Positions 1 through 64,000 of a stretch of 64,000 nt of DNA are shown here, in pieces. How positions within the stretch are numbered: the stretch's first letter is position 1; the number at the start of each line of letters is the position of its first letter. This DNA is from an uncultured Candidatus Rokubacteria bacterium (GTDB taxonomy: Bacteria; Methylomirabilota; Methylomirabilia; Rokubacteriales; CSP1-6): NCBI GenBank assembly GCA_963771355.1, contig CAVYTA010000005.1, positions 320,001-384,000 of the forward strand, given 5' to 3'. The notes under the pieces were generated by a model that was given only the letters and a program-made list of their open reading frames with translations, did no database searches and was not told the DNA's origin. A program made the translations under genes and the position numbers.

Positions 1-2998
1 GTTACGGTCTCCCCCACGAGGACGCTCGTCGGGCTCGGCGTCACCGCAGTGATCGTCGGCGCCACATTCGTCACGTTGATCGTCTTGCTGTCGTTCCCGA
101 CGCCCCCGTCCTTGTCCGTCGCCGACAGCTCACCACATAGGTCCCGTTATCGTCCGGCGTGAAGCTGAAGCCCGCGTCACTCCCCGTCGACCCGAAGGGA
201 GCCCCGTTCTTCGTCACGCTCCAGCTCCGCGTGAACCCAGCGGCGGTGTCCTGCGAGCTCGGGTCCGTCACGGTGCTTCCCAGATTGATCGCGGTGCCCT
301 CGGGGCTGCTCGCCGGTGCCCCCGTGATGGCTGCCGTCGGCGGCACGTTGGTCACGGTGATCGTCTTGCTGTCGTTCCCGACGCCGCCATCCTTGTCCGT
401 CGCCGACAGGCTCACCACATAGGTTCCGTTGTCGTCCGGCGTGAAGCTGAGGCCCGCCCCGATTGCCCGATGCAAACGGGCTCCCATTCTTTGTCACGCT
501 CCAGGCAAACGTGAACCCGGCGGCGGTGTCGGCCGAGCTCGGGTCCGTTACGGTGCTTCCCAGAGTGATCGTCGTGCCCTCGGGGCTGCTCGCCGGTGCC
601 CCCGTGATGGCCGCCGTCGGCGGCACGTTGGTCACGGTGATCGTCTTGCTGTCGTTCCCGACGCCGCCATCCTTGTCCGTCGCCGACAGGCTCACCACAT
701 AGGTTCCGTTGTCGTCCGGCGTGAAGCTGAGGCCCGCCCCGATGCCCGATGCAAACGGGCTCCCATTCTTTGTGACGCTCCAGGCAAACGTGAACCCGGC
801 GGCGGTGTCTGCCGAGCTCGGGTCCGTTACGCTGCTTCCCAGATTGATCGCGGTGCCCTCGGGGCTGCTCGCCGGTGCCCCCGTGATGGCTGCCGTCGGC
901 GGCACGTTGGTCACGGTGATCGTCTTGCTGTCGTTCCCGACGCCGCCATCCTTGTCTGTCGCCGACAGGCTCACCACATAGGTTCCGTTGTCGTCCGGCG
1001 TGAAGCTGAGGCCCGCCCCGATGCCCGATGCAAACGGGCTCCCATTCTTTGTGACGCTCCAGGCAAACGTGAACCCGGCGGCGGTGTCGGCCGAGCTCGG
1101 GTCCGTTACGGTGCTTCCCAGAGTGATCGTCGCGCCCTCGGCGCTGCTCGCCGGTGCCCCCATGATGGCTGCCGTCGGCGGCACGTTGCTGACCGTGAGG
1201 GAGAACGTGGTCGTCGCGGTCCCGCCATTACCGTCGTTGGCGGTGATCGTCACGGTTTGACTCTGAGCCGGACCGTCGGTCGTGGCGAACGACCAGCTCC
1301 AGGTGCCGGCCGCATTGGTCCCGGACTTGCTGACTGACCCGACGGAGGCGGATAGCGCGACCGTGTCGCCCGCGTTCGCGTCCGACCAGGTCCCGGAGTT
1401 GGAAGCCGTCGCACCCTCGTTCACAGCCACTGATCCGTTGTTACGTGCGATGGTCGGCGGGGTGTTGTCCGGCACGAGGGCAAAGTTCTTGCGCCGTGAC
1501 CGGCGTGGTATTGGTGATCGCGAACGAGGGGTGAGGTCTTGCGTCACGTATCCGTGATTTCGAAGCGGTGATCGAGATCGTGGCATTGAATTGCCAGCAA
1601 ACTGAACGGTTAGCGTAGTAGTTTCCCGTCGCGTCGGCGCTCGTCGTGGTGTTGAGGTCCCATTGCAGCCATTGGCCGCGGGTGGCAGCTGAGCTGCTGC
1701 CCGCGATGCGGAGCATTGCGTGCTGGCGTGCCCTTCACAGTGCCGCTCACCGTTTGATTCGCGTCCGCCCGGTACGGCCCCACGAACGGCCCGCCCTCGG
1801 CCAGGGGGTCGGCGCCGGCGGGCTGGATGGACTCGGTCGCCGTCGAGGCGAGGGCGCGGGCCATATTGATGCGCCCGTTGCCGGTCTGGATCTGGGTGCC
1901 GGCGGGGTCGGCGGTGCTGGCGATGCGGAAGACGATGACGCCATTCGAGAGCGTCGGGTCGACGGCCTTCATGAACGCGGCAAGACCCGCGACGTGGGCG
2001 GCCGCGGCCGAGGTGCCGTTGATCACCGCGTAGGCGTCACCGGAGCTCGTCGTCGGGATGTCGGTGCCGGGGGCGGCGATGAAGACCGCCTGACCCTCGT
2101 TGCTGAAGGCGGCTTGCGCGTCGTTCTGGTCGGTGGCGGCCACGCCCATCACGCCGCGGTCTCCGGCCGGGAACGCCGGAGTGCTCAAGGCGCTGTTGCC
2201 GGCCGAGGCCACGAGTACGACGCCACGCGACCACGCGTAGTCGATTGCCTCCTGGAGCGCGGGGCTGAAGCCCGGGTTGCTGAACGCCATCAGGATGACG
2301 TGGGCGCCGTGGTCGACTGCCCATATCACGCCTGCGATCACGTCGCTGTCGAGGCCCTCGCCGTTCGCGTTGAGCACGGTCACCGGCATGATCCGCACGC
2401 CGTCGTAGGCGACACCGGCGATGCCGTCGGGCGACGTGCCGCCGGTCTGGGCGGCGATGATGCCCGCCAGCCACGTGCCGTGGCCGCTCGGATCCGTCAT
2501 CCCGTTGGAGCCATCCAGGATCGAGGTCCCGGGGACGACCACGCCGGCCAGCTCGGGATGGAGGGCGTCGACGCCGGTGTCGAGGATGGCAACTTTGGCA
2601 ATACCGGTCGGAGTCACCGTTCCGAACACCTGGTCCCAGGCGATCTTCGGCAGGGCCCACTGGTCCGGGTAGAGGGGATCGCCAGGAACGGACTCGGAAA
2701 GACGGACCTTGTTCTCTTCGGCGCGTTCCACTCGAGGGTCGGCCTGGTAGCGGGCGAGGGTGTCGGCGAGCTCGGCGGCCGGGACACCGATCACGTAGAG
2801 GCGAAGGGCGGGGATGGACGATCTGAGGATGCCGCCGTTGCTTGCGATTACGTCGACCTGCGCTTGATCCGTGAGGCCGGCGACCAGCTTCATGATGATC
2901 GACGCTGGCGGCGCCGATTGCGCCGACGCCAAAGCCGGCAGAAAGAGACCACCGACCAGGCCGATCAAGGCCACGAGCACCGCGAATCGCTTCAACAT
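1..2998 (-). CDS. Secreted S8 (subtilisin-like) serine protease with C-terminal PKD/Ig-like repeats; frameshifted in this sequence, runs off the window
   Basis: ATG at 2998 after GGGGGA; signal peptide MLKRFAVLVALIGLVGGLFLPALASA; triad motifs VAILDTG, SGHGTWLAG, NGTSAAAAHVAG and oxyanion ASAGN. Continues across frameshifts (~1730-1490, ~463, ~130) into repeats 'FTPDDNGTYVVSLSATDKDGG' (ORFs 1610..3142, 1441..1716, 177..1586, 71..487). Confidence 0.85.
62..1185 (-). repeat. About four tandem 279-bp (93 aa) PKD-like coding repeats
   Basis: GGCACGTTGGTCACGGTGATCGTCTTGCTG recurs at 342, 622 and 901 (periods 280 and 279). Three copies are near-identical; the copy nearest the window start is more diverged. 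Confidence 0.9.
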
Positions 2999-3060
2999 GT
3001 TGTCCCCCGTTTGCGCTTTTCGATCGTTCGACAGACCACCCGCGTCACCTATAGAACATA

Positions 3061-3077
3061 GGCATGACCCGTGCCAT
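3061..3077 (-). promoter_or_regulatory. sigma54 (-24/-12) promoter of the S8 protease gene
   Basis: Minus strand reads TGGCACG-GGTC-ATGC versus consensus TGGCACG-N4-TTGC, about 60 bp upstream of the ATG. Confidence 0.7.
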
Positions 3078-3094
3078 CCACCGAGCGTGCCGAG

Positions 3095-3120
3095 GACAAC
3101 GTAATAACAGCCACTTACGG
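3095..3120. promoter_or_regulatory. 26-bp motif shared with 16821-16846 (IHF-like core)
   Basis: GACAACGTAATAACAGCCACTTACGG versus GACAACGCGATAACAGCCACTTAAGG, 23/26 identical. Confidence 0.55.
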
Positions 3121-3147
3121 AGCGATTCACTGGGAGGAACAAAATGG

Positions 3148-3164
3148 TGTAAAAGAAGTCGACG
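3148..3164. promoter_or_regulatory. Possible enhancer-binding-protein site (TGT-N11-ACA-like)
   Basis: TGT-AAAAGAAGTCG-ACG in an AT-rich patch about 70 bp upstream of the sigma54 motif; one mismatch to the palindrome. Confidence 0.35.
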
Positions 3165-3316
3165 GATTTCGGCCGAAGGGCCCTCCAAAAGGGAGGCTCG
3201 AGCAGACGATCAGGCGGACGAGCGCCGCGGTGCTGTTAGGCGGTGGGTACTGCGATCGACGCCGCGGGCGTCACCCTCAGATGCGGGCGTATCACGAGAG
3301 CGGGAGGAGGAGTCCA

Positions 3317-3361
3317 TCCGGCAGGCGCCGCGCCGGCCCGAGCCGCGCGGCGCCTGCCGGA
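3317..3361 (-). terminator. 17-bp GC-rich hairpin right after the DUF928 stop codon
   Basis: TCCGGCAGGCGCCGCGC ... GCGCGGCGCCTGCCGGA is a perfect inverted repeat; no clear U-tract. Confidence 0.6.
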
Positions 3362-3367
3362 GCCCTT

Positions 3368-4114
3368 CTATTCGCTGGTGGTGTCGGGCAGGCCAACCTG
3401 TCGAAGCAACGCCGAGCGCTGCGTCTTGAGGGCTGGATTCTCCGGAGCCTGATCGATCAGGTCGTTCAGCGCCGTCATTGCGTCGTACCAGAGGCCGGCT
3501 TCGGCGTACAGGGCGGGCAGGTCCGCCTTCGGTGTCCCCGAGGCCTTGGTGGCCAGCCCGTCAGGCAGGGCGACCCGCTCGACGGACCCGCCGGCCAGGA
3601 TGTCCTTCGACCGGCGTCCGGTGTCGGGCATGACGGCGACGTACCAGTGGTAGGCGACCCCGGGCGCCAGCCGGACGCCGTGGTCGGCCAGCCGGACGCT
3701 ATGGACGCCCGCCTTGACCGGCGGCTCGATGCGCAGCTCGACGAGGGGGTCGCTCTTCTGCGGATCGACGAGGGTAAGCTCGACCGGGTGTGAGCTGGGG
3801 CTGGAGATGAACCAGTACAGCACCGGCTGCTCGCTGGACGTCAGCCCCGTGTGGGCCGGCGCCAGGACCGAGAGGATGAACGCCTCACGGCCCGTTCCGC
3901 GGGTGCCGCCACCGACCCGGCCGCCGGGGGCCCCCCGCAAGGGCGGCTTGTAGACCGGCGCCGACGCGGTGGCCTTGGCGTCGGGGGTCGCAGCCGCCGG
4001 CGGTTTCTGCTGCGCATGGCCCGGGGCCACGGGGACAAGGACCGTGAGGGAACACAGGGCGATGGATGCGATCGCGATGCGCTCCAGGGCCAAAAACCTC
4101 GACGCTGCGCTCAT
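3368..4114 (-). CDS. DUF928 domain-containing exported protein
   Basis: Signal peptide ending GHA-QQ; motifs YKPPLRGAPGGRVGGGTRG, GLTSSEQPVLYWFI, LYAEAGLWYDA...LLRQVGL; ATGA overlap with the cyclase stop at 4111. Confidence 0.85.
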   Translation of the reverse strand: MSAASRFLALERIAIASIALCSLTVLVPVAPGHAQQKPPAAATPDAKATASAPVYKPPLRGAPGGRVGGGTRGTGREAFILSVLAPAHTGLTSSEQPVLYWFISSPSSHPVELTLVDPQKSDPLVELRIEPPVKAGVHSVRLADHGVRLAPGVAYHWYVAVMPDTGRRSKDILAGGSVERVALPDGLATKASGTPKADLPALYAEAGLWYDAMTALNDLIDQAPENPALKTQRSALLRQVGLPDTTSE

Positions 4115-6171
4115 TGCTGTGCCTCCCGCGGCAGCCCGGTTCCGGCGACGCGTGACGTCGCGCGGGGAGGGTCTCCCGCCTGTAACGGTCGCGACCCGGC
4201 GAGGGACTCGGCCGAGCTCTGGACCGGCTCCGGCTTCCGCTCGCCTAGCACTCGATAGATCGTGACCAGCTGCTGTTTCCCTTTGAGTCGCTCCTCGGCG
4301 ACCCACTCGGTGTCGAACACGTCAGCCACGTACGCATGCGTGGAGTCCCCGATGAGGGTCCGGCATGGTCGGGTGAGAGGATCGGGCGGGTGCACGTCCT
4401 TGTCGAAGCTCTCCAGTCTCGAGGCGGTGTTCAGGGTGTCGCCCACCACAACGTACTCCCAACGATCGGTGCTGCCAAGGGTGCCCGAAACGGCCTCTCC
4501 GGTGACGATCCCGACCCGCATGCCGGTGACCGGCCTCCCGGCCGCCAGCCAGACCTGGTTGAGCTCGAGCAACCGGCGCTCCAGCGCCAGGGCACACCGT
4601 ACGGCGTTGACCGCATCGCGGGCGATCTCGGCCTCGGTACGCCGGGGTACCGGCACGCCGAAAAGGGCCACGATCGAGTCGCCGGCATACTGTCGGATGA
4701 CACCGCCGTGACCGCTGATCTCCGGCGCCAACGCGCCCATGTATTCGTTGAGCCAATCCATGAGCGACTCCGGGCCGACACGCTCGGAAACGGTCGTGAA
4801 TCCGGTCAGGTCCGTGAACAACGCGGTCACCACGAGGCGCTGGGGGCGGGGCCGGCCGCCGCCGGCGAACTGTTCCCGGTCGCGCCAGATGGCTTCTGCC
4901 ACTTCCTTGGACACATGCTGCGAGAAGAGACGCATCAGCATACCGCGTTCCGCGCTCTCTCGATAGGAACGATATGCGACCACAAAGCCGGTCGCGCCGA
5001 GCCAGGCGAGCCCCGGCGGCACCACCGGCCACCACCACCCTTTGACAAAGGCGACGTAGGCGGTCCCCGCGATCAGGATGAGACCCACGGCGACGGCCAC
5101 GGTCAGGCTGAACGCGTTGAGCGTCCGGACGCCGAGGAATGCTCCCAGGCCGGCCCAGAGGAGGACCCACAGCCAGCCAAGCCACAGGGGAGGGCTCCAG
5201 AGCGGACGCTCGCCCTTGAGCGCGGTGCGGAGGAGCTGGCTGACGAGGTGAGCGTGGATCTCGACGCCCGGAACTTGCTGTTTCGGACGCAGCCCGGCGC
5301 TGAGCGGGGTGTAGAAGTCGTCCTTGACGCTCTCGGCGGTCACTCCGATCAGGACGACGCGGCCTCGTACCAGCTCGGGAGGCACTTCGCCCCGCAGGAC
5401 GGCGCCGAGCGAGACCCGCTGGAACGGCCCGGGGCCGGCGAGATAGTCGACCAGGAACTGGTAACCACCGGCGTCCAGGCCGACATACGGCCCATCGTTC
5501 GGCCCGAGGGGGCGGATCGCGGTCGGACCGAGCTTGACGAGGGACGCGTCGGCGGCATCGGCGCCGAGCCCCAGTCCCTCCGGCTCCAGATAGTGCAGGG
5601 CCAGGCGAAGGGCGAACGCGTACAGCGCCGTCTCGCCGTCGTCCAGGAAGAGAAGGCCTCGCCGCACGATGCCGCCCGAGTCGACGACGATGTCGTTGAA
5701 GCCCACCTTCTCCGTGCCTTTCACCACCCGGGGCGGCGCCACCCCGGCCGAGGAGCCGTCGGCGAACTTCGTCACCACCACGACCGGCTGCGGCCCGCGA
5801 AGAATGAAATCGAGCTCGAGGGAGCCCGGCGCCACCGGCACGTCTCGATAGATGTCCAGCCCGATTGCCCGGGGGCCGAGGGCGAGCAGCGCGTCGAGCG
5901 TCTGCGCCAGCACCGCGTCGGTGAGCGGCCAGGTGCCCAGCTCCTGGATGTCGCGCTCGCTGATGGTCACCACGACGATGCGGGGGTCGGGCATCGCGTC
6001 CGGCCCCGGCGCCCGGATCCGGAGGAAGCGGTCGTAATGAGCGAGCTCCGCCGGCTCGAGGAGCCGCAACCCGCGCAGGCCCAGCACGATCGCGGCGACG
6101 GCGAGGGCGACCACGATGGGGACGACCCAACCGGGAAGGGAGGTGGGCAGCACGAGTCGGAGTCGGCGCAT
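4111..6171 (-). CDS. CHASE2-domain class III adenylate/guanylate cyclase
   Basis: N-terminal TM; CHASE2 motifs (DPRIVVVTISERDI, GPRAIGLDIYRD, GRVVLIG, VPGVEIHAHLVSQLL); three TMs; cyclase motifs LFTDLTGFT, QYAGDSI, GDTLNTASRLE. Confidence 0.92.
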   Translation of the reverse strand: MRRLRLVLPTSLPGWVVPIVVALAVAAIVLGLRGLRLLEPAELAHYDRFLRIRAPGPDAMPDPRIVVVTISERDIQELGTWPLTDAVLAQTLDALLALGPRAIGLDIYRDVPVAPGSLELDFILRGPQPVVVVTKFADGSSAGVAPPRVVKGTEKVGFNDIVVDSGGIVRRGLLFLDDGETALYAFALRLALHYLEPEGLGLGADAADASLVKLGPTAIRPLGPNDGPYVGLDAGGYQFLVDYLAGPGPFQRVSLGAVLRGEVPPELVRGRVVLIGVTAESVKDDFYTPLSAGLRPKQQVPGVEIHAHLVSQLLRTALKGERPLWSPPLWLGWLWVLLWAGLGAFLGVRTLNAFSLTVAVAVGLILIAGTAYVAFVKGWWWPVVPPGLAWLGATGFVVAYRSYRESAERGMLMRLFSQHVSKEVAEAIWRDREQFAGGGRPRPQRLVVTALFTDLTGFTTVSERVGPESLMDWLNEYMGALAPEISGHGGVIRQYAGDSIVALFGVPVPRRTEAEIARDAVNAVRCALALERRLLELNQVWLAAGRPVTGMRVGIVTGEAVSGTLGSTDRWEYVVVGDTLNTASRLESFDKDVHPPDPLTRPCRTLIGDSTHAYVADVFDTEWVAEERLKGKQQLVTIYRVLGERKPEPVQSSAESLAGSRPLQAGDPPRATSRVAGTGLPREAQQ

Positions 6172-6172
6172 C

Positions 6173-7918
6173 TCAGAACGCCGCCAGCAAGAACTGGAAG
6201 TGCACGCCGGCCTGCCCCTTCTCCCCGTGGCGATCCTTGGTGACGATAACGTCCTGGAACGTGTCGGGGCTGCCGATGATCCTGACATCCCGCAGCCGGT
6301 ATCCGAAATATATCTCGAACTGAGGCTTCACCGACACGACGCCCGGGAAGGTGAGGGCCCACCGGAGGCCAATCCCCACACTGGAGATGTCGATGGGATC
6401 CGGCGTCTCCCCCACCGCGCTCCACCCGCGGCCGTAGTCGAAGAAGGGGGCGAGCTCCAGGTAGTCCGCCCACCGCGTATTGCGGACCAGGGGCACCCGC
6501 AGCTCGACCGAGGCCAGCAAGGCATTGTCCCGAACGAGCGTGTTTTCCCGGTAGCCACGGACGGTGAAGCGGCCACCGATCGACACCTGCTCGAGCGTGA
6601 GGAGCGGATCGGGGGTGAGCTGCACGTCGGCCCGGACGATCAGCTGGCTGTCCAGGACCGGGAGGCGACTCGCCCACTGGACCTGCCCCAGCCAGGAGAA
6701 GAATCTCCCGTCGGGCACGTCAGGATCGGAATTCACAGTGGCCCCCAGCGCGTCGATGCCGAACGAGAAGCGCGACCGCAGGGCGATGGCCTGGCGCTGC
6801 GTCCGGTGGACGAATTCCTGGGCCACGCGCAACGCGCTCACGACGGTCTCCCCGTCGTCCGTGGAGCCCGGCAAGAGCGGAAACCCCTTGCCGAGGAGCG
6901 ACGTGGTCTCCTTGAGCCGCTCGCCGATCAGCTCGACCGCCACCGCGGTCTGGGGCGTGCGATACACAGGCTGTCGGATTCCCGCAGTGAAGATCTCCGA
7001 CTCGCTCTTGATGTCCAGCTCCCTGAACTGCTCGTCGACGATGCTGAACGCATTCCGCCGGTACTGAAAGCTCGCCGTCGTGTCCCAGGCGTTGAGGGGA
7101 ACGGCGTACCGGAAGTCCAGCAGCGGATCCAGCCCGTCCGAGCGTCCGTATCGGAGGGTGAGGATGTCTCCCCAGCCGAGCAGATTGACGTTCTCGAGCG
7201 TGACGATGCCGCGCTCCGCGCCGACCGAGGTCGACTGGTGGTTGTTGAAGTCCAGCAGGAGGCGGAAGGGCTGGCGATCCTCGACCTGCACGTCGAGCAC
7301 GCTCTCACCGGGCCGGAGGCCGGGCTTGAGGTCCACCCGGAGGCGCTGGATCCGCGGATCGTCGAGGAGCAGCTGGATCTGGCGCTGGAGCTCGTTGACG
7401 TTGAGGGGGGCGGTGAACGCAAGCCGGCGGCGGAGGTAGCCGGTCCGGAACCACCGGTTCCCGCTGATGTTGAGCTCGCTCACGCCCCCCTCGATCACCT
7501 GATAGGTGACCTGGCCATCCTGGATGGTCTGGTCGGGAAGGATCACGCCCGAGTTCACGAAGCCCGCATCCGCGTACAGCCGCGACAGCTCGAGTCGGAG
7601 CGCCTGGAGATCTTCCTGGGTGAGATACCGGTTCTCGTAGCGCTCGGTGATCTTCGCCAGGGCTTCGGGGGGAAAGACGGTGCTGCCCACCACGTTCACG
7701 CGCTGGACGAACACGCGCAGACGCAGTGGCACTCCGATCTCGGGCTGCCGCGGAGGCGCCAGCGGCGGCAGGACTCCCTCGGGCTCGGCCGGGGGGACCT
7801 GGGCCCTCGCCGAGGCCGGTTGGAGCACGAGGAGGAGGAGGAAGACGATCGAGATGACACTCCCTGCGCGGCGGGAAAGCCGTGCTGCGCAGGCGAGTCG
7901 GTCGCTGCTTACCGTCAC
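6173..7918 (-). CDS. TpsB (ShlB/FhaC/HecB family) outer-membrane transporter
   Basis: Probable GTG start overlapping the TpsA stop; signal peptide; POTRA-like region (LYADAGFVNSGVILPDQ...VIEG); loop motif IGGRFTVRGYREN; C-terminal Phe. Confidence 0.9.
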   Translation of the reverse strand: MTVSSDRLACAARLSRRAGSVISIVFLLLLVLQPASARAQVPPAEPEGVLPPLAPPRQPEIGVPLRLRVFVQRVNVVGSTVFPPEALAKITERYENRYLTQEDLQALRLELSRLYADAGFVNSGVILPDQTIQDGQVTYQVIEGGVSELNISGNRWFRTGYLRRRLAFTAPLNVNELQRQIQLLLDDPRIQRLRVDLKPGLRPGESVLDVQVEDRQPFRLLLDFNNHQSTSVGAERGIVTLENVNLLGWGDILTLRYGRSDGLDPLLDFRYAVPLNAWDTTASFQYRRNAFSIVDEQFRELDIKSESEIFTAGIRQPVYRTPQTAVAVELIGERLKETTSLLGKGFPLLPGSTDDGETVVSALRVAQEFVHRTQRQAIALRSRFSFGIDALGATVNSDPDVPDGRFFSWLGQVQWASRLPVLDSQLIVRADVQLTPDPLLTLEQVSIGGRFTVRGYRENTLVRDNALLASVELRVPLVRNTRWADYLELAPFFDYGRGWSAVGETPDPIDISSVGIGLRWALTFPGVVSVKPQFEIYFGYRLRDVRIIGSPDTFQDVIVTKDRHGEKGQAGVHFQFLLAAF

Positions 7919-10900
7919 CGGCCACACGCCGCGTCCAGATACGACCGGCGGAGCCCGGGCCACTCACTGGCGAGAAACGGCCCCGCGCCCCCGGCCACTC
8001 CGGCGGGTCGGAGCTCCCTCAGCGCGCTCGGCAGGAGGCCGCCGGGCTCGAGGGGCAGCCCCTCGCGGCCGGCGACGACCAGGCTGCTCGTCTTCCCCTC
8101 GGCCAGGCGGGCGGCACAGGAGGCGCGCAGGAGCGCGGCCGCTTCCAGCACCTCGGTCGACAGCTCGGCGAGGCTCCCGCTCACGTCGGTGACCACCGCA
8201 TTGATGTTGACCGTGCCGGGCGCGCTCAGCGCCGACGACGCCGTCACCGCCGTCGCGATGGGCGTGGAGCTGAGCATCACGTTCGCAAAGATGCTGACAT
8301 TGCCGCCCGGACCGCCGAAGGCATCGGCGTGGATGCCCGAGTTGTCCAGCACGATGAAGTCGAGCGGGTGTCCGCTCGATCCGAGGGTAATGTTGCCGCC
8401 CCCGCCGACACCGCTCCGGACGCTCGTGGTGATCTGGCTGTCGATCATGTGCAGCAGCGAGCCGGTGGAGGTGATGGTGATGTTGCCGCCGTCGGCCTGT
8501 ACCGAGTCGGTCGAAATCGACGCGTGATCCATCTCGAACAGGCCGCCGAAGATGATGTTGATGCTCCCCGCGGTGGCGCTGGGGCCGCCGGTGCTCGACG
8601 CCGAGATGGTGCCGCCGTCGGCCAGCCGGATCTGCGGCGCGGCCAGCGTGATGTTCCCGCCGGGCCCCGTGCCGGCGGTGGTGCTGAAGAGGCCGCTCGC
8701 GCCGGTCGGCGACGCCCCGGTGATCGTGATCGACTCGCTGGCGGTCACGTCGATGTTCCCGGCCGGCCCGCTCGCCGGGAGCAGACTGGTGCTCGACGCC
8801 GAGATGGTGCCGCCGTCGGCCAGCTGGATCTGCGGCGCGGCCAGCGTGATGTTCCCGCCGGGCGCCGTGCCGGCGGTCGTGCTGAAGAGGCCGCTCGCGC
8901 CGGTCGGCGATGCCCCGGTGATCGTCATCGATCCGCTGGCGGCCACGTTGATGTCCCGGCCGGCCCGCTCGCCGGCAGCAGACTGGTGCTCGATGCAGAT
9001 ATGCTGCCGCTCGCGCCGGTCGGCGACGCCCCGGTGATCGTCATCGATCCGCTGGCGGCCACGTTGATGTCCCCGGCCGGCCCGCTCGCCGGGAGCAGGC
9101 TGGTGCTCGACGCCGAGATGGTGCCGCCGTCGGCCAGCCGGATCTGCGGCGCGCTCAGCGTGATGTCCCCGCCGGGCCCCGTGCCGGCGGTCGTGGTGAA
9201 GACGCCGGTCGGCGACGCCCCGGTGACGGTGATCGAGTCGCTGGCGGTCACGTTGATGTGCCCGGCCGGCCCGCTCGCCAGGATCACGCCGGTGCTCGAC
9301 GCCGAGATGGTGCCGCCGTCGGCCAGCTGGATCTGCGGCGCGGCCAGCGTGATGTTCCCGCCGGGCGCCGTGCCGGCGGTCGTGCTGAAGAGGCCGCTCG
9401 CGCCGGTCGGCGACGCCCCGGTGATCGTGATCGATCCGCTGGCGGCCACGTTGATGTCCCCGGCCGGCCCGCTCGCCGGGAGCAGGCTGGTGCTCGACGC
9501 CGAGATGGTGCCGCCGTCGGCCAGCTGGATCTGCGGCGCGCTCAGCGTGATGTCCCCGCCGGGCCCCGTGCCGGCGGTCGTGGTGAAGACGCCGCTCGGG
9601 CCGGGAAGCCCCGATGCGCCGGTCGGCGACGCCCCGGTGACGGTGATCGAGTCGCTGGCGGTCACGTTGATGTGCCCGGCCGGCCCGCTCGCCAGAGATC
9701 ACGCCGGTGCTCGACGCCGAGATGGTGCCGCCGTCGGCCAGCTGGATCTGCGGCGCGGCCAGCGTGATGTTCCCGCCGGGCGCCGTGCCGGCGGTCGTGC
9801 TGAAGAGGCCGCTCGCGCCGGTCGGCGACGCCCCGGTGATCGTGATCGATCCGCTGGCGGCCACGTTGATGTCCCCGGCCGGCTCGCTCGCCGGGAGCAG
9901 GCTGGTGCTCGACGCCGAGATGGTGCCGCCGTCGGCCAGCCGGATCTGCGGCGCGCTCAGCGTGATGTCCCCGCCGGGCCCCGTGCCGGCGGTCGTGCTG
10001 AAGATGCCGCTCGGGACGGGAAGCACCGACTCGCCGGACGGCGACGCCCCGGTGATCGTGATCGAGTCGCTGGCGGTCACGTTGATGTGCCCGGCCGGCC
10101 CGCTCGCCAGGATCACGCCGGTGCTCGACGCCGAGATGGTGCCGCCGTCGAAGAGCTGGATCTGGGCGGACCGGATGGTGATGTTCCCGCCGGGCGCCAT
10201 GCCGGCGGTCGTGCTGAAGATCCCGCTCCGGGCGTCGTTGACGAAGCCCCCGAACGGGGCGGGAAGCACCGACTCGCCGGTCGGCGACGCCCCGGCGATC
10301 GTGATCGACTCGCTGGCAGTGACGTCTATTTGCCCGGCCGGCCCGGTCGCAAAGAGCACGCTGCTGCTCGCGACTTGACCGCCCCCGGTGAGCAGCAGCG
10401 TCCCGACGTTGAGCACGATGGCACCCGCCCGCCCGGTCTCCAGGGTGCTCGAGTTGATGAACCCCCCATCGATCACGACCGTTGGCGCCGAGAGGGTCAC
10501 GCTGCCGACGTCCTGGCGGAAGGTCTGGCTCGAGATCCCCGCCCGATCGGTGATGCTGACCGGGCCGTGGGCCGTAACGGTGATGCCGCCCCCCTGCGCC
10601 GTGACGTCGCCGCTCTGGATCACTGCCTGACTGCGGAGGTCGAGGCTGCCCACGTCGAGGGTGATGCGCCCGGCAGGCGTCGGATCTCCCAGCGGCGTCG
10701 TGCCCGAGCTGCTGCTGGTGAAGATGCCGGTCGGGCTCGTCGTGCTGCCCGCCCCCGAGATCAGGGCGGGTCCCGTCACCGTCACCGTCACGTTGCCGCC
10801 GGGCAAGGCGCTGGCCGCGTTGTGGCTGCCGATTGTGCTGCCCGCCATCAGATTGAAGGACCCCGCGTTGACCGAGATGTCGCCCGCCCGCCCGTCGTCC

Positions 10901-12398
10901 GACGTCTGCGAGACGACCGTCGCGCCAGCGTCGACCGTTACGGTCCGCGCCGAGAGCGAGAGCCCGCCGCCGTCGCCGGCAAAGATCGTAATGCTGCTGA
11001 CGCGGCTCGGGCTTCCGAACACGTCGCGGCCGGAGATGGTGATCGTGTCGGCCGAGATCGCGACGTTGCCCCCTGGTCCCGTGAAGCCGAGGTTCACGCT
11101 CTCGAGGGCGCCGGCCGTCTGCCAGCGTCACCGTTCCACCGGTCGCGGTGACGGTGAGCGATCCCGCGCCCGTTCCCAGCACGCATTGTCGCCGAGGAAA
11201 CTCAGCGTGCTCACGACGGCGCCGTCGGCGATCTCGATGGATCCGCTGACCCCGTCCGCGGGCCGGCCCACGGTGATCCGTATGTTGCCGCCCTGGCCGC
11301 CCCCGGACTGCGTGACGCTGTTGATCGAGGCGCCGCTCGTGACCCGAAGGGTGTCCGCCGTCACGTCGACGTTGCCTCCGCGGCCGGCACCCGAGGTCGC
11401 CGCCGTCACCGACGAAAATCCCGAGACCTCCACGGCGGGCGCCGCCAACCGAATATCGCCCCCTCGGCCGCCCGCGAACGTCTCCGTCACGACCGTCGAC
11501 GAGTTGATGATCTCTAGCCTCTGAGTAGCTCCCAGGTCGATCCCGACCTCGGACGTATTGTTGAACTCGCCGAAGCTTTGCGCGCTGATGAATGCGCCGT
11601 CTATAGTGACCTGGCCCCCGCGGATGACGACCGAGCCGTGCGGGTCGCCGTTCGCGTCGAGAACGCTGCCCGAGATCCCGACCTGGCCTAGGCTCGCCGT
11701 GGTGCCCTGGAGCGTCGCGATGGAGACCTCGCCGCCCGTCACGCTCGCCACCTGCAGGCGGCCGCTGGACGCCTGCAGGTACGCCCCCCGGCGATGGTCA
11801 CGGCTCCGCCCACGATCCCGAGCGTCTGTTCGGGGGGGACCTGCAGGAAGCCGCCATCGACGATGATGGGCCCGCGCGGTCCCAGGAATCCGAAGCTCGC
11901 GGGGTCGGCCACCGAGAGCACGTTCGCCTGCTGGTTCGGACACGTCGACACACAGAACGTGCTGCCGTCGACGAAGCGGATGTAGTCGGCGCTGCTGACG
12001 TGAAACGACCCGCCGACGTTGAGCGTCGCGCCGGCACCGAAGATCACGCCGGCGGGGTTGATCAGGAAGAGGTTGGCGCCCGGGTACGTGAGGCTGTCGA
12101 TGGTCCCGTAGATGCTCGACATCTCGCCCCCCGTAACGCGGCTCAGGATGTTGCGCGTGACCAGGTTCGGCGTCGTGTTCTTGAACTGGGCGGTGTCGAA
12201 GGACCCGACGCTGAACTGGCCGAAGCTGTGAAACAGGTTCTGGCCGCCGCGGGTACCCGCCCGTGATCTCGTATGTCCCGCCCGAGAGGGTGTGACCGTG
12301 GTCCCCAGCCCGCTCGAGGTGATCGCCGTGGGCCCCTGGGCGCGGGCCGGCGCCGCGCCCAGGAGGAGGGCTAACATGACGAGGAAGACGATACCCAT
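7915..12398 (-). CDS. Filamentous-haemagglutinin-family TpsA exoprotein (~1490 aa), frameshifted in this sequence
   Basis: Signal peptide MGIVFLVMLALLLGAAPARA; TPS domain motifs NLFHSFGQFSV, NILSRVTGG, NLFLINPAGVIFG; G/S/T-rich beta-helix repeats; tail C-x-SSLVVAGREGLPLEP. Frameshifts near 12280, 11780, 11170-11100, 9695 and 8955-9005. Confidence 0.88.
8590..10320 (-). repeat. About 8-9 near-identical 189-216 bp coding repeats in TpsA, alternating A/B types
   Basis: GAGATGGTGCCGCCGTCG recurs at 8603, 8801, 9115, 9304, 9502, 9719, 9917 and 10133. Confidence 0.9.
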
Positions 12399-12428
12399 AC
12401 GCTCCTCTAACGTCTACCTTATTCCTGC

Positions 12429-12473
12429 CAGCCGGTCTGCCTGCCGGCAACGGGTCCGCTCGCAGGCCGGCTG
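12429..12473. other. Intergenic stem-loop between the unknown secreted gene and tpsA
   Basis: CAGCCGGTCTGC ... GCAGGCCGGCTG inverted repeat (one G-T pair). Confidence 0.45.
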
Positions 12474-12488
12474 CTTCACACTGACTCC

Positions 12489-14309
12489 TCACTGGGAGAA
12501 GAGGAAGATGGTGTCGCCGGGGCCGACCGGCTCCAGGTTGTAGAGCAGCTCAAACTTCCAGGCCGCCTCGCGGTCATGAGGGGGAAGCTGGTCACCGGCA
12601 TCTCGGTGCGCAGCTGGCAGTCGGGCTGCACGGGCACGTTCTCCGCCTTCGTGAAGGTCTCGCCGGGACCATCGCCCCAGATGAACGAGGGTCCGGCGGG
12701 ATCGCCGTTGGCATCCAGCGGGGTGACCCGCATCGTGAACTCGTCTGAGACCCGGGAAGTCGCACTTCAGGTCCTCCCCGAAGATCGGCGGTCGGCTTCC
12801 GGTTTGCCCGAACGGTCGTCTTGAACGCGCCGATGGTGAAGCTGTTGAGCTCGACCTCCTGGTCCACCGTGGGGTGGTGGTGGTAAGGATGACCGAGATC
12901 GCCCGAAGGTCGGCCCCCGCATATTGGGACGGCATTGACTTGAAACTCGTGATCGTGCCGTTGGGAAGCAGGACGTTATTGGAGTTCACAAGGTTCGCCC
13001 CGCTCGCCCCGCTCGAATCGCAGCCCAGGGGAATCTTGATCACCTCAAACGCGCCGTTCGAAATCGTCGCTAGCTGGAGCTCGACGAACAAAGTGTTCGG
13101 GTTCGGGCAGTCGCGGTCTGCCACGCGTAGTCCACCTTGAGGGAGGTGAGGTCCCGGGGCTGGACTGACCCGGGGGTCGGCACCCAGCTTTGGTAGGCCC
13201 CGTCGTCGAAGAGATCGGTGTTGTTGAAGAGGTCCGAGCGGAGCACCGTGGGCGTGCCCGGGTCAATCGTCGGGGTGAAGGTCACCTTCTCGAGGTTCCA
13301 CCACAGGGGCAACTTGCCCGACTGCTGGAGCTTCGGGAAAAGTCCCTGGTTCTGCTCGAGAAACGCGCGAAGCGTGGGTTGCTGAGTGTAGTCAACGACC
13401 GTGTTGACGTCTGCCGTGAACTCGGGCGCGGCCACGTCGACGGAGGTGTCGATCACCCCATGCGTCATGACGCTGTTGTTCGACCCGCCGACGGCGGCGC
13501 CGCCCACCACCCTCAGCGTCTCGGTGGCCCCCTTGTAGATCGCCGTGAGCTCGCCCTTCAGCGACGGCTTGCAGCTCGACGCCACGCCGACGGTGCCGCA
13601 AGGGATGCTCTTGGTCTCGGACGGGTGCGTCGGCGGCCCGAACGCGCCCCCGGTGGTGAGGTTGTGCACGTTGACCGTCGCCACCGCATTGTCACCGAAC
13701 TGGTTGACCGTGACGTTGTTGGCGAGGAGCTTGAGCGTCAGGCAATGCGGCGGCGTCGTACTGTGGAGGCGCAGGCGCTCGCGGCCAGCCCCGGTCGACT
13801 TGAAGAAGGTGCCGCTCATCGCCGCCGTGTACGCGTAGAGGTTGCCAGTGAGCGCCGGTACTCGTGGTCCGGTCAAGGCGGAGGCATAGGTGATCTTGAG
13901 CGTCACCGCCGGAGTCGACGCGTGGTGCCAGCGCCGGAGAGTGGCGAGCAGCCCGGCCAGGTTCAGGATGTCGCTCGACAGCCCGTCGACGCGGTAGACG
14001 CGGGCCCGGTTCGCGGTGGAGATGTCCCGGATCGTCACCGTCGCGTGTTGGCGACCTGAGATCGTTTCGCGAGCAGGCGGCGTGGTGCGCGGGTGGCAGT
14101 TCGGGCCCCGGCGGACGTTGCTCGTGCACGCGAGCGCCACCGCTGATTGCCTGCGCTGTCCGTGAAGGTGGCCCGGTGGGCAGTGTCCGGGACCGCGGTG
14201 CAATTCGGCCCACCCGCGTCGCCGTGATCGATACCGTGGGGAACGCCTCCGCCGCGCCCGGCGCGGCCAGCATGAAAAGGGCAAGAATCCATAGCAGAGT
14301 GGTCTTCAT
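12489..14309 (-). CDS. Secreted protein of unknown family (~600 aa), multiply frameshifted
   Basis: AGGAG RBS; signal peptide MKTTLLWILALFMLAAPGAAEA. Contiguous coding-like, Thr/Asn/Cys-containing peptide is split over ORFs 13692..14309, 14035..14316, 13070..14284, 12489..13124, 12592..12867 and 12476..12733. Confidence 0.65.
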
Positions 14310-14361
14310 TTGTCACTCCTTCCGCGAGCCCTCAAGCTCGCACGTACCGTTCGTCATCGCG

Positions 14362-16683
14362 TTACAGCCAGTTGTTGATGAGTAGAAACGGCGACCAGAA
14401 TCCGGGATGTTCGTAGCGTGGATCACTCAGCAGCTTCACCTGCGCGCGCTGGAGGGCCACCCCTCGTGAGACCGAGGGGCTCTTCAGCTCACGGTAAAAA
14501 TCCGCAATCAGTCCGGCGGAGGCCTCGTCATTGACGCTCCACAGCGTGGCCACCGCGCTCCGGGCGCCGGCCTTGACGGCGACGCCGGCCAGCCCCAGCG
14601 CCGCCCGATCGTCACCCTCGGCGGTGTCGCACGCGCTCAGGGTCAGGAGCTCGAGGGGCTCGTCCCGGTACTTGAGCACCCCGATCAGCTGATCGAGGCG
14701 GTCCATCGTCACCTTGCCGTCGAAGGCGAGGAGGAAGGTCTTGTCCACGTCGCCGCCGAACTCGCCATGCGAGGCGACGTGGAGAATCGAGTAGGTGCCC
14801 GTCTTCAGCTCGCGCTCGAGGCTGGCGACGGAGAACTGCGCGTTGAGGAGGGTGGTCCCGCCGAAGACCTCCCGCACGTTGGCGATCTCCGTCTCGACCT
14901 CGGGCAGCGGCGCGAACCCCTGGACCGCCTCGGTCACTCCCACCGCCAGGATCCGGGGGTTCTTGCGATCGAGCGGGCGCGGGTCGGTGAGCTTGAGGCC
15001 GGGGGTGATGGCCAGCGCGTATTTTGCTATCAAGAACTGCTTACCGTCGTGGAGCGCCGCCATCGGAATCGTACGGAGCGGGCCATCCGGCACGAACACC
15101 AGGGTGTCGATCTTGGCGGCGGCCAGCTCGGCCTCCAGCGGGCGGATCAGCCACTCGTGGAGCTGTTGAGCGGGGCGCAGGTACTGGCGGGTGGTTCGAC
15201 GCTCGAGCAGGTTCCGGAACCGCCGGACCTCCTGCGTGAGCCTGGCCTCCCCGATCGGCACCACGAAGCGCCGGAGCCCGGACGGGAGCGTGACCAGCAG
15301 CTCGATTCGATCGGCCAGCACGATCGGGTACACGACGGCGGCGGTCGGCGACACGACGTCGAGCTGGGTCATCCGCGACAGCGCGATGTCCACGCAGTCG
15401 TCGCGGAAGTAGTCGCGCAGCTCCGCGACCTTGAAGGACTCTACCACCTCACGCGCTTCGGTGAGGAGGGTCAGGCGCTCCCGGTCCAGCGTGGTCCCTC
15501 CGGCCGCTCCCGACGGGGCTGCCTGGCCATCGCCCGCCCGGCGGAGGAGCAGGTCGACGAGCTCGAAGTAGAGCGGTCCGATGGACTCGCGAAACGAATC
15601 CGCGGACGCGTCGTAGCGCACCGACAGCTCCGGTCGCACCGCGGCCACGTGCTGGGCGGCGGCGCGATAGGCGGTGAGGGCCTCATCCATCGCGCCCATC
15701 TTCCGGTGCAGCCGCGCCACCTGCCACTGCCACCGGTACAGCGCCTCCGGCGCGTGCGCCTGCTGCGCGGCGAAGATCGCCTCGCGCGTCAGCTGTAGCG
15801 CCTCGGGGTACCGGCGCTCGTCCTCGTACAGGGCTCCGAGGTAGCCCCTCGCATAGGACGTGGTCCGCCGGTCGCCGAGCTGCTCCGCGATTTCGCTCGC
15901 CCGGCTGAAAGCCCGGGCGGCGCGCAGGATCAGCTCGCCCCGGGGGTCCGGACCCGTCCCGCGCAGCTCGCGATAGCCGACGCCAATGCTCACGAGGAGG
16001 AATGACGCCTCTCGGGAGGGGCTGGACTGCTCCGCCGAAGCGAGCGCGTCGTCGAGGGCCTCCCGGGCCGCCCGGGCGTCCCCGGCCTCCCGCAGGGCTC
16101 GGGCCAGGTTGACTCGGGCCCGCGTTCGTTGGGACATGTCGCCGGTTCGCTCCGCGAGCGCGGCGCTCTCGCGATAGACGGCGACGGCCTCGGGCGCCTT
16201 CCTCCGTGTGGCCAGGAAATTCCCGAGGTCATTCAGCACGGCGGCGGTGAGCGCCGTGTCCCCGCCCTCCCGTGCCATGTCGAGAGCCCGCCTCAGCGTG
16301 ATCTCGGCGGCGTCGGGGGGGCCGGTCGCGATGAGGACATTTCCCAGTCGGGACAGGATCCACGGGACGTGCGCGCGCTCCTCGGAGCCTTCCGCCAGCT
16401 TCAACGCCCGATCGAGGACTCCGACGGCCTGCCGGTACCGTCCGAGCGCGGCGTATGCCTCGCTCGCGTGCACCAGCGCCAGGATCTGGCCCGCTCGATC
16501 GCCCGCCTGCTCCGACGCGCTCGCGGCGAGCATCCAGCTTTCGATCGCGCGATCGAAGGCGCCTCGCTCGAAGGCGGCGCGCCCCGTCGCCAGGTGCGCT
16601 TGGACGTCGGGTGACGGGGCTGCAGACGCGGGTGAGCAGAGGAAGGCCGTCAGGAGGACAAGGACGAGCAAGACGTAAGGCAC
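14362..16683 (-). CDS. TPR-CHAT (caspase/separase-like) cysteine protease with signal peptide
   Basis: AGGAG then GTG at 16683; hydrophobic leader ending ASA-AP; TPR helices; CHAT motifs LVFVPDGPLRTIPMAAL, ILHVASHG, LTLSACDTAEG, VATLWSVND, HPGFWSPFLLINNW. Confidence 0.92.
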   Translation of the reverse strand: MPYVLLVLVLLTAFLCSPASAAPSPDVQAHLATGRAAFERGAFDRAIESWMLAASASEQAGDRAGQILALVHASEAYAALGRYRQAVGVLDRALKLAEGSEERAHVPWILSRLGNVLIATGPPDAAEITLRRALDMAREGGDTALTAAVLNDLGNFLATRRKAPEAVAVYRESAALAERTGDMSQRTRARVNLARALREAGDARAAREALDDALASAEQSSPSREASFLLVSIGVGYRELRGTGPDPRGELILRAARAFSRASEIAEQLGDRRTTSYARGYLGALYEDERRYPEALQLTREAIFAAQQAHAPEALYRWQWQVARLHRKMGAMDEALTAYRAAAQHVAAVRPELSVRYDASADSFRESIGPLYFELVDLLLRRAGDGQAAPSGAAGGTTLDRERLTLLTEAREVVESFKVAELRDYFRDDCVDIALSRMTQLDVVSPTAAVVYPIVLADRIELLVTLPSGLRRFVVPIGEARLTQEVRRFRNLLERRTTRQYLRPAQQLHEWLIRPLEAELAAAKIDTLVFVPDGPLRTIPMAALHDGKQFLIAKYALAITPGLKLTDPRPLDRKNPRILAVGVTEAVQGFAPLPEVETEIANVREVFGGTTLLNAQFSVASLERELKTGTYSILHVASHGEFGGDVDKTFLLAFDGKVTMDRLDQLIGVLKYRDEPLELLTLSACDTAEGDDRAALGLAGVAVKAGARSAVATLWSVNDEASAGLIADFYRELKSPSVSRGVALQRAQVKLLSDPRYEHPGFWSPFLLINNWL

Positions 16684-16820
16684 GAGCGAAGCTCCTATGC
16701 GTGGGAGAGGGTCTTGGAACACATACACTAATGGAGGAAGGATTGTCAAGACCGACAAGTACTTACCAGATTTGCGAGGCGCGGACTGGTGCAGCCCATA
16801 CCGTAAGCGCACAAACTGAT

Positions 16821-16846
16821 GACAACGCGATAACAGCCACTTAAGG
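16821..16846. promoter_or_regulatory. 26-bp motif shared with 3095-3120, upstream of the CHAT operon
   Basis: 23/26 identity to the motif upstream of the S8 gene, same orientation relative to transcription. Confidence 0.55.
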
Positions 16847-16862
16847 ACCGGCGCGCCGGGAG

Positions 16863-17906
16863 CTACACGGGCTCGAGCGGCGCGCTCAGCCGTGCGCCGG
16901 GCAGGACGATGCCCCCGCGGTCGCCGATCTCCACTCCGCCGTAGCGATCCGCGAAAGCGGGCGGCAGCGGCCGGCCGTCGGGGGGGCACAGCCAGAGTCG
17001 AAGCAGGTGACGCTTGAGCGAAGGCTCCGGCCAATCCTCGTACTCGGTGCGGTCGTGCAGCACCTGGTGGTTGTGCACGAGCTGGATGTCGCCGGGCTCG
17101 AAGGCCATGTTGAGCACGAGGGCGGGGTCCTCCACCGTCGCGTCGAACACGTCGAGCGCCTCGATCTGCCGCGGGGTCAGGCGGGGCACCTCGGGGAAGC
17201 GCTGGGCCGACTCGATGTACCGCCGCACGAAGATGGTGGACAGGAGCCCCGCGTGCCAGTTGAAGACGGGCACCGCGAACCACGGGCGCTTCCCTTCGGG
17301 CACCTCGCCTCGCCGGTCGGTGTGGAAGGGCTCGAAGAGGGTCGGCAGGACGTCCGGCCGCCGGGCGTGTATCGCGTTGAAGACGGTCACCGAGCTCACC
17401 AGGCTCGAGAGCCCGCCGGCCTTCGCCTTGCGCACGCAGAGGAGGCCCACGAGGTCCACGGAGTCGGTGTGGTAGTTCTGCCGTTTCGTCGTCTGGTAGA
17501 CGCGGACGCTGGGATCGTGCACGTCGTAGCCCAGGTCGCGCACGTGGCCGAGGAGATGTCCCTTGCCGTTCTGGGAGCGGGGGCGACCGAACCAGGCGCC
17601 CATCCCCCAGTAGAGCGCGGCGAGGTCGGCGAGGTCATGGCGCTGGGCGGGGAGCCCGCGCAGCAGCGCGAAGCCGCGACCGTGAAGGAGCTCCGCGCGG
17701 AGCGCCTCGAGGCGGGGCCCCAGCGCGGGCAGGGGGAAGTCCGCCTTCCGGATGTCCTCCAGGGCGAGGCCACGGCGGCGCACCGCCGCCAGCGCCGCCT
17801 CCAGCTCGGCCACGTCCGCGGCGGAGAGCCGGACCATCCACTCCTCCGAGCGGGCAAGCTCCGCGCCGCGCCACGCCGACGGCCCCGTGATGGGACCCGG
17901 CGGCAT
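16863..17906 (-). CDS. TauD/TfdA family Fe(II)/2-oxoglutarate dioxygenase
   Basis: GPSAWRG start; YHTDSVD (HxD); GDIQLVHNHQVLHDRT; RHLLRLWL. This is the C-terminal part of ORF 16863..19505. Confidence 0.88.
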   Translation of the reverse strand: MPPGPITGPSAWRGAELARSEEWMVRLSAADVAELEAALAAVRRRGLALEDIRKADFPLPALGPRLEALRAELLHGRGFALLRGLPAQRHDLADLAALYWGMGAWFGRPRSQNGKGHLLGHVRDLGYDVHDPSVRVYQTTKRQNYHTDSVDLVGLLCVRKAKAGGLSSLVSSVTVFNAIHARRPDVLPTLFEPFHTDRRGEVPEGKRPWFAVPVFNWHAGLLSTIFVRRYIESAQRFPEVPRLTPRQIEALDVFDATVEDPALVLNMAFEPGDIQLVHNHQVLHDRTEYEDWPEPSLKRHLLRLWLCPPDGRPLPPAFADRYGGVEIGDRGGIVLPGARLSAPLEPV

Positions 17907-17926
17907 GGGCGGCGCGGTGGCGGCGC

Positions 17927-18763
17927 TCAGCGAATGAACTTGGCCCACTGGTCGAGCAGCGGCAGCACGACGTCCCGACCGTCGGAGGGCAGGCGAAGGA
18001 TGGCGCGGGTCACGCCGGCCTGCGCGAGCTGGTCGAGACCGGCCTCCTCGGGGCGGGCGCCGAACACCGAGACCGAGATCGTCTTCATGTCGCGCCCCTT
18101 CTTGGCCGCGCGCGCCTTGAGGTCGGCCAGCCCGGAGAGGATGATCTCGGGCGCCCGCCCGCGCGGGAACCAGCCCTCGCAGAAGTCCACCACGCGCTGC
18201 AGCGTGTGGCCGCTCTCGCCCCCCATGAGCACGGGCGGGTTCGGCTTCTGGGCGGGCTTGGGCCAGGACCAGATCTTGTCGAAGTTCACGAACTGGCCGT
18301 GGTACTCCGCCTCGTCCTTGCTCCAGATCTCCTTCATGGCCAGGATCTGCTCGGTCATCTTCTTGAAGCGCGTCTTGAACTCGGTGCCGTGATTCTCCAT
18401 CTCCTCCGCGTTCCAGCCCGCGCCCACGCCGAGCTCGAAGCGCCCGCCGGACAGCACGTCCAGGCTCGCCACTTCCTTGGCGGTGACGATGGTGTCGCGC
18501 TCGATGATCAGGCAGATGCCGGTGCCGATCCGGATCTTCTTGGTCACGGCGGCGGCGGCCATGAGGGACACGAAGGGGTCGAAGGTGTGCGAGTACTCCT
18601 TGGGCAGCGGGCCGCCGGCGGGGAAGGGCGTGCGCCGGCTCACCGGGATGTGGGTGTGCTCGGGCACGAACAGCGACTCGAAGCCGCGGTCCTCGGCGGC
18701 CCGGGCCAGCTCGTCGATGCGGATGGCATAGTCGGTCGCGAACATGCAGACGCCGATCTTCAT
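17927..18763 (-). CDS. LLM-class oxidoreductase, probably F420-dependent (Rv2161c-like)
   Basis: AEDRGFESLFVPEHTHIP, AKEVASLDVLSGGRFELGVGAGWN, WPKPAQKP. Confidence 0.88.
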   Translation of the reverse strand: MKIGVCMFATDYAIRIDELARAAEDRGFESLFVPEHTHIPVSRRTPFPAGGPLPKEYSHTFDPFVSLMAAAAVTKKIRIGTGICLIIERDTIVTAKEVASLDVLSGGRFELGVGAGWNAEEMENHGTEFKTRFKKMTEQILAMKEIWSKDEAEYHGQFVNFDKIWSWPKPAQKPNPPVLMGGESGHTLQRVVDFCEGWFPRGRAPEIILSGLADLKARAAKKGRDMKTISVSVFGARPEEAGLDQLAQAGVTRAILRLPSDGRDVVLPLLDQWAKFIR

Positions 18764-18775
18764 GGTGCCTCCCGG

Positions 18776-19921
18776 TCAGTGAGTGATGAAGCCGTAGAGC
18801 CGGCCCGCGTTCTCGCAGATCACCTGGCGGCGCGTCGCCTCGGGGAGATGGCCGAGCTCCCGGGCGATGAACTCCTGCGAGTCGGGCCAGATGCCGTCGG
18901 GATGGGGGAAGTCCGAGCCCCACATGATGGTCTCGGGCCCGAGCTCTTCGATGAGGGCGATGCCGATGCGGTCGGTCTGGTAGGTGGCCTTGCACTGCCG
19001 CCGCCAGTAGTCGCTCGGCCGCATCGAGAGCCCGAGATCCTTGAACTGGTCCTCCCACTCGAGGTCCATGCGGTCGAGGATGTAGGGGATCCAGCCGATG
19101 CCGCTCTCGCCGATGACGATCTTGAGCTGGGGATAGCGCTCCAGCACCCCGCCGAAGATCACGCCCATGAGGACATTGGCCATGCCCAGCTGGAATCCGG
19201 TGATGTGGGTGGCGAAGGCGGCGCGGGCCACGCGCGGCGGCAGGCTCGACCAGTCGGGACGCTTGCCGCCGATGGTGTGGAAGTGAACGGGCAGGCCCGC
19301 GGCGTGGGCGGCTCCCCACAGCGGCTCCCAGACCGGATCGTAGAGCGCGGGCATGTCGTGGGAATTGGCCACCTCGATGCCGCGCGCTCCGCCGCGCTTG
19401 GCCACCCGCTCGATCTCGGCTACCGCCGCCTCGACGGAGAGGCTCGGGATGCAGGCCAGCCCCGCGTAGCGCTCGGGATGTGCCCCGCAGAAGTCGGCGA
19501 GCCACTCGTTGTAGATGCGCATCACCTCCGCGGCCGCCTCGGGATCTTGAAGTCGATCGCTGGTGCCGAGAATGCCGTAGAGCACTTCCGCCTGCACTCC
19601 GTCGCGCTCCTGGTCCTTGAGGCGCAGGTGCGGGTCGGTGAGCCGGCGCACCCCGCGGCGCCCGTCGTCGTAGAGCCCGGTGGAGGCCATGCGGTCGGAG
19701 CGGTGGATCTGTCCCGGCACGTACTCGCGGCCGGCCGAGCCCATGCCGTTGACCAGCCCGAACTGCGCGCCCTTCTTCGAGACCCAGATCGGGCCCTTGG
19801 GCCCGTCGGTCACATAGGGCATCCGGTCCCGCATGGCCGCCGACGCGTTCGTGGTGAAGAGATCGGGCGGCAGCCAGATCAGATCGAGATGGCAGTCGGC
19901 GGAGATGACGCGGTAGTCCAT
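18776..19921 (-). CDS. Amidohydrolase_2 family protein
   Basis: ISADCH, LPVHFH, ESGIGWIP, MWGSDFPHPD, ENAGRLY. Confidence 0.88.
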   Translation of the reverse strand: MDYRVISADCHLDLIWLPPDLFTTNASAAMRDRMPYVTDGPKGPIWVSKKGAQFGLVNGMGSAGREYVPGQIHRSDRMASTGLYDDGRRGVRRLTDPHLRLKDQERDGVQAEVLYGILGTSDRLQDPEAAAEVMRIYNEWLADFCGAHPERYAGLACIPSLSVEAAVAEIERVAKRGGARGIEVANSHDMPALYDPVWEPLWGAAHAAGLPVHFHTIGGKRPDWSSLPPRVARAAFATHITGFQLGMANVLMGVIFGGVLERYPQLKIVIGESGIGWIPYILDRMDLEWEDQFKDLGLSMRPSDYWRRQCKATYQTDRIGIALIEELGPETIMWGSDFPHPDGIWPDSQEFIARELGHLPEATRRQVICENAGRLYGFITH

Positions 19922-19932
19922 GTCGGGTCTCC

Positions 19933-20292
19933 TCACCCTCCGGCGAGCTTGACAGTGTAGGCGCGCGCGCGGAGCCACTCCGCCACGCGCTCGCGATGGT
20001 CGCCCTGGACCTCGATGCGGCCGTCCTTGACGGTGCCGCCGGCGCCGCAGAGGCGCTTGAGCTCCCCGGCGAGGCGCTCGAGCGCGGGCCCCCGCTCGCG
20101 CAGCCCGCGAACGACCGTCACCACCTTGCCCCCCCGCTGACTCCGGTCACGGAAAAGGCGCACCACGCCGTCATCGGGAACGATCGGAGACGACGGCGCC
20201 GACGGCGGGGTGAATCGCGGTGGAGGGGCCGGCGTCCGCGCCGGCCGGGCGCGTCCTCCGTCGGTGGAGTAGACGAGGCGGCTCCGCGTCAT
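19933..20292 (-). CDS. yciH: SUI1-family translation initiation factor/inhibitor
   Basis: RLVYST; RGGKVVTVVRGL; LKRLCGAGGTVKDGRIEVQGDHRE. Confidence 0.92.
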   Translation of the reverse strand: MTRSRLVYSTDGGRARPARTPAPPPRFTPPSAPSSPIVPDDGVVRLFRDRSQRGGKVVTVVRGLRERGPALERLAGELKRLCGAGGTVKDGRIEVQGDHRERVAEWLRARAYTVKLAGG

Positions 20293-20354
20293 GGGCGGTA
20301 GTCTAGCAGTATTCTGGTGTAACCTGGGGCCCGGGGAGGAGGGGGACCGCCGAC

Positions 20355-21464
20355 ATGAAAATCAGCGACGTCACGCTCACGCTGTTCTCCTGGGAGGGAA
20401 TTCCGGCCACCCAGTACGGCCGCCACACCGGCACCTTCTCGGGGAAGAGCGAGCTGGGCCTTCTCGCGATCCGCACCGATGATGGGGTGGTGGGCCACGC
20501 CTTCCTGGGCTCCGCGATGCGCGGCGCGCGCTTCGACGGCGAGTCGCTGATCCACTACCTCAAGCCGGTGGTGATGGGGCAGGATCCTCTCGAGCGCGAG
20601 CGGCTCTGGCAAGCGCTCTGGCAGAAGAATCGGAACACCACCCTGCGCGCCATCGGCGCGGTGGACATCGCGCTCTGGGATATTGCCGGAAAAGTAGCCG
20701 GCCTGCCCATTCACCGGCTGCTCGGCTCCTACCGCGACCAGATTCCCGCCTACGCGAGCTCCGCGGTGCTGGCCTCGCCCGAGGCGTATGCGGAGGAGGC
20801 CGCCCACTTCAAGGCGACAGGCTGGCGCGCCTACAAGATCCATCCGCCCACCGACCCCGTCAAGGACATCGCCGTCTGCCGCGCGGTGCGGAAGGCGGTG
20901 GGCGACGATTTCACCGTGATGCTCGACTCGACCTGGGCCTACCAGTACCCGGAGGCCCTGCGAGTGGGGAAGGCCATCGAGGAGCTGGGCTTTCACTGGT
21001 ACGAGGATCCCCTCGCGGACGACGACCTCTACAACTATGTGAAGCTCAAGCAGCAGCTCACCATCCCCATCCTCGCCACCGAATACGCCCCGGGCGGCTT
21101 CACCGCGCTCGTGCCCTGGCTCACCGAGCGGGCCACCGACTATCTGCGCGGCGACCCCGCGGTGAAGGGCGGGATCACCCCGCTGGTCAAGACCGCCCAC
21201 CTCGCGGAGGCGTTCCACATGAACTTCGAGGTGCATCACGGCGGCAACTCGCTCAACAACGTGGCCAACCTTCACGTGATCATGGCCATCCGCAATACCG
21301 AGTTCTTCGAGGTGCTGCTGCCGGCGGGCGCGCAGAAGTTCGGATTGGTGGACGACATCGAGGTGGACGGGAACGGGCTGGTGCACGCGCTGAACGCCCC
21401 CGGCCTCGGCGCCACCATCGACTTCGCCCGCATCGACCGGCAGAAAATCGCAGTGCTGGGCTAG
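20355..21464 (+). CDS. Mandelate racemase/muconate lactonizing enzyme family (enolase superfamily)
   Basis: [38 protein letters not shown] metal ligands. Confidence 0.9.
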
Positions 21465-21493
21465 CAGTGCCGAGCTAGAGGAGGAGAGCGACC

Positions 21494-22369
21494 ATGCGCG
21501 GAGGCAACTTCGACCGGAGCGCCCAGGACGTCGGCAATATCGTCTTTCTCGAGCACGTCAACGTGCGCGTGCCCGACCAGGTGATCGCCACCCGCTTCTA
21601 CATCGCGGGGCTCGGCCTCACGCGCGATCCCTACCTCATGGTGAGCACGGAGAACATGTGGGCCAATGCCGGGCAGTCGCAGTTCCACCTGCCCACCGGC
21701 GCGCCCAACGTGCTGCCGGGTCACGTGGAGCTGGTGGTGCCGGACCTGGGCGCCCTGCGCGAGCGGCTGGAGGAGGTCCGCAGCAAGCTGGCCGGCACCG
21801 AGTTCGCCTTCGCGAACGAGGACAAGCACGTCCGCGTCACCTGCCCGTGGGGCAATACGTTCCGCTGCTTCGCCCCCGCGCCCGAGTTCGGCGACGTCAC
21901 CCTCGGCCTGGCCCGGGTGGAAGTGCCGGTGCGTCCCGGCACCGCTGCCGGCATCGCCCGCTTCTACCAAACGGTTTTCTCCGCCCCCGGGGCGGTCACC
22001 GGCAACGGCGGCAGCGCCGCGGCTCGTATCCGCATCGGCCAGCTCCGCCAGGAGCTGGTGTTCCGCGAGACGGCGGGGGACATCCGCCCCTTCGATGGCC
22101 ATCACATCGCCGTGTACATCGCCGACTTCTCGGGGCCGCACGGCCGCCTCAAGGAGCGCGGGCTCGTCTCCGAGGAGAGCAGCGACATCCAGTATCGCTT
22201 CCAGGAGATCGTGGATCTGGACTCCGGCGCCCCGCTCGCCACTCTCGAGCACGAGGTGCGCTGCCTCACCCATCCGATGTATTTCCGACCGCTGATCAAC
22301 CGCAATCCCGGCCAGCGCCAGCCCACCTATGCCCGGGGCCGCGACGCCTTCTATCCCGGGTTGAGCTGA
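21494..22369 (+). CDS. Glyoxalase/VOC-like conserved protein
   Basis: [11 protein letters not shown]...[23 protein letters not shown]. Confidence 0.65.
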
Positions 22370-22398
22370 GCGTTCCAAGAAAGGACCAGAAAAGACCC

Positions 22399-23079
22399 AT
22401 GATGCGTATCGTTCTCACCTGCGCGCTGGCCCTCGTGCTCGCCCTGCCGACGGGCGCGCGCGCCGCCGCGCCCGAGCTGAAGACCGAGGAGCAGAAGACC
22501 CTCTATACCCTGGGACTCCTGATCAGCCGCAGCCTGGGCGCCTTCAGCTTGAGCGAGGCCGAGCTGGCGCTGGTCCAGGCGGGGGTGGCGGATGGGGTGC
22601 TGAAGAAAGAGCAGAAGCTGGACGTCCAGGTCTATGGTCCCAAGGTGAAGGAGCTGCAGGAGGCGCGCCTCGCCGCATCGTCCGTGACCGAGAAGAAGGT
22701 GGGGCAGACGTATCTCGACAAGGCGGCGGCGGAGAAGGGTGCCGTCCGCACTCCCTCCGGCCTCATCGTCACCACCGTCAAGCCGGGCACGGGCGCGTCC
22801 CCGAAGCCCACCGATACCGTGAAGGTGCACTATCACGGCACCCTCACCGACGGCACCGTGTTCGACAGCAGCGTGCAACGCAAGGAGCCCGCCTCGTTCC
22901 CGCTGAATCAGGTGATCCCGTGCTGGACCGAGGGCGTGCAGACCATGAAGGTGGGCGGCAAGAGCCGGTTCGTCTGCCCGTCCACCATCGCCTACGGCGA
23001 CCGCGGCGCCCCGCCCACGATCAAGCCCGGCGCCACCCTCGTCTTCGAGGTGGAGCTGCTCGAGATCGTCAAGCCCTAG
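22399..23079 (+). CDS. Exported FKBP-type peptidyl-prolyl isomerase (FkpA/Mip-like)
   Basis: Signal peptide; [40 protein letters not shown]. Confidence 0.93.
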
Positions 23080-23104
23080 TGCCGGGCGGCAGGGCAAGCG
23101 CGTA

Positions 23105-23944
23105 GTGCCCGAGCTGCCCGAGGTGGAGGCGGCCCGCGCGCTCATCCAGCGTGTGGCCCGCGGCCGCCGCATCACGTCGGTGCAATGCGCGCCCGACCCC
23201 ATCGTCTTCGAGGGCGTGAGCCCGGCGCGCTTCGCCCGCGCGCTGCGGGGGCGGCGCGTGACGGCGGTGCGGCGGCACGGCAAGCACCTCTGGCTCGAGC
23301 TGGACCGCCGGCCCTGGCCCATCTTCCACTTCGGGATGACGGGCGGCTTCCATGCTCCCGCCGGCGGCGGTGTGCGCCTGATCGCCCACGGACGCCGCGA
23401 CCCCGCCGCGCAGTGGCCGCCGCGCTTCACCAAGCTGCATCTCACCTTCGAGGGCGGCGGCGAGCTCGCCCTGGCCGACGGCCGGCGGCTGGGGCGCATC
23501 CGCCTGCGCGAGGATCCGCGCGCGGAGTCGCCCATCAGCCTGCTCGGCTGGGACGCCCACCGGGAGCTTCCGCCGCCGGCGAAGTTCCGGGCCATGCTCC
23601 GCGCGCGGCGCGCGCCCATCAAGGCGGTGCTGCTCGATCAGGGATTCGCGGCGGGGGTGGGGAACTGGATCGCCGATGAGGTGCTCTACCAGGCGCGCAT
23701 CGCCCCGTCGCGGCGCGCCCATACCCTGACCGCCGCCGAGGCCGGGCGCGTGCGCGCGTCCTTGCGATCAATCGTCGCCACCGCGGTGGCGGCGCGCTCG
23801 GACCACGCGCGCTTTCCGCGCGGCTGGCTCTTCCATCACCGCTGGGGACGGAACGCCGAGGCCCGCACCGCGCGCGGCGAGAGGATCCGGCACATCACCG
23901 TGGGCGGGCGCACCACCGCCTGGGTACCTACCGTGCAGCGCTGA
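23105..23944 (+). CDS. Fpg/Nei family DNA glycosylase, zinc-finger-less type
   Basis: MPELPEVE, RHGKHL, HFGMTG, H2TH IKAVLLDQ...GVGNWIADEVLY; C-terminus has no Cys. Confidence 0.92.
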   Translation: MPELPEVEAARALIQRVARGRRITSVQCAPDPIVFEGVSPARFARALRGRRVTAVRRHGKHLWLELDRRPWPIFHFGMTGGFHAPAGGGVRLIAHGRRDPAAQWPPRFTKLHLTFEGGGELALADGRRLGRIRLREDPRAESPISLLGWDAHRELPPPAKFRAMLRARRAPIKAVLLDQGFAAGVGNWIADEVLYQARIAPSRRAHTLTAAEAGRVRASLRSIVATAVAARSDHARFPRGWLFHHRWGRNAEARTARGERIRHITVGGRTTAWVPTVQR

Positions 23945-25183
23945 ATGTTCTTCGGCTGGGTGGTCGTCCTCGTCGCGTTCGCGATCGCCACCTTCGGCTG
24001 GGGGCTCGGCTTCTACGGCCTCGGGATCTACCTCGTCGAGCTGCACCGGCAGCACGGCTGGCCCATCGCCTTCATCTCCTCCGCCATCACCGGCTACTAC
24101 ATCGTGGGCGGCGTGCTGGTGATGTACCTGAGCGACTTCTTCGCGCGCTGGGGTCCGCGGCGCACCGTGCTCGTCGCGGTGGGCGCGATGGGGGTGGGCG
24201 TGCTCGGCGTGGCGGCCGCGACCCGTCCCTGGCAGCTCTACCTCGCGCTGGGCGCGATGGCGGTGGGCTGGGCGGGGATGAGCGGCGCCGCCGTCAACGC
24301 CATCGTCGCGCCCTGGTTCGAGCGCAAGCGCGGGATGGCGGTGAGCCTGGCCATGAACGGCGCCAGCGCGGGTGGGGTGCTGCTGGTGCCGCTCTGGACC
24401 GTGCTCATCGCCCGCCTGGGCTTCGCCCACGCGGCGCTCGTGGTGGTGGGCCTGATGCTGGCGCTGCTGTGGCCCTTTGTCGCGGTGTGCCTGCACCGGG
24501 GGCCGGAGGCCATCGGGCTCGGCCCGGATGGGATCGCCGCTTCCGCCGGGCGCGCCGGGAGCGGCGCACCCGCTCCTCGCGCCGCGATGGCGCCGCTTTC
24601 ACGCGCCGCGCTGCTGCGCTCCCTTCACTTCTGGTCGGTGTCGGGGACGTTTGCCTTCGCCCTGCTCGCGCAGGTGGGCTTTCTCACTCATCAGCTCACC
24701 TTCCTCAACCCGGCGCTGGGCCTGGAGCGGGCCGCGCTCGCGGTGAGCTTGACCACCATCGCGGCCATCGTGGGCCGGGTGGGCACCGGCTTCTTCATCG
24801 ATCGAATCGATCGCCGCGTCGCCACCGCGTGCAATCTCGCCGTCCAGGCGGCGGCGCTGGCGCTGATGCTGGTGTGGCCGTCGCCGGCCATGCTCTTCAT
24901 CGGCAGCGCGCTCTACGGCCTCGGGGTGGGCAACATGGTGACCTTCCCCTCGCTGATCGTGCAGGTGGAGTTTCCGCGGGAGTCCTTCAACCAGGTGGTG
25001 GGGCTGGTGCTCGCCGTCAACCAGTTCACCTTCGCCTTCGGACCCGGGATCCTCGGCTGGGCGCGGGACCGCTGGGGCTCCTACGATGCGGCGCTGCTCA
25101 TCTGCATCGCCTGGGAGCTGGCCGCCGCGGCGGTGGTGTTGCTGGGCATGCGCGGGGCGCGGCGGGCGGCGTCCTACTGCTGA
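23945..25183 (+). CDS. MFS transporter (OFA/MCT-like)
   Basis: About 12 hydrophobic segments; FFGWVVV, WFERKRGMA. Confidence 0.88.
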   Translation: MFFGWVVVLVAFAIATFGWGLGFYGLGIYLVELHRQHGWPIAFISSAITGYYIVGGVLVMYLSDFFARWGPRRTVLVAVGAMGVGVLGVAAATRPWQLYLALGAMAVGWAGMSGAAVNAIVAPWFERKRGMAVSLAMNGASAGGVLLVPLWTVLIARLGFAHAALVVVGLMLALLWPFVAVCLHRGPEAIGLGPDGIAASAGRAGSGAPAPRAAMAPLSRAALLRSLHFWSVSGTFAFALLAQVGFLTHQLTFLNPALGLERAALAVSLTTIAAIVGRVGTGFFIDRIDRRVATACNLAVQAAALALMLVWPSPAMLFIGSALYGLGVGNMVTFPSLIVQVEFPRESFNQVVGLVLAVNQFTFAFGPGILGWARDRWGSYDAALLICIAWELAAAAVVLLGMRGARRAASYC

Positions 25184-26102
25184 TGCGCGAGCGGGGCGCC
25201 CGCCACCGGACACCGCGCGTGGAGCACGTAATCCTTCCGCACGCTGCCGATGTAGAGATCGCGAAGATCGGGCCCGCCCCAGGTGACGTTCGTCGGCCAG
25301 TCCATCAGGTCGCCGGTGGGATCGTGGATGATGACCTCGACCTTGCCCGCGGGTGTGATGGCGATGACCTTGTTGGCCATCACCAGGGTTACCCAGAGAT
25401 TGCCCTCCTGGTCGAAGCCGCAGCCGTCGGTGGCCCCGAAGGTGGCGCGCTGCTCGAGAGTGGGATCGGGGATGGCGCGCTCGCCGAGCAAGGGCCCGTA
25501 GCGCTCGCGCACTCCCAGCGTGCCGTCGCGGCGGATGGGGAGCCGCACCACGTCCTGGCCCATGGTCTGGCAGACGTAGAGGTGCGACTCGTCGGGGTCC
25601 ATGGCGAGGCCATTGGTGAAGTGAAAGCCCTCGGCCACGAGCTGCGCGCGGCCGTCGGGGCTCACGCGATAGACGAAGCCGTCGCCCGAGCCCGCCGCGG
25701 CCCCCGCGCGGTCCCAGGTGGAGTGGCTGCACCAGACATTGCCCGCTCGGTCGACGAGGGGATAGTTCGAGGCCTTGAGCGGGCGGCCGTTCAGCTCACC
25801 GCAGAGCGCCTCGATCGCGCCAGTGTGGGGATCCAGGCGCTGGAGTCCTCCGGGGTCGGGCGTATCGAGGGCGAAGTTGGCGATGAGGATTCGGCCCTCG
25901 ACGATCCATGTTGATGCCGTTGGGGCGGCCGCCCGCCTTGCCCACGCGACGGAGGGTGCCGTCGGCGAGGATCTCGGCGCAGGCGCTCGCCTCGTCCGAA
26001 GCCCAGACGTGCCCGTCGCGGCTCACCACCACGTCCTCGGGACGCTTGAGGCCCACGCCTCGCTTCGTCAAGGCGGAGAGGGGGATCGGTCGTCAGCGGC
26101 AT
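25174..26102 (-). CDS. SMP-30/gluconolactonase family protein (frameshifts near 26085 and 25900)
   Basis: GLKRPEDVVV, PNGINMD, FTNGLAM, TDGCGFDQEGNLWV, PTNVTWGGPDLRDLYI distributed over three frames. Confidence 0.8.
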
Positions 26103-26103
26103 G

Positions 26104-27435
26104 TCATCGGCCCTCGTAGACTTCGCGCCGCGCCATGCCGCGCTGAAGCTCCAGATAGCCTTCGCGGGTGAGCGGGCGCTTCGCGTTCCCGAGCACCTCG
26201 CGCGCGCCGGCGGCGCCGTCGGCGAGCATGTCCACCACCATGCCGGCGAGCGCCTTGGCCTGGCCCACATAGGCGAGGTCCGGATCCGCGATGCGGTAGT
26301 CCACCGCGTGGCCGTGACCCGAGGCCCCGCCCATGTAGGGATGCAGGCAGGGGATGACCTGGCTCAGATCGCCCATGTCGGTGGAGCCGGTGCGATGCCC
26401 CAGCTCGATGACATTCGACTCGCCCCACAGCGCCACCGCGGAGTCGCGGAAGTAGCGCGCCATGGTCGGGTCGCAGTCGAGCGGCAGATAGCCGGGGAAG
26501 GTCTCGATCTCCACGGTGGCGCCCAGCGCGAGCGCGCCCGCGCGCAGCGCGCGGTCCACCTTGGCGTTGGCCTCGATGATGGCGGGCAGGGTGCGTCCGC
26601 GCACATAGGTCTCGATGCGCGCCTCCGCCGGGATCACGTTCACCTGGGAGCCGCCCGCGGTGAGGATGGGATGGACGCGAATGGTGTCCTCGTCACGGAA
26701 CGTCTCGCGTAGCGCGTTGATGGCCATGAGGCCGATATTGGCGGCATAGAGCGCGTTGATCCCCAGGTGCGGCGCCCCGCCGGCGTGCGCGGCGCGGCCG
26801 ATATAGCGCGCCAGCTTGCCGACCCGGCCGTTGTTCGACAGGGGCACGCTGGCCTTGCCGTCCTCCGCGCGCGGGGTGAGGTGGATCATCATGGCCAGGT
26901 CCACGTCGTCGAAGTGACCGAGCCGCAGCAGCTCCGCCTTGCCGCCCAGCAGCTCGAGGCGTCCCGCCTTGACCTGGCTCACGCGCCACTCGAGATCGCC
27001 GCCTTCCTCCGCGGGCACGGCGAAGAAGGTAGCGCGCCCGGCGAGATGCTCGAACGCCTTGGCATCGAGCAGGCCCATGGCCGCGCCCAGCATCGCGGCT
27101 ACCTGCGCGTTGTGGCCGCAGGCATGGGCCGCGCCGGTCTGAGGATCGGCGTCGGGATGGCCCGGCACGCGGAGCCCGTCCAGCTCGCCCAGCACCGCGA
27201 AGGTGGGCCCCGGTCCCTGGGCGCCGGACACGTCCGCGCGCACCCCGGTGAAGGCCAGGCCCGTGCGCGGAGACAATCCGAGGCCGCGCATCGTGTCCTC
27301 GACGAGCCGCGCGGTCTTGACTTCCTTGAAGCCCAGCTCGGGATTCGTCCGGATGCGCTCGCCGATGGCGATGATCTCGGGCGCGCGACGGTCGATGGCC
27401 TCGAGGATGCGGGCCTTGAGCTGGTCGCGGGTCAT
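26104..27435 (-). CDS. M20 family amidohydrolase
   Basis: NPELGFKE, GELDGL, AHACGHN, VPAEE, GSTDMGDLS. Confidence 0.9.
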   Translation of the reverse strand: MTRDQLKARILEAIDRRAPEIIAIGERIRTNPELGFKEVKTARLVEDTMRGLGLSPRTGLAFTGVRADVSGAQGPGPTFAVLGELDGLRVPGHPDADPQTGAAHACGHNAQVAAMLGAAMGLLDAKAFEHLAGRATFFAVPAEEGGDLEWRVSQVKAGRLELLGGKAELLRLGHFDDVDLAMMIHLTPRAEDGKASVPLSNNGRVGKLARYIGRAAHAGGAPHLGINALYAANIGLMAINALRETFRDEDTIRVHPILTAGGSQVNVIPAEARIETYVRGRTLPAIIEANAKVDRALRAGALALGATVEIETFPGYLPLDCDPTMARYFRDSAVALWGESNVIELGHRTGSTDMGDLSQVIPCLHPYMGGASGHGHAVDYRIADPDLAYVGQAKALAGMVVDMLADGAAGAREVLGNAKRPLTREGYLELQRGMARREVYEGR

Positions 27436-27470
27436 GGGATCTCCGTGCTCACCGGCGTGTTATAGCACGC

Positions 27471-27499
27471 TTGACGCGCGCGCGCGGGACCGCTACTGT
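27471..27499 (+). promoter_or_regulatory. sigma70-type promoter
   Basis: TTGACG-N17-TACTGT, about 55 bp upstream of the 27554 start. Confidence 0.55.
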
Positions 27500-27553
27500 C
27501 GCTCCGTCATTGCCTCGTGACCGCGTCGCCCACCTTCACCCGAGGAGCCACCC

Positions 27554-28456
27554 ATGGCCGACTCGAAGCTGCCGACTCAGGACCGCGTCGAAGCCTATTT
27601 CAAGGAGCTGAACAACTGGGGCCGCTGGGGACATGACGACCAGAAGGGCACGGTGAATCTGATCACGCCCGCCAAGCAGGCGCAGGCCCAGACCCTCATC
27701 AAGAAGGGCCGTACGGTGTCGCTCGCGCGGGACATCGGGCCCCAGCCCGTCCTCATGTATCACGCGACCTTCCCCTCGAAGCGCGAGCGCGTGGACGTGG
27801 TGCTGGACCGCTTCGACCTCGTCTATCACGGCTTCACCATCACCCACATCGACGCGCTCTGTCACGTGGCCTGGGACGGCGAGCTCTACAATGGGCGGCC
27901 TTTCGGGGACAGCCTGAGCGCGGCCGGCGCCACCTGGTGCCCCATCGACCCGCTCTTCGACGGCATCACCACCCGCGGCGTCTTTCTCGACGTGGCGGCG
28001 GGACGCAAGGAAGGCTATGTGAAGGCCGGCGAGCCGGTGACGCCGAAGGAGCTGGACGCGGTGGCCGCGCGCGCGGGAGTGAAGGTGCAGCCGGGGGACG
28101 TGGTGGTGGTGCGCAGCGGCAACGAGGCGTTTCTCACGGCGCATCCGAACTTCGTGTTCCGCGTGGACCCGCATCCGGGGCTGCACCTGTCCTGCCTCGA
28201 GTGGTTTCGTGAGAAGGATATTGCGGCTATCTCGTGGGACATGATGGACGAGCGCCCCAGCGGCTATGGCGGCTTCGGCATGAGCACGCATCTGGCCATC
28301 CCCTTCCTGGGGCTGGCCCTGGTGGACAATACCTATCCCGAGCGGCTCGCCAAGGTCTGCGCGGAGGAGGGACGGAACGAGTTCCTCTTCACCGCCACGC
28401 CGCTGCGGCTCATGGGCAGCACGGGCGCGCCCGCGCATCCCATCGCCATCTTCTGA
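27554..28456 (+). CDS. Cyclase family metal-dependent hydrolase (kynurenine formamidase-like)
   Basis: NNWGRWG, HGFTITHIDALCH, TRGVFLD, GSTGAPAHPIAIF. Confidence 0.88.
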   Translation: MADSKLPTQDRVEAYFKELNNWGRWGHDDQKGTVNLITPAKQAQAQTLIKKGRTVSLARDIGPQPVLMYHATFPSKRERVDVVLDRFDLVYHGFTITHIDALCHVAWDGELYNGRPFGDSLSAAGATWCPIDPLFDGITTRGVFLDVAAGRKEGYVKAGEPVTPKELDAVAARAGVKVQPGDVVVVRSGNEAFLTAHPNFVFRVDPHPGLHLSCLEWFREKDIAAISWDMMDERPSGYGGFGMSTHLAIPFLGLALVDNTYPERLAKVCAEEGRNEFLFTATPLRLMGSTGAPAHPIAIF

Positions 28457-28467
28457 GGAGACCGAGC

Positions 28468-29185
28468 ATGGACCGCAGCAAGAGCGTGGTGACGCCGGAG
28501 CGCTTCAAGTCCGGCCGGACCTTCGAGCAATACCTCGCCTACATCGGCACGCCGGAGAATCTCGCGCGCGAGGGCACCGGCGGCTCGAAGCGCCCGGACC
28601 ACTCGGCGGTGATGCGGGAGTGGTACGAGGGCAGCCGCCTCACCGACGCCCAGGCGGCGGCGTGGAAGTGGCTGGCCGCCCAGCCGGGCGGGCCGGCCAA
28701 GATCCTCGTGCTGTCGGAGGACTGGTCGTCCGATTGCCGGCGCGACGTGCCCATGCTGGCGCGGGTGGCCGAGGCCAGCGGCATGGAGCTGCGCATCTTC
28801 GACCGCGACGGGCAGAAGTTCGGCAAGACGGCCGATCCCCTGAGCGAGCCCGATCACGGGAAGAACGCGGACATCATGGCGGAGTTCATGAACGAGAAGA
28901 ACGGCGGCCGCTGGCAGTCCATCCCGGTGGTCGTGTTCTACGACAAGGATCAGCGGTACCTCTACCACTACACGGAGCTCCCGGCGATCTATCACAAGGA
29001 CCGCGTGGTGACGGAGAAGATCCGTGCCCCGCGCCCCGGCGAGACGCCCGGCGCAGACCGCGGAGCGCGCGGGGCGGGAGTTCGGCGCCTTCCAGAAGGC
29101 GCCCTTCTTCCGCCTGTGGGCGGGAGCGGGAATCGACGAGATGGCGAGCGCATTACACGAACGTCTGGTCATGGGGAGCCGATGA
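28468..29185 (+). CDS. Thioredoxin-fold protein (Thioredoxin_9-like, SxxC); frameshift near 29050
   Basis: VLSEDWSSDCRRDVP; cis-Pro motif QSIPVVVF. A shifted frame after ~29050 gives ...FFRLWAGAGIDEMASALHERLVMGSR-TGA. Confidence 0.75.
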
Positions 29186-29586
29186 TGCCCGAGAGCGAAG
29201 CCTACAAGAAGGGGCGCGAGATGCGGCGGAAGCTGCTCGGCGACGCCTATGTCGAGCGCGTGAACAAGAACACCTACGGCGACCAGATGATGACCCAGTT
29301 CATCGACCTCGCCCAGGAGAGCGTGTTCGGCACCATCTGGACACGCCCGGGGCTGGACCTGAAGACCCGGACCCTCGTCACCGTGGTGTCCGACGCCGCC
29401 ACCGGGCGCGAGCCCGAGCTCGCCATTCACCTGCGGATGGCGCTGCGCCAGGGCTGGACGGAGACCGAGCTGACCGAGACGCTCCTGCACCTGATGGGCT
29501 ACGTGGGCGCCCCGCTGGTGCGGGACGCCATGCTCGTGGCCCGCCAGACCTTCGCCGAGGTGAAGAAGGAAGCGGCGGGCGGCTAG
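29182..29586 (+). CDS. Carboxymuconolactone decarboxylase family protein
   Basis: KGREMRRKLLG, FGTIWTRPGLDLKTRTLVT, YVGAP. Confidence 0.88.
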   Translation: MMPESEAYKKGREMRRKLLGDAYVERVNKNTYGDQMMTQFIDLAQESVFGTIWTRPGLDLKTRTLVTVVSDAATGREPELAIHLRMALRQGWTETELTETLLHLMGYVGAPLVRDAMLVARQTFAEVKKEAAGG

Positions 29587-29594
29587 GGGGAGCG

Positions 29595-30023
29595 GTGGCG
29601 CTCACCCGTCTGACGCCCATGCTCCACGTGGCCGACGTGGCGCGGAGCTGGGCGTTCTATCGCGATGCCCTGGGCTTCACGCTGGTGTCGCCGGAGTCCG
29701 CGGTGACGGACTGGGGCTGGGCGCACATCCGCCGCGACGGCGTGGATCTCATGCTGGCCGGTGGGCTGGAGGGGGGCCCCATCCGGCGGCCGGGCGCTAC
29801 TTCCGCGGATTGGCCGGTGATGTTCTACTTCTACCCCGACGACGTCGAGTCGCTGCATCGCGCCCTCGGATCGCGCGGGGTAGAAGTGGGAACCCTGTGC
29901 GTCACCTTCTACCGGATGAAGGAGTTCTCGCTCCTCGATCCCGACGGCCACATGCTGACCTTCGGCCAGAACACTGACGAGCCGCCGACGCCCGAAGAGG
30001 ACGAGGCGCCGCCTAGCCCTTAG
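29595..30023 (+). CDS. VOC/glyoxalase (bleomycin-resistance-like) protein
   Basis: LTPMLHVADVARSWAFYRDALGF; EFSLLDPDGHMLTFG. Confidence 0.85.
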   Translation: MALTRLTPMLHVADVARSWAFYRDALGFTLVSPESAVTDWGWAHIRRDGVDLMLAGGLEGGPIRRPGATSADWPVMFYFYPDDVESLHRALGSRGVEVGTLCVTFYRMKEFSLLDPDGHMLTFGQNTDEPPTPEEDEAPPSP

Positions 30024-30592
30024 GCTCGCCGCCGCACCGCCATCGTGACCAGACCGAGCCCGAGCAGCACGAGCGTGGCCGGCAGCGGCACCGAGTTGAC
30101 GGTCGGCACCGGGACTACATCCTCCTCGGGACGGTCCTCCACCGTGAGGGTCAGGGTCGCGCCCCCGAAGAAGAAGTCGCCGGTGTCGGCCCCGAGGGTG
30201 ACGAGAAGGAGGTTATCGCTCAGTGCGTCCAGATCGGCCAGCGAGATCACGATGTCGTTCTGCACGTCTCCGTTCACCAGAATATCGTCGACGTCGAGCA
30301 CGAGGTCGATCTTCTCGCTTCCATCCGACCGTCCGAAGTCGTCCCAGACATCGAGCGTCAGCGTGGCGGCGGTGATGATCTCGTCCGCGCCCGGGACACC
30401 CGGGAAATCGAAGCTGAAGGCGTAGGCGGTAAGCGATGCCCCACCCTCGTTGCACGGCGCCGGCGCGTTGGCGCTCAGGCAAATCGGCGCGCCGGGCAGG
30501 GTATATGTAATGGTCGTCGCGCCCGCTCCGGCGGGAATCATCCCGGCCAGGCCGGCGAGCACGACCAGCATTCGACGAAGCACTTTTTGCAT
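30020..30592 (-). CDS. VPLPA/PEP-CTERM sorting-signal surface protein
   Basis: Signal peptide; acidic mature domain; C-terminal VPLPA-TLVLLGLGLVTMAV-RRRA. Confidence 0.85.
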   Translation of the reverse strand: MQKVLRRMLVVLAGLAGMIPAGAGATTITYTLPGAPICLSANAPAPCNEGGASLTAYAFSFDFPGVPGADEIITAATLTLDVWDDFGRSDGSEKIDLVLDVDDILVNGDVQNDIVISLADLDALSDNLLLVTLGADTGDFFFGGATLTLTVEDRPEEDVVPVPTVNSVPLPATLVLLGLGLVTMAVRRRA

Positions 30593-30638
30593 GACGTCTC
30601 CCCTTTTTCTTTGGTGGTGACAACTGGCCTGGTAGAGA

Positions 30639-30655
30639 GGCAAGGGCGGTGCCAG
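30639..30655 (-). promoter_or_regulatory. sigma54 promoter of the VPLPA-CTERM gene
   Basis: Minus strand CTGGCAC-CGCCC-TTGCC, matching TGGCAC-N5-TTGC. Confidence 0.75.
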
Positions 30656-30734
30656 AAGCAGGCCGGCGCGAAGCGACTGGCGGAATAGCTACTTGCCGGC
30701 CACGAAAGTCTTGCGCTGAGCTAACCGTCGGAGA

Positions 30735-30763
30735 GGCCGACAGGGCGGCGCCGTCGGCCCTAC
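30735..30763 (-). repeat. GTAG-type REP-like palindrome
   Basis: Minus strand GTAG-GGCCGAC-GGCGCCGCCCT-GTCGGCC. Confidence 0.5.
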
Positions 30764-30785
30764 CAAGCGTGGAGGGTCGGTCGGC

Positions 30786-31061
30786 TCAGCCGGCGTTGAA
30801 GTCGCGCGCCAGCGCGATCATGCGCGGATCGTCCAGCGAGGGCGCGAACGACGGGTAGAGCTGGGTGCGGTCGTAGAGCCCCGCATACCGCCGCAGGCGG
30901 TGCGCGTCCGGGGATCGAGCAGATCGCGGACAGCGTCGGCGACCAGGTTGAGGGCCAGCACCATCACGAAGATCGCGAAGCCCGGCAGCCCCCGCGGTGG
31001 TGAGGATCTTGGCGCCGACATCCAGACTGAATGCCACCACGACGGGCGAGAGCAAGTGGGG
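30786..31061 (-). pseudogene. Mosaic relic: 3' end of an LLM gene fused to two pieces of the dppC-like permease 3' end
   Basis: 30786-~30890 resembles 31835-~31937; 30894-30988 matches 32869-32963 with 4 mismatches; 30990-31061 is identical to 33066-33137. Confidence 0.85.
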
Positions 31062-31094
31062 TGATTGAGTGAGTCGCGGACGGCTGCCCAGCGT

Positions 31095-31838
31095 TCAGGC
31101 GCGCGGCTGGGTTGCGAGGAGCCGGCCCCAGCCCGCCACGCGCTCGCCCGCGCCGGCCGCGCGGAGGAGCCACCAGAGCGAGGCGCTCTGGCTCGTGACC
31201 ACCGGCTTGCCCAGGGCGCGCTCCAGCGGCTCGATGGCGTCGGCGGTCGGCAGGCCGGTCCCGCTGATGAGGACGGCCTCGGCGCCGGGCGCGTCAGCGG
31301 CTCGGCCGAGCGCGATCACGCGCTCGGTGGTCTCCTCGTAGATGTTCGCGACGCCGTCCATCCGGCGGTGGTCCACGATCTCGAGCCCCGCCGCCTCCCA
31401 GTAGGCGCGCCCCGCGGTGGCGATCACGTCGGGGTAGGGTGTCCCGAGGGCGACCCGGCGCACGCCGAGGTGCGCGAGCGCGGCCAGGATGGCGCGCGCC
31501 GCGGTGGTGGCGGGGGCGCGGGCCAGGTCGTGGAGCTGCCGGAGCAGCGGGTCCTCCCGCGCGTAGCCGGTGAGATAGCTCACCCCCGTGTGGGCAAGGA
31601 CGAGCGCGGCGAGCCCGACGTCAGCCAGCGTGCGCGCGGCGGCCGGCACGGAGTCGAGATAGCCGAGCGTGCGCTGCTCCATGCCGGCGGGCGCGCCGGG
31701 CGGGCCGTCGCCCACCGACGCCATCCGCGCGAAATGCAGGGTCACCGTTGGCGGCGCCATCCGGTAGAGCTCGGGCTCCACCGTCGGGTTGCCTGAGGGC
31801 ACGAGCACGCCCAGCCGCGCGGCCACGATGCGGCTCAC
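31095..31838 (-). CDS. Asp/Glu racemase superfamily protein (maleate isomerase/arylmalonate decarboxylase-like)
   Basis: RLGVLVPSGNPTVEPE, RRVALGTPY, LERALGKPVVTSQSA; GTGA overlap with the LLM stop. Confidence 0.85.
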   Translation of the reverse strand: MSRIVAARLGVLVPSGNPTVEPELYRMAPPTVTLHFARMASVGDGPPGAPAGMEQRTLGYLDSVPAAARTLADVGLAALVLAHTGVSYLTGYAREDPLLRQLHDLARAPATTAARAILAALAHLGVRRVALGTPYPDVIATAGRAYWEAAGLEIVDHRRMDGVANIYEETTERVIALGRAADAPGAEAVLISGTGLPTADAIEPLERALGKPVVTSQSASLWWLLRAAGAGERVAGWGRLLATQPRA

Positions 31839-32851
31839 CCGTTGAACTCCCGCGCGAGGCGTTGCATCCGCGGGTCGTCCAGGGACGGCGCGAAGGACGG
31901 ATAGAGCTGGGTGCGGTCGTAGAGCCCGGCGAAGCGCTCCCGGATGCGGGCGCCGATCTCCGCCCACGAGCCGATCACCGCAAAGTCCTCGAGCATGGTG
32001 TCGCTGATGAGATCGGCCATGCCCTTCCAGTCGCCCTCCAGCGATTTCGCGTGCAGCCGAGGAGAGAGATCGTCGAGGCCGTGGGCGGCGAGCACAGCGG
32101 CATAGGTGCGGGTGGACGCGTAGAAGGCGATCTGCTGCTTCACCGCCTGCTTCTGCTGCTCGATCTCCTCTCGCGTGTCGCCCACGATGACCATGGTCGA
32201 GGCGCGGAAGGTGAAGTCGAGCCGCGAGCGGCCGGCGCGGTGCAGGCCCTCCGCCACCGCGGGGTGCAGGATCTCGCGGAGGTATTTGGCCGAGTGGAAG
32301 GAGTGGATGTGCAGCCCCTCCGCCACCTCGCCGGCCAGCCGTGCCATGTACGGATTCACTCCCGCGAGGTAGATGGGGATATGCGGGTGCTCGATGGGTC
32401 CGGGATCGAAGAACGGCGTCATGAGATCGAAGCGGTACCACCGGCCATGGTAGTTCAGCGGCGCCTTGGTCTGCCACGTGTGCCAGATGGCCCGCAGCGC
32501 CTCCACCATCTCGCGGAGCCGCGGACCCGGCGGCTCCCACTTCACCGAGAAGCGCCGCTCGTTGTGGGCCTTGACCTGGGTGCCCAGCCCCAGGGTGAAG
32601 CGCCCGCCGGAGGCCTTCTGGAGATCCCAGGCGATCTGGGCGAGCACCATGGGGCTTCGCGCGAAGGCGATGGCGATGGCGGTGCCGAGCGCGATGCGCG
32701 AGGTGGACGTGGCGGCCACCGCCAGGGGCAAGAACGCGTCGTGCTTGGTCTCGGCGGCCCACAGCGCGCCGAACCCGAGCTCCTCCGCGCGACGCGCGTA
32801 GTCGGGGACGGCGCGCAGGTCGAAGGAGAGGAAGCCGGTGTCGAGCCGCAT
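31835..32851 (-). CDS. LLM-class oxidoreductase, probably F420-dependent (MSMEG_2256-like)
   Basis: AETKHDAFLPL, GTAIAIAFARSP, LGLGTQVKAHNERRF, QIAFYASTRTY. Confidence 0.88.
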   Translation of the reverse strand: MRLDTGFLSFDLRAVPDYARRAEELGFGALWAAETKHDAFLPLAVAATSTSRIALGTAIAIAFARSPMVLAQIAWDLQKASGGRFTLGLGTQVKAHNERRFSVKWEPPGPRLREMVEALRAIWHTWQTKAPLNYHGRWYRFDLMTPFFDPGPIEHPHIPIYLAGVNPYMARLAGEVAEGLHIHSFHSAKYLREILHPAVAEGLHRAGRSRLDFTFRASTMVIVGDTREEIEQQKQAVKQQIAFYASTRTYAAVLAAHGLDDLSPRLHAKSLEGDWKGMADLISDTMLEDFAVIGSWAEIGARIRERFAGLYDRTQLYPSFAPSLDDPRMQRLAREFNG

Positions 32852-32867
32852 GGGGTCGCCTCCGCGC

Positions 32868-33755
32868 TCAGGCCGTGCGTGTCCGGGGATCGAGCAGATC
32901 GCGGACGGCGTCGCCGACCAGGTTGAGGGCCAGCACCATCACGAAGATCGCGAAGCCCGGCAGGAGCACCACGTGCGGGCTCAGGATGACGAATTGCCGG
33001 CCGGTGGCGAGCATGCTCCCCCAGTCCGCCGTCGGGGGCTGGGTGCCCAGCCCGAGGAAGGACAGCCCCGCGGTGGTGAGGATCTTGGCGCCGACATCCA
33101 GACTGAATGCCACCACGACGGGCGAGAGCAAGTGGGGCACCACGTGGCGGGCGAGGATGTGCCGGTCGGGGCTGCCCAGCGCGCGCGCCGCCTCCACGAA
33201 CTCGCGCTCGCGCACCGAGAGCACCACCCCGCGCACCAGCCGCGCGTAGATGGGGAAGCCCACGATGGCGATGGCGATCATGGCGTTGCGGAGCCCGGGG
33301 CCCAGCCCGGCCACGATGGCGATGGCGAGGAGGATGAAGGGGAAGGCCATCAGGATATCGGTGAACCGCATGATGAGGGACTCGACCCAGCCACGGTAGT
33401 AGCCGGCGAGGAGCCCGAGGCTCACGCCCATCAGCATCGCCGCCGCCGCGGTGCCGACCCCCGCGAGCAGCGAGACCCGCGCGCCCCAGACCAGGCGGCT
33501 GAGGAGATCGCGGCCGAACTCGTCGGTGCCCAGGGAATGCCCGGGCGTGCCCGGCGGCCTGAGCCGGCTCGGCGTGTCCACCGTGTCGGGGTCGGGGAGC
33601 GGGAGCCAGGGCGCGGCGAGCGCGGCCGTGATGGCCAGCGCGATGGCGGCCACGGCGACGACGGCGAGGCGGTTACGACGGAGCGCGTGGACGAGCGGCG
33701 AATCTGATCTACGGTCGTCGCGAGCAACGACCTCTGTAAGGTGGCTTCGCCTCAT
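32868..33755 (-). CDS. Peptide/nickel ABC transporter permease (DppC-like)
   Basis: LGTDEFGRDLLSRLVWGARVSL; EAA loop FVEAARALG. Confidence 0.93.
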   Translation of the reverse strand: MRRSHLTEVVARDDRRSDSPLVHALRRNRLAVVAVAAIALAITAALAAPWLPLPDPDTVDTPSRLRPPGTPGHSLGTDEFGRDLLSRLVWGARVSLLAGVGTAAAAMLMGVSLGLLAGYYRGWVESLIMRFTDILMAFPFILLAIAIVAGLGPGLRNAMIAIAIVGFPIYARLVRGVVLSVREREFVEAARALGSPDRHILARHVVPHLLSPVVVAFSLDVGAKILTTAGLSFLGLGTQPPTADWGSMLATGRQFVILSPHVVLLPGFAIFVMVLALNLVGDAVRDLLDPRTRTA

Positions 33756-34705
33756 TTATTGAACTTGATCCGGGGATCCAGCCACGCATAGAGCGTGTCC
33801 ACCGCGAGGTTGACCAGCACGAACGAGAGCGCGATGACCAGCACGCCCCCCTGCACGAGCGGCATGTCGCGCGCCAGGATGCCCTGGACCACCAGGGTGC
33901 CCACGCCGGGCCAGGCGAAGACGGTCTCGGTGAGGACGGCACCGCCGAGCAGATAGCCGGCCTGCACGCCCACCACGGTGACGATCGGGATGAGGGCGTT
34001 CTTGAGCGCGTGCCGCCAGACCACCATGCGCTCGCCCAAACCCTTGGCGCGCGCGGTGCGGACATAGTCCTGGCCGAGCGTGTCCAGCATGGTGGCGCGC
34101 GTGAGCCGGGCGATGATGGTGACCGACGCCGCCGCGAGCGTCACCGCGGGCAGGACGAGATGGGCGAGGAGGTCTCCGAGCCCGCCCCCGCCATAGGGCG
34201 CGTACATGCCCGAGGCCGGCAGCCAGCCCAGCCAGAGGGAGAAGATCACCATCAGCACGATTCCCAGCCAGAACACCGGCATGCTCGCCCCGAAGAGGGA
34301 GGCGACGCCGGAGAGGCGGTCGAGGAGGGAGTTGGCGCGCGTGGCCGAAGCGATGCCGAGCGCGATGCCGCCGAGGGTGGAGAGGAGGAGCGCGCTCCCG
34401 GTGAGGAGGAGCGTGGCCTTGAAGCGCTCGAGCACCTCGCCCAGCACCGGCCGCTTCATCCACAGCGAGCGGCCGAGGTCGCCCTGGACCACCTGGCCGA
34501 TCCAGTGCAGGTACTGGACGTGCAGCGGCTGGTCCAGCCCGAGCTGGGTGCGGAGGCGGTCGAGATCCTCCTTGTTGGCATTGGCGCCCAGCATCACCTC
34601 GGCGGGATCGCCCGGCGCCAGGTGCAGCACCATGAACACGATCACCGACACCCCGAGCAGCACGGGCCCCAGATGCAGGAGCCGGCGCGCGAGGAAGGGA
34701 CCCAC
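33752..34705 (-). CDS. Peptide/nickel ABC transporter permease (DppB-like)
   Basis: APGDPA, GDLGRSL, DYVRTARAKGL, HALKNALIP. Confidence 0.93.
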   Translation of the reverse strand: MGPFLARRLLHLGPVLLGVSVIVFMVLHLAPGDPAEVMLGANANKEDLDRLRTQLGLDQPLHVQYLHWIGQVVQGDLGRSLWMKRPVLGEVLERFKATLLLTGSALLLSTLGGIALGIASATRANSLLDRLSGVASLFGASMPVFWLGIVLMVIFSLWLGWLPASGMYAPYGGGGLGDLLAHLVLPAVTLAAASVTIIARLTRATMLDTLGQDYVRTARAKGLGERMVVWRHALKNALIPIVTVVGVQAGYLLGGAVLTETVFAWPGVGTLVVQGILARDMPLVQGGVLVIALSFVLVNLAVDTLYAWLDPRIKFNK

Positions 34706-34723
34706 GGAGAGGGGCGCCGTTCG

Positions 34724-36286
34724 CTACCGGAGGCTGATCGTCTCCACGCGGAGGTCGAAGCTCGGGTGAAGCTTGAAGCCCTGCACGCGCTTCGAGGTCG
34801 CGGCGATCTGGATCTCGTGGTCCACGAAGACCCAGGGGGCGTCCTCGATCAGGATGCGCTGGGCCTCGCGGTACAGCGCCGCCCGCTTGGCCTGATCGGT
34901 GACCTGGCGCGCCTCCGCGAGGAGGGCGTCGAACTTCTCGTTCTTGTACATGGCCCGATTGGGTCCGTTGGGCGTCCACTGGCTCGAGTGGAAGAGCGGA
35001 TACATCACCATGTCCGGGTCCTCGGACCCGGCGGCCCAGGAGAGCGCGAAGAGATCCTGCTCCTTGGTGCGGAGCTTGGCGATGTAGGCGCCCCATTCCA
35101 TGGTCTGCAGCGTGACGTTCACGCCCACCGCGCGCAGGTTCGACTGCATGACCACCGCCATGGCCACCGGCGACTGCATGCCGGAGCCCGACTCCGGCAC
35201 CCACATGGTGGTCGAGAAGCCGTTGGGGTAGCCCGCCTCGGCGAGGAGCTTCTTGGCCTTGGCGGGATCGTAGGCATAGGCGGGGAGATTGGGATCGGCG
35301 CCCCAGGTCCCGGGCAGCACGGGGCCGCGCGAGACGGCCCCCGTGCCCTTGAGCACGTCCTTGACGATGGCGTCCTTGTTCACCGCGTAGTTCAGGGCCT
35401 GGCGCACGCGCTTGTCGTCGAGCGGCTTCTTGGTGTTGTTGATACCGAGGTACCAGACATGCGCGCCCACCTGCTTGAGGAGATTCGCCTTGGGGCTTCC
35501 CTCGAGCTGGGCCACGAAGTCGGGGGGCACGCCCACGATGAGGTCGAGGGTGCCGGTGAGGAGCTCGGTCAGGCGTGCCTGGTCCTCCACGATGGGCCGG
35601 TAGACCACGCGGTCGAACTTCACCGCGCCCTTCCAGTACTCGGGGAACTTCTCGAGCACCACCGACTGCCCGCGCGCCCACGAGCCGTAGCGGAAGGGGC
35701 CGGTGCCCACGGGGGCGAGGGCGAAATCTACGCCGGCCTTGGTGGCGGCGGTGGGGCTCACCATGGAGGCGGCGGCCGCGGCCATGACGACGAGGAAGGA
35801 GGCGCGCGGCTCCTTCAAGACGAAGCGGACAGTGGAATCGTCCATCGCCTCGATGGCCTTCACGTTGCCGAAGAAGTAGTTGGCGAAAGGGTACTTCCCC
35901 AGCTTGTTGGCGGGATGCTCGGGGTTGATCTGGCGCTCGATGGAGAACTTCGCGGCGGCGGCGTTGAAGGGAGTGCCGTCGTGGAACTTCACTCCCTTGC
36001 GGAGCTTGAAGGTGTACTGGAGCCCGTCGGGCGAGATGGTCCAGGACTCGGCCAGGCCGGGCACGATCTGGGTGGTCTCTTCCGCGAACGTCACCAGCGG
36101 CTCCACGATGCGCCGGCCGACCCGGTTGGAGTTGAAGTCCGTCACCTGCGCGGGATCCAGATTCACCGGCTCCGCCACCAGCCCGACCACGAGCGTGCCG
36201 GCGGGCTGGGCCGTGGCCGACCCGCCGCCCAGGGTCAGCGCGAGCGGGAGGAGCAGAGCGAGGATGCCGAGGCGTCCGATCTTCAT
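34724..36286 (-). CDS. ABC substrate-binding protein, family 5 (DppA-like)
   Basis: ATG after GGAGG; signal peptide; PGLAESW...YTFKLRKGVKFHDG; PVGTGPF; RVRQALNYAV. Confidence 0.93.
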   Translation of the reverse strand: MKIGRLGILALLLPLALTLGGGSATAQPAGTLVVGLVAEPVNLDPAQVTDFNSNRVGRRIVEPLVTFAEETTQIVPGLAESWTISPDGLQYTFKLRKGVKFHDGTPFNAAAAKFSIERQINPEHPANKLGKYPFANYFFGNVKAIEAMDDSTVRFVLKEPRASFLVVMAAAAASMVSPTAATKAGVDFALAPVGTGPFRYGSWARGQSVVLEKFPEYWKGAVKFDRVVYRPIVEDQARLTELLTGTLDLIVGVPPDFVAQLEGSPKANLLKQVGAHVWYLGINNTKKPLDDKRVRQALNYAVNKDAIVKDVLKGTGAVSRGPVLPGTWGADPNLPAYAYDPAKAKKLLAEAGYPNGFSTTMWVPESGSGMQSPVAMAVVMQSNLRAVGVNVTLQTMEWGAYIAKLRTKEQDLFALSWAAGSEDPDMVMYPLFHSSQWTPNGPNRAMYKNEKFDALLAEARQVTDQAKRAALYREAQRILIEDAPWVFVDHEIQIAATSKRVQGFKLHPSFDLRVETISLR

Positions 36287-36346
36287 CGCGCGACCTCCAG
36301 ATTCGAGGGAAGGAATCGACACGTTACCGCGACATCGTATACTATT

Positions 36347-36458
36347 TTTCCGCTCGCCTCGCCTTCGGCTGCAGCTCGCCAAGCTCGAACTTTCCGCTCG
36401 CCTCGCCTTCGGCTGCAGCTCGCCAAGCTCGAACTCTCCGCTCGCCTCGCCTTCGGCT
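36347..36458. repeat. Intergenic 44-bp tandem repeat, 2.5 copies
   Basis: TTTCCGCTCGCCTCGCCTTCGGCTGCAGCTCGCCAAGCTCGAAC starts at 36347 and 36391; partial copy at 36435. Confidence 0.9.
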
Positions 36459-36462
36459 CGAG

Positions 36463-37380
36463 TCATGGCACCTGGAGCCGGCCCTCGATGAGGGGCACCA
36501 CGCTGCCGCCCACCTCGATCTCGGCGAGATGGCCGTCGCGCGCGACTCCACGAATGTGCAACCGGCTCGGCCTTCCCATCTTCACGCCCTGGTCGCTCAC
36601 GATCTCGACCTTGCCGCTCGCGTTGACGAGCCGGTGCCGCACGAGATACGCGCCGAGCGGTCCACTGGCCGAGCCGGTGGCCGGGTCCTCGGGAATGCCC
36701 GACGTGTGCGGGGCGAACATGCGCGAGTGAACGCGGCCGGCGGCGGGATCGGGGCCGGGGGCGAAGATGAAGATGCCCACCAGCGGCTGGTCTCCCAGCG
36801 CTTTGATGATCTTCGGCACGTCGAGGAGGGCACGGTCGACCGTGGCCCGGTCGCGGAGCGGCACGAAGAGGAACCGCGAGCCGGTGGAGCCGGACTGGAT
36901 GGGGGCGCCGGGCACCAGGTCGGCCTCGGCCAGGCCGAGCGCCGCCGCCACCTCGGCACGATTGGCCAGCTCCGGCCCCCACTCCGGCTCGCGATGGCGC
37001 ATCCAGAGGAAGCTGGGCCGGGCGGGATCGCCCTCGAGCGTCACCGGCACGGGGCCGATGCCTTCCTCCAAATTGAACGCGGAGGCGTTTTCCGGCAGGA
37101 GCCCGTGGGCGGCCAGCACCCAGGCGGTGCCGATGGTGGGATGCCCGGCGAACGGGAGCTCGCGGGCGGGGGTGAAGATCCGGACGCGCGCCGTGCAGTC
37201 CCCGCGGGTGGGCGGCAGGATGAAGGTCGTCTCGGAGAGGTTCATCTCCTTGGCGATGGCCTGCATCTCGCCGTCCGTCAGGCCGGTGGCCTCGAACACG
37301 ACCGCGAGGGGATTGCCCCCGAAGACGCGATCGGTGAAGACGTCGACGTGGACGAAGCGGTACTCGCGCGCCGCGCTCAC
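36463..37380 (-). CDS. PhzF family isomerase
   Basis: VDVFTDRVFGGNPLAVV, EMNLSETTF, ELPFAGHPT, EDPATGSA. Confidence 0.92.
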   Translation of the reverse strand: MSAAREYRFVHVDVFTDRVFGGNPLAVVFEATGLTDGEMQAIAKEMNLSETTFILPPTRGDCTARVRIFTPARELPFAGHPTIGTAWVLAAHGLLPENASAFNLEEGIGPVPVTLEGDPARPSFLWMRHREPEWGPELANRAEVAAALGLAEADLVPGAPIQSGSTGSRFLFVPLRDRATVDRALLDVPKIIKALGDQPLVGIFIFAPGPDPAAGRVHSRMFAPHTSGIPEDPATGSASGPLGAYLVRHRLVNASGKVEIVSDQGVKMGRPSRLHIRGVARDGHLAEIEVGGSVVPLIEGRLQVP

Positions 37381-37396
37381 CCCGCCGCGCCGCCGC

Positions 37397-39035
37397 TCAC
37401 GAGTACATCGAGAAGTCCACCGCCTTCTCGGTGATGAACTCGAGCAGCGCGGGCTTCCCCTCCTGCGTCTGCTTGATCGCCCGCTTGATGGCGGGCACGA
37501 TCTCGCCGGGCTCGGTGACGCGCTCACCGTGGCCCCCGAAGGCCTTGGCCATGTCGGCGTAGTTGCCGCTGATGTCGGTGCTCCGGAACTTCTCCGTCGC
37601 CACCGCCATCACCTTGAGCTCGATGGCCATGGAGAAGTTGTTGAGGAGCACCGAGAGGATGGGGATGCGCTCCCGCACCGCGGTCTCGAAATCCATGCCG
37701 GTGAAGCCGATGGCGGCATCGCCCCAGAGGTTGATGCAGAGCTTCTGGGGGGCGGCGAGCTTGGCGCCCATGGCCAGCCCGAGCCCGTAGCCGAGCTGGG
37801 TGGTCTTCCCCCAGCCGATATAGGACAGCGGCGTCACCGTCTCCCAGAAGGGCGAGAGCTGGTCCCGGGGGCTGCCCGCGTCGTGGGTGATGATGGTGTT
37901 CGTGAGGTCCACCGTCTGCATGAGGTCCCAGATCACGCGGTAGGGCGACAGCGGCTTGGTGTTCTGGGTCAGCCGCGGCATCCACTGGTTGAGCCACTCC
38001 GACTTCACCGTCTTGATGCCGTGCGGTAACCTTGTCGAGCCGGCCGCGGGGCGCGCCCTTGATCCGATCCTTCACCTCGACGATGAGGGCATCCAGCACG
38101 AGCCCCGCGTCGCCGATGAGCGCGTGGTCGGCGGGCACGTCCTTGTTGAGGTCGAGCGGATCGAGGGTGGAGTGGATCATCACCTTGCCCTTCGGGAAGG
38201 TGATGCCGTAGTTCGTGGTGGAGAAGCTGCAGCCCACCCCGAAGATGACGTCGGACTCCTGGAGGAACTGGTGGACGGCCTTGGGCAGCGACCGCCCGCC
38301 CGAGCCGAGCGACAGCGGGTGGCTCTCCGGGAACGCGCTCTTGCCCTCGAGGCTGGTGGTCACCGGGCACTCGAGCAGCTCGGCGAGCTGGCGGAGCTGC
38401 GGCCAGGCCTGGGCGTAGTGCACGCCCTGGCCCGCGTAGATCACGGGGCGCTCGGCGGCCACCAGCACGCGCGCGGCCTCCGCCACGTCCTTCGGGTCCG
38501 GCGCGATGCGGGTGCGCGGCGTCGCCTTGTACACCAGGGGCTCCGGCACCTCCTCCATCATCATGTCCACCGGGATCTCCACCAGCACCGGGCGCGGCCG
38601 GCCGTTCTTCACCTGGGTGAAGGCCCGGCGCATGGCGTCGGGCACGTCCACCGCGCGGATCACCCACTCCGCCCACTTGGTGACGTGCCGGTAGTTGAGC
38701 GTGGAGGAGAAGTTGGGCGTGATGCCGGCGATCTTCCGCGGATAGCCGCCGGGGATCACCACGATGGGCACCGAGTCGCCGAAGGCCTGAGCCACGCCGC
38801 CGAAGGCGTTCTCGGTGCCGGGCCCGTGCTGCATCGCGAAGACGCCGATCTTCCGGCCCGACGTGATCCGGCTCACCGCGTCCGCCATGTGCAGCCCGGT
38901 GCGCTCCTGCCGCACGATGATGGTGCGGATGTCGGCGGCGGCGGCGGCCTCGAGCACGTGGTTGACGGGATAGCCGATCAGGAACTCGACTCCCTCGCGC
39001 TTCAGGATCTCGGCGATCGCATCGATGACCTTCAT
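37397..39035 (-). CDS. Thiamine-diphosphate-dependent enzyme (acetolactate synthase-like); frameshift near 38020
   Basis: RQERTG, HGPGTEN, GRPRPVLVEIP in ORF 37524..39563; WGDAA...LLNN TPP motif in ORF 37397..38008. Confidence 0.88.
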
Positions 39036-39120
39036 GACGCCTCCTTGGTTGGAATAGCCGAGAGAGTACACCAATTCACCGGGCCGCGGGCGGGCCGCTC
39101 GGCGCGCCCCCTTTTCGCGC

Positions 39121-39149
39121 TTGACCCGCCGCCCGGCCCTCCTTAGGGT
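39121..39149 (+). promoter_or_regulatory. sigma70-type promoter
   Basis: TTGACC-N17-TAGGGT upstream of the RidA gene. Confidence 0.5.
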
Positions 39150-39197
39150 GCTGGTGTTCGACGGTTCATGGCGGCGAACCCCCACGGGAGGGCGAAC

Positions 39198-39653
39198 ATG
39201 GCGAAGCGAGCGAAGCGCGGGCGGGCAGTGAAACGGTCGGCACGGCCGAAGCGGGCGAGCCGTCCCCACCGGCAAGAGCTCCGCGTCCCCGGGATGTCGG
39301 AGCCGATCAGCCACTTCACCCACGTGGTGCGGGCGGGCAACATCGTCTTCGTCTCGGGCTGCGTGGCTTCCGACGAGCACGGCCGCACCGTGGGCGGGGA
39401 CGACGCCACCGCCCAGGCGCGCAAGGCACTGGACAACATCAAGGCCTGCCTCACTGCCGCCGGCGCCACCTTCGCCGACGTCTGCAAGGTGACGGTGTTC
39501 CTCAAGAACATCGCCGATCGCGAGAAGGTCAACGTGGCGCGCAAGGAGTACTTCGGCGCCCACCGGCCCGCCAGCACCCTGGTGGAGATCTCCCAGTTCG
39601 TGCGGCCCGACATCCTGGTGGAGATCGAGGCCACGGCGGTGGTGGCGAGGTGA
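39198..39653 (+). CDS. RidA/YjgF family protein with a basic N-terminal extension
   Basis: VFVSG, PASTLVEI, LVEIEATA; GGGAGG RBS. Confidence 0.88.
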   Translation: MAKRAKRGRAVKRSARPKRASRPHRQELRVPGMSEPISHFTHVVRAGNIVFVSGCVASDEHGRTVGGDDATAQARKALDNIKACLTAAGATFADVCKVTVFLKNIADREKVNVARKEYFGAHRPASTLVEISQFVRPDILVEIEATAVVAR

Positions 39654-40852
39654 GCGTGGAGACCGCGGACGTCGTCATCGTCGGCGGCGGCGTCCACGGG
39701 TGTAGCCTCGCCTACGCGCTGGCCGCGCGCGGGGTGAAGCGGGTGATCCTGCTCGAGCAGGGTGCGCTGGCGCACGGCGCATCGGGGCGCTCGAGCGCGC
39801 TCGTCCGCATGCACTACACGAACGAATGGGACGCGCGCCTGGCGTGGGCGAGCTTTCCGGTGTTCCGCCACTGGGCGGAGCTCATGGGCGGTCCGCCCGT
39901 CTTCACCCATACCGGCTTCGTCAACGTCGTCGCGCCGGAGTACGCGGAGGCGCTCAGGAGGAATGTCGAGATGCTCCGCGGCCTCGGCATCAATACCAGC
40001 GTGCTCTCTCCCGCCGACCTCCGGGACCTCCAGCCCTTCGCGGCGGTGGACGACCTCGGGGCGGCCGCCTACGAGCCCGACTCGGGCTACGCGAGCCCCG
40101 TGGACGTGGTGGAAGGATTCGCGCGCCGCGCCCGTGAGCTCGGCGCGGCGGTGCGGCCGTGGACGGCGGTGACGGCGGTGCGGCGGTCGGGCCGTCGGGT
40201 CACCGGCGTGGAGACGGCGGCGGGGGCCATCGACGCGGGCGCGGTGGTGGTGGCGGCGGGAGCCTGGGCGCCGCGCCTCTGCCGCGAGCTCGGGGTGACG
40301 CTCCCCGCGCGACCCAAGGCTATCGACACGGTGGCGGTCACGCGGCCGCCCGCGCTCGCGCAGGGCCACATGGTCTTCATCGACAACGTCCAGGGCAGCT
40401 ACTTCCGTACCGAGGCGGGCGGCCTCACGCTGGTGGGAGTGCCGTGCCAGGAGTGGGACATCGATCCCGACACGGCCAGTACCGGGCTGCCGCCCCACGC
40501 GGCGGGGGAAGGCGCGCGCATCCTCACGCGGCGCATCCCCGCCATGGAGAGCGCCACCCTCGCGCGCGGCTATCGCGCCTTCGACGGCTACAGCGGTGAC
40601 CGCCACGCCATCCTGGGGCCGGTGGACGGCGTGGATGGCCTCTATCTCGCCACCGCCTTCAGCGGCTCCGGCTTCAAGATCGCGCCCGCGGTGGGCCAGT
40701 GCATGGCCGAGCTCATCACCGAGGGGCACGCCAAGACGGTGGACATCACGGCCTTCGGCCTCCGCCGCTTTGCCGAGGGCCGCTCGCCGCAGGGCCCGTA
40801 CCCCTACGCCCCGCGGCATGATCAGGTGGAGCCTGCGCGGGGAGCGCGGTGA
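39650..40852 (+). CDS. FAD-dependent oxidoreductase, DAO/sarcosine oxidase beta-like
   Basis: DVVIVGGGVHG, GASGRSSA, FSGSGFKIAPAVG. Confidence 0.9.
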   Translation: MSVETADVVIVGGGVHGCSLAYALAARGVKRVILLEQGALAHGASGRSSALVRMHYTNEWDARLAWASFPVFRHWAELMGGPPVFTHTGFVNVVAPEYAEALRRNVEMLRGLGINTSVLSPADLRDLQPFAAVDDLGAAAYEPDSGYASPVDVVEGFARRARELGAAVRPWTAVTAVRRSGRRVTGVETAAGAIDAGAVVVAAGAWAPRLCRELGVTLPARPKAIDTVAVTRPPALAQGHMVFIDNVQGSYFRTEAGGLTLVGVPCQEWDIDPDTASTGLPPHAAGEGARILTRRIPAMESATLARGYRAFDGYSGDRHAILGPVDGVDGLYLATAFSGSGFKIAPAVGQCMAELITEGHAKTVDITAFGLRRFAEGRSPQGPYPYAPRHDQVEPARGAR

Positions 40853-41121
40853 GCGACGCGGAGAAGCTGGACCGCATCGCGCGGCTGCTCGAGGAGATCC
40901 GCGACGGTCAGAAGGCCCAGCTCGAGCGGCAGGCGGACACCCTCGCCCTGCAGAAGGAGCAGTTCGAGCGGACGCACAAGCTGCAGGAGCGCGCGGAGGC
41001 GATCCAGGATCGGAGCGCCCGGCTCGTGGGCCGCGTGCAACGGTTCGTGCCGTTCGCGATGGCGGTGGTGGTGATCCTGATCGGATACGTGTCGTGGCTG
41101 CTGTTCCGATTCTATCGCTGA
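40849..41121 (+). CDS. Small coiled-coil membrane protein, hypothetical
   Basis: GTGA overlap; heptad-rich N-terminus; C-terminal TM. Confidence 0.65.
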   Translation: MSDAEKLDRIARLLEEIRDGQKAQLERQADTLALQKEQFERTHKLQERAEAIQDRSARLVGRVQRFVPFAMAVVVILIGYVSWLLFRFYR

Positions 41122-41143
41122 GAGCCCCGGGAGGAGCGACGGC

Positions 41144-42181
41144 ATGCAGTTCGCGATCCAGAATCTCCTGTCGTGGCGGGACTGGCAGAGCCATCCCGAG
41201 GTCTACGCCAACTCGCTGGAAGAGTGCCGGCTCGCCGACGAGCTGGGCTTCCATGCGGTGTGGCTGGCCGAGCATCACTTCTCGCCCTATGGCATCTGCC
41301 CGAACCTCGCCGTCTTCGGCGCCGCCGTCGCGCGGGAGACGAAGCGCGTGCGCATCGGCACCGCGGTGGTGATCGAGCCCTTCAGCCATCCGGTGCGCAT
41401 CGCCGAGGAGTTCGCCATGCTGGACATCCTCTCCGGCGGCCGGCTCGACTTCGGCATGGGGCGCGGCTATCAGCCGAAGGAGTTCATCGGGCTGGGGGTC
41501 TCCATGGAGCGGACGCGCGAGCGCTTCGACGAGGGTCTGGAAGTGATCCGGCGCGCGTGGACCCAGGAGAGCTGGACCTTCGAGGGCGAGTTCTACAAGT
41601 TCCGCGACCTCACCGTCCTGCCCCGGCCGGTGCAGAAGCCGCACCCGCCGCTCTGGACGGCGGCGGTATCGCCCGACACCTATGCCCTCGCCGGGCGCCG
41701 GGGCCTTCGCATCCTCACCTCGCCGTCGTTCACGCCCTTCGACATCCTGCGGCGCAACTACGACGCGTACCGGGCCGAGTACCGGACCACCCACGGCGGC
41801 GAGGGGGAGATCTGCCTCAACAAGATCATCCACGTGGCGGAGACGCGGCAGCAGGCGCGCGACAATCTACGCGAGCCCATCCGCTGGTTCTTCCAGACCC
41901 AGGCCGGGCTCATCGCCGATCCCTCCGGCGTGCCGCCCGACCAGTACAAGTTCTACCGGCGCGTGCGGGAGAACCTGCTCTCGCTGTCCGAGGAGCAGGC
42001 CCTCGACCAGGCGGCCATCGTGGGGGAGCCGGAGGAGGTCGCGGACAAGATCCGCCAGCACGCGGAGGCCCTGGGCATCACGTATTTCATGGGCGCCTTC
42101 TCGCGCGGCGGCCTTCCCCAGGAGGCGGTGCGGCGGTCGCTGCGCCTCTTCGGCGAGAAGGTCATGCCCCGCCTCGGCTGA
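41144..42181 (+). CDS. Luciferase-like flavin-dependent oxidoreductase
   Basis: WLAEHHF, HPVRIAEE, SGGRLDFGMGRGY, PRPVQKPHPPLW. Confidence 0.9.
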   Translation: MQFAIQNLLSWRDWQSHPEVYANSLEECRLADELGFHAVWLAEHHFSPYGICPNLAVFGAAVARETKRVRIGTAVVIEPFSHPVRIAEEFAMLDILSGGRLDFGMGRGYQPKEFIGLGVSMERTRERFDEGLEVIRRAWTQESWTFEGEFYKFRDLTVLPRPVQKPHPPLWTAAVSPDTYALAGRRGLRILTSPSFTPFDILRRNYDAYRAEYRTTHGGEGEICLNKIIHVAETRQQARDNLREPIRWFFQTQAGLIADPSGVPPDQYKFYRRVRENLLSLSEEQALDQAAIVGEPEEVADKIRQHAEALGITYFMGAFSRGGLPQEAVRRSLRLFGEKVMPRLG

Positions 42182-42187
42182 GAGATC

Positions 42188-42253
42188 GTGCGGCCCCGGA
42201 CCGCGGACGTCGTCGTCACCGGCGTGGACGCCATCGGCGCCTCCATCGCCTAG
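42188..42253 (+). pseudogene. 21-codon stub resembling the N-terminus of a DAO-family gene
   Basis: VRPRTADVVVTGVDAIGASIA-TAG; shares GACCGCGGACGTCGTC with 39661. Confidence 0.5.
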
Positions 42254-42273
42254 CCCCTCAAAGGAGAAGGCCC

Positions 42274-43329
42274 ATGCGCGGCATCACCTTCCTCGGCGAC
42301 CGTGAGCTCGAGATCCGTGACTTCCCCGACCCCAAGCCGGGGCCCGGTGAGGTCATCCTCCAGATGAAGGCCTCCGGCATGTGCGGGAGCGACCTGCACG
42401 CCTATCGCGCCTCGCGCAAGGGCGGGGGCATGGCCGCCTCGCTGGGACTGGGCGGCGACGCCGGGCCCGTCATCGCGGGGCATGAGCCCTGCGGGGTGGT
42501 GGCCGAGCGCGGCGCCGGCGTGACGGAGGCGGAGGCGCCCATCGGCCAGCGCGTGATGCAGCATCACTACAAGGGCTGCGGCCTGTGCAAGCACTGCCGC
42601 ACCGGCTGGTCCCAGCTCTGCGGCAAGGGCATCACGGTGTATGGCGTCACCGGCCACGGCGGCCATGCGCCCTACATGAAGGCACCCGCCTTCACGCTGG
42701 TGCCGCTGCCCGACGAGCTGTCCTTCGAGGAGGGCGCGGCGGTGTCCTGCGGCACCGGCACCGCCTACGGCGCGCTCCGCCGCATCGACATCTCCGGCGT
42801 CGACACTCTCGCCGTCTTCGGCCAGGGCCCGGTGGGCCTCAGTGTCACCATGCTGGGCGCGGCCATGGGCGCGCGCGTGATCGCGGTGGACATCGCGCCC
42901 GAGCGGCTCAAGCTCGCCCGCGACTTCGGCGCCGAGGCGGTGATCAACTCGAAGGAGACCGACCCCATCGCCGCGCTCAAGCAGCTCACCCATGGCGAGG
43001 GCGTGGACGCGGCCATGGACTGCACCGGCCACGCGGACGCGCGGGCCGCCGCGGTCCGCAGCACGCGCACCTGGGGCCGGGTGTGCTTCGTGGGCGAGGG
43101 CGGGCAGGTAACGCTCGACGTGAGCCCGGACATGTTGCGCCGCCAGCTCACCATCGTGGCCTCGTGGACGTTCAACACCGTGGGCCAGGCGGAGTGCGCG
43201 CGCTTCATCGCCGACCGCAAGGTGCCGCTCTCGCGGCTCCTCACCCACCGCTACGCGCTGGACCAGGCGACGGACGCCTACCGGCTCTTCGATACCCAGA
43301 CCACGGGGAAGGGCGTGTTCGTCTTCTGA
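42274..43329 (+). CDS. Zinc-dependent alcohol dehydrogenase (MDR)
   Basis: GMCGSD, GHEPCG, CGLCKHC...C, GQGPVG. Confidence 0.92.
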   Translation: MRGITFLGDRELEIRDFPDPKPGPGEVILQMKASGMCGSDLHAYRASRKGGGMAASLGLGGDAGPVIAGHEPCGVVAERGAGVTEAEAPIGQRVMQHHYKGCGLCKHCRTGWSQLCGKGITVYGVTGHGGHAPYMKAPAFTLVPLPDELSFEEGAAVSCGTGTAYGALRRIDISGVDTLAVFGQGPVGLSVTMLGAAMGARVIAVDIAPERLKLARDFGAEAVINSKETDPIAALKQLTHGEGVDAAMDCTGHADARAAAVRSTRTWGRVCFVGEGGQVTLDVSPDMLRRQLTIVASWTFNTVGQAECARFIADRKVPLSRLLTHRYALDQATDAYRLFDTQTTGKGVFVF

Positions 43330-44865
43330 GCGACGATCGGGCGACGATCCGCAGCGCGCTGGTCCGCTCCGCGGTACCCCAGAACCTGCTGGGGGCGGTG
43401 CTCACCTTCGTGTATTTCCGCTACGTGGACCCGTCCCGGAGGGGATCGGGACGCGGTCCGGGATGGATCGAGCTCACGTTTTCAGTGGTGGCCTTCGCGG
43501 TGCTGGCCGGCCTCGGGTACTGGATGGGCCGGCGCTGGACGCGGCGGCTCCAGCCAGCCGGGGACGGGGCGGCGGATCCTGGCGATCCGCCGGCGCGCGC
43601 TGCTGGTGCCCTTCCTCCTGGGCGGGATCACGCTTGTGGGCTGGGTGCTCGCGGGCGTCATCTGGGGCGTCGTGCTGCCGTGGCTGCTGGGCGGCCTGAG
43701 CTGGCCCCTCGCCCTGCGCACCATGTTCGGCACCACCGTGGTGGCCGGCACCGTGGCCGCGTTCTACGCCTTCCTCTCCGCCGAGCGGCGATGGCGCCTC
43801 ATCCTTCCCGCCTTCTTTCCGGAGGGTGGCCTTGCCCTCGTGCCCGGGGTGCCGCGCCTCCGCGTGCGCTCGCGGCTGCTCATCGTCTTCCTCCTGATCA
43901 GCGTCCTGCCCATGTCGGTGCTCGGGGTGGTGTCCTATACGCGCGCGCGGTTGCTCGTGGGCGCGGACGCGGGCGCGGCGGGCTCGCTCGCGACCGACGT
44001 GCTCGTTCTCATCGGCTTCGTGATGGCGGTGGGCATCGCCGCCGCCGTGGGGCTGGCGATCTCGGTGTCGCGGAGCGTGGCGGAGCCGCTGGGCGCCCTG
44101 GCCGGCGCCATGGCTCAAGTGGAGGAGGGGCGACTGGAGACCCGCTGTCCGGTGGTCTCCAACGACGAGATCGGCGAGGTGACCTAAGGCTTCAACCGGA
44201 TGGTCCAGGGGCTCCAGGAGCGCGAGCGCGTGACCGAGATCTTCGGCAAGTACGTCTCGCGAGAGGTGCGCGACGAGATCCTCGCCGGCCGCGTGGCCCT
44301 GGAGGGCCAGCAGCTGGAGGTGACCATCCTCTTCTGCGACCTCCGCGACTTCACGCCGTGGGTCGAGGCCGCCGACCCCCGTGAAGTCGTGCGCGATCTC
44401 AACGGCTACTTCGGCGAGATGGAGGCGGCCATTCGCGGTCAGCGCGGACTGGTGCTCCAGTACATCGGCGACGAGATCGAGGCGGTGTTCGGGGCGCCGG
44501 TGGCCCATGCCGATCATGCGGAGCAGGCGGTGCGGTCGGCGATGGACATGCGGGCGAGGCTGGCCGCGTGGAACCGGGACCGCGAGCGCGCGGGCAAGAC
44601 GCCCCTCCGCCACGGCATCGGCGTCCATACCGGGACGGTGCTGGCGGGGAGCATCGGCAGCCGCGAGCGCCTCTCCTATGCGCTGGTGGGCGATGCCGTC
44701 AACCTGGCCTCGCGCATCCAGGGCCTCACCAAGGAGCTGGGCGGCGACATCCTCGTGAGCGGCACCACCCACGCGCGGCTGGGCGGACGCATCCCGCTGA
44801 TCCGCGCGGCCGCCGCTCACGTGAAGGGGCGCGCCGCCGAGGTGGAGGTGTACCGGCTGGCCTGA
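43326..44865 (+). pseudogene. Membrane HAMP + class III nucleotidyl cyclase, interrupted (frameshift ~43575, in-frame TAA 44185-44187); start uncertain
   Basis: About 6 TMs; HAMP NDEIGEVT*GFNRMVQGL; FCDLRDFT, QYIGDEI, GDAVNLASRI. Confidence 0.78.
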
Positions 44866-44878
44866 GCGGGGGGCGCGC

Positions 44879-45127
44879 CTAGTGGAACAGTCCGAGCGCC
44901 CTCAGGATGACGATGAGCAGCACCGCGCCCACCACCGAGACGATCAGCCGCGCCGCCGCGCCGTAGGCGGCCATCCCGATGACGCCGGCCAGGAAGTGGC
45001 CGAGGGCGGAGCCGACGATGCCGACCACGATATTGGCGATGATCCCCATCTGCGCGTCGGTCTTCATGATGAGGCTGGCCAGCCAGCCGATGATGCCGCC
45101 GATGATGAGGGAGAGGAGCAAGCCCAT
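44879..45127 (-). CDS. GlsB/YeaQ/YmgE (transglycosylase-associated) membrane protein
   Basis: IIGGIIGWLASLIM, NIVVGIVGSALG; AGGAGG RBS. Confidence 0.88.
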   Translation of the reverse strand: MGLLLSLIIGGIIGWLASLIMKTDAQMGIIANIVVGIVGSALGHFLAGVIGMAAYGAAARLIVSVVGAVLLIVILRALGLFH

Positions 45128-45359
45128 GGTCGGTCCTCCTGAGTGTTTCGCCGCGCGGACAGTCCGTCAGGAGACTGACGTCCTCGGGGCGGTGGAAGAG
45201 GCCCTCTACCGCTAGCGCACACCGATGTGGTTGACCTGCAAGGGCGTTTTTCGCCGAGGGTCCCGGGCCGAGCCTGGCATCCCAGTTGCTCCTCCTCCCT
45301 GTGGCGCGGCCGTGTCCCGGATTCCCGGGCGTTGGAAGGCCCCGCTCGAGGAGGCTTAT

Positions 45360-46079
45360 ATGGACCGTGTGACCATTCGCCGCGCGCTGCGCGCGGCTCT
45401 CGATCTCAAGTATCTCACCGTGGCGACCGCGGTCACCATCGCGCTCGGCTGCGGTGGATTCGCGGCGGCGGCGCCGGCGGACGAGGCCATCGGCACGCCG
45501 GATCAGTACAATAGCGCGAAAGCGCGGACGCTGGCGAGCACGCACCATGCCCAGCTCGTCGGTCTCTACGAGAGCATCAGCACCTGCCTGCCGTGGGTGA
45601 ACGTGAATACCCGCGGCATCGGCTTCCGCAAGCCCAAGTGGGCCAAGGAGGACGAGCGCTATCTCACCACCTGGATCCTCATCGACCAGAAGGACGATGG
45701 GCGCTTCGGGGCCTTTCCGGTGGAGCGGCGCGCCTCCGCGATGTTCTCGCGCTACGGCGTGGATCTGCTCCGGCGCATGACCGCGCTCAAGGGCGTGGCC
45801 GGCGACGCGGGCCTCCAGGGCTACGGCGTGGTGCTGTCGTGGACCAAGCCCGGCTCCGACCAGAAGGTGAACGAGAGCCTGGTGTTCTGGGTGGACAAGG
45901 CCACCGCGCAGGGCTTCGTCACGCGGCGCGTGCCCGCGACGGAGCTGGTGAGCCGCGCCAAGCTCAACTACTTCGACGGCACCGAGGAGCACGGGCGCAT
46001 CGCGCTCGAGGTGTGGGAGGACAACTTCACCACCACCTTCAAGGTGAAGGACGCCGCGCCCAGCGCGCAGACCTGCTGA
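45360..46079 (+). CDS. Hypothetical exported protein
   Basis: GGAGG RBS; hydrophobic leader ending AAA; coding-like codon usage. Confidence 0.7.
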   Translation: MDRVTIRRALRAALDLKYLTVATAVTIALGCGGFAAAAPADEAIGTPDQYNSAKARTLASTHHAQLVGLYESISTCLPWVNVNTRGIGFRKPKWAKEDERYLTTWILIDQKDDGRFGAFPVERRASAMFSRYGVDLLRRMTALKGVAGDAGLQGYGVVLSWTKPGSDQKVNESLVFWVDKATAQGFVTRRVPATELVSRAKLNYFDGTEEHGRIALEVWEDNFTTTFKVKDAAPSAQTC

Positions 46080-46099
46080 CCTCCGCTCCGTAGCACCGG

Positions 46100-46139
46100 C
46101 CGGCGCCGCCGCGGGGAAGCGCTCCCGCGGCGGCGCCGG
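46100..46139. terminator. 16-bp perfect hairpin between convergent genes
   Basis: CCGGCGCCGCCGCGGG-N8-CCCGCGGCGGCGCCGG. Confidence 0.65.
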
Positions 46140-46166
46140 AACCAAGCTCTCCCCTCCGGGCCTGCC

Positions 46167-47309
46167 TTACCAGAGCTCGCGCGACGCCAGGCGAGCCCCC
46201 TCGGCCAGGCTGCCCAGCTTGGCCCACACGATGTCCGGATCCACCGCGGCCTGGCCCACCCAGGTGCCGAAGCCGCAGTCGGTGCCCGCCATGACGTTCT
46301 CGCGGCCCACCAGGCGCGCGTAGCGGGCGATCCGCTCCGCCACCAGGAGCGGGTGCTCGATGAAGTTCGTGGTGGAATCGATGACGCCCGGGATGATGGT
46401 CTTGCCGTCCGGCACCCGCACCGTCTCGAACACGCGCCACTCGTGCGCGTGCCGCGGGTTGGCGCCCTCGAAGGAGACGGCGGTGGCGCGGGCGGCCAGC
46501 ACCAGGTCGATGATGTCCGCCAGCGCCACGTCGAAGTGGTGCGGCCCCTCGTAGTTGCCCCAGCACACGTGCATGCGGATCTGCCCGGGGGGGACGTTGG
46601 CGAGGGCATGGTCCAGCGCCTCGATGTGGAGCCGGGCCATCTTGCGGAACTCCTCGATACCGAGGTCCGCGAACTGGATATGCCGGCCCATGCCGAGGTC
46701 GGGGCAGTCGATCTGCAGGACGAAGCCCGCGCGCGCCACCGTCTCGTACTCGTGCTTCATCGCCTCCGCGATGGCGAAGAGGTAGGCCTCGTGGCTGGGA
46801 TAGTGCTCGTTCTTGAAGAAGAGCGAGATCACCCCCGGAGAGGCGGCGGTGAGGAACGCCTCGCGCGCCCGGGCCCGCGCGGGCGCCGCCTGAAGATTGG
46901 CGACGTCGGTGCGGGCGGCCTCGGGATCGCGCAGCGCCACCGGCTCCGTGCAGGCGGGAGTCTTCCGGCGGGCCCGGCCCGGGTCCCCGAAGACGCGGCG
47001 GGCCATGCCGGGGAAGTCCACCAGGTCGCGGTACTGGAGGGGCTCGGACTTGCCCTTGAAGCCGTGGAGCCGGTCCTTCACGTAGGTCGCGTAGCTGGGC
47101 TTGCTGTACTCGCCGTCGTCCACCACATCGATGCCCGCCGCCACCTGCTTGCCCACCACCTCCGCCACCGCCGCCTCGATGCGTGCGGCGAGGGCGGCCG
47201 CATCCACCGGCACGCCCTCTTCCTTCGCGAACATGGTCTTGGTGAGGTCCTCGGGCCGGGGCAGGCTGCCGGTATGCGTGGTGAGGATGCGGTCGGTGCT
47301 GCGCTGCAC
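46167..47309 (-). CDS. Cobalamin-independent methionine synthase II family protein (catalytic half-MetE)
   Basis: RILTTHTGSLPRP, DGEY, MHVCWGN (HxC), GTDCGF. Confidence 0.9.
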   Translation of the reverse strand: MQRSTDRILTTHTGSLPRPEDLTKTMFAKEEGVPVDAAALAARIEAAVAEVVGKQVAAGIDVVDDGEYSKPSYATYVKDRLHGFKGKSEPLQYRDLVDFPGMARRVFGDPGRARRKTPACTEPVALRDPEAARTDVANLQAAPARARAREAFLTAASPGVISLFFKNEHYPSHEAYLFAIAEAMKHEYETVARAGFVLQIDCPDLGMGRHIQFADLGIEEFRKMARLHIEALDHALANVPPGQIRMHVCWGNYEGPHHFDVALADIIDLVLAARATAVSFEGANPRHAHEWRVFETVRVPDGKTIIPGVIDSTTNFIEHPLLVAERIARYARLVGRENVMAGTDCGFGTWVGQAAVDPDIVWAKLGSLAEGARLASRELW

Positions 47310-47317
47310 TGTCCCTC

Positions 47318-48475
47318 CTAGCGCTGGTTGGCGAGCACGAGGGTGCCCGCGGCCGAGAGCATCCCGCCCATGCCGTTGACCAGGGAGAGCTTGCAGTTCG
47401 GCACCTGGCGCGCGCCGCATTCGCCGCGGAGCTGGCGGGTGGACTCGATGATGGGGAAGATCCCGTACATCCCGGTATGCGTGTACGAGAGTCCCCCGCC
47501 GTTGGTATTGATGGGCAGGGTCCCGCCCGGCGTCGAGCGCCCCTCCTCGAAGAAGTGCACGCCCTCGCCGCGCTTGGCCAAGCCCAGCGACTCCAGCATG
47601 ATGGGGGGGCCCGAGGTGAAGGCGTCGTAGAGCATGACGTGGTCGAAGTCCTTCGGCGCCACCCCCGCCATGCCGAAGGCCTTCTCGCCCGACATCCGCG
47701 TGGCCTCGCTGTAGGTGAGGTCGCGCATCTGGGTGACCATCACGTGCTCGGTGGCCTCGCCGGCGCCGCGGACGTAGACGGGCGCTTTCGCGCAGTCCTT
47801 GGCGCGGTCCGCGCGGGTGAGGACCACCGCGCCGCCGGCGTCGGTGACGAGGCAGATATTGAGCAGGTTGAAGGGGTAGCAGACCGGGCGCGAGCTGAGC
47901 ACGTCGGCCACCGTGATGGGCTCCCGGTTGCGCGCCTTGGGATTGAGCGCCGCCCACTTCCGGGTGGATACCGCCACCTGCGCCCACTGCTCGAGCGTGG
48001 TGCCGTGCTCGTGCATGTGGCGCGTGGTGATCATGCCGAAGTAGGTGGGCGCGCCCGCGAAGCCGTAGGGGATCTCGAACTGACCGGAGAGGCTGGTGTC
48101 CCGGCTGCGGGTGACGCCCACCCCGGAGCGCCCCGACTCGCCGTGGGAGACCACCGCCACGTCGCAGAGACCGTGATGCAGCGCGGCCACCGCGTGACCG
48201 ACCATCATGATGAAGGAGCAGCCGCCCACGGTGGTCCCGTCCACGTAGCGGGGCGTGACCCCGAGGGCCTCGCCGAGCAGCGACGGGGAGTGCTGCCCGG
48301 CGGTGAAGATGCCGTCCACGTCCCGGACCTTGAGGCCGGCGTCCCGCACCGCGTTGGTGATGGCTTCCAGGTGCAGCGCGAGCTGGCTCTTGTTCGGGAG
48401 GATGCCGATCTCGTCGCTCTCGTCCACGCCGACGATGCAGGCCGAATTGGAAAGCTCCTTCATGGTCCCGCTCAT
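47318..48475 (-). CDS. Thiolase-superfamily protein (SCP-x/Ltp2-like)
   Basis: CLVTDAGGAVV, LYDAFT, PINTNGGGLSYTH, RQLRGECGARQV. Confidence 0.85.
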   Translation of the reverse strand: MSGTMKELSNSACIVGVDESDEIGILPNKSQLALHLEAITNAVRDAGLKVRDVDGIFTAGQHSPSLLGEALGVTPRYVDGTTVGGCSFIMMVGHAVAALHHGLCDVAVVSHGESGRSGVGVTRSRDTSLSGQFEIPYGFAGAPTYFGMITTRHMHEHGTTLEQWAQVAVSTRKWAALNPKARNREPITVADVLSSRPVCYPFNLLNICLVTDAGGAVVLTRADRAKDCAKAPVYVRGAGEATEHVMVTQMRDLTYSEATRMSGEKAFGMAGVAPKDFDHVMLYDAFTSGPPIMLESLGLAKRGEGVHFFEEGRSTPGGTLPINTNGGGLSYTHTGMYGIFPIIESTRQLRGECGARQVPNCKLSLVNGMGGMLSAAGTLVLANQR

Positions 48476-48918
48476 CGCGCCGCTCCCGCGCCGGCGGATC
48501 CCGCCGGCTTGAACAGGGGCACGGTGAACTCGTCGTTGAGCTTCTCGTAGACGACCTCCACCGGCATGTCGCAGCGGATGAGCTTGGGATCGGGGGCGAT
48601 CCCCACGAGGTTGGACAGGAGACGCGGCCCCTCTTCGAGCTCCACCATGGCGAGCACGTAGGGCGGCTTCACCTTGAACGCCTTGTTGAGCGGCTGGTAG
48701 GAGATCTCGAAGGAGAAGAGGCGGCCCCGGCCGCTGGACTGGACCCAGCCGATCCGGCGCGAGTGGCACTGCGGGCAGACGACGCGCGGGTAGAAGAAGC
48801 AGTGGCCGCAGTCCTGGCACTTCGGCAGCATGAGCTTCTGCTCGCGGAGGCCGTCCCAGTAGGGCTTGGCCTCCGGCGTGATGGGCTGGGGCAGGGGACG
48901 CTCGAGCTCGGGACTCAT
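48472..48918 (-). CDS. DUF35 Zn-ribbon/OB-fold protein
   Basis: PYWDG, CQDC...CPQC, VELEEGPRLLSN; ATGA overlap with the thiolase gene. Confidence 0.9.
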   Translation of the reverse strand: MSPELERPLPQPITPEAKPYWDGLREQKLMLPKCQDCGHCFFYPRVVCPQCHSRRIGWVQSSGRGRLFSFEISYQPLNKAFKVKPPYVLAMVELEEGPRLLSNLVGIAPDPKLIRCDMPVEVVYEKLNDEFTVPLFKPAGSAGAGAAR

Positions 48919-48966
48919 GGGTGAGGGCGGGCTCCTTTCGCGTGGAGACTGCGTGACGACCCGCCG

Positions 48967-48995
48967 AGAGTAGTCGCATGCGCCCGACTCGTCAA
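48967..48995 (-). promoter_or_regulatory. sigma70-type promoter
   Basis: Minus strand TTGACG-N17-TACTCT upstream of the DUF35 gene. Confidence 0.55.
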
Positions 48996-49029
48996 GGCGG
49001 GAACTTATGCTAACGTCGGGCGGTCGGCG

Positions 49030-50178
49030 ATGCGCACCGTATCGTTCCGCCTTCTTGTCCTGCTCGTGCTCGTCGCGGGCGCGACGCCCGCTCCCGGGCA
49101 GGAGGCCCTGCACCTCGTGAAGACGGGCACCTCCGCGGAGGATCTCTACCTGGCCGGCGCGCGCATCGAGTTCCGCGGCGAGGCGGACGGTGACCTCGCC
49201 GCCGCCGCGCGGAGCCTCTCCATCGAAGGCCTCGTCCGTGGTGACGTGGCGGCCGCTGCGGGCTCGGTGTTCGTGGCGGGCCGCGTGCTGGACGACGTGC
49301 GCGTGGCGGGGCAGCTGGTGGTCCTCGCCGGCGAGGTGGGCGACGGGTTCCTCGCCGCCGGCGAGGTGGTGCGGATCACCGGTCCCTCCCAGGTGGGCGG
49401 CTCCGCCTGGATTCTCGGCCGGCGGGTCGACGTGTCGGGACGGGTGCGGCGCGAGCTGCGGGTGACCGCGGTGCGGGTGCGCATCGAGGGGATCGTGGAG
49501 GGCGATGTCTATCTCGCCGCCCGGGACATCGAGATCCTCCCCGGCGCCCGCATCACGGGAAGCCTCAGCTACTGGAGCGGCCAGGAGGCGCGCATCGCGC
49601 CGGAGGCCCGGATCGCCGGCCGGGTGATCCAGCACCAGCCCCGGTTCTTCGACCGCGCCGGCCGCGTGCTCACCGTGCTCGAGCTGGTGACGCGGACGCT
49701 GGTGGTGGTGAATCTCTTCGTCAGCGGCGTGGTGCTCTTCCTCCTGTTCCCGCGCTTCACGGTGGCGGCCGCGCGCACGGCGGAGCGCCGGCCGTGGACG
49801 AGCCTCGGCACCGGCGTCGCCGTCCTCGTGCTCACGCCCCTCGCGGCGGTGTTCCTTGCCCTCACCGTCATCGCGATCCCGCTCGCGCTGGCTCTGGCCG
49901 CCCTCTACGTCCTCGCCCTCTTGCTGGGCTTCATCATCGCCGCCTTCGCTCTGGGTGATGTCGGCGCGCGCGCCTTCCGGCTCGGCGCCGCTCACGGCCG
50001 CGGGGCACGCATCGCCCGGCTGGCCCTGGCGGTGCTGGCGCTCGCTCTCGTCCGCTTCGTGCCGGTGGCGGGGCCGCTGATCCTGCTCGTCGCGCTCGCG
50101 CTGGGCGTCGGTGCCTGGACGCGGCGGCTCTACCGCGGCTATCTCGGAATTCCCGAAGAGGAAGGAGTCTTCCCATGA
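49030..50178 (+). CDS. Membrane protein with an exported bactofilin-like beta-helix and C-terminal TM bundle
   Basis: Signal peptide; ~15-aa repeats (GxVxGD-L-xAA); 5-6 C-terminal TMs. Confidence 0.7.
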   Translation: MRTVSFRLLVLLVLVAGATPAPGQEALHLVKTGTSAEDLYLAGARIEFRGEADGDLAAAARSLSIEGLVRGDVAAAAGSVFVAGRVLDDVRVAGQLVVLAGEVGDGFLAAGEVVRITGPSQVGGSAWILGRRVDVSGRVRRELRVTAVRVRIEGIVEGDVYLAARDIEILPGARITGSLSYWSGQEARIAPEARIAGRVIQHQPRFFDRAGRVLTVLELVTRTLVVVNLFVSGVVLFLLFPRFTVAAARTAERRPWTSLGTGVAVLVLTPLAAVFLALTVIAIPLALALAALYVLALLLGFIIAAFALGDVGARAFRLGAAHGRGARIARLALAVLALALVRFVPVAGPLILLVALALGVGAWTRRLYRGYLGIPEEEGVFP

Positions 50179-52154
50179 CCGTCACCGCGCTCGAGATCAC
50201 CACCCGCGCCCCCATTCTCGCCGGCCGCCCCTTCGGCGACGCCGGGCCCTACGAGAAGATCGCCGGCCGGCTGCGCTTCGAGGTCGACCCCGTCCATCCG
50301 CAGCACCGCGCGATCACCGACCTCGAGCTGGCGCCGCGGAACGGCGCGGGGCGGGTGGAGTTCAGCGCGGACTTTTATCTCCTGCAGCCCGTCCAGTCCA
50401 CGCGGGGTCGCCTGCTGGTGGACGTGCCCAACCGTGGCCGCAAGGTGGCGCTCGGCATGTTCAACAGCACGCCGCGCGCCGCCGATCCCACCACCGCGGA
50501 GGACTTCGGCAACGGCTTCCTCATGCGCTGGGGCTACACGGTGGCCTGGGTGGGCTGGCAGCCGGACGTGCCGCGCCAGGACGGGCTGATGGCGCTGGAC
50601 TCGCCGCGGGCGCGCGGGGCGGAGGGTCCCGTCACCGGCCGGCTCCGCTGCCAGTGGCGGCCGAGCGCGAAGGTGGACACCCTGCCCCTGGCCGACCGGT
50701 ATCACATCCCGTATCCCGCCGCCTCGCTCGAGGACGCGGAGGCGGAGCTGACCGTGCGCGAGCACGGAGGCGCGCCCCGCCTGCCGGTGGCGCGCGCCGC
50801 GTGGCGCTTCGCCCGCCGGGAGGCCGACGGGCGCGTGTCGCCGGACGCCTCGTATCTGCATCTCCCCGGCGGCTTCGAGCCGGGTCGGATCTACGAGTTC
50901 ATTTACCGCTCCCAGGATCCGACCCTGGTGGGCCTCGGTCTGCTGGCCGTCCGCGACGTGGGCGCCTGGCTGCGCTTCGGGTCCGCGGCGGCGGGAAATC
51001 CCAGCGCGGGGCGGCTCGACCGCGCCTATGCCTTCGGCGTCTCGCAGACCGGGCGCTTCCTCCGCCACCTCCTCTATCTGGGGCTCAACGAGGACGAGAG
51101 CGGGCGCCAGGTCTACGACGCGGTGTTCCCGCACGTGGCGGGCGGCCGGCGGGGCGAGTTCAACATGCGCTTCGGCCAGCCCTCGCTCAATGCGACCCAG
51201 AGCGTGGGCAGCCTCTTCCCGTTCACCGACTCGGAGCAGCTGGATCCGGTGACCGGGCAGCGTGACGGGCTGCTGTCGCGTCTGGCCGCCGGCGGCAAGA
51301 TGCCGAAGATCTTCACCGTGAACACCTCCGCCGAGTACTGGCGCGGGGACGCCTCGCTCGTGCACACCGACATCGAGGGCCGCGCCGACGTGGAGCCGCC
51401 CGACCATGTCCGGATCTATCTCTTCGCGGGCACCCAGCACACACCGGGGGCGCTGCCGCCGCCGGCGGCGGATCCCAATACCGGCGACCGCGGCCGCGTC
51501 CCGTTCAATACGGTGGACTACGCGCCGTTGCTCCGCGCCACCCTCGTCAACCTCGATCGCTGGGTCAGCGACGGGACCGCGCCACCGCCCAGCGCGGTGC
51601 CGCGACTGGCCGATGGCACCGCGGTGGCCGCGGAGTCGACGGCGGCCACCTTCGCGCGCATCCCGGGCGTGCGCTTCCCGGATCGCCTGAGCCGGCCCGT
51701 GCGGCTCGACTGGGGCTCCGACTGGGCGCGCGGCGTCGTCTCCAACCTGCCGCCCAAGGCGGGCCCGGCCTATGTGAGCCATGTCTCGGCGGTGGACGCC
51801 GACGGCAACGAGGTGGCGGGTATCCGGCCGCCGGAGCTGCTGGCGCCGCTGGCCACCTTCACCGGCTGGAACCTCCGGCATCCGTCCCAGGGCGCTTCCG
51901 GAGACCTCATGAGCATGATGGGCTCGACCTTCCCGCTCGCCGCCACCGCCGCCGCGCGGGAGGCGGCGGGCGATCCGCGCGCGTCCATGGCCGAGCGCTA
52001 CGGCGACCGGCCGGGTTATCTCGAGCGGGTGCGCGCGGCGGCGCAGGCGGCGGTGGAGCGGCGTCACCTGCTCGCCGAGGACATTCCCGCCATCGTGGCG
52101 CGCGCGGGCGCGCAGTGGGACCTCTTCCAGGCAGGGCTCGGGGGGGCGGAGTGA
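50175..52154 (+). CDS. Large alpha/beta-hydrolase-domain protein
   Basis: FGDAGPYE, VPNRG, VGWQPD, nucleophile elbow GVSQTG, TSAEYW, GTQH, DADGNE. Confidence 0.8.
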   Translation: MTVTALEITTRAPILAGRPFGDAGPYEKIAGRLRFEVDPVHPQHRAITDLELAPRNGAGRVEFSADFYLLQPVQSTRGRLLVDVPNRGRKVALGMFNSTPRAADPTTAEDFGNGFLMRWGYTVAWVGWQPDVPRQDGLMALDSPRARGAEGPVTGRLRCQWRPSAKVDTLPLADRYHIPYPAASLEDAEAELTVREHGGAPRLPVARAAWRFARREADGRVSPDASYLHLPGGFEPGRIYEFIYRSQDPTLVGLGLLAVRDVGAWLRFGSAAAGNPSAGRLDRAYAFGVSQTGRFLRHLLYLGLNEDESGRQVYDAVFPHVAGGRRGEFNMRFGQPSLNATQSVGSLFPFTDSEQLDPVTGQRDGLLSRLAAGGKMPKIFTVNTSAEYWRGDASLVHTDIEGRADVEPPDHVRIYLFAGTQHTPGALPPPAADPNTGDRGRVPFNTVDYAPLLRATLVNLDRWVSDGTAPPPSAVPRLADGTAVAAESTAATFARIPGVRFPDRLSRPVRLDWGSDWARGVVSNLPPKAGPAYVSHVSAVDADGNEVAGIRPPELLAPLATFTGWNLRHPSQGASGDLMSMMGSTFPLAATAAAREAAGDPRASMAERYGDRPGYLERVRAAAQAAVERRHLLAEDIPAIVARAGAQWDLFQAGLGGAE

Positions 52155-53248
52155 TGGCGCGGAAGGCACCCACCGTCGGCATCGTCGGGCTCGGCTTCGG
52201 CCGCGCCCATATCCCGGCCTTCCAGGCCAATGGGTGCGAGGTGGTGGCGGTGTGCCAGCGCGACGAGGCGACCGCGCAGAAGATCGCCGGTCGCTACGGC
52301 GTGCCCCAGACCTTCACGCGCTGGGAGGAGATGCTCGACCGGGCGCGGCCCGAGGTCGTGGTCATCGCCGCGCCGCCCGCGCTGCACAAGCCCATCGCCC
52401 TGGCCGCGTTCGAGCGGGGCGCCCACGTGCTCTGCGAGAAGCCGCTGGCGATGGACGCCGAGGAGGCGCGCGCCATGATCGAGGCCGCGGCCCGCGCCAA
52501 GCGCGTGGGGATGACGGCGTTCAACTGGCGATTCTCCGCCTCCATGCTGCGCTTTCACGACATGGTCCAGGCGGGTCATGTGGGCCGGCCCTTTCACCTG
52601 GGCGGCCGCTGGCTGGGCGCCCGCTGGGCCGACGAGTCGGCAGCCTCGACCTGGCGCATGGACCGCGCGCAGGCCGGCCATGGCGCCATGGGGGACATGG
52701 GCGTGCACCTGGTCGACCTCGTGCGCTGGAGCTTCGGCGAGTTCCGGCAGGTGGCGGCGCTGGGCCGCGTGGCCCATCCCTCGCGCACCGTGCCCGGCGG
52801 CGAGCGAGCTGCGGACGCGGAGGACTACTGCGCGGTGCTGGGCGAGCTCGCCTCCGGCGCCACCGTCACGCTCCAGGCAAGCCGCGCGGCGCGCGGCGCC
52901 AACGAGAATTCGCTGGAGGCCTACGGTGACAAGGGCGCGCTCGTCTACCGCATGAATCGCGAGGCCCCGCGGTGGTGGCACGCCGAGCTGCGCGCCACTC
53001 AGAACGGCGGCGGTCTGCAGCCGGTGAAGGTGCCGGCAGTGGTGCCGCGCTCGGCGGGCGACGGGGACGCCATGGAGTCGGTGGGCAAGGCCACCATCGC
53101 GCCCCTGGTGAAGCGGCTGCTCGCCGCCATCCGCAAGGGTGAGAGTGCGAGCCCGTCCTTCGAGGACGGCATGCGGGCGCAGGCGGTGCTGGACGCGGTG
53201 CTGGAGTCGGAGCGGCGCGGGGGCTGGGTCACCGTCGCCGGCGGCTGA
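52154..53248 (+). CDS. Gfo/Idh/MocA family oxidoreductase
   Basis: VGIVGLGFG, HVLCEKP, GAMGDMGVHLVD. Confidence 0.9.
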   Translation: MARKAPTVGIVGLGFGRAHIPAFQANGCEVVAVCQRDEATAQKIAGRYGVPQTFTRWEEMLDRARPEVVVIAAPPALHKPIALAAFERGAHVLCEKPLAMDAEEARAMIEAAARAKRVGMTAFNWRFSASMLRFHDMVQAGHVGRPFHLGGRWLGARWADESAASTWRMDRAQAGHGAMGDMGVHLVDLVRWSFGEFRQVAALGRVAHPSRTVPGGERAADAEDYCAVLGELASGATVTLQASRAARGANENSLEAYGDKGALVYRMNREAPRWWHAELRATQNGGGLQPVKVPAVVPRSAGDGDAMESVGKATIAPLVKRLLAAIRKGESASPSFEDGMRAQAVLDAVLESERRGGWVTVAGG

Positions 53249-53259
53249 GCGGCCGGAAG

Positions 53260-54645
53260 TCAGAGCTTGTTGAACCCGTTCAGCGCGGCGACCTTGTAGG
53301 CCTCGGCCAAGGTCGGGTAGTTGAAGACCGTGTCGCGGAAGTAGTCGATGGTGCCGTCCAAGGTCAGCACCGCCTGGCCGATATGGATGATCTCGGACGC
53401 GCCCTCTCCGATCACGTGGACGCCCAGCACCTTCCGCGTCAGCGGATCAAAAAGGATCTTGAGGAAGCCGATGTCGTCCCCGATGATCTGCCCGCGCGCT
53501 AGCTCGGCGTACTTCGCCATGCCGACCTCGTAAGGGATGCGCGCGCGGGTGAGCTCCTGCTCGGTCCGCCCCACCATGGAGATCTCCGGCACGCTGTAGA
53601 CGCCGTAGGGCAGCAGCTCGGGGCGGCTCACGCAGGGAAGGCCAAACATGTGGCAGGCGGCGAGCCGCCCTTGCTCCATGGAGGTCGAGGCGAGCGAGGG
53701 GAAGCCGATCACGTCACCGGCCGCGTAAATGTGCGGGACCGCGGTCTGGCCGGCGCCGTTGACGGCGATCCGTCCCCGCGAGTCGGCCTGGAGGCCCGCT
53801 GCCTCGAGGGCGAGCCCCTCGGTATTGGCCTGCCGGCCCACCGTGTAGAGGAGGGCATCCCCCTGCACGGTCTTGCCGCTTTCGAGGCGCGCCAGCACCC
53901 GGCCGCGCGCGTCGCGCTCGACGCCGATGACGGTCTCGCCGAGGCGGAAGGTCGCCCCCTGACGCCGCATGTGGTACGACAGCGCCTCGATCATCTCCTG
54001 ATCCAGGAAGTCGAGGATGGTAGGCCGCTGGTCGATCACGGTCACCGTGTGCCCCAGGGCGGTGAGCATGGACGCGTATTCCAGGCCGATAACGCCCGCG
54101 CCCACCACGATCGTCTGCTTGCCCAAGCTGTCCACGGTGAGGAGCTGGTCGGAGTCGAAGATGTGACGGCCGTCAAGCGGGATGCCCGCGCTATGCGCGG
54201 GGCGCGTGCCGCAGGCGATGAGGATCCGCTCGGCGGCCAGAGGAACCCCGCCACTGGGTGTCTCGACGACGAGGGTATGCGGATCGGCGAATCGCGCGGT
54301 GCCGTGGACGGTTTCGATGCCGTTGCGCTTGAGCTGGCTGCGGACAATCTCGGTCTCGCGGTCCAGCACGGTTCGCACCCGCGACACGAGGTCCGCCACC
54401 GAGATCCGGTCCTGCAGGGTGTAGTCGCGGCCATAGAAGGTCCGCTGACGGAAGCCCGAGAGATAGAGGATGGCTTCCCGGAGGGCCTTGCTGGGGATGG
54501 TCCCGGTATGGATGCAAACGCCCCCGATCATGTCGCGGCGGTCTACCACGGCCACACGCTTGCCGAGCTTGGCCGCGGCCACCGCCGCCTTTTGGCCGGC
54601 GGGGCCACTTCCGATCACGGCGAGGTCATAGAGGATATCGGGCAT
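53260..54645 (-). CDS. sthA: Soluble pyridine nucleotide transhydrogenase
   Basis: IGSGPAG; GGVCIHTGTIPSK (single Cys, SthA-type); IGFPSLASTSMEQG; FNYPTLAEAYKVAALNG. Confidence 0.92.
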   Translation of the reverse strand: MPDILYDLAVIGSGPAGQKAAVAAAKLGKRVAVVDRRDMIGGVCIHTGTIPSKALREAILYLSGFRQRTFYGRDYTLQDRISVADLVSRVRTVLDRETEIVRSQLKRNGIETVHGTARFADPHTLVVETPSGGVPLAAERILIACGTRPAHSAGIPLDGRHIFDSDQLLTVDSLGKQTIVVGAGVIGLEYASMLTALGHTVTVIDQRPTILDFLDQEMIEALSYHMRRQGATFRLGETVIGVERDARGRVLARLESGKTVQGDALLYTVGRQANTEGLALEAAGLQADSRGRIAVNGAGQTAVPHIYAAGDVIGFPSLASTSMEQGRLAACHMFGLPCVSRPELLPYGVYSVPEISMVGRTEQELTRARIPYEVGMAKYAELARGQIIGDDIGFLKILFDPLTRKVLGVHVIGEGASEIIHIGQAVLTLDGTIDYFRDTVFNYPTLAEAYKVAALNGFNKL

Positions 54646-54722
54646 GGGCATCTCCAAAACGTCGGGTCGCGGCGGATGTTACCAGAATCGCACCGCTTCG
54701 TTTATGAAGGGTCAAGCATCTC

Positions 54723-54751
54723 TTGACAAATCCGACCGGGAAACGTCTAAT
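54723..54751 (+). promoter_or_regulatory. Possible sigma70 promoter for the reductase leader
   Basis: TTGACA-N17-TCTAAT; the -10 lacks the conserved A. Overlaps TCAAG-N5-CTTGA inverted repeat. Confidence 0.45.
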
Positions 54752-54760
54752 ACCGTTGTC

Positions 54761-54832
54761 ATGAGCCGATCTTCCATGGAATCGTGCTGTAAGTGCTTGC
54801 GATGTAAAGCGGAGTGGCTTCTCATAGCGTAG
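54761..54832 (+). CDS. Candidate Cys-rich leader peptide MSRSSMESCCKCLRCKAEWLLIA
   Basis: Four Cys codons within 54785-54805; lies between the putative promoter and a terminator upstream of the sulfite/nitrite reductase. No obvious RBS. Confidence 0.5.
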   Translation: MSRSSMESCCKCLRCKAEWLLIA

Positions 54833-54857
54833 CTTGTGGGCTGAGGCAGATGACCAA

Positions 54858-54887
54858 GCCGGGGAGCCCGTCCCCGGCCTTTGTGTT
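54858..54887 (+). terminator. Intrinsic terminator/attenuator in the 5' leader
   Basis: GCCGGGGA-gcccg-TCCCCGGC followed by CTTTGTGTT, ending about 20 nt before the reductase RBS. Confidence 0.65.
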
Positions 54888-54920
54888 CCTGGGTAGATTC
54901 GCAAGACGAGGGAGATGACC

Positions 54921-56642
54921 ATGGCCGAGGGCAATGGGGTTGTCGTGACGCCGGTGCCGCCCAAGGAAACCAAGGCTCAGCGGGCCGAGCGGCTCAAGGG
55001 CGCGCTCAATCCATGGACGGCCTACGCGGAGATCGAGCGGTTCGCCCGCGATGGCTTCGACTCGATCCCGCCGGAGTGGCTGAATACCTATTTCCGCTGG
55101 TGGGGCCTTTACACCCAGGGCGACGGCATCGGGGCGGTGGGCGGGACCGGCGGCGAGGGCAAGGCGCTCCGCTACTTCATGCAGCGGATTCGCATCCCGA
55201 ACGGCTTCCTCACCGCGACCCAGCTCCGCGCCATCGCCGGTCTCACCGAGCGTCATGCCCGCGGCGTGGCCGACCTCACGGTGCGCCAGAACATCCAGCT
55301 CCACTGGGTGCAGGTGGAGAGCCTGCCCGAGATCGTCTCGACCCTGTCCCGCGTGGGCATCACCACGATCGGCACCTGCGGCGACGTCACCCGCAATATC
55401 ACGGGCTGCCCGGTGGCCGGGGTCGACGCCGACGAGATCGCGGACGCCTCGCCCCTGGTGGAGGCCGCCACCGCCATGCTCAACGGAGCGCCCGAGTTCT
55501 ACAATCTGCCGCGCAAGTTCAAGGTCTCCATCGCCGGCTGCCGTGTGTGGTGCTCGTACCCGGAGATCAACGACGTGGGGCTCACCGCCATCCGCCATCC
55601 CGACTCCGGCGAGACGGGCTTCTCGCTGCGCGTGGGCGGCGGGCTCTCCACCGATCCGCATCTCGCCCCGCGCCTCGACGTCTTCGTGCGCTGGGACCAG
55701 GCCCTGGCGGTGTTGAAGGCGGTGGCCGAGATCTTCCGGGACAGCGATGTCCTCCGCGAGCACCGCGAGAAGGCGCGGCTCAAGTTCCTGTTCCTCCGCC
55801 ATGGCTGGACGGCGGAGCGGTTCCGCGCCGAGATCGAGGCGCGGCTGGGCCACGACCTGGCGCCCGCCGTACCCGAGACGCCGCCGGACGACGTGTATCG
55901 TGACCACGTGGGGCTGCACCAGCAGCGGCAGCCGGGCCTGACCTATGCGGGCTTCCCCATCCTCCGCGGGCGCCTCGATCCGGACACCATGCGGGCGGCG
56001 GCGGACCTCGCCGAGCGCTTCGGCTCCGGCGCGCTCCGCACCACCCACATGCAGAACCTGGTGATCCTCGACGTGCCGCGCGAGCGGGCGGCCGCGCTCA
56101 CCGCGGAAGCAGAGGCTGCCGGACTCGCCCTGTCCGCCTCGCCGTTCCGGCGTGGCACCGTGGCCTGCACGGGCACGGAGTTCTGCAAGATCGCGCTCAC
56201 CGAGACCAAGGGCTTCGCGCGGCACCTGGTGGAGGAGCTGGAGACGCGCCTGCCGGGCTTCGACCGGCACGTGAAGATTCACGTGACAGGCTGCCCGAAT
56301 TCCTGCGGCCAGCACTGGATCGCCGACATCGGGCTCGAGGGCAAGAAGGTGAAGGGCCCGGCCGGTCTCGAAGACGCGTACTACATCTGCGTGGGCGGGG
56401 GGCTGGGCCGGCACGCCTCGGTCGCGCGCCCGGTGGGCTTCCGCGTGCCCGCGCGCGAGACGCCCGCCGCCCTGGAGCGCCTGCTGCGCGCGTACCTGGA
56501 CCTCCGCGCGCCCGGCCAGAGCTTCCGGGACTTCGCGGCCGCACGCACCGACGACGACCTGCGGGCGCTCCTTGCGGGCGGGGCGGTGGGGGCCGTCGCC
56601 CGCGACCTGCCCGTGGCCGCCACCCCTCACAATCTCGAATAG
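54921..56642 (+). CDS. Ferredoxin-dependent sulfite/nitrite reductase (siroheme, 4Fe-4S)
   Basis: LTVRQNIQLH, NLPRKFK, ACTGTEFC...TGCPNSCG; alternative ATG at 54915. Confidence 0.92.
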   Translation: MAEGNGVVVTPVPPKETKAQRAERLKGALNPWTAYAEIERFARDGFDSIPPEWLNTYFRWWGLYTQGDGIGAVGGTGGEGKALRYFMQRIRIPNGFLTATQLRAIAGLTERHARGVADLTVRQNIQLHWVQVESLPEIVSTLSRVGITTIGTCGDVTRNITGCPVAGVDADEIADASPLVEAATAMLNGAPEFYNLPRKFKVSIAGCRVWCSYPEINDVGLTAIRHPDSGETGFSLRVGGGLSTDPHLAPRLDVFVRWDQALAVLKAVAEIFRDSDVLREHREKARLKFLFLRHGWTAERFRAEIEARLGHDLAPAVPETPPDDVYRDHVGLHQQRQPGLTYAGFPILRGRLDPDTMRAAADLAERFGSGALRTTHMQNLVILDVPRERAAALTAEAEAAGLALSASPFRRGTVACTGTEFCKIALTETKGFARHLVEELETRLPGFDRHVKIHVTGCPNSCGQHWIADIGLEGKKVKGPAGLEDAYYICVGGGLGRHASVARPVGFRVPARETPAALERLLRAYLDLRAPGQSFRDFAAARTDDDLRALLAGGAVGAVARDLPVAATPHNLE

Positions 56643-56707
56643 ACCGCAGGAGACGACGATGAGCGCGAGCCTTGGCGATCTCGCCCCCTGATGTCGGAGC
56701 CGGACCG

Positions 56708-57349
56708 GTGAGCGTTCCCTATCCGATCTTTCTCGACCTCGTGGATCGCCCCTGCCTGGTAGCCGGCGGCGGCCCCGTGGCCGAGGCCAAGGTGCGCGGG
56801 CTCCTCGCCGCGGGCGCGCGCGTCACCGTGGTGAGCCCGACGCTCACGCCCGCGTTGACCGCGCTCGCGGCGGAGGGTCATCTCACGCATCAGGCCCGCG
56901 AGTACGCGCCGGGCGATCTCGCGGGCTCTGCGCTGGCCTTCGCCGCCACCGGGGATCGCGCGGTGAGCCGGGCCATCCGGGCGGAGGGCCGGGCGCGCGG
57001 CGTCTGGGTCAACGCGGCCGATGACGCCGAGCACTGCGACTTCCTCCTGCCCGCGGTCTTGCGCCGGGGGGCGCTCGCGGTGGCGGTGTCGAGCGGCGGG
57101 GCCAGCCCCGCGCTCACGCGCGCCGTGCGTGACGAGCTGGAGCGTTATTTCCCGGCCGACTTCGGCGGCTTCGTGGAGGTGGTGGCCGCGCTGCGCCGCG
57201 AGCTCCGCGAGCGGGGCGCGCCGGTCACGGCCGAGGGCTGGCGGTCCGCGCTGGAGGACGAGCTGCGCGCGTGGTCGAACGGGAGCGGGGTGGGCGACGG
57301 GGCGCTCGGCGCCGGCGCGCGCCTCCGCTCGCGGCTGGAGGGCACGTGA
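56708..57349 (+). CDS. Precorrin-2 dehydrogenase/sirohydrochlorin ferrochelatase (CysG N-terminal/SirC-like)
   Basis: YPIFLDL, LVAGGGPVAEAK, VNAADD..CDF, VSSGGASP. Confidence 0.9.
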   Translation: MSVPYPIFLDLVDRPCLVAGGGPVAEAKVRGLLAAGARVTVVSPTLTPALTALAAEGHLTHQAREYAPGDLAGSALAFAATGDRAVSRAIRAEGRARGVWVNAADDAEHCDFLLPAVLRRGALAVAVSSGGASPALTRAVRDELERYFPADFGGFVEVVAALRRELRERGAPVTAEGWRSALEDELRAWSNGSGVGDGALGAGARLRSRLEGT

Positions 57350-58209
57350 TCCGCGGGGAGCGCCCGGGGCCAGCGGAGCACGGGATGCCGGCGGAGCCAG
57401 CGAAGACAGTGGGGCGCGTGGCGCTGGTCGGCGCGGGGCCGGGTGATCCCGGCCTCATGACGGTGCGCGGACTCGCGCTGCTCCAGGCCGCCGAGGCGGT
57501 GGTCTACGATCGCCTCGTCGCGCCCGCGCTGCTCCTCGAGGCGCCACCCGCGGCGGAGCGCGTCTACGTCGGCAAGCGCCCAGGCGCCCACGAGGTGTCC
57601 CAGCCCGAGATCAACGCCATCCTGGTGGCGCTGGCGCGGCGGGGCCTCCAGGTGGTCCGGCTCAAGGGCGGCGATCCCTTCGTGTTCGGGCGGGGCGGCG
57701 AGGAGGCGGCGGCCCTGGCCGCGGCGGGGATTCCCTGCGAGGTGGTCCCCGGCGTGAGCGCGGCGCTGGCCGCCCCCGCCGCCGCCGGCATCCCGGTCAC
57801 CCACCGCGGCGTCGCCGCCTCGTTCGCGGTGATCACGGGCCACGAGGACCCTGCCAAGGGCGAGCCGACGGTGAACTGGAACGCGCTCGCCCACGCGGTG
57901 GATACGCTGGTGGTGCTCATGGGCACGGAGTCGCTGCCCGGTATCGCGCGAACCCTGATCGCGCGGGGCCGCCCCGGCGACACGCCCGTGGCGCTCATCC
58001 ATCGCGGCACGACGCCGGAGCAGGAGACCGTCGTCTCGACGCTCGATGCGCTCGCCGCGCTTTCCGGGCCCGTACCGCTCCCCCCACCCGTCACCGCGGT
58101 CATCGGCGACGTGGTGTCGCTGCGCGCCCACCTCGGCATCGCGCGTCAGGATAGTGATACCGTGTCTTTCCACCCTGATGCGCTCGTGACGCGTATCGAA
58201 AGGATGTGA
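57346..58209 (+). CDS. cobA: Uroporphyrinogen-III C-methyltransferase
   Basis: LVGAGPGDPGLMT, YDRLV, RLKGGDPFVFGRGGEE, GIPVTHR. Confidence 0.93.
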   Translation: MIRGERPGPAEHGMPAEPAKTVGRVALVGAGPGDPGLMTVRGLALLQAAEAVVYDRLVAPALLLEAPPAAERVYVGKRPGAHEVSQPEINAILVALARRGLQVVRLKGGDPFVFGRGGEEAAALAAAGIPCEVVPGVSAALAAPAAAGIPVTHRGVAASFAVITGHEDPAKGEPTVNWNALAHAVDTLVVLMGTESLPGIARTLIARGRPGDTPVALIHRGTTPEQETVVSTLDALAALSGPVPLPPPVTAVIGDVVSLRAHLGIARQDSDTVSFHPDALVTRIERM

Positions 58210-58211
58210 CC

Positions 58212-59315
58212 ATGAACCGTCGACAGCTCCTCAAGCTCGGCTTCGTCGCCAGCGGCACCTTCGCTGTTGGAGGGCTCGCGCGGCTCGGCACGCGGACGGC
58301 CTCGGCTCAGATCGGCTCCGTGCCCACGGTGGACCGGCTGGTCCTCACCAATGTCGTGGACAATATCTACGACGTCTTCGCCAAGGCGGGCCGGCTCGAC
58401 ACCATCACGGTGCAGCGCACGCCGGTGGGGCCCGCCCCGCTGCTCGCCGAGCACGGGCTCGCGTATCACATCGAGTCGCATCGCGGCGCCGAGCAGCGCC
58501 AGATCCTGCTGGACTTCAGCCTCACCGACATCAACCTGTTCAACAACTACCAGTCGCTCAAGGTGGATCCCTACGCGGCGGACGCCCTCATTCTGAGCCA
58601 CGGCCACCGGGACCACTACGGCGCGCTACCGACGCTGGCGCGGCTGGGGCAGGGGAAGTTCAGGACCGGCACCACCGTGTACGCGGGCGGCGAGGACACT
58701 TTCTGCGCGCGGGTGGTGGTGACCAACGCCGGGAACCTCGACCAGGGTCGGCTCGACGCGCCGGCGCTGGAGGCCCTGGGCCTGCGGGTCGCGCTCGCCA
58801 AGCAGCCGACGATCGTGGCCGGCCATGCCTTCACCTCGGGCCAGATCGCCCGTGTCACCGACTTCGAGCGGCCGCCGGGGTCGGCGCGGCTCGTCGCCGG
58901 GCCGCCGGACTCGGCCTGCGCGGTCACGCATTTCGGGCTCACCCAGGTGGTGGCCAATCCGGGCGAGCTGGTGCCCGATACCTTCCAGGGGGAGCATGCG
59001 ACCGCCTTCCACGTCCGGGACCGCGGACTGGTGGTGATCACCTCCTGCGGTCATGCCGGCGTGATCAACTCGGTGCGGCAGGTCCAGAAGGCTACCGGGA
59101 TCGACAAGGTCCACGCCGTCGTGGGTGGCTTCCATCTCGCCCCCGCCTCCGATGAAGTGGTGGCCAGGACGGTCGCCGCCTTCAAGGCCATCAACCCCGA
59201 CTACATCATTCCCATGCACTGCACCGGGCTCAACACCATCTTCGCCGTCCAGCGCGAGCTGCCGGCCAAGCTCGTGATGCCCTCGACCGGCACCCGGGTG
59301 CTCTTCGGCGCCTGA
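58212..59315 (+). CDS. Tat-exported metallo-beta-lactamase-fold hydrolase
   Basis: MNRRQLLK twin-arginine leader; AEHGL, LSHGHRDHYG, SCGHAG, GGFHL, PMHCTG. Confidence 0.88.
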   Translation: MNRRQLLKLGFVASGTFAVGGLARLGTRTASAQIGSVPTVDRLVLTNVVDNIYDVFAKAGRLDTITVQRTPVGPAPLLAEHGLAYHIESHRGAEQRQILLDFSLTDINLFNNYQSLKVDPYAADALILSHGHRDHYGALPTLARLGQGKFRTGTTVYAGGEDTFCARVVVTNAGNLDQGRLDAPALEALGLRVALAKQPTIVAGHAFTSGQIARVTDFERPPGSARLVAGPPDSACAVTHFGLTQVVANPGELVPDTFQGEHATAFHVRDRGLVVITSCGHAGVINSVRQVQKATGIDKVHAVVGGFHLAPASDEVVARTVAAFKAINPDYIIPMHCTGLNTIFAVQRELPAKLVMPSTGTRVLFGA

Positions 59316-59318
59316 GCG

Positions 59319-59567
59319 TCACTTCGTTCCTTCGGTCACCACCTGCTCGAGGCGGGCGCGCATGCCGCGCTCGCGCTCCAGATCGCCGCGGGTGACCTGG
59401 AGCTCCTCGCGCGCCTTCGCGAGCGCTTCGTCCGCCGCCTCCGCGCGGTGGCGCGCCTGCTCCAGCTCGCCGGCCTGCCGTCCGGCCGGCACGCCCCACC
59501 AGAGATATCCCGCGGTACCTCCCACGAGCAATGCCACCATGGTGACGACGACCACGATGCGGGTCAT
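59319..59567 (-). CDS. Small membrane-anchored coiled-coil protein
   Basis: AGGAGG RBS; N-terminal TM then heptads. Confidence 0.7.
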   Translation of the reverse strand: MTRIVVVVTMVALLVGGTAGYLWWGVPAGRQAGELEQARHRAEAADEALAKAREELQVTRGDLERERGMRARLEQVVTEGTK

Positions 59568-59642
59568 GGCGCTTCCTCCTGTGTCTTATAATCCCTCCAT
59601 CGTGCGGCGCGGGGAACCCGGAAAGTCGCGGAGGATCTATCG

Positions 59643-60266
59643 GTGATCGTGACGCGATGGGGCCGCGCGATCCGCACCGCGGGGGCGGCGCTGCTCCTGG
59701 CCGGATGCGCGTCCGCCGTCGACGTCATCGCCACGAGCCCGTCCGCCACCAGTCAGCTGCTCGTGTTCCGCGCTCTCGAGCGGGCCGTCGCCGACCTCGA
59801 TCTGACGCGGCTGCGAGGCCGCCGGGTGGCCCTCGAAGTCATCTCTCAGCTCGGCGAGCTCGGCCTGGAAAAAGAGCCGAAATTCGCCGCCGCATATCTC
59901 GAGACGTGGCTGCGCACCAAGGGCGTCGAGGTGGGCGCCGACCATCCGGAGCTCCGCCTGCACGCTTATCTGCTGACCCTGGGATCGGATCGCGGCCAGA
60001 CTTTCGTGGGCATTCCCGCGTTCCAGGTCCCCGTGCTCACCATCCCAGTTCCGGAGATCGCGCTCTTCAAGTGGGTGCGAAACCGGGGCCGGGCGGACCT
60101 CCGTGTCTACGCGTTCGACGCCACGCAGAGAACCTTTGTCGAGGTGCTCCCCGACACGACCGGACGCTCGAAGTTCGACGACTTCACGATCCTGCTGGTG
60201 GCGGGCTTCACGGTGACGGACCTCGAGGAGCCCCTCCCGGGCACGCCGCCGCGCAAGCAGCCCTGA
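59643..60266 (+). CDS. Hypothetical lipoprotein
   Basis: Lipobox LLAGC after a hydrophobic stretch. Confidence 0.65.
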   Translation: MIVTRWGRAIRTAGAALLLAGCASAVDVIATSPSATSQLLVFRALERAVADLDLTRLRGRRVALEVISQLGELGLEKEPKFAAAYLETWLRTKGVEVGADHPELRLHAYLLTLGSDRGQTFVGIPAFQVPVLTIPVPEIALFKWVRNRGRADLRVYAFDATQRTFVEVLPDTTGRSKFDDFTILLVAGFTVTDLEEPLPGTPPRKQP

Positions 60267-60296
60267 CGGCTCGCCGCTCGCCCCGCCCGCTTCCGC

Positions 60297-61289
60297 CTAC
60301 TTCTCCTCGAAGCTCGACTGCCAGAAGCGCACGCCCTTGCCCAGATCCTTCCATTCCGCGGCGGGGCGTTTGTCCAGCGACTTGCCGAAGTCGATCGCGG
60401 GTGGCATGCGCAGGTCGTGACCGAGCGTTTCCGGGAAGAGCTTCACCAGCTCCGCGGGCTCGAAGCGATGGTCTGCCTCCAGGCGCCGGATGGCCTGCGG
60501 CTGGGCGAGGAGAGTATAGCCGTAGCCGAAGGAGTGAAAGGCCTGCCCATTGACGTGGGCGGCGGCGTCGCTGGCGAGAAAGACCACCAGGGGCGCCACG
60601 TTGTCGGGATCGCGCTCGGTGCCCTTGGCCTGCTCGCTCGGCCACTTGCCGGTCTGCTCGAAGACCGCACGCCCGCGTGGCGTGGAGTCGATCATGCGCG
60701 TGGCACCGCTGGGCAGGATGGCGTTGCTGGTGACCCCGTACTTGCCCAGCGCGTGCGCGGTGGACCAGGTGAGCCCGAGGATGCCCGCCTTGCCGGCGGC
60801 GTAATTCGGCTGGCCCGGGGAGCCCAGCGCCGACACCGAGGACATGTTGACGATGCGCCCGGCCTTGGCCTCTCGCATGTGGACGGAGGCGGCGCGGATG
60901 GTGTTGAACGTGCCCTTGAGGTGGACGGCCAGCACGATGTCCCACTCTTCCTCGGTCATGTTGAAGATCATGCGGTCCCGGAGGATGCCCGCCACGTTCA
61001 CCACGATGTCGATGCGGCCCCACTCGCGCACCGCCTGCTCCACCATGTCGGTGGCCTGGCCGAAGTCGGACACCGAGCCGAAGTTCGGCACCGCCTGGCC
61101 GCCGGCCTTGACGATCTCGTCCACCACCTGCTGGGCGGGCGACTTGTCGGTACCCTCACCGCCCAGCGCGGCGCCGAGATCGTTGACGACGACCTTGGCC
61201 CCTTCCTTCGCCAACGCGATCGCGATGCCGCGCCCGATGCCGCGGCCCGCCCCGGTCACCACCGCCGTCTTGCCGTCGAGGAGTCCCAT
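60297..61289 (-). CDS. SDR family oxidoreductase (MFE-2/hydroxyacyl-CoA dehydrogenase-like)
   Basis: TGAGRGIG, VVVND, AGILRD, YAAGK. Confidence 0.92.
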   Translation of the reverse strand: MGLLDGKTAVVTGAGRGIGRGIAIALAKEGAKVVVNDLGAALGGEGTDKSPAQQVVDEIVKAGGQAVPNFGSVSDFGQATDMVEQAVREWGRIDIVVNVAGILRDRMIFNMTEEEWDIVLAVHLKGTFNTIRAASVHMREAKAGRIVNMSSVSALGSPGQPNYAAGKAGILGLTWSTAHALGKYGVTSNAILPSGATRMIDSTPRGRAVFEQTGKWPSEQAKGTERDPDNVAPLVVFLASDAAAHVNGQAFHSFGYGYTLLAQPQAIRRLEADHRFEPAELVKLFPETLGHDLRMPPAIDFGKSLDKRPAAEWKDLGKGVRFWQSSFEEK

Positions 61290-62203
61290 CAGGAGCCCTT
61301 CTCCTTTCGTCCGTTCGTGCTGCGTTTGGCCGCGCCGGCGGTGGTCCGCCGAGCGGTTCTCCTGGCCCCGTGCCGAGCGGCCCGATAGTCGCCGAAGCGC
61401 CCGTCGCGCTGGTCGAGCGCGCGCTTGAGGTTGGCCCGCACTTCTTTCCGATACGCCACCGACTCGGGCTGGTGAAAGGCCAGCGCCTGGAGCTCGGTGC
61501 CCGCGCGGATGGCCGCGCGCATGCCCATGATCTCCATCGCGCGATGGACGGAGCGCTTGTTGATCTGCTGCAGCGAGGTGGGGATCTTGGCCACCCGCTC
61601 CGCGATCTCGAGCACACGCGCCTCGAGGCGGGTGGCCGGATAGGCGCGATTGGCCAGCCCGATGCGCGCGGCCTCAGCGCCCGACACCGGATCGCCGGTG
61701 AGCATCAGCTCCATGGCGTGCCGCATGCCTGCGAGCCAAGGGTGGAACTGAGTGTCGGGCGGGCTCATGAGGCGCACCGGCGGATAGCCGATCTGCGCGT
61801 CCTCCGCCACGTAGACGAGGTCGCAGGCGGCGGCCAGCTCGCTGCCGCCGGCGAGGCAATAGCCGTGTACCTGGGCGATCACCGGCTTGGCAAGGTCCCA
61901 GATCTGGAACCAGCCGTCCACCACGTGGCGCGGCCAGTGCCCGTCGCCCCCCGCCGTCGGATAGGGCCGTCCCTGGGTGAGGTCGGCCCCGAGGTCATAG
62001 CCCGCGGAGAAGCAGACCCCGGCGCCACGCACGATGGACACCCGCACGGCGTCGTCCCCGTCGGCGCGGCGGAGGGCGTCGAAGAGCTCGCCGCGCAGCT
62101 CGTTGCTGAGCGCATTGCGCTTCTCGGGCCGGTTGAGCGTCACCCGGCGCACGCCGGGCCGCGGGGAGTCCACCACGATGAAGCGATACGGCGCGCCGGG
62201 CAT
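61289..62203 (-). CDS. Enoyl-CoA hydratase/isomerase family
   Basis: LNRPEKRNAL, FSAGYDL, KPVIAQVHGYCLAGG. Confidence 0.9.
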   Translation of the reverse strand: MPGAPYRFIVVDSPRPGVRRVTLNRPEKRNALSNELRGELFDALRRADGDDAVRVSIVRGAGVCFSAGYDLGADLTQGRPYPTAGGDGHWPRHVVDGWFQIWDLAKPVIAQVHGYCLAGGSELAAACDLVYVAEDAQIGYPPVRLMSPPDTQFHPWLAGMRHAMELMLTGDPVSGAEAARIGLANRAYPATRLEARVLEIAERVAKIPTSLQQINKRSVHRAMEIMGMRAAIRAGTELQALAFHQPESVAYRKEVRANLKRALDQRDGRFGDYRAARHGARRTARRTTAGAAKRSTNGRKEKGS

Positions 62204-62208
62204 CGCGG

Positions 62209-62988
62209 TCAGGCGGAGTCAGGCGGCAGCGCGGCGAGGAACTCGCCCAGCACGCGGTTGAACGCCTCGGGCTGGTCGAGATTGGCCGAGTGCCCGGCCC
62301 CCGCGATCACCTCGAGGCGGGCGCCGGGGATCTTGCCCGCCATGTACCGGCAGGGCGCGAGGAAGGGCTCGTCCTGGTCGCCCACGATGATGAGGGTGGG
62401 CACGCGGATGGCGGGCAGGGTCTCGATGACGCGGCCGTCGTGCTGGGCGAGCATGCCCCGGGCGGCGTGCGCCAGCCACTTCGCCGAGCGATGGTGGCGG
62501 ACCGCATCGCGCATCTCCCGGCTCGAGCCGGCCAGCACGCCGAGGCCGCTGGTCTCCAGCTCCGCGGCCCGGCGGAAGGCGCGCTCGTTCCACGCCGCGC
62601 GTGCCTCCGCGTTCCGGTAGCCGGGGCCCGAGTCGCAGATCACCAGCGCGCGCACCATTTCCGGATACGCCGCGTGGAAGGCGAGGGAGACGTAGCCACC
62701 CAGCGAGAGGCCGCCGACGATCGCCCGCCGTATTCCGAGGTGGACGAGAAGAGCCCGCATGTCGGCCACGGTGTGGTCGGCGGAGTAGTGGGCGGGATCA
62801 TCGGGGCTCTCCGTCTCGCCGTGGCCCCGCATGTCCCAGGTGATCACCTGCCAGCGATCGGCGAGGGCACGGCGCTGGCCGTCCCACATGCGGCCGGTAG
62901 CGCCGAAGCCGTGCGACAGGAGCAGCGCGGGCCCCGCGCCGTCGACGTCATAGTGCAGGCCAGCGCCGTCGACCGCCGCGGTAGACAC
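62209..62988 (-). CDS. Alpha/beta fold hydrolase
   Basis: SHGF, WDMRGHG, GLSLG, AGH. Confidence 0.9.
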   Translation of the reverse strand: MSTAAVDGAGLHYDVDGAGPALLLSHGFGATGRMWDGQRRALADRWQVITWDMRGHGETESPDDPAHYSADHTVADMRALLVHLGIRRAIVGGLSLGGYVSLAFHAAYPEMVRALVICDSGPGYRNAEARAAWNERAFRRAAELETSGLGVLAGSSREMRDAVRHHRSAKWLAHAARGMLAQHDGRVIETLPAIRVPTLIIVGDQDEPFLAPCRYMAGKIPGARLEVIAGAGHSANLDQPEAFNRVLGEFLAALPPDSA

Positions 62989-63003
62989 CGCTATTCTCTT
63001 CCG

Positions 63004-63146
63004 GTGCCGAGTCGAGTGACGAGCCAGACGAGGGCCGAGGGAGGCGTGGGCGCGAAGCGTACGTGAGTGTACGTTGAGCGACCGAGAACGAAGTCTGGCG
63101 ACGTCAATCGGCTCGGCACTACTTGGCGGCTCGGCACTACTTGGCG
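63004..63146. repeat. ~115-bp MITE/REP-like element with long imperfect terminal inverted repeats, plus an 18-bp tandem duplication
   Basis: GTGCCGAGTCGAGTGACGAGCCAGAC pairs with GTCTGGCGACGTCAATCGGCTCGGCAC; CGGCTCGGCACTACTTGG occurs twice at 63109-63144. Confidence 0.7.
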
Positions 63147-63925
63147 CCCGGCGGAGCGCCCATGTCCCGCGCCACCGCGATCTCCCGGCTCTGGTCGCGC
63201 GAGCGCGTGGGGCTGATCACGATCTCCTCGATCACGGTGCGCGCGGGCAGGGTGACGCAGAGGAGGATGGCCTCGGCCACGTCCTCCGGCATCATCATGG
63301 TCGCGCGGGCGGCGGCGTCCGGCGGCATCGGGCGGTTGTCGAGGATGGGCGTGTCCACCTCGGCGGGCATGATGGTGGTGGCGCGGATGCCCTTGTCGCG
63401 GAGCACGGTGTGCACGTGCCCCATCATGTTGCGCTGGGCCGCCTTGGCGGCGCCGTACACCGAGCCGCCGATGAGGCCGGGCTTCAGCGCTGCATAGGAG
63501 GAGACGGTCACGATGGTGCCTCCGCCGCGCTCGATCATGCTGGGCAGCACCGCCTGGGTGAGGAGATAGGCGCCGGTGACGTTGACCGCCATCACCTTTT
63601 CCCACTCCTCCAGCCCGATCCAGCGGAGGTTGCGGACCTTGCTGGAGTGCCCGGCATTGTTGATGAGGACGTCCACCTTGCCGAACTGCGCGAGCGTCCA
63701 CTGGGCCAGCTCCTGGGCCTCGGCGGGCCGGGACACGTCGCCGGGATGCGCCACCGCCTGGCCGCCGGCGCCCGTGATCTCGGCCACCACGTCCTCCAGC
63801 GGCGGCTTGCGCCGCCCGCTGATCACCACGCGCGCCCCTTCCTTCGCCAGCATGAGGGCGGTGCAGCGGCCGATGCCGGTGCCGCCGCCGGTGACGATCG
63901 CGACCTTGCCGTCGAGGCGGGCCAT
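63137..63925 (-). CDS. SDR family oxidoreductase
   Basis: TGGGTGIG, NNAG, YGAAK. Confidence 0.92.
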   Translation of the reverse strand: MARLDGKVAIVTGGGTGIGRCTALMLAKEGARVVISGRRKPPLEDVVAEITGAGGQAVAHPGDVSRPAEAQELAQWTLAQFGKVDVLINNAGHSSKVRNLRWIGLEEWEKVMAVNVTGAYLLTQAVLPSMIERGGGTIVTVSSYAALKPGLIGGSVYGAAKAAQRNMMGHVHTVLRDKGIRATTIMPAEVDTPILDNRPMPPDAAARATMMMPEDVAEAILLCVTLPARTVIEEIVISPTRSRDQSREIAVARDMGAPPGAK

Positions 63926-63934
63926 GGCGCGCGC

Positions 63935-64000
63935 CTAGTAGCCCGGCAGCTTGCCGGCCTTCACGCCCGTCTTCTTGACCGCGGCCGCTTCCTCCGCGGC
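63935..64000 (-). CDS. 3' end of an unidentified gene (partial)
   Basis: AAEEAAAVKKTGVKAGKLPGY-TAG ends 10 bp before the SDR start. Confidence 0.5.
   Translation of the reverse strand, partial: AAEEAAAVKKTGVKAGKLPGY

Follow-up and report, generated by a model that had tools for sequence, protein, structure and literature searches.

Several described systems contain parts of the arrangement analysed here, and are summarised as far as the consulted portions of the published accounts go. In Pseudomonas aeruginosa, CdrA/CdrB and LapG/LapD bring together a TPS filament that carries a pair of cysteines at its C-terminus, a protease of the periplasm and a nucleotide-signalling protein in the inner membrane (PMC13405001, PMC7616799, PMC4694147). 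The NsrA – CyaK/CyaD1/CyaD2 – Clr pathway of Sinorhizobium meliloti has a CHASE2 cyclase that is activated across the envelope by a protein signal, via an outer-membrane barrel protein (PMC13001267, PMC7529298). DdvA/DdvS of Myxococcus xanthus includes a TPR-CHAT that lies in the periplasm, has a His-Cys dyad and is proposed to initiate signalling by proteolysis; DdvA is a single membrane anti-sigma factor that is proposed to cut itself (PMC11506125). The mtxA operon of magnetotactic bacteria encodes a secreted protein with Ig-like and TPR-like parts (PDB 4z29), in which the linker preceding the Ig domain is sensitive to proteases, and the gene after it is for a CHASE2 adenylate cyclase; the account, as consulted, gives MtxA no known function and names no TPS or CHAT partner (PMC4439547). 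A caspase-fold peptidase is linked to CHASE2 in the EACC2-caspase-CHASE2 systems, where the two share one polypeptide, together with EACC2, an ECF sigma factor and DUF1822, and where the portions consulted mention neither DUF928 nor a hemagglutinin (PMC8195603).

The window examined in the current study is a stretch of 64,000 nt from an uncultured Candidatus Rokubacteria bacterium. It carries six genes, all on the minus strand (as are all features given below), running from nt 16683 to 3368. Their co-orientation and the tight spacing of the last four, both described in the initial annotation, were borne out: tpsA and tpsB overlap, tpsB and the cyclase gene are 1 bp apart, and the cyclase and DUF928 genes overlap as ATGA. 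Four of the six genes are open frames as written, while gene 2 and tpsA are frameshifted as assembled. Pfam matches over cut-off were obtained for CHAT and TPR, TPS, POTRA_2 and ShlB, CHASE2 and Guanylate_cyc, and DUF928, and the same scan of the six genes returned no Lap family match. By hydropathy only, a hydrophobic segment follows all six starts, in keeping with the signal peptide or membrane anchor ascribed earlier to every product, and the CHASE2 product has further transmembrane segments. A full-length Omp85 gene elsewhere in the genome is consistent with an outer membrane in this host. The locus differs from the Cdr/Lap system in having a predicted TPR-CHAT protease and a CHASE2 class III cyclase in place of LapG and LapD, an additional DUF928 component, and all genes clustered. 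CHAT and CHASE2 are separate genes, and the Pfam scan gave no fusion or neighbours of the EACC2-caspase type at the locus.

The closing hairpin (nt 3317–3361), 3' of the DUF928 gene, is a perfect 17-bp structure that lacks a U tract and is imperfectly conserved in relatives; only 6 hairpins with an arm of at least 17 and a loop of at most 15 occur in the whole 5.5-Mb genome. A 26-bp motif precedes both the CHAT gene (nt 16818–16843) and the subtilase gene found after the operon (nt 3092–3117), and these are its only two copies in the genome, even allowing 3 mismatches. The copy upstream of CHAT is not conserved in the three relatives inspected. A sigma-70 consensus site was looked for and none was found, and there was no Rfam match across positions 1–20000 of the window.

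Co-occurrence of the genes across genomes was confirmed for five of them, TpsA, TpsB, TPR-CHAT, the CHASE2 cyclase and DUF928, while gene 2 proved variable. Among the 27 DUF928 loci with 20 kb of surrounding DNA, which come from several phyla, all four partners were present in 19 (TpsB in 25, CHAT in 24, TpsA in 23 and CHASE2 in 20); such counts include related genomes and are not independent samples. For three of the seven loci missing CHASE2, the gene lies 3–10 kb past the fetched edge. Gene order and strand are shuffled among loci. Within 700 bp of DUF928, the gene met most often is a CHASE2 cyclase (48 of 79 loci), and in seven annotated cyanobacterial plasmid loci CHASE2 adjoins DUF928 in five, with a CHAT gene within 9 kb, again in five. 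Some DUF928 genes have no CHAT within 9–10 kb (L073, L086, L093, L116, L117), and CHAT, CHASE2 and DUF928-like genes also cluster in the absence of the TPS pair (L042, L043, L046, L074). No study of the five-gene set, and no match for a CHAT domain together with CHASE2 or haemagglutinin, was found in the searchable literature, which omits most subscription papers.

Gene 2 (nt 12489–14309) encodes a secreted, beta-rich and Cys-rich protein of about 590 aa, with 22 intact homologues of 570–610 aa and no Pfam or NCBIfam match. Its place in a six-gene core, as first proposed, was not sustained: it was matched in only 3 of 251 genomes of the phylum, and elsewhere the slot upstream of tpsA holds diverse, unrelated secreted proteins. 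Rather than a core component, gene 2 is a secreted passenger that varies between loci, an exchangeable protein of the cell surface that moves together with the N-terminal portion of TpsA. Neither Foldseek nor Atlas gave a credible fold match, the model of intact homologue P0121 having a pLDDT of 66 and a pTM of 0.44. A domain common to gene 2 and the PEP-CTERM slot proteins was considered and rejected, hhalign probabilities being below 5% against other slot proteins. Alignment of gene 2 to each of three intact homologues shows a minimum of 7 frame breaks, and the gene in two relatives has 14 and 18, at other positions; tpsA is spread over several frames, with 2 breaks by frameshift-aware alignment and about 6 by eye. 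Since the breaks differ among relatives, and both frames are intact in two short-contig relatives (L129, L144), assembly error is the likelier cause, probably in the form of long-read error. The sequencing runs contained at most 0.36 of the words, and the contigs compared represent other strains.

The TPR-CHAT protein (773 aa; nt 14362–16683, GTG start; Pfam CHAT E 3e-59 plus TPR) is the sole CHAT in the genome. Its N-terminus is signal-peptide-like by hydropathy and is followed by a TPR array and a CHAT domain, in which the predicted dyad, His639/Cys685, is intact in an alignment of 50 CHATs, in support of the protease role put forward in the initial annotation. The dyad pattern is found in 70 of 73 CHATs, and in two of the three misses the His and Cys still align. 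Export was likewise upheld, with export signals in 43 of 59 CHATs versus 10 of 177 control windows. The accompanying statement that characterised bacterial TPR-CHATs act in the cytoplasm is not supported, as the TPR-CHAT of DdvA is periplasmic, with a cryo-EM structure in the account as consulted (PMC11506125). Unlike DdvA, in which a zinc anti-sigma domain and a transmembrane segment are joined to the TPR-CHAT and a cognate ECF sigma factor goes with it, the protein here is a free exported CHAT of signal-like N-terminus and TPRs in a system with a cyclase output, and no sigma factor is among the six genes. The mature chain has a single extra cysteine, Cys430 (codon nt 15394–15396), within ELxDYFxDxC, and this residue is a candidate partner of the TpsA tail. 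It occurs in 69 of 73 CHATs, and the four that lack it belong to loci without a TPS gene in the fetched DNA; against a link to the tail, ten CHATs carry Cys430 yet have no TPS gene in fetched DNA that is mostly short.

TpsA (nt 7915–12398; Pfam TPS E 4e-32) has a signal peptide and TPS domain, a tandem repeat array (nt 8590–10228) and a conserved C-terminal tail, and lies beside TpsB (nt 6173–7963; POTRA_2 plus ShlB), with its POTRA and beta-barrel parts, as expected of a type Vb pair. The start of tpsB may be a GTG at nt 7918, overlapping the tpsA stop. In contrast to the NsrA pathway, the outer-membrane barrel of this locus is a TpsB and has a filament as its partner, and CHAT and DUF928 lie outside that pathway as described in the accounts consulted. 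The tail (nt 7915–8200) contains a cysteine (nt 8116–8118), the motif SSLVVAGR-EGLP and a terminal cysteine (nt 7924–7926). The first cysteine was found in 66 of 66 tails and the terminal one in 60 of 64 unfused tails; in two TPS-tail-TPR-CHAT fusions (L072, L076) the first is kept and the terminal one is absent. From these two conserved cysteines the tail is a candidate periplasmic hook, comparable to that of CdrA, and a candidate dock for CHAT. Because it has a conserved G-R motif of its own, the tail may perhaps be the CHAT substrate in place of DUF928. The earlier proposal of these two as candidate substrates remains apt, as each has small residues followed by a conserved basic one.

The CHASE2 protein (686 aa; nt 4111–6171) has a transmembrane part and a class III nucleotide cyclase domain, by Pfam and by its nearest solved cyclases, as in the NsrA/CyaK pathway. 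In a comparison of 66 sequences the catalytic residues (D454/D498/N581/R585) are intact. The specificity positions are Q494/V574, neither the usual adenylyl nor the usual guanylyl pair; Q/V occurs in 31 of the 66, D/T in 16 and K/T in 11. CHASE2 is found in 211 of 251 genomes of the phylum and DUF928 over cut-off in 17, so that DUF928 cannot be regarded as a partner of CHASE2 in general. Five protein clusters have CHASE2 and DUF928 in one reading frame; these may reflect loss of a stop codon or read-through, since an internal Met and the signal peptide are retained. A predicted complex of DUF928 with the periplasmic domain of CHASE2, built from 60-row alignments, scored 0.51, but one unrelated control came as high as 0.43, and the score is given no weight on binding in either direction. 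A correlation of 0.67 between CHASE2 and DUF928 identities was set aside, as shared ancestry explains it. Genes for cNMP-binding proteins occur in 4 of 27 loci versus about 1 expected from host genome density, a weak excess. A sequence search returned no CHASE2 chain with a solved structure, and the portions of the literature consulted name no direct CHASE2 ligand.

DUF928 (248 aa; nt 3368–4114; Pfam E 3e-35) comprises a signal peptide, a flexible linker and a predicted Ig-like plus TPR-like fold of the MtxA type. The structure model has a pLDDT of 76, with low values at residues 61–68, and its top match is 4z29 (Z 9.7, rmsd 4.4, 149 residues aligned, 15–17% identity), the next match having a Z of 6.6. 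MtxA is likewise secreted, shares the C-terminal fold and the CHASE2 cyclase alongside, and differs in having a further N-terminal domain. A longer DUF928-like relative had no phmmer match to 4z29. Immediately before the fold lies a linear motif, Y55–G73 (YKPPLRGAPGGRVGGGTR-G; nt 3896–3952); the conserved stretch is about 18 residues long and has a small-small-small-x-Arg pattern, in which Arg72 is the candidate cleavage position. This pattern is found at 136 of the 157 starts of the DUF928 domain, compared with 14 of 1050 control windows; a count of 162 of 165 is biased, as one search pattern contained the motif. A DUF928 profile also included the motif. A small-residue run ending in Arg was seen by eye in 7 of 7 cyanobacterial DUF928 proteins found without the DNA pattern, and the Arg before the Ig domain is kept in 5 of 5 longer DUF928-like proteins. 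One DUF928 has three copies of the whole motif (L076) and another a GxxR array (L099). Eight proteins join a zinc-finger anti-sigma-like N-terminus (zf-HC2 over cut-off in two of them) and one transmembrane segment to DUF928; in those examined the Arg is kept, and the strict motif is missed in 5 of the 8. A cut in the linker of such proteins could transmit a signal, by analogy with what is proposed for DdvA in the account as consulted (PMC11506125). When these fusions were sought in 5 and then 301 genomes, only plain DUF928 matches were obtained.

These features suggest an outside-in envelope signalling circuit built from the five conserved genes. The exported TPR-CHAT would dock on a periplasm-retained, two-cysteine tail of the TpsA filament; a change in the state of the filament would lead CHAT to cut DUF928 after Arg72; and the product of this cut would act as a switch for the CHASE2 cyclase, with a cyclic nucleotide as the predicted messenger. 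That the five proteins work together is highly probable, and CHAT is likely to bind the TpsA tail, possibly via a disulfide between Cys430 and the tail. DUF928 is somewhat more probably than otherwise the CHAT substrate, at Arg72, and the balance tips slightly towards an action on CHASE2 by the freed N-terminal peptide or by the N-terminus that the cut exposes. The trigger is only tentatively placed in pulling, loss or damage of the filament. Arginine specificity of this CHAT is assumed; according to the account as consulted, CHAT-fold proteases cut after Arg (separase), or after Met or Leu (craspases) (PMC11506125). Taken as a whole, docking on the tail, cleavage after Arg72 and control of the cyclase by the product have a little under an even chance of being correct.

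The same genes could serve inside-out shedding like that of CdrA/LapG/LapD, with CHAT cutting the TpsA tail at VAGR-EG and freeing the filament, and DUF928 as the pseudosubstrate or adaptor by which CHASE2 keeps CHAT inactive. In the accounts consulted, CdrB retains CdrA by means of a cysteine hook at the CdrA C-terminus, and LapG, in the periplasm, sets the filament free (PMC13405001, PMC7616799); a tail with two cysteines and a conserved basic residue lying between them, along with the TpsA-CHAT fusions that place enzyme and tail together, would fit such a scheme. However, the intact cyclase active site makes the membrane protein look like a messenger producer and not a receptor, CHAT, CHASE2 and DUF928-like genes also cluster where the TPS pair is absent, and fusion to anti-sigma-like domains suits DUF928 better as a signal carrier than as an inhibitor, so shedding appears rather unlikely.

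A relay without proteolysis, with the DUF928 motif as a binding key between CHAT and CHASE2 and CHAT as a scaffold or a chaperone of filament maturation, is improbable: the dyad pattern is nearly always kept and tandem GxxR arrays resemble repeated cut sites, although the conserved stretch in DUF928 is longer than a simple cut site and the DdvA CHAT was in a resting state, with autoproteolysis not observed in the account as consulted (PMC11506125). Nor do the genes look like a merely co-regulated surface-attachment cluster, in which the products form no single circuit and tpsA and gene 2 have decayed here. The confinement of frame breaks to those two genes, the 26-bp motif found ahead of both the operon and the secreted protease gene next to it, and an mtxA deletion without phenotype under standard conditions, in the account as consulted (PMC4439547), all speak for it, but linkage survives reshuffling across phyla, fusions occur in several combinations, the breaks are not common to relatives and intact copies exist, which leaves it decidedly improbable.

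Within the outside-in circuit, an unlikely version has DUF928 as a pro-hormone-like precursor, from which a caspase-like protease tethered at the filament base would free an Arg-terminated peptide as ligand of the CHASE2 receptor. If true, the circuit would sense mechanical force or damage in a manner analogous to protease-activated receptor signalling, with outputs that vary by lineage (the cyclase, other CHASE2 outputs, or an anti-sigma factor directly), and possibly a non-canonical cyclic nucleotide would be made. DUF928 is a large family (about 7,000 clusters at 50% identity) that a single paper of the searchable literature mentions, and cultured, non-pathogenic cyanobacteria carry parts of the module on plasmids. 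The module offers handles at the level of single residues, namely Cys685 and Cys430 of CHAT, Arg72 of DUF928 and the cysteines of the TpsA tail, and could bring to light a ligand for CHASE2, a trans-acting substrate for a CHAT protease of the periplasm, and the means by which bacteria sense the condition of the filament on their own surface.

The genome carrying the window (5.5 Mb, 70% GC, 99.8% complete; the window lies on contig C5) has a single DUF928 gene and a single CHAT gene, both in one operon on the minus strand running from 16683 to 3368 in the order TPR-CHAT, gene 2, tpsA, tpsB, CHASE2-cyclase, DUF928. The initial annotation described six co-oriented genes with the last four overlapping or 1 bp apart, and this holds: tpsA, tpsB, CHASE2-cyclase and DUF928 overlap one another or are separated by 1-bp gaps. 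The closing hairpin is likewise present as a perfect 17-bp stem after the last gene, though without a U tract. Hydropathy places a hydrophobic segment at the start of all six products, in agreement with the claim that each would carry a signal peptide or membrane anchor. Named near homologues of the window's DUF928 belong to Methylomirabilota/Rokubacteria.

At least seven frame breaks interrupt gene 2 (12489–14309, encoding a secreted protein) and several interrupt tpsA; the remaining four genes are open. Because gene 2 of the relatives is broken at positions differing from those of the window (14 breaks in locus L037, 18 in L039), and loci L129 and L144 hold intact counterparts of the broken genes, the likelier cause of the breaks is faulty assembly of a region that varies among strains. 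The large secreted subtilase (Peptidase_S8) with Ig/PKD-like 279-bp repeats that lies directly downstream (nt 1–3142, minus strand) is likewise frameshifted as assembled. A 26-bp motif, with half-sites at an 11-bp period and which we take to resemble an OmpR/PhoB-type box, occurs exactly twice in the genome, on the minus strand upstream of the operon (16818–16843) and upstream of the subtilase gene (3092–3117); in L143 the corresponding subtilase gene has a similar copy ahead of it. DNA past the hairpin (3230–3360) is similar to the 3'-terminal part of a gene that is convergent in relatives (L039, 15900–16022; L047, 2277–2411). That gene looks to encode a secretin from a type II secretion cluster, and the window retains only this remnant of it.

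Within the phylum, 17 of 251 genomes have a DUF928 above its cut-off. A scan of species genomes, one pattern of which included the small-small-small-x-Arg motif region of DUF928, gave at least 58 loci, with titles including Alpha-, Beta-, Gamma- and Deltaproteobacteria, Nitrospirota, SAR324 and Pyrinomonadaceae. Among the 27 loci having 20 kb of DNA, profiles made from the window's own genes found TpsB at 25, CHAT at 24, TpsA at 23 and CHASE2 at 20, with all four at 19, so that the neighbourhood survey proposed in the initial annotation bore out the co-occurrence. At three of the seven loci scored as lacking CHASE2, the gene lies 3–10 kb past the fetched edge. Gene order and strand differ widely among the loci. 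CHASE2 was found in 211 of the 251 genomes, and most CHASE2 sensors are therefore without DUF928. A literature search, in a collection that omits most subscription journals, found no paper on this gene combination. The five genes are a real, widespread and apparently unstudied envelope module, to which a variable sixth gene is added.

That sixth gene is the part of the proposed six-gene locus that did not stand, as gene 2 matches occur in only 3 of the 251 genomes. The 22 intact homologues are 570–610 aa long, secreted, beta-rich and Cys-rich, and family and fold searches that included them returned no match. L144 and the window share 83–90% DNA identity over CHAT and again from the 3' end of tpsA through DUF928, whereas their gene 2 proteins are only about 26% identical and the 5' part of tpsA has diverged as well. 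The slot upstream of tpsA could be read at 30 loci; it holds a signal-peptide gene foreign to the five-gene core at 9 by an automatic rule and at 14 by eye; three slot genes have a PEP-CTERM-like ending, two of them above the cut-off. Judged from sequence, gene 2 is a passenger and the slot an exchangeable surface-protein cassette.

Variants of the locus were also seen. Eight of 19 plasmid matches were fetched, seven of them annotated cyanobacterial loci, where CHASE2 adjoins DUF928 in five, CHAT lies within 9 kb in five, and a haemagglutinin gene occurs in three. At L117 (Nostoc plasmid, 5297–9558) a PP2C phosphatase, an ATP-binding protein and an anti-sigma antagonist precede the CHASE2-DUF928 pair, and neither CHAT nor TPS genes were seen within 9 kb; here the pair would have a different output. 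A CHASE2-DUF928 pair adjoining WD40 genes is also on record from Nostoc (PMC5587647). L121 (Gemmatirosa plasmid, 7769–10540) has CHASE2-cyclase and DUF928 in a single reading frame with three CHAT genes flanking it, and no TPS gene was detected in its 20 kb. Nine loci titled Nitrospirota/Nitrospirales (L082, 1027–2052, and eight related) have a recurrent OmpA/Pal-like peptidoglycan-binding gene near DUF928 and TpsB. A second TpsA/TpsB pair in the window's genome (contig C4, about 215–218 kb; L130) is unrelated, with neither the conserved tail nor CHAT or DUF928.

The model of DUF928 is disordered at its N-terminus and continues with an Ig-like sandwich and a helical TPR-like part. Two structural searches both ranked the C-terminal domain of MtxA first (E 2e-4; Z 9.7, rmsd 4.4, 149 aligned; next Z 6.6). 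The available text on MtxA places a CHASE2 adenylate cyclase gene after mtxA and describes the crystallised fragment as the product of a trypsin cut in a flexible linker (PMC4439547). Five related clusters of the same phylum combine a CHASE2-cyclase with a longer, two-domain secreted protein whose C-terminal part is DUF928-like (L041, 2410–3477; L042, 5596–6627; L043, 5117–6127; L045; L046, 12790–13794) and whose N-domain we take to resemble FecR. The DNA fetched for them contains no TPS genes; three (L042, L043, L046) include a TPR-CHAT gene, and the five make up an MtxA-like sister module.

Immediately N-terminal of the Ig domain of DUF928 is the motif Y-x-P-P-x-R-G-x-P-x-x-R-x-G-G-G-T-R-G. 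Among 150 representatives, 136 of the 157 domain starts carry its small-small-small-x-Arg core, compared with 14 of 1050 control windows. By eye the core was found in 7/7 cyanobacterial proteins, and all five longer relatives have it in the form x-[SAV]-[VT]-R. The whole motif occurs three times in the DUF928 of L076 (9623–10657), one copy being C-terminal, and in that of L099 (2634–3695) a GxxR unit is repeated about 13 times. Fusions of CHASE2-cyclase, signal and DUF928 form five clusters, and there is one CHAT-DUF928 fusion; since both types retain an internal signal peptide, they may represent read-through. Peptidoglycan-binding domains are fused to DUF928 in P0176 and P0266. Eight proteins (P0232, P0306, P0307, P0308, P0310, P0311, P0315, P0316) have a zinc-finger anti-sigma-like N-terminus, one TM segment and a C-terminal DUF928. 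As the three of these that were read keep the Arg before the Ig domain, two with an eroded upstream motif, they fit loosely with a cut site at the Arg and an upstream peptide that would serve the CHASE2 route.

Of the 73 CHATs, 70 retain the His639/Cys685 dyad pattern. Signal-like segments were seen in 43 of 59, against a background of 10 in 177 internal windows. The initial annotation held that characterised bacterial TPR-CHATs act in the cytoplasm; this is contradicted by DdvA, whose TPR-CHAT the accessible text describes as periplasmic, like the predicted exported CHAT of the module, with a cleavage that was proposed, not observed (PMC11506125). Cys430, the sole further cysteine of the mature window CHAT, is kept in 69 of 73, all four exceptions being at loci whose fetched DNA has no TPS gene; ten CHATs having it also have no TPS gene in fetched DNA that is mostly short. 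Three of four cyanobacterial CHATs inspected have an equivalent. TpsA tails carry a motif ending G-R-x-G-x-P, a first cysteine (66/66, in a set chosen by a profile of the same region) and, in 60 of 64 unfused tails, a terminal cysteine; two TPS-tail-TPR-CHAT fusions, each one reading frame, have the first cysteine only. By analogy to the cysteine hook of CdrA, as given in the sections available (PMC13405001, PMC7616799), the tail is likely retained in the periplasm and would there serve CHAT as a docking site.

All 66 cyclase sequences have the metal-binding D454 and D498 as well as N581; R585 is kept in 65. At the purine-specifying positions, K paired with D or T marks adenylyl cyclases, and E paired with C or G marks guanylyl cyclases; the window has Q494/V574, and the 66 cyclases include Q/V in 31, D/T in 16 and K/T in 11.

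The most likely reading, though held at somewhat less than even confidence, is that a filament-held CHAT cuts DUF928 after Arg72 and the cut product alters CHASE2 and the cyclase. TpsB would export TpsA, whose tail would remain inside and hold CHAT; a change in the filament would activate CHAT, which would cleave DUF928 after Arg72, and the released peptide or new N-terminus would change CHASE2 and thereby the cyclase. Lap-like shedding, with the TpsA tail as the substrate, is a lesser possibility; the logic of CdrA/LapG/LapD is common to the module, but its protease and membrane protein differ. A relay without proteolysis is rather unlikely, and mere co-regulation of the genes more so.

Other known systems share parts of the module. 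NsrA/CyaK, as far as the available text goes, combines a CHASE2 cyclase with outer-membrane input, as does the module (PMC13001267, PMC7529298). EACC2 systems fuse a caspase to CHASE2, and the accessible part of the source does not mention DUF928 (PMC8195603). The module would be a variant of protease-gated trans-envelope signalling, and its proposed mechanism is testable at named residues.

Follow-up and report, generated by a model that had tools for sequence, protein, structure and literature searches.

The window, by which we mean the whole 64,000-nucleotide stretch of DNA that was analysed, carries on its forward strand a gene for a siroheme-dependent sulfite/nitrite reductase (sir; 54921..56642), assigned by profile and structure-relative matches, followed by a siroheme synthase N-terminal domain (cysG-N; 56672..57349; TIGR01470 above cut-off) and a uroporphyrinogen-III C-methyltransferase (cobA/cysG-C; 57319..58209, with a putative start; TIGR01469 above cut-off). 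A metallo-β-lactamase-fold protein with a Tat-like N-terminus (58206–59315) begins at the cobA stop. On the reverse strand, the divergent sthA gene for a soluble transhydrogenase (53260..54645; NF003585 above cut-off) is a neighbour outside the device described here. A Shine–Dalgarno-like GAGGGAG (54908–54914, forward strand, by direct reading) precedes sir, and its spacing favours the ATG at 54921 over 54915; relatives have GTG at the position of 54921. The segment 54300–55079 is covered with no differences by one soil-metagenome DNA contig, which is possibly not independent of the source of the window.

The features of the leader upstream of sir all lie on the forward strand. The predicted promoter of the operon consists of a −35 hexamer TTGACA (54723..54728), which also heads the orthologous short-leader, long-ORF and leader-free loci considered below, and a degenerate −10 element TCTAAT (54746..54751) at a spacing of 17 nucleotides, with TAATAC (54748–54753) as an alternative −10, all by direct reading. 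From the promoter position, the start site is predicted at about 54757–54761. The promoter scan called no promoter at 54723–54751, because the −10 element is without an A at position 2; in the close relatives L002, L003 and L076 there is one extra base at the −10, which reads TACTAA. An inverted repeat, GTCAAG-N5-CTTGAC (54711–54727), places −35-like hexamers back to back in the sir and the divergent sthA directions.

The promoter is followed by an ORF of 23 amino acids (54761..54832; ATG at 54761, TAG at 54830–54832), predicted to be near-leaderless, which contains the predicted sensing codons TGC TGT AAG TGC TTG CGA TGT (C-C-K-C-L-R-C; 54785..54805), with a CGA-TG core that is invariant in the clade. 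A first candidate antiterminator strand (54812..54829) spans the last codons and could pair with 54858–54868, its core GGCTTCTC at 54816–54823 meeting GGGGAGCC at 54861–54868 on the hairpin side, as read directly. A second candidate strand, from duplex computation, lies just past the stop codon (54833..54847); 54836–54842 within it are able to pair with the hairpin loop, and its GGC (54845–54847) is a probable remnant of an RNA motif present in relatives. The leader ORF ends 25 nucleotides before an intrinsic-terminator-like hairpin (54858–54878; −16.8 kcal/mol), which together with the T-rich tail CTTTGTGTT occupies 54858..54887; the terminator scan gave two sites in 1.5 kb, including this hairpin, against 0.5 ± 0.7 in shuffles. 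All of the features listed in the first-pass annotation of this DNA are found where it had placed them, although the −10 element of its promoter is degenerate and was not called by the scan.

An Rfam scan of the whole window gave 0 matches at the gathering score, and at E ≤ 5 only chance matches far below threshold. In the whole genome of the window (G000), a Cys-rich short ORF, defined as 10–35 codons with at least three Cys or at least two TGT codons and ending 12–48 nucleotides upstream of the terminator, was found upstream of two of the 89 terminator-like sites, and only that of the window was preceded by TTGAC.

The reductase is present in 28 of 61 related genomes, and the named relatives with an orthologous leader are nearly all Candidatus Rokubacteria or Methylomirabilota. 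A short-leader set drawn from all six other reductase-bearing genomes of the genus and from metagenome contigs comprised 15 loci, 13 of which are distinct, including the window and one near-copy. The short loci form one side of a branch with an SH-aLRT value of 97 in a quick sir tree (unrooted and midpoint-drawn, with 107 rows; 11 loci with short or unparsed sir sequences were left out). On this tree, the leader-free loci, from which both the ORF and the hairpin are missing, require four to six changes. In 12 of the 13 distinct loci there is an ORF of 17–23 codons, in frame with the Cys codons and with a stop 24–32 nucleotides before the hairpin; the sole exception, L002, has a 2-nucleotide insertion and no in-frame start, and belongs to an assembly in which frameshifts split four of the 13 genes matched by tblastn; a search of four DNA runs for this break gave no sequence across it. 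The hairpin and T-rich tail are present, by sequence pattern, in all 13, several of the tails being stronger than that of the window. The ORF starts 35–39 nucleotides past TTGACA in 11 of the 13 short loci, and the transcript is therefore predicted to be leaderless or nearly so. The start site is thus predicted at or just before the ORF rather than downstream of it, and the lack of a clear ribosome-binding site, which had been entered as a caveat, fits near-leaderless initiation.

Cys codons make up 28 of the 253 codons (11%) of the short ORFs, compared with 0.8% genome-wide, an enrichment of about 14-fold. TGT accounts for 25 of 32 Cys codons in the short loci versus 11% genome-wide; for comparison, the sir genes of 46 orthologous loci have TGT at 17 of their 408 Cys codons. 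The core Cys codon is preceded by CGA in 13 of 13 loci, against a genome-wide frequency of 5.7%, and the codon after CGA is TGT in 12 of 13. Most short loci have two Cys codons, the ORF of L025 has a single one, and at least two consecutive Cys codons occur only in the window, L075 and L002 (3/13), so that tandem codons are not a conserved trait. The positions of the Cys codons shift between species and the CxxC spacing is not always kept, while the TGT bias persists; this turnover and loose spacing fit codon counting rather than metal binding. The conservation of Cys codons across leaders expected from the first-pass annotation is thus found as enrichment, with frame and stop kept in 12 of 13 loci and with shifting positions. 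The ARAGORN list for the genome of the window contains one tRNA-Cys(GCA) and no tRNA-Arg(UCG), and TGT and CGA are therefore presumably read by wobble, which would slow their decoding. Starvation can slow synonymous codons unequally, as described for serine (PMC3862929).

These features suggest that the leader is probably a ribosome-mediated transcription attenuator sensing charged tRNA-Cys before the sir–siroheme operon. Translation would begin with a ribosome entering at the 5′ end of the transcript or close to it. When cysteine is sufficient, the ribosome would run on to the TAG at 54830 and there mask both candidate antiterminator strands, so that the hairpin could fold and end transcription near 54885. 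When cysteine is short, the ribosome would stall at the K-C-x-R-C codons, mainly at 54794 and 54803; slow wobble decoding is predicted there for the TGT and CGA codons. Such a stall would leave the last codons and the post-stop strand available to capture the 5′ arm of the hairpin, and RNA polymerase would read into sir-cysG-cobA. We infer the start site, the translation, the stalling and the switch, as well as the direction of evolution discussed below, from sequence comparison. Classical leader-peptide attenuators are trpL, hisL, leuL, thrL and pheL. Like these, the window leader has a short ORF with codons for the end product, a stop just before a terminator and an antiterminator candidate in the last codons; unlike them, it would sense cysteine, would be near-leaderless, and would have a weak or distributed antiterminator and a probable origin from a folded protein.

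The same coupling of ribosome and terminator might instead answer to another signal, with a K-x-x-R-C nascent peptide or a slow CGA codon arresting the ribosome in response to metal, sulfide, redox state or general translation speed. Of the 13 short peptides, 12 have the K and all have the R, so that both are more conserved than any second Cys; L080, with Trp in place of the cysteine of R-C, still has CGATG, and the probable ancestor is a metal-binding fold. Such a cue is nevertheless unlikely, as new Cys codons appear at other positions and are nearly always TGT, all other residues vary freely, and the genes under the leader belong to sulfur assimilation.

Poly-Cys leaders before sir were also observed in a second lineage (L092, L106, L107, L115, L118, L120, L123, L125, L128, L131, L132, L143, L148 and L149). 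These 14 metagenome loci, in which the leader lies about 250 nucleotides before sir, is near-leaderless and is TGT-biased, were used as a comparison set. They resemble the window in the downstream gene, the near-leaderless ORF, the TGT bias, similar offsets and an AAGGC..GAC..GCC-like string ahead of the terminator, and differ in having three to six clustered Cys codons where parsed, a long near-perfect antiterminator in the last codons and no sign of a zinc-ribbon ancestor.

The RNA switch of the proposed cysteine attenuator was examined by duplex and folding computations. In the window, the duplex between the last 21 nucleotides of the ORF and the hairpin arm has an energy of −16.5 kcal/mol (p = 0.047, 1000 shuffles), which is borderline for one sequence, and the 15 nucleotides past the stop give p = 0.21. 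Across the clade, duplex energies with the hairpin arm, computed in a sliding window, are strongest over the last codons (z = −4.5, 11 short loci), as they are at a similar offset in the comparison set (z = −8.9, 10 loci), and composition-matched shuffles of 13 loci gave combined z values of −4.2 for the last 21 nucleotides and −3.7 for the post-stop 15 nucleotides; such z values are overstated, because the loci are kin and not independent trials. In 12 of 13 loci, more of the hairpin arm is sequestered when the ribosome stalls at the first Cys codon than when it stands at the stop, a comparison made without a null and partly a length effect. The antiterminator within the ORF, as drawn in the first-pass annotation, agrees with the complementarity peak across the clade, but covariation of this strand was not seen, its own arm being better than foreign arms in only five of 11 loci, and the whole-leader fold does not exceed shuffles. 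As the main antiterminator, the post-stop strand was rejected, having failed in the short loci against shuffles (mean z = −0.05, 11 loci) and swaps.

In whole-leader folding with ribosome constraints, a check proposed with the original claim, avoidance of the terminator becomes less costly under a stall in 10 of the 13 loci, but the gain is not above that in shuffles (mean z = −0.05; −1.2 in six loci of the comparison set). In the window, the terminator makes up 0.96–0.98 of the ensemble under every ribosome mask, and the penalty for avoiding it is 8.6 kcal/mol with the ribosome at the stop versus 4.3–5.9 kcal/mol at the Cys stalls. All folding models favour the terminator at equilibrium, so that any switch would need to be a kinetic one. 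In the window, strand 1 is tied up in a local hairpin when the ribosome stalls at the first Cys codon, and therefore the later Cys codons, which are the part conserved in relatives, would matter most. No conserved 1:2 (pause/protector) hairpin was found beyond chance (mean z = −0.14), in a test that is weak because the poly-Cys comparison set likewise yielded none. None of the contigs from three metatranscriptome runs extends to the Cys codons or the hairpin. The geometry is compatible with attenuation, short of proving the switch structure, and the cysteine-responsive attenuator of the first-pass annotation is partly supported, by conservation, codon bias and gene context but not by a switch above chance in whole-leader folding.

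A leader that responds to cysteine through sir translation or Rho, as in mycobacteria, instead of through the hairpin appears highly improbable. The mycobacterial polycysteine leaderless sORF that was dissected is described as translational, relieving the sequestration of a Shine–Dalgarno site (10.1101/834739), and the T tail of the window hairpin is weak; against this, the hairpin ends about 30 nucleotides ahead of the Shine–Dalgarno site, and the hairpin with its tail is kept in all 13 short loci, several with stronger tails. According to PMC1262725, no conserved terminator hairpins were found upstream of the mycobacterial cys operons. The parallel to Actinobacteria that had been drawn is imperfect, since the tested mycobacterial case, as described, is translational and does not work by way of an intrinsic terminator. 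As presented in these sources, the mycobacterial sORFs share with the window leader a leaderless Cys-codon ORF before cysteine or sulfur genes and stalling as the sensor, for which two Cys codons can suffice, and differ in having consecutive Cys runs where the window clade has K-C-x-R-C.

Another precedent for the proposed cysteine attenuator in its logic is the uORFC-8-2 motif of Rhodobacterales cysS, for which a Cys uORF (two Cys) and an intrinsic terminator were predicted (PMC8632094). Both combine a Cys-codon uORF with a terminator and a predicted read-through on stalling; uORFC-8-2, as described there, differs in preceding a cysteinyl-tRNA synthetase gene in Alphaproteobacteria and in its tandem, mostly UGC, Cys codons, with no zinc-ribbon link seen in that description. 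The supplement of PMC8632094 holds further uORF candidates that may bear on novelty. The logic of cysteine sensing by a leader ORF with a terminator is known (predicted for cysS, PMC8632094; translational in mycobacteria), and novelty seems to lie in the origin and anatomy of the leader. In a search of the literature on Rokubacteria or zinc-ribbon leaders, which mostly covered journals open without subscription, the element was not described.

In many relatives, the interval from the same promoter to the same terminator base holds a longer ORF, of about 60–78 codons, which encodes two CxxC knuckles and in which N-A-I-L and K-C-x-R-C-K-x-W are invariant. A search of 251 genomes of the phylum found it in 82, which belong to several families and reach beyond the order; it was not found in the genome of the window or in the seven other genomes of its genus. 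The predicted structure is all-β and zinc-ribbon-like (pLDDT 86.7), with the four conserved Cys in a β-ribbon. None of six long-ORF sequences matched a Pfam family above cut-off, and fold searches with the model gave no match at E ≤ 0.001 (best Z 3.2), which is no proof of a new fold. At E ≤ 0.001, 130 cluster representatives match the long ORF, some of them outside the phylum, with Candidatus Manganitrophus among the sources, and four of 17 family members have weak matches (E = 3e-5 to 3e-3) to PHROG 6417, 'translational regulator'. A GGC-purines-GTC..GAC-purines-GCC motif overlaps the terminator base in 65 of 69 distinct long loci and in none of the 13 short loci; in the genome of the window, the full pattern occurs at control level only (8 versus 13).

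Leader peptides are usually taken as unconstrained. The leader sensor in many relatives appears, from the structural model and codon counts, to be a conserved folded protein with split Cys codon use. In 35 representative long loci, TGT is used in three of 70 Cys codons of the first CxxC versus 42 of 70 of the second, which lies 12–15 codons before the stop. This contrast within one gene is the strongest sign that the long ORF would itself be a leader. Some loci speak against this. The long ORF is intact and the motif and terminator are absent in L008/L032, L038, L048 and L063, which arose four separate times on the tree, and TGT is retained in two of these four. In L155–157, the ORF, motif and terminator are kept and all four Cys codons are TGC; the ORF there starts a few bases past the previous gene (an ABC permease in L155). 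At L145:1330–1480, a promoter is followed directly by the RNA motif and terminator with no ORF; this may be an attenuator that no longer works, or it may mean that the motif acts together with a trans factor or ligand. In L155–L159 (Methylomirabilales-like, families f10 and f11), the long ORF, a motif variant (GTTC/GAAC in L155–157) and a terminator were observed before sir, with a rhodanese or a second siroheme reductase behind it.

The Com protein of phage Mu is a zinc finger that binds an RNA hairpin in the mom message and activates mom translation (PMC6483171). The modelled long-ORF product resembles Com as a small four-Cys zinc protein encoded just before an RNA hairpin and in the weak similarity to PHROG 6417; the motif described as selected by Com consists of GAGNNCC repeats, whereas that of the relatives is GGC..GTC/GAC..GCC. 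A Com-like zinc ribbon may bind this motif in the long-ORF relatives. Such a protein–RNA mechanism cannot use the long ORF in the genome of the window, because none was found there, and the window peptide has no first CxxC, so that the fold is not possible. A distant zinc-ribbon homologue is followed by a similar motif and a terminator-like hairpin at L174:1456–1790 (G152:C12), behind which lies a weak match to a phage head-maturation protease (E = 2e-5). No close relative of the long ORF or motif was found in viral contigs, and none for P0058 in GenBank phages; the phage context comes from one locus, because two alignments were too divergent for the search method.

These relatives bear on another explanation, in which the invariant CGATG would be a nucleic-acid site, namely a second operator, a polymerase pause or the site of a trans-acting RNA-binding antiterminator, and the ORF would be incidental. 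CGATG does not vary even at synonymous positions and is similar to the promoter core CCGAT; the all-β zinc-ribbon-like model (pLDDT 86.7), the PHROG 6417 matches in four of 17 family members, the joint loss of motif and long ORF in the short clade and the distant homologue before a similar hairpin and a phage head-protease-like gene all point in this direction. We regard it as very unlikely, since the folded protein is absent from the genome of the window and seven other genomes of the genus, the full motif is found in none of the 13 short loci, and a binding site leaves the frame, the stop and the shifting TGT codons unexplained. The IHF-like string flagged in the first-pass annotation has its TTG kept in only four of 13 short loci, and an IHF site was rejected because it is not conserved among them.

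Returning to the cysteine attenuator, its peptide can be compared with the long form. The short peptides scored better than their own shuffles against the C-terminal profile of the long ORF at p < 0.05 in 11 of 13 cases (p = 0.002 for the window), and one short subgroup gives a gapless alignment to the long form, in which a Cys codon stands opposite the Trp of the long form. By sequence similarity, the window ORF is a probable truncated homologue of the C-terminal half of the approximately 60-residue zinc-ribbon ORF; it retains the C-terminal knuckle only, and the two-knuckle fold is not possible. The long form is found on both sides of the short clade in the unrooted tree and in other orders, and truncation is therefore the more parsimonious direction. 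In the short clade, the long ORF and the full motif have disappeared jointly.

An origin in a longer gene would also be expected if the ORF were a decaying zinc-ribbon remnant, with the hairpin constitutively dampening read-through or stabilizing the transcript and control residing at the promoter. This is consistent with the whole-fold switch not exceeding shuffles, with the one locus that is out of frame, with a conserved promoter-spacer motif as an alternative control point, and with the dispensability of the device, given that 13 of the sir loci on the tree are leader-free. Decay alone is nonetheless quite unlikely, as 12 of the 13 loci retain the start, the frame and the stop although their peptides have little else in common, and the roughly 14-fold enrichment of Cys codons, gained at new sites and biased to TGT, is not expected to be kept by decay.

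The promoter-spacer motif (54726..54746), with the core YCGAY, is a putative Rrf2-type operator. It was compared in 85 promoters picked by a pattern that required the core, and the conservation of YCGAY is therefore partly by construction; 54726–54746 is the top PWM match in the genome of the window. A second, Rrf2-type layer of control is thus possible on the strength of this motif. A CCGA..GTCGG palindrome like the spacer motif precedes one Rrf2 gene of this genome, and another Rrf2 gene has a cysK/M gene immediately behind it (G000:C6, near 1359750 and 1149996). By eye, no similar leader was found at two other cysK/M-type genes or at the Rrf2 gene heading a third.

Combining the long and the short forms, we tentatively suggest that in Methylomirabilota a folded, Com-like zinc-ribbon gene might double as a cysteine-attenuator leader, with its C-terminal CxxC tuned to TGT for stalling and its protein perhaps binding the GGC..GTC/GAC..GCC motif, and that fold and motif might have been lost together in the genus of the window to leave a minimal leader peptide. 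If so, an attenuator would have been caught evolving out of a protein-coding regulator gene, which would provide a traceable route for the origin of attenuators, the clade of 13 loci showing the reduction to about 20 codons. Small 'hypothetical zinc-ribbon' genes before terminators may then be cis-sensors, and a β-carbonic-anhydrase-family gene would be tied to the same control.

The best solved relative of the window reductase is PDB entry 1ZJ8 (E = 2e-99), with which the K-x-K motif and the Tyr/Cys pair align, RKFK lying over RKYK, whereas plant nitrite reductase has RKWN (K-x-N) at the motif position. The K-x-K motif is taken to be diagnostic for sulfite reductase. The 1ZJ8 enzyme is a sulfite reductase by the title cited in PMC8092218. 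From these alignments, the window reductase is most likely a ferredoxin-type sulfite reductase of the NirA/SirA type. Sulfite had been named as the substrate as a consequence of the attenuator; it is likely on independent grounds, because of the 1ZJ8 motif match and the sulfur-assimilation genes behind the leaders of relatives. The long-ORF leader precedes sir in 41 of 43 loci, PAPS reductase in one and siroheme synthase in one. If the attenuator reading is true, the operon would be marked as serving the assimilation of sulfur, not nitrogen, in this lineage of soil bacteria, which is known through metagenome-assembled genomes.

In family f4 (L164–L170 and L173), the long ORF, motif and terminator were observed before a β-carbonic-anhydrase-family gene, which has a Pfam Pro_CA match on L166 and is read in frame in L166, L167, L170 and L173; in L169 it comes after sir. 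This gene possibly represents a sulfur source of the COS-hydrolase type. No PAPS-reductase match was found in the genome of the window; a Sat–APS kinase-like gene was observed in a sulfotransferase-like context (G000; L183). In L013, L017, L026 and L030, the reading frame of sir is open far upstream (about 800–1000 amino acids), with an apparent fusion of sir to an ATP-sulfurylase-like domain.
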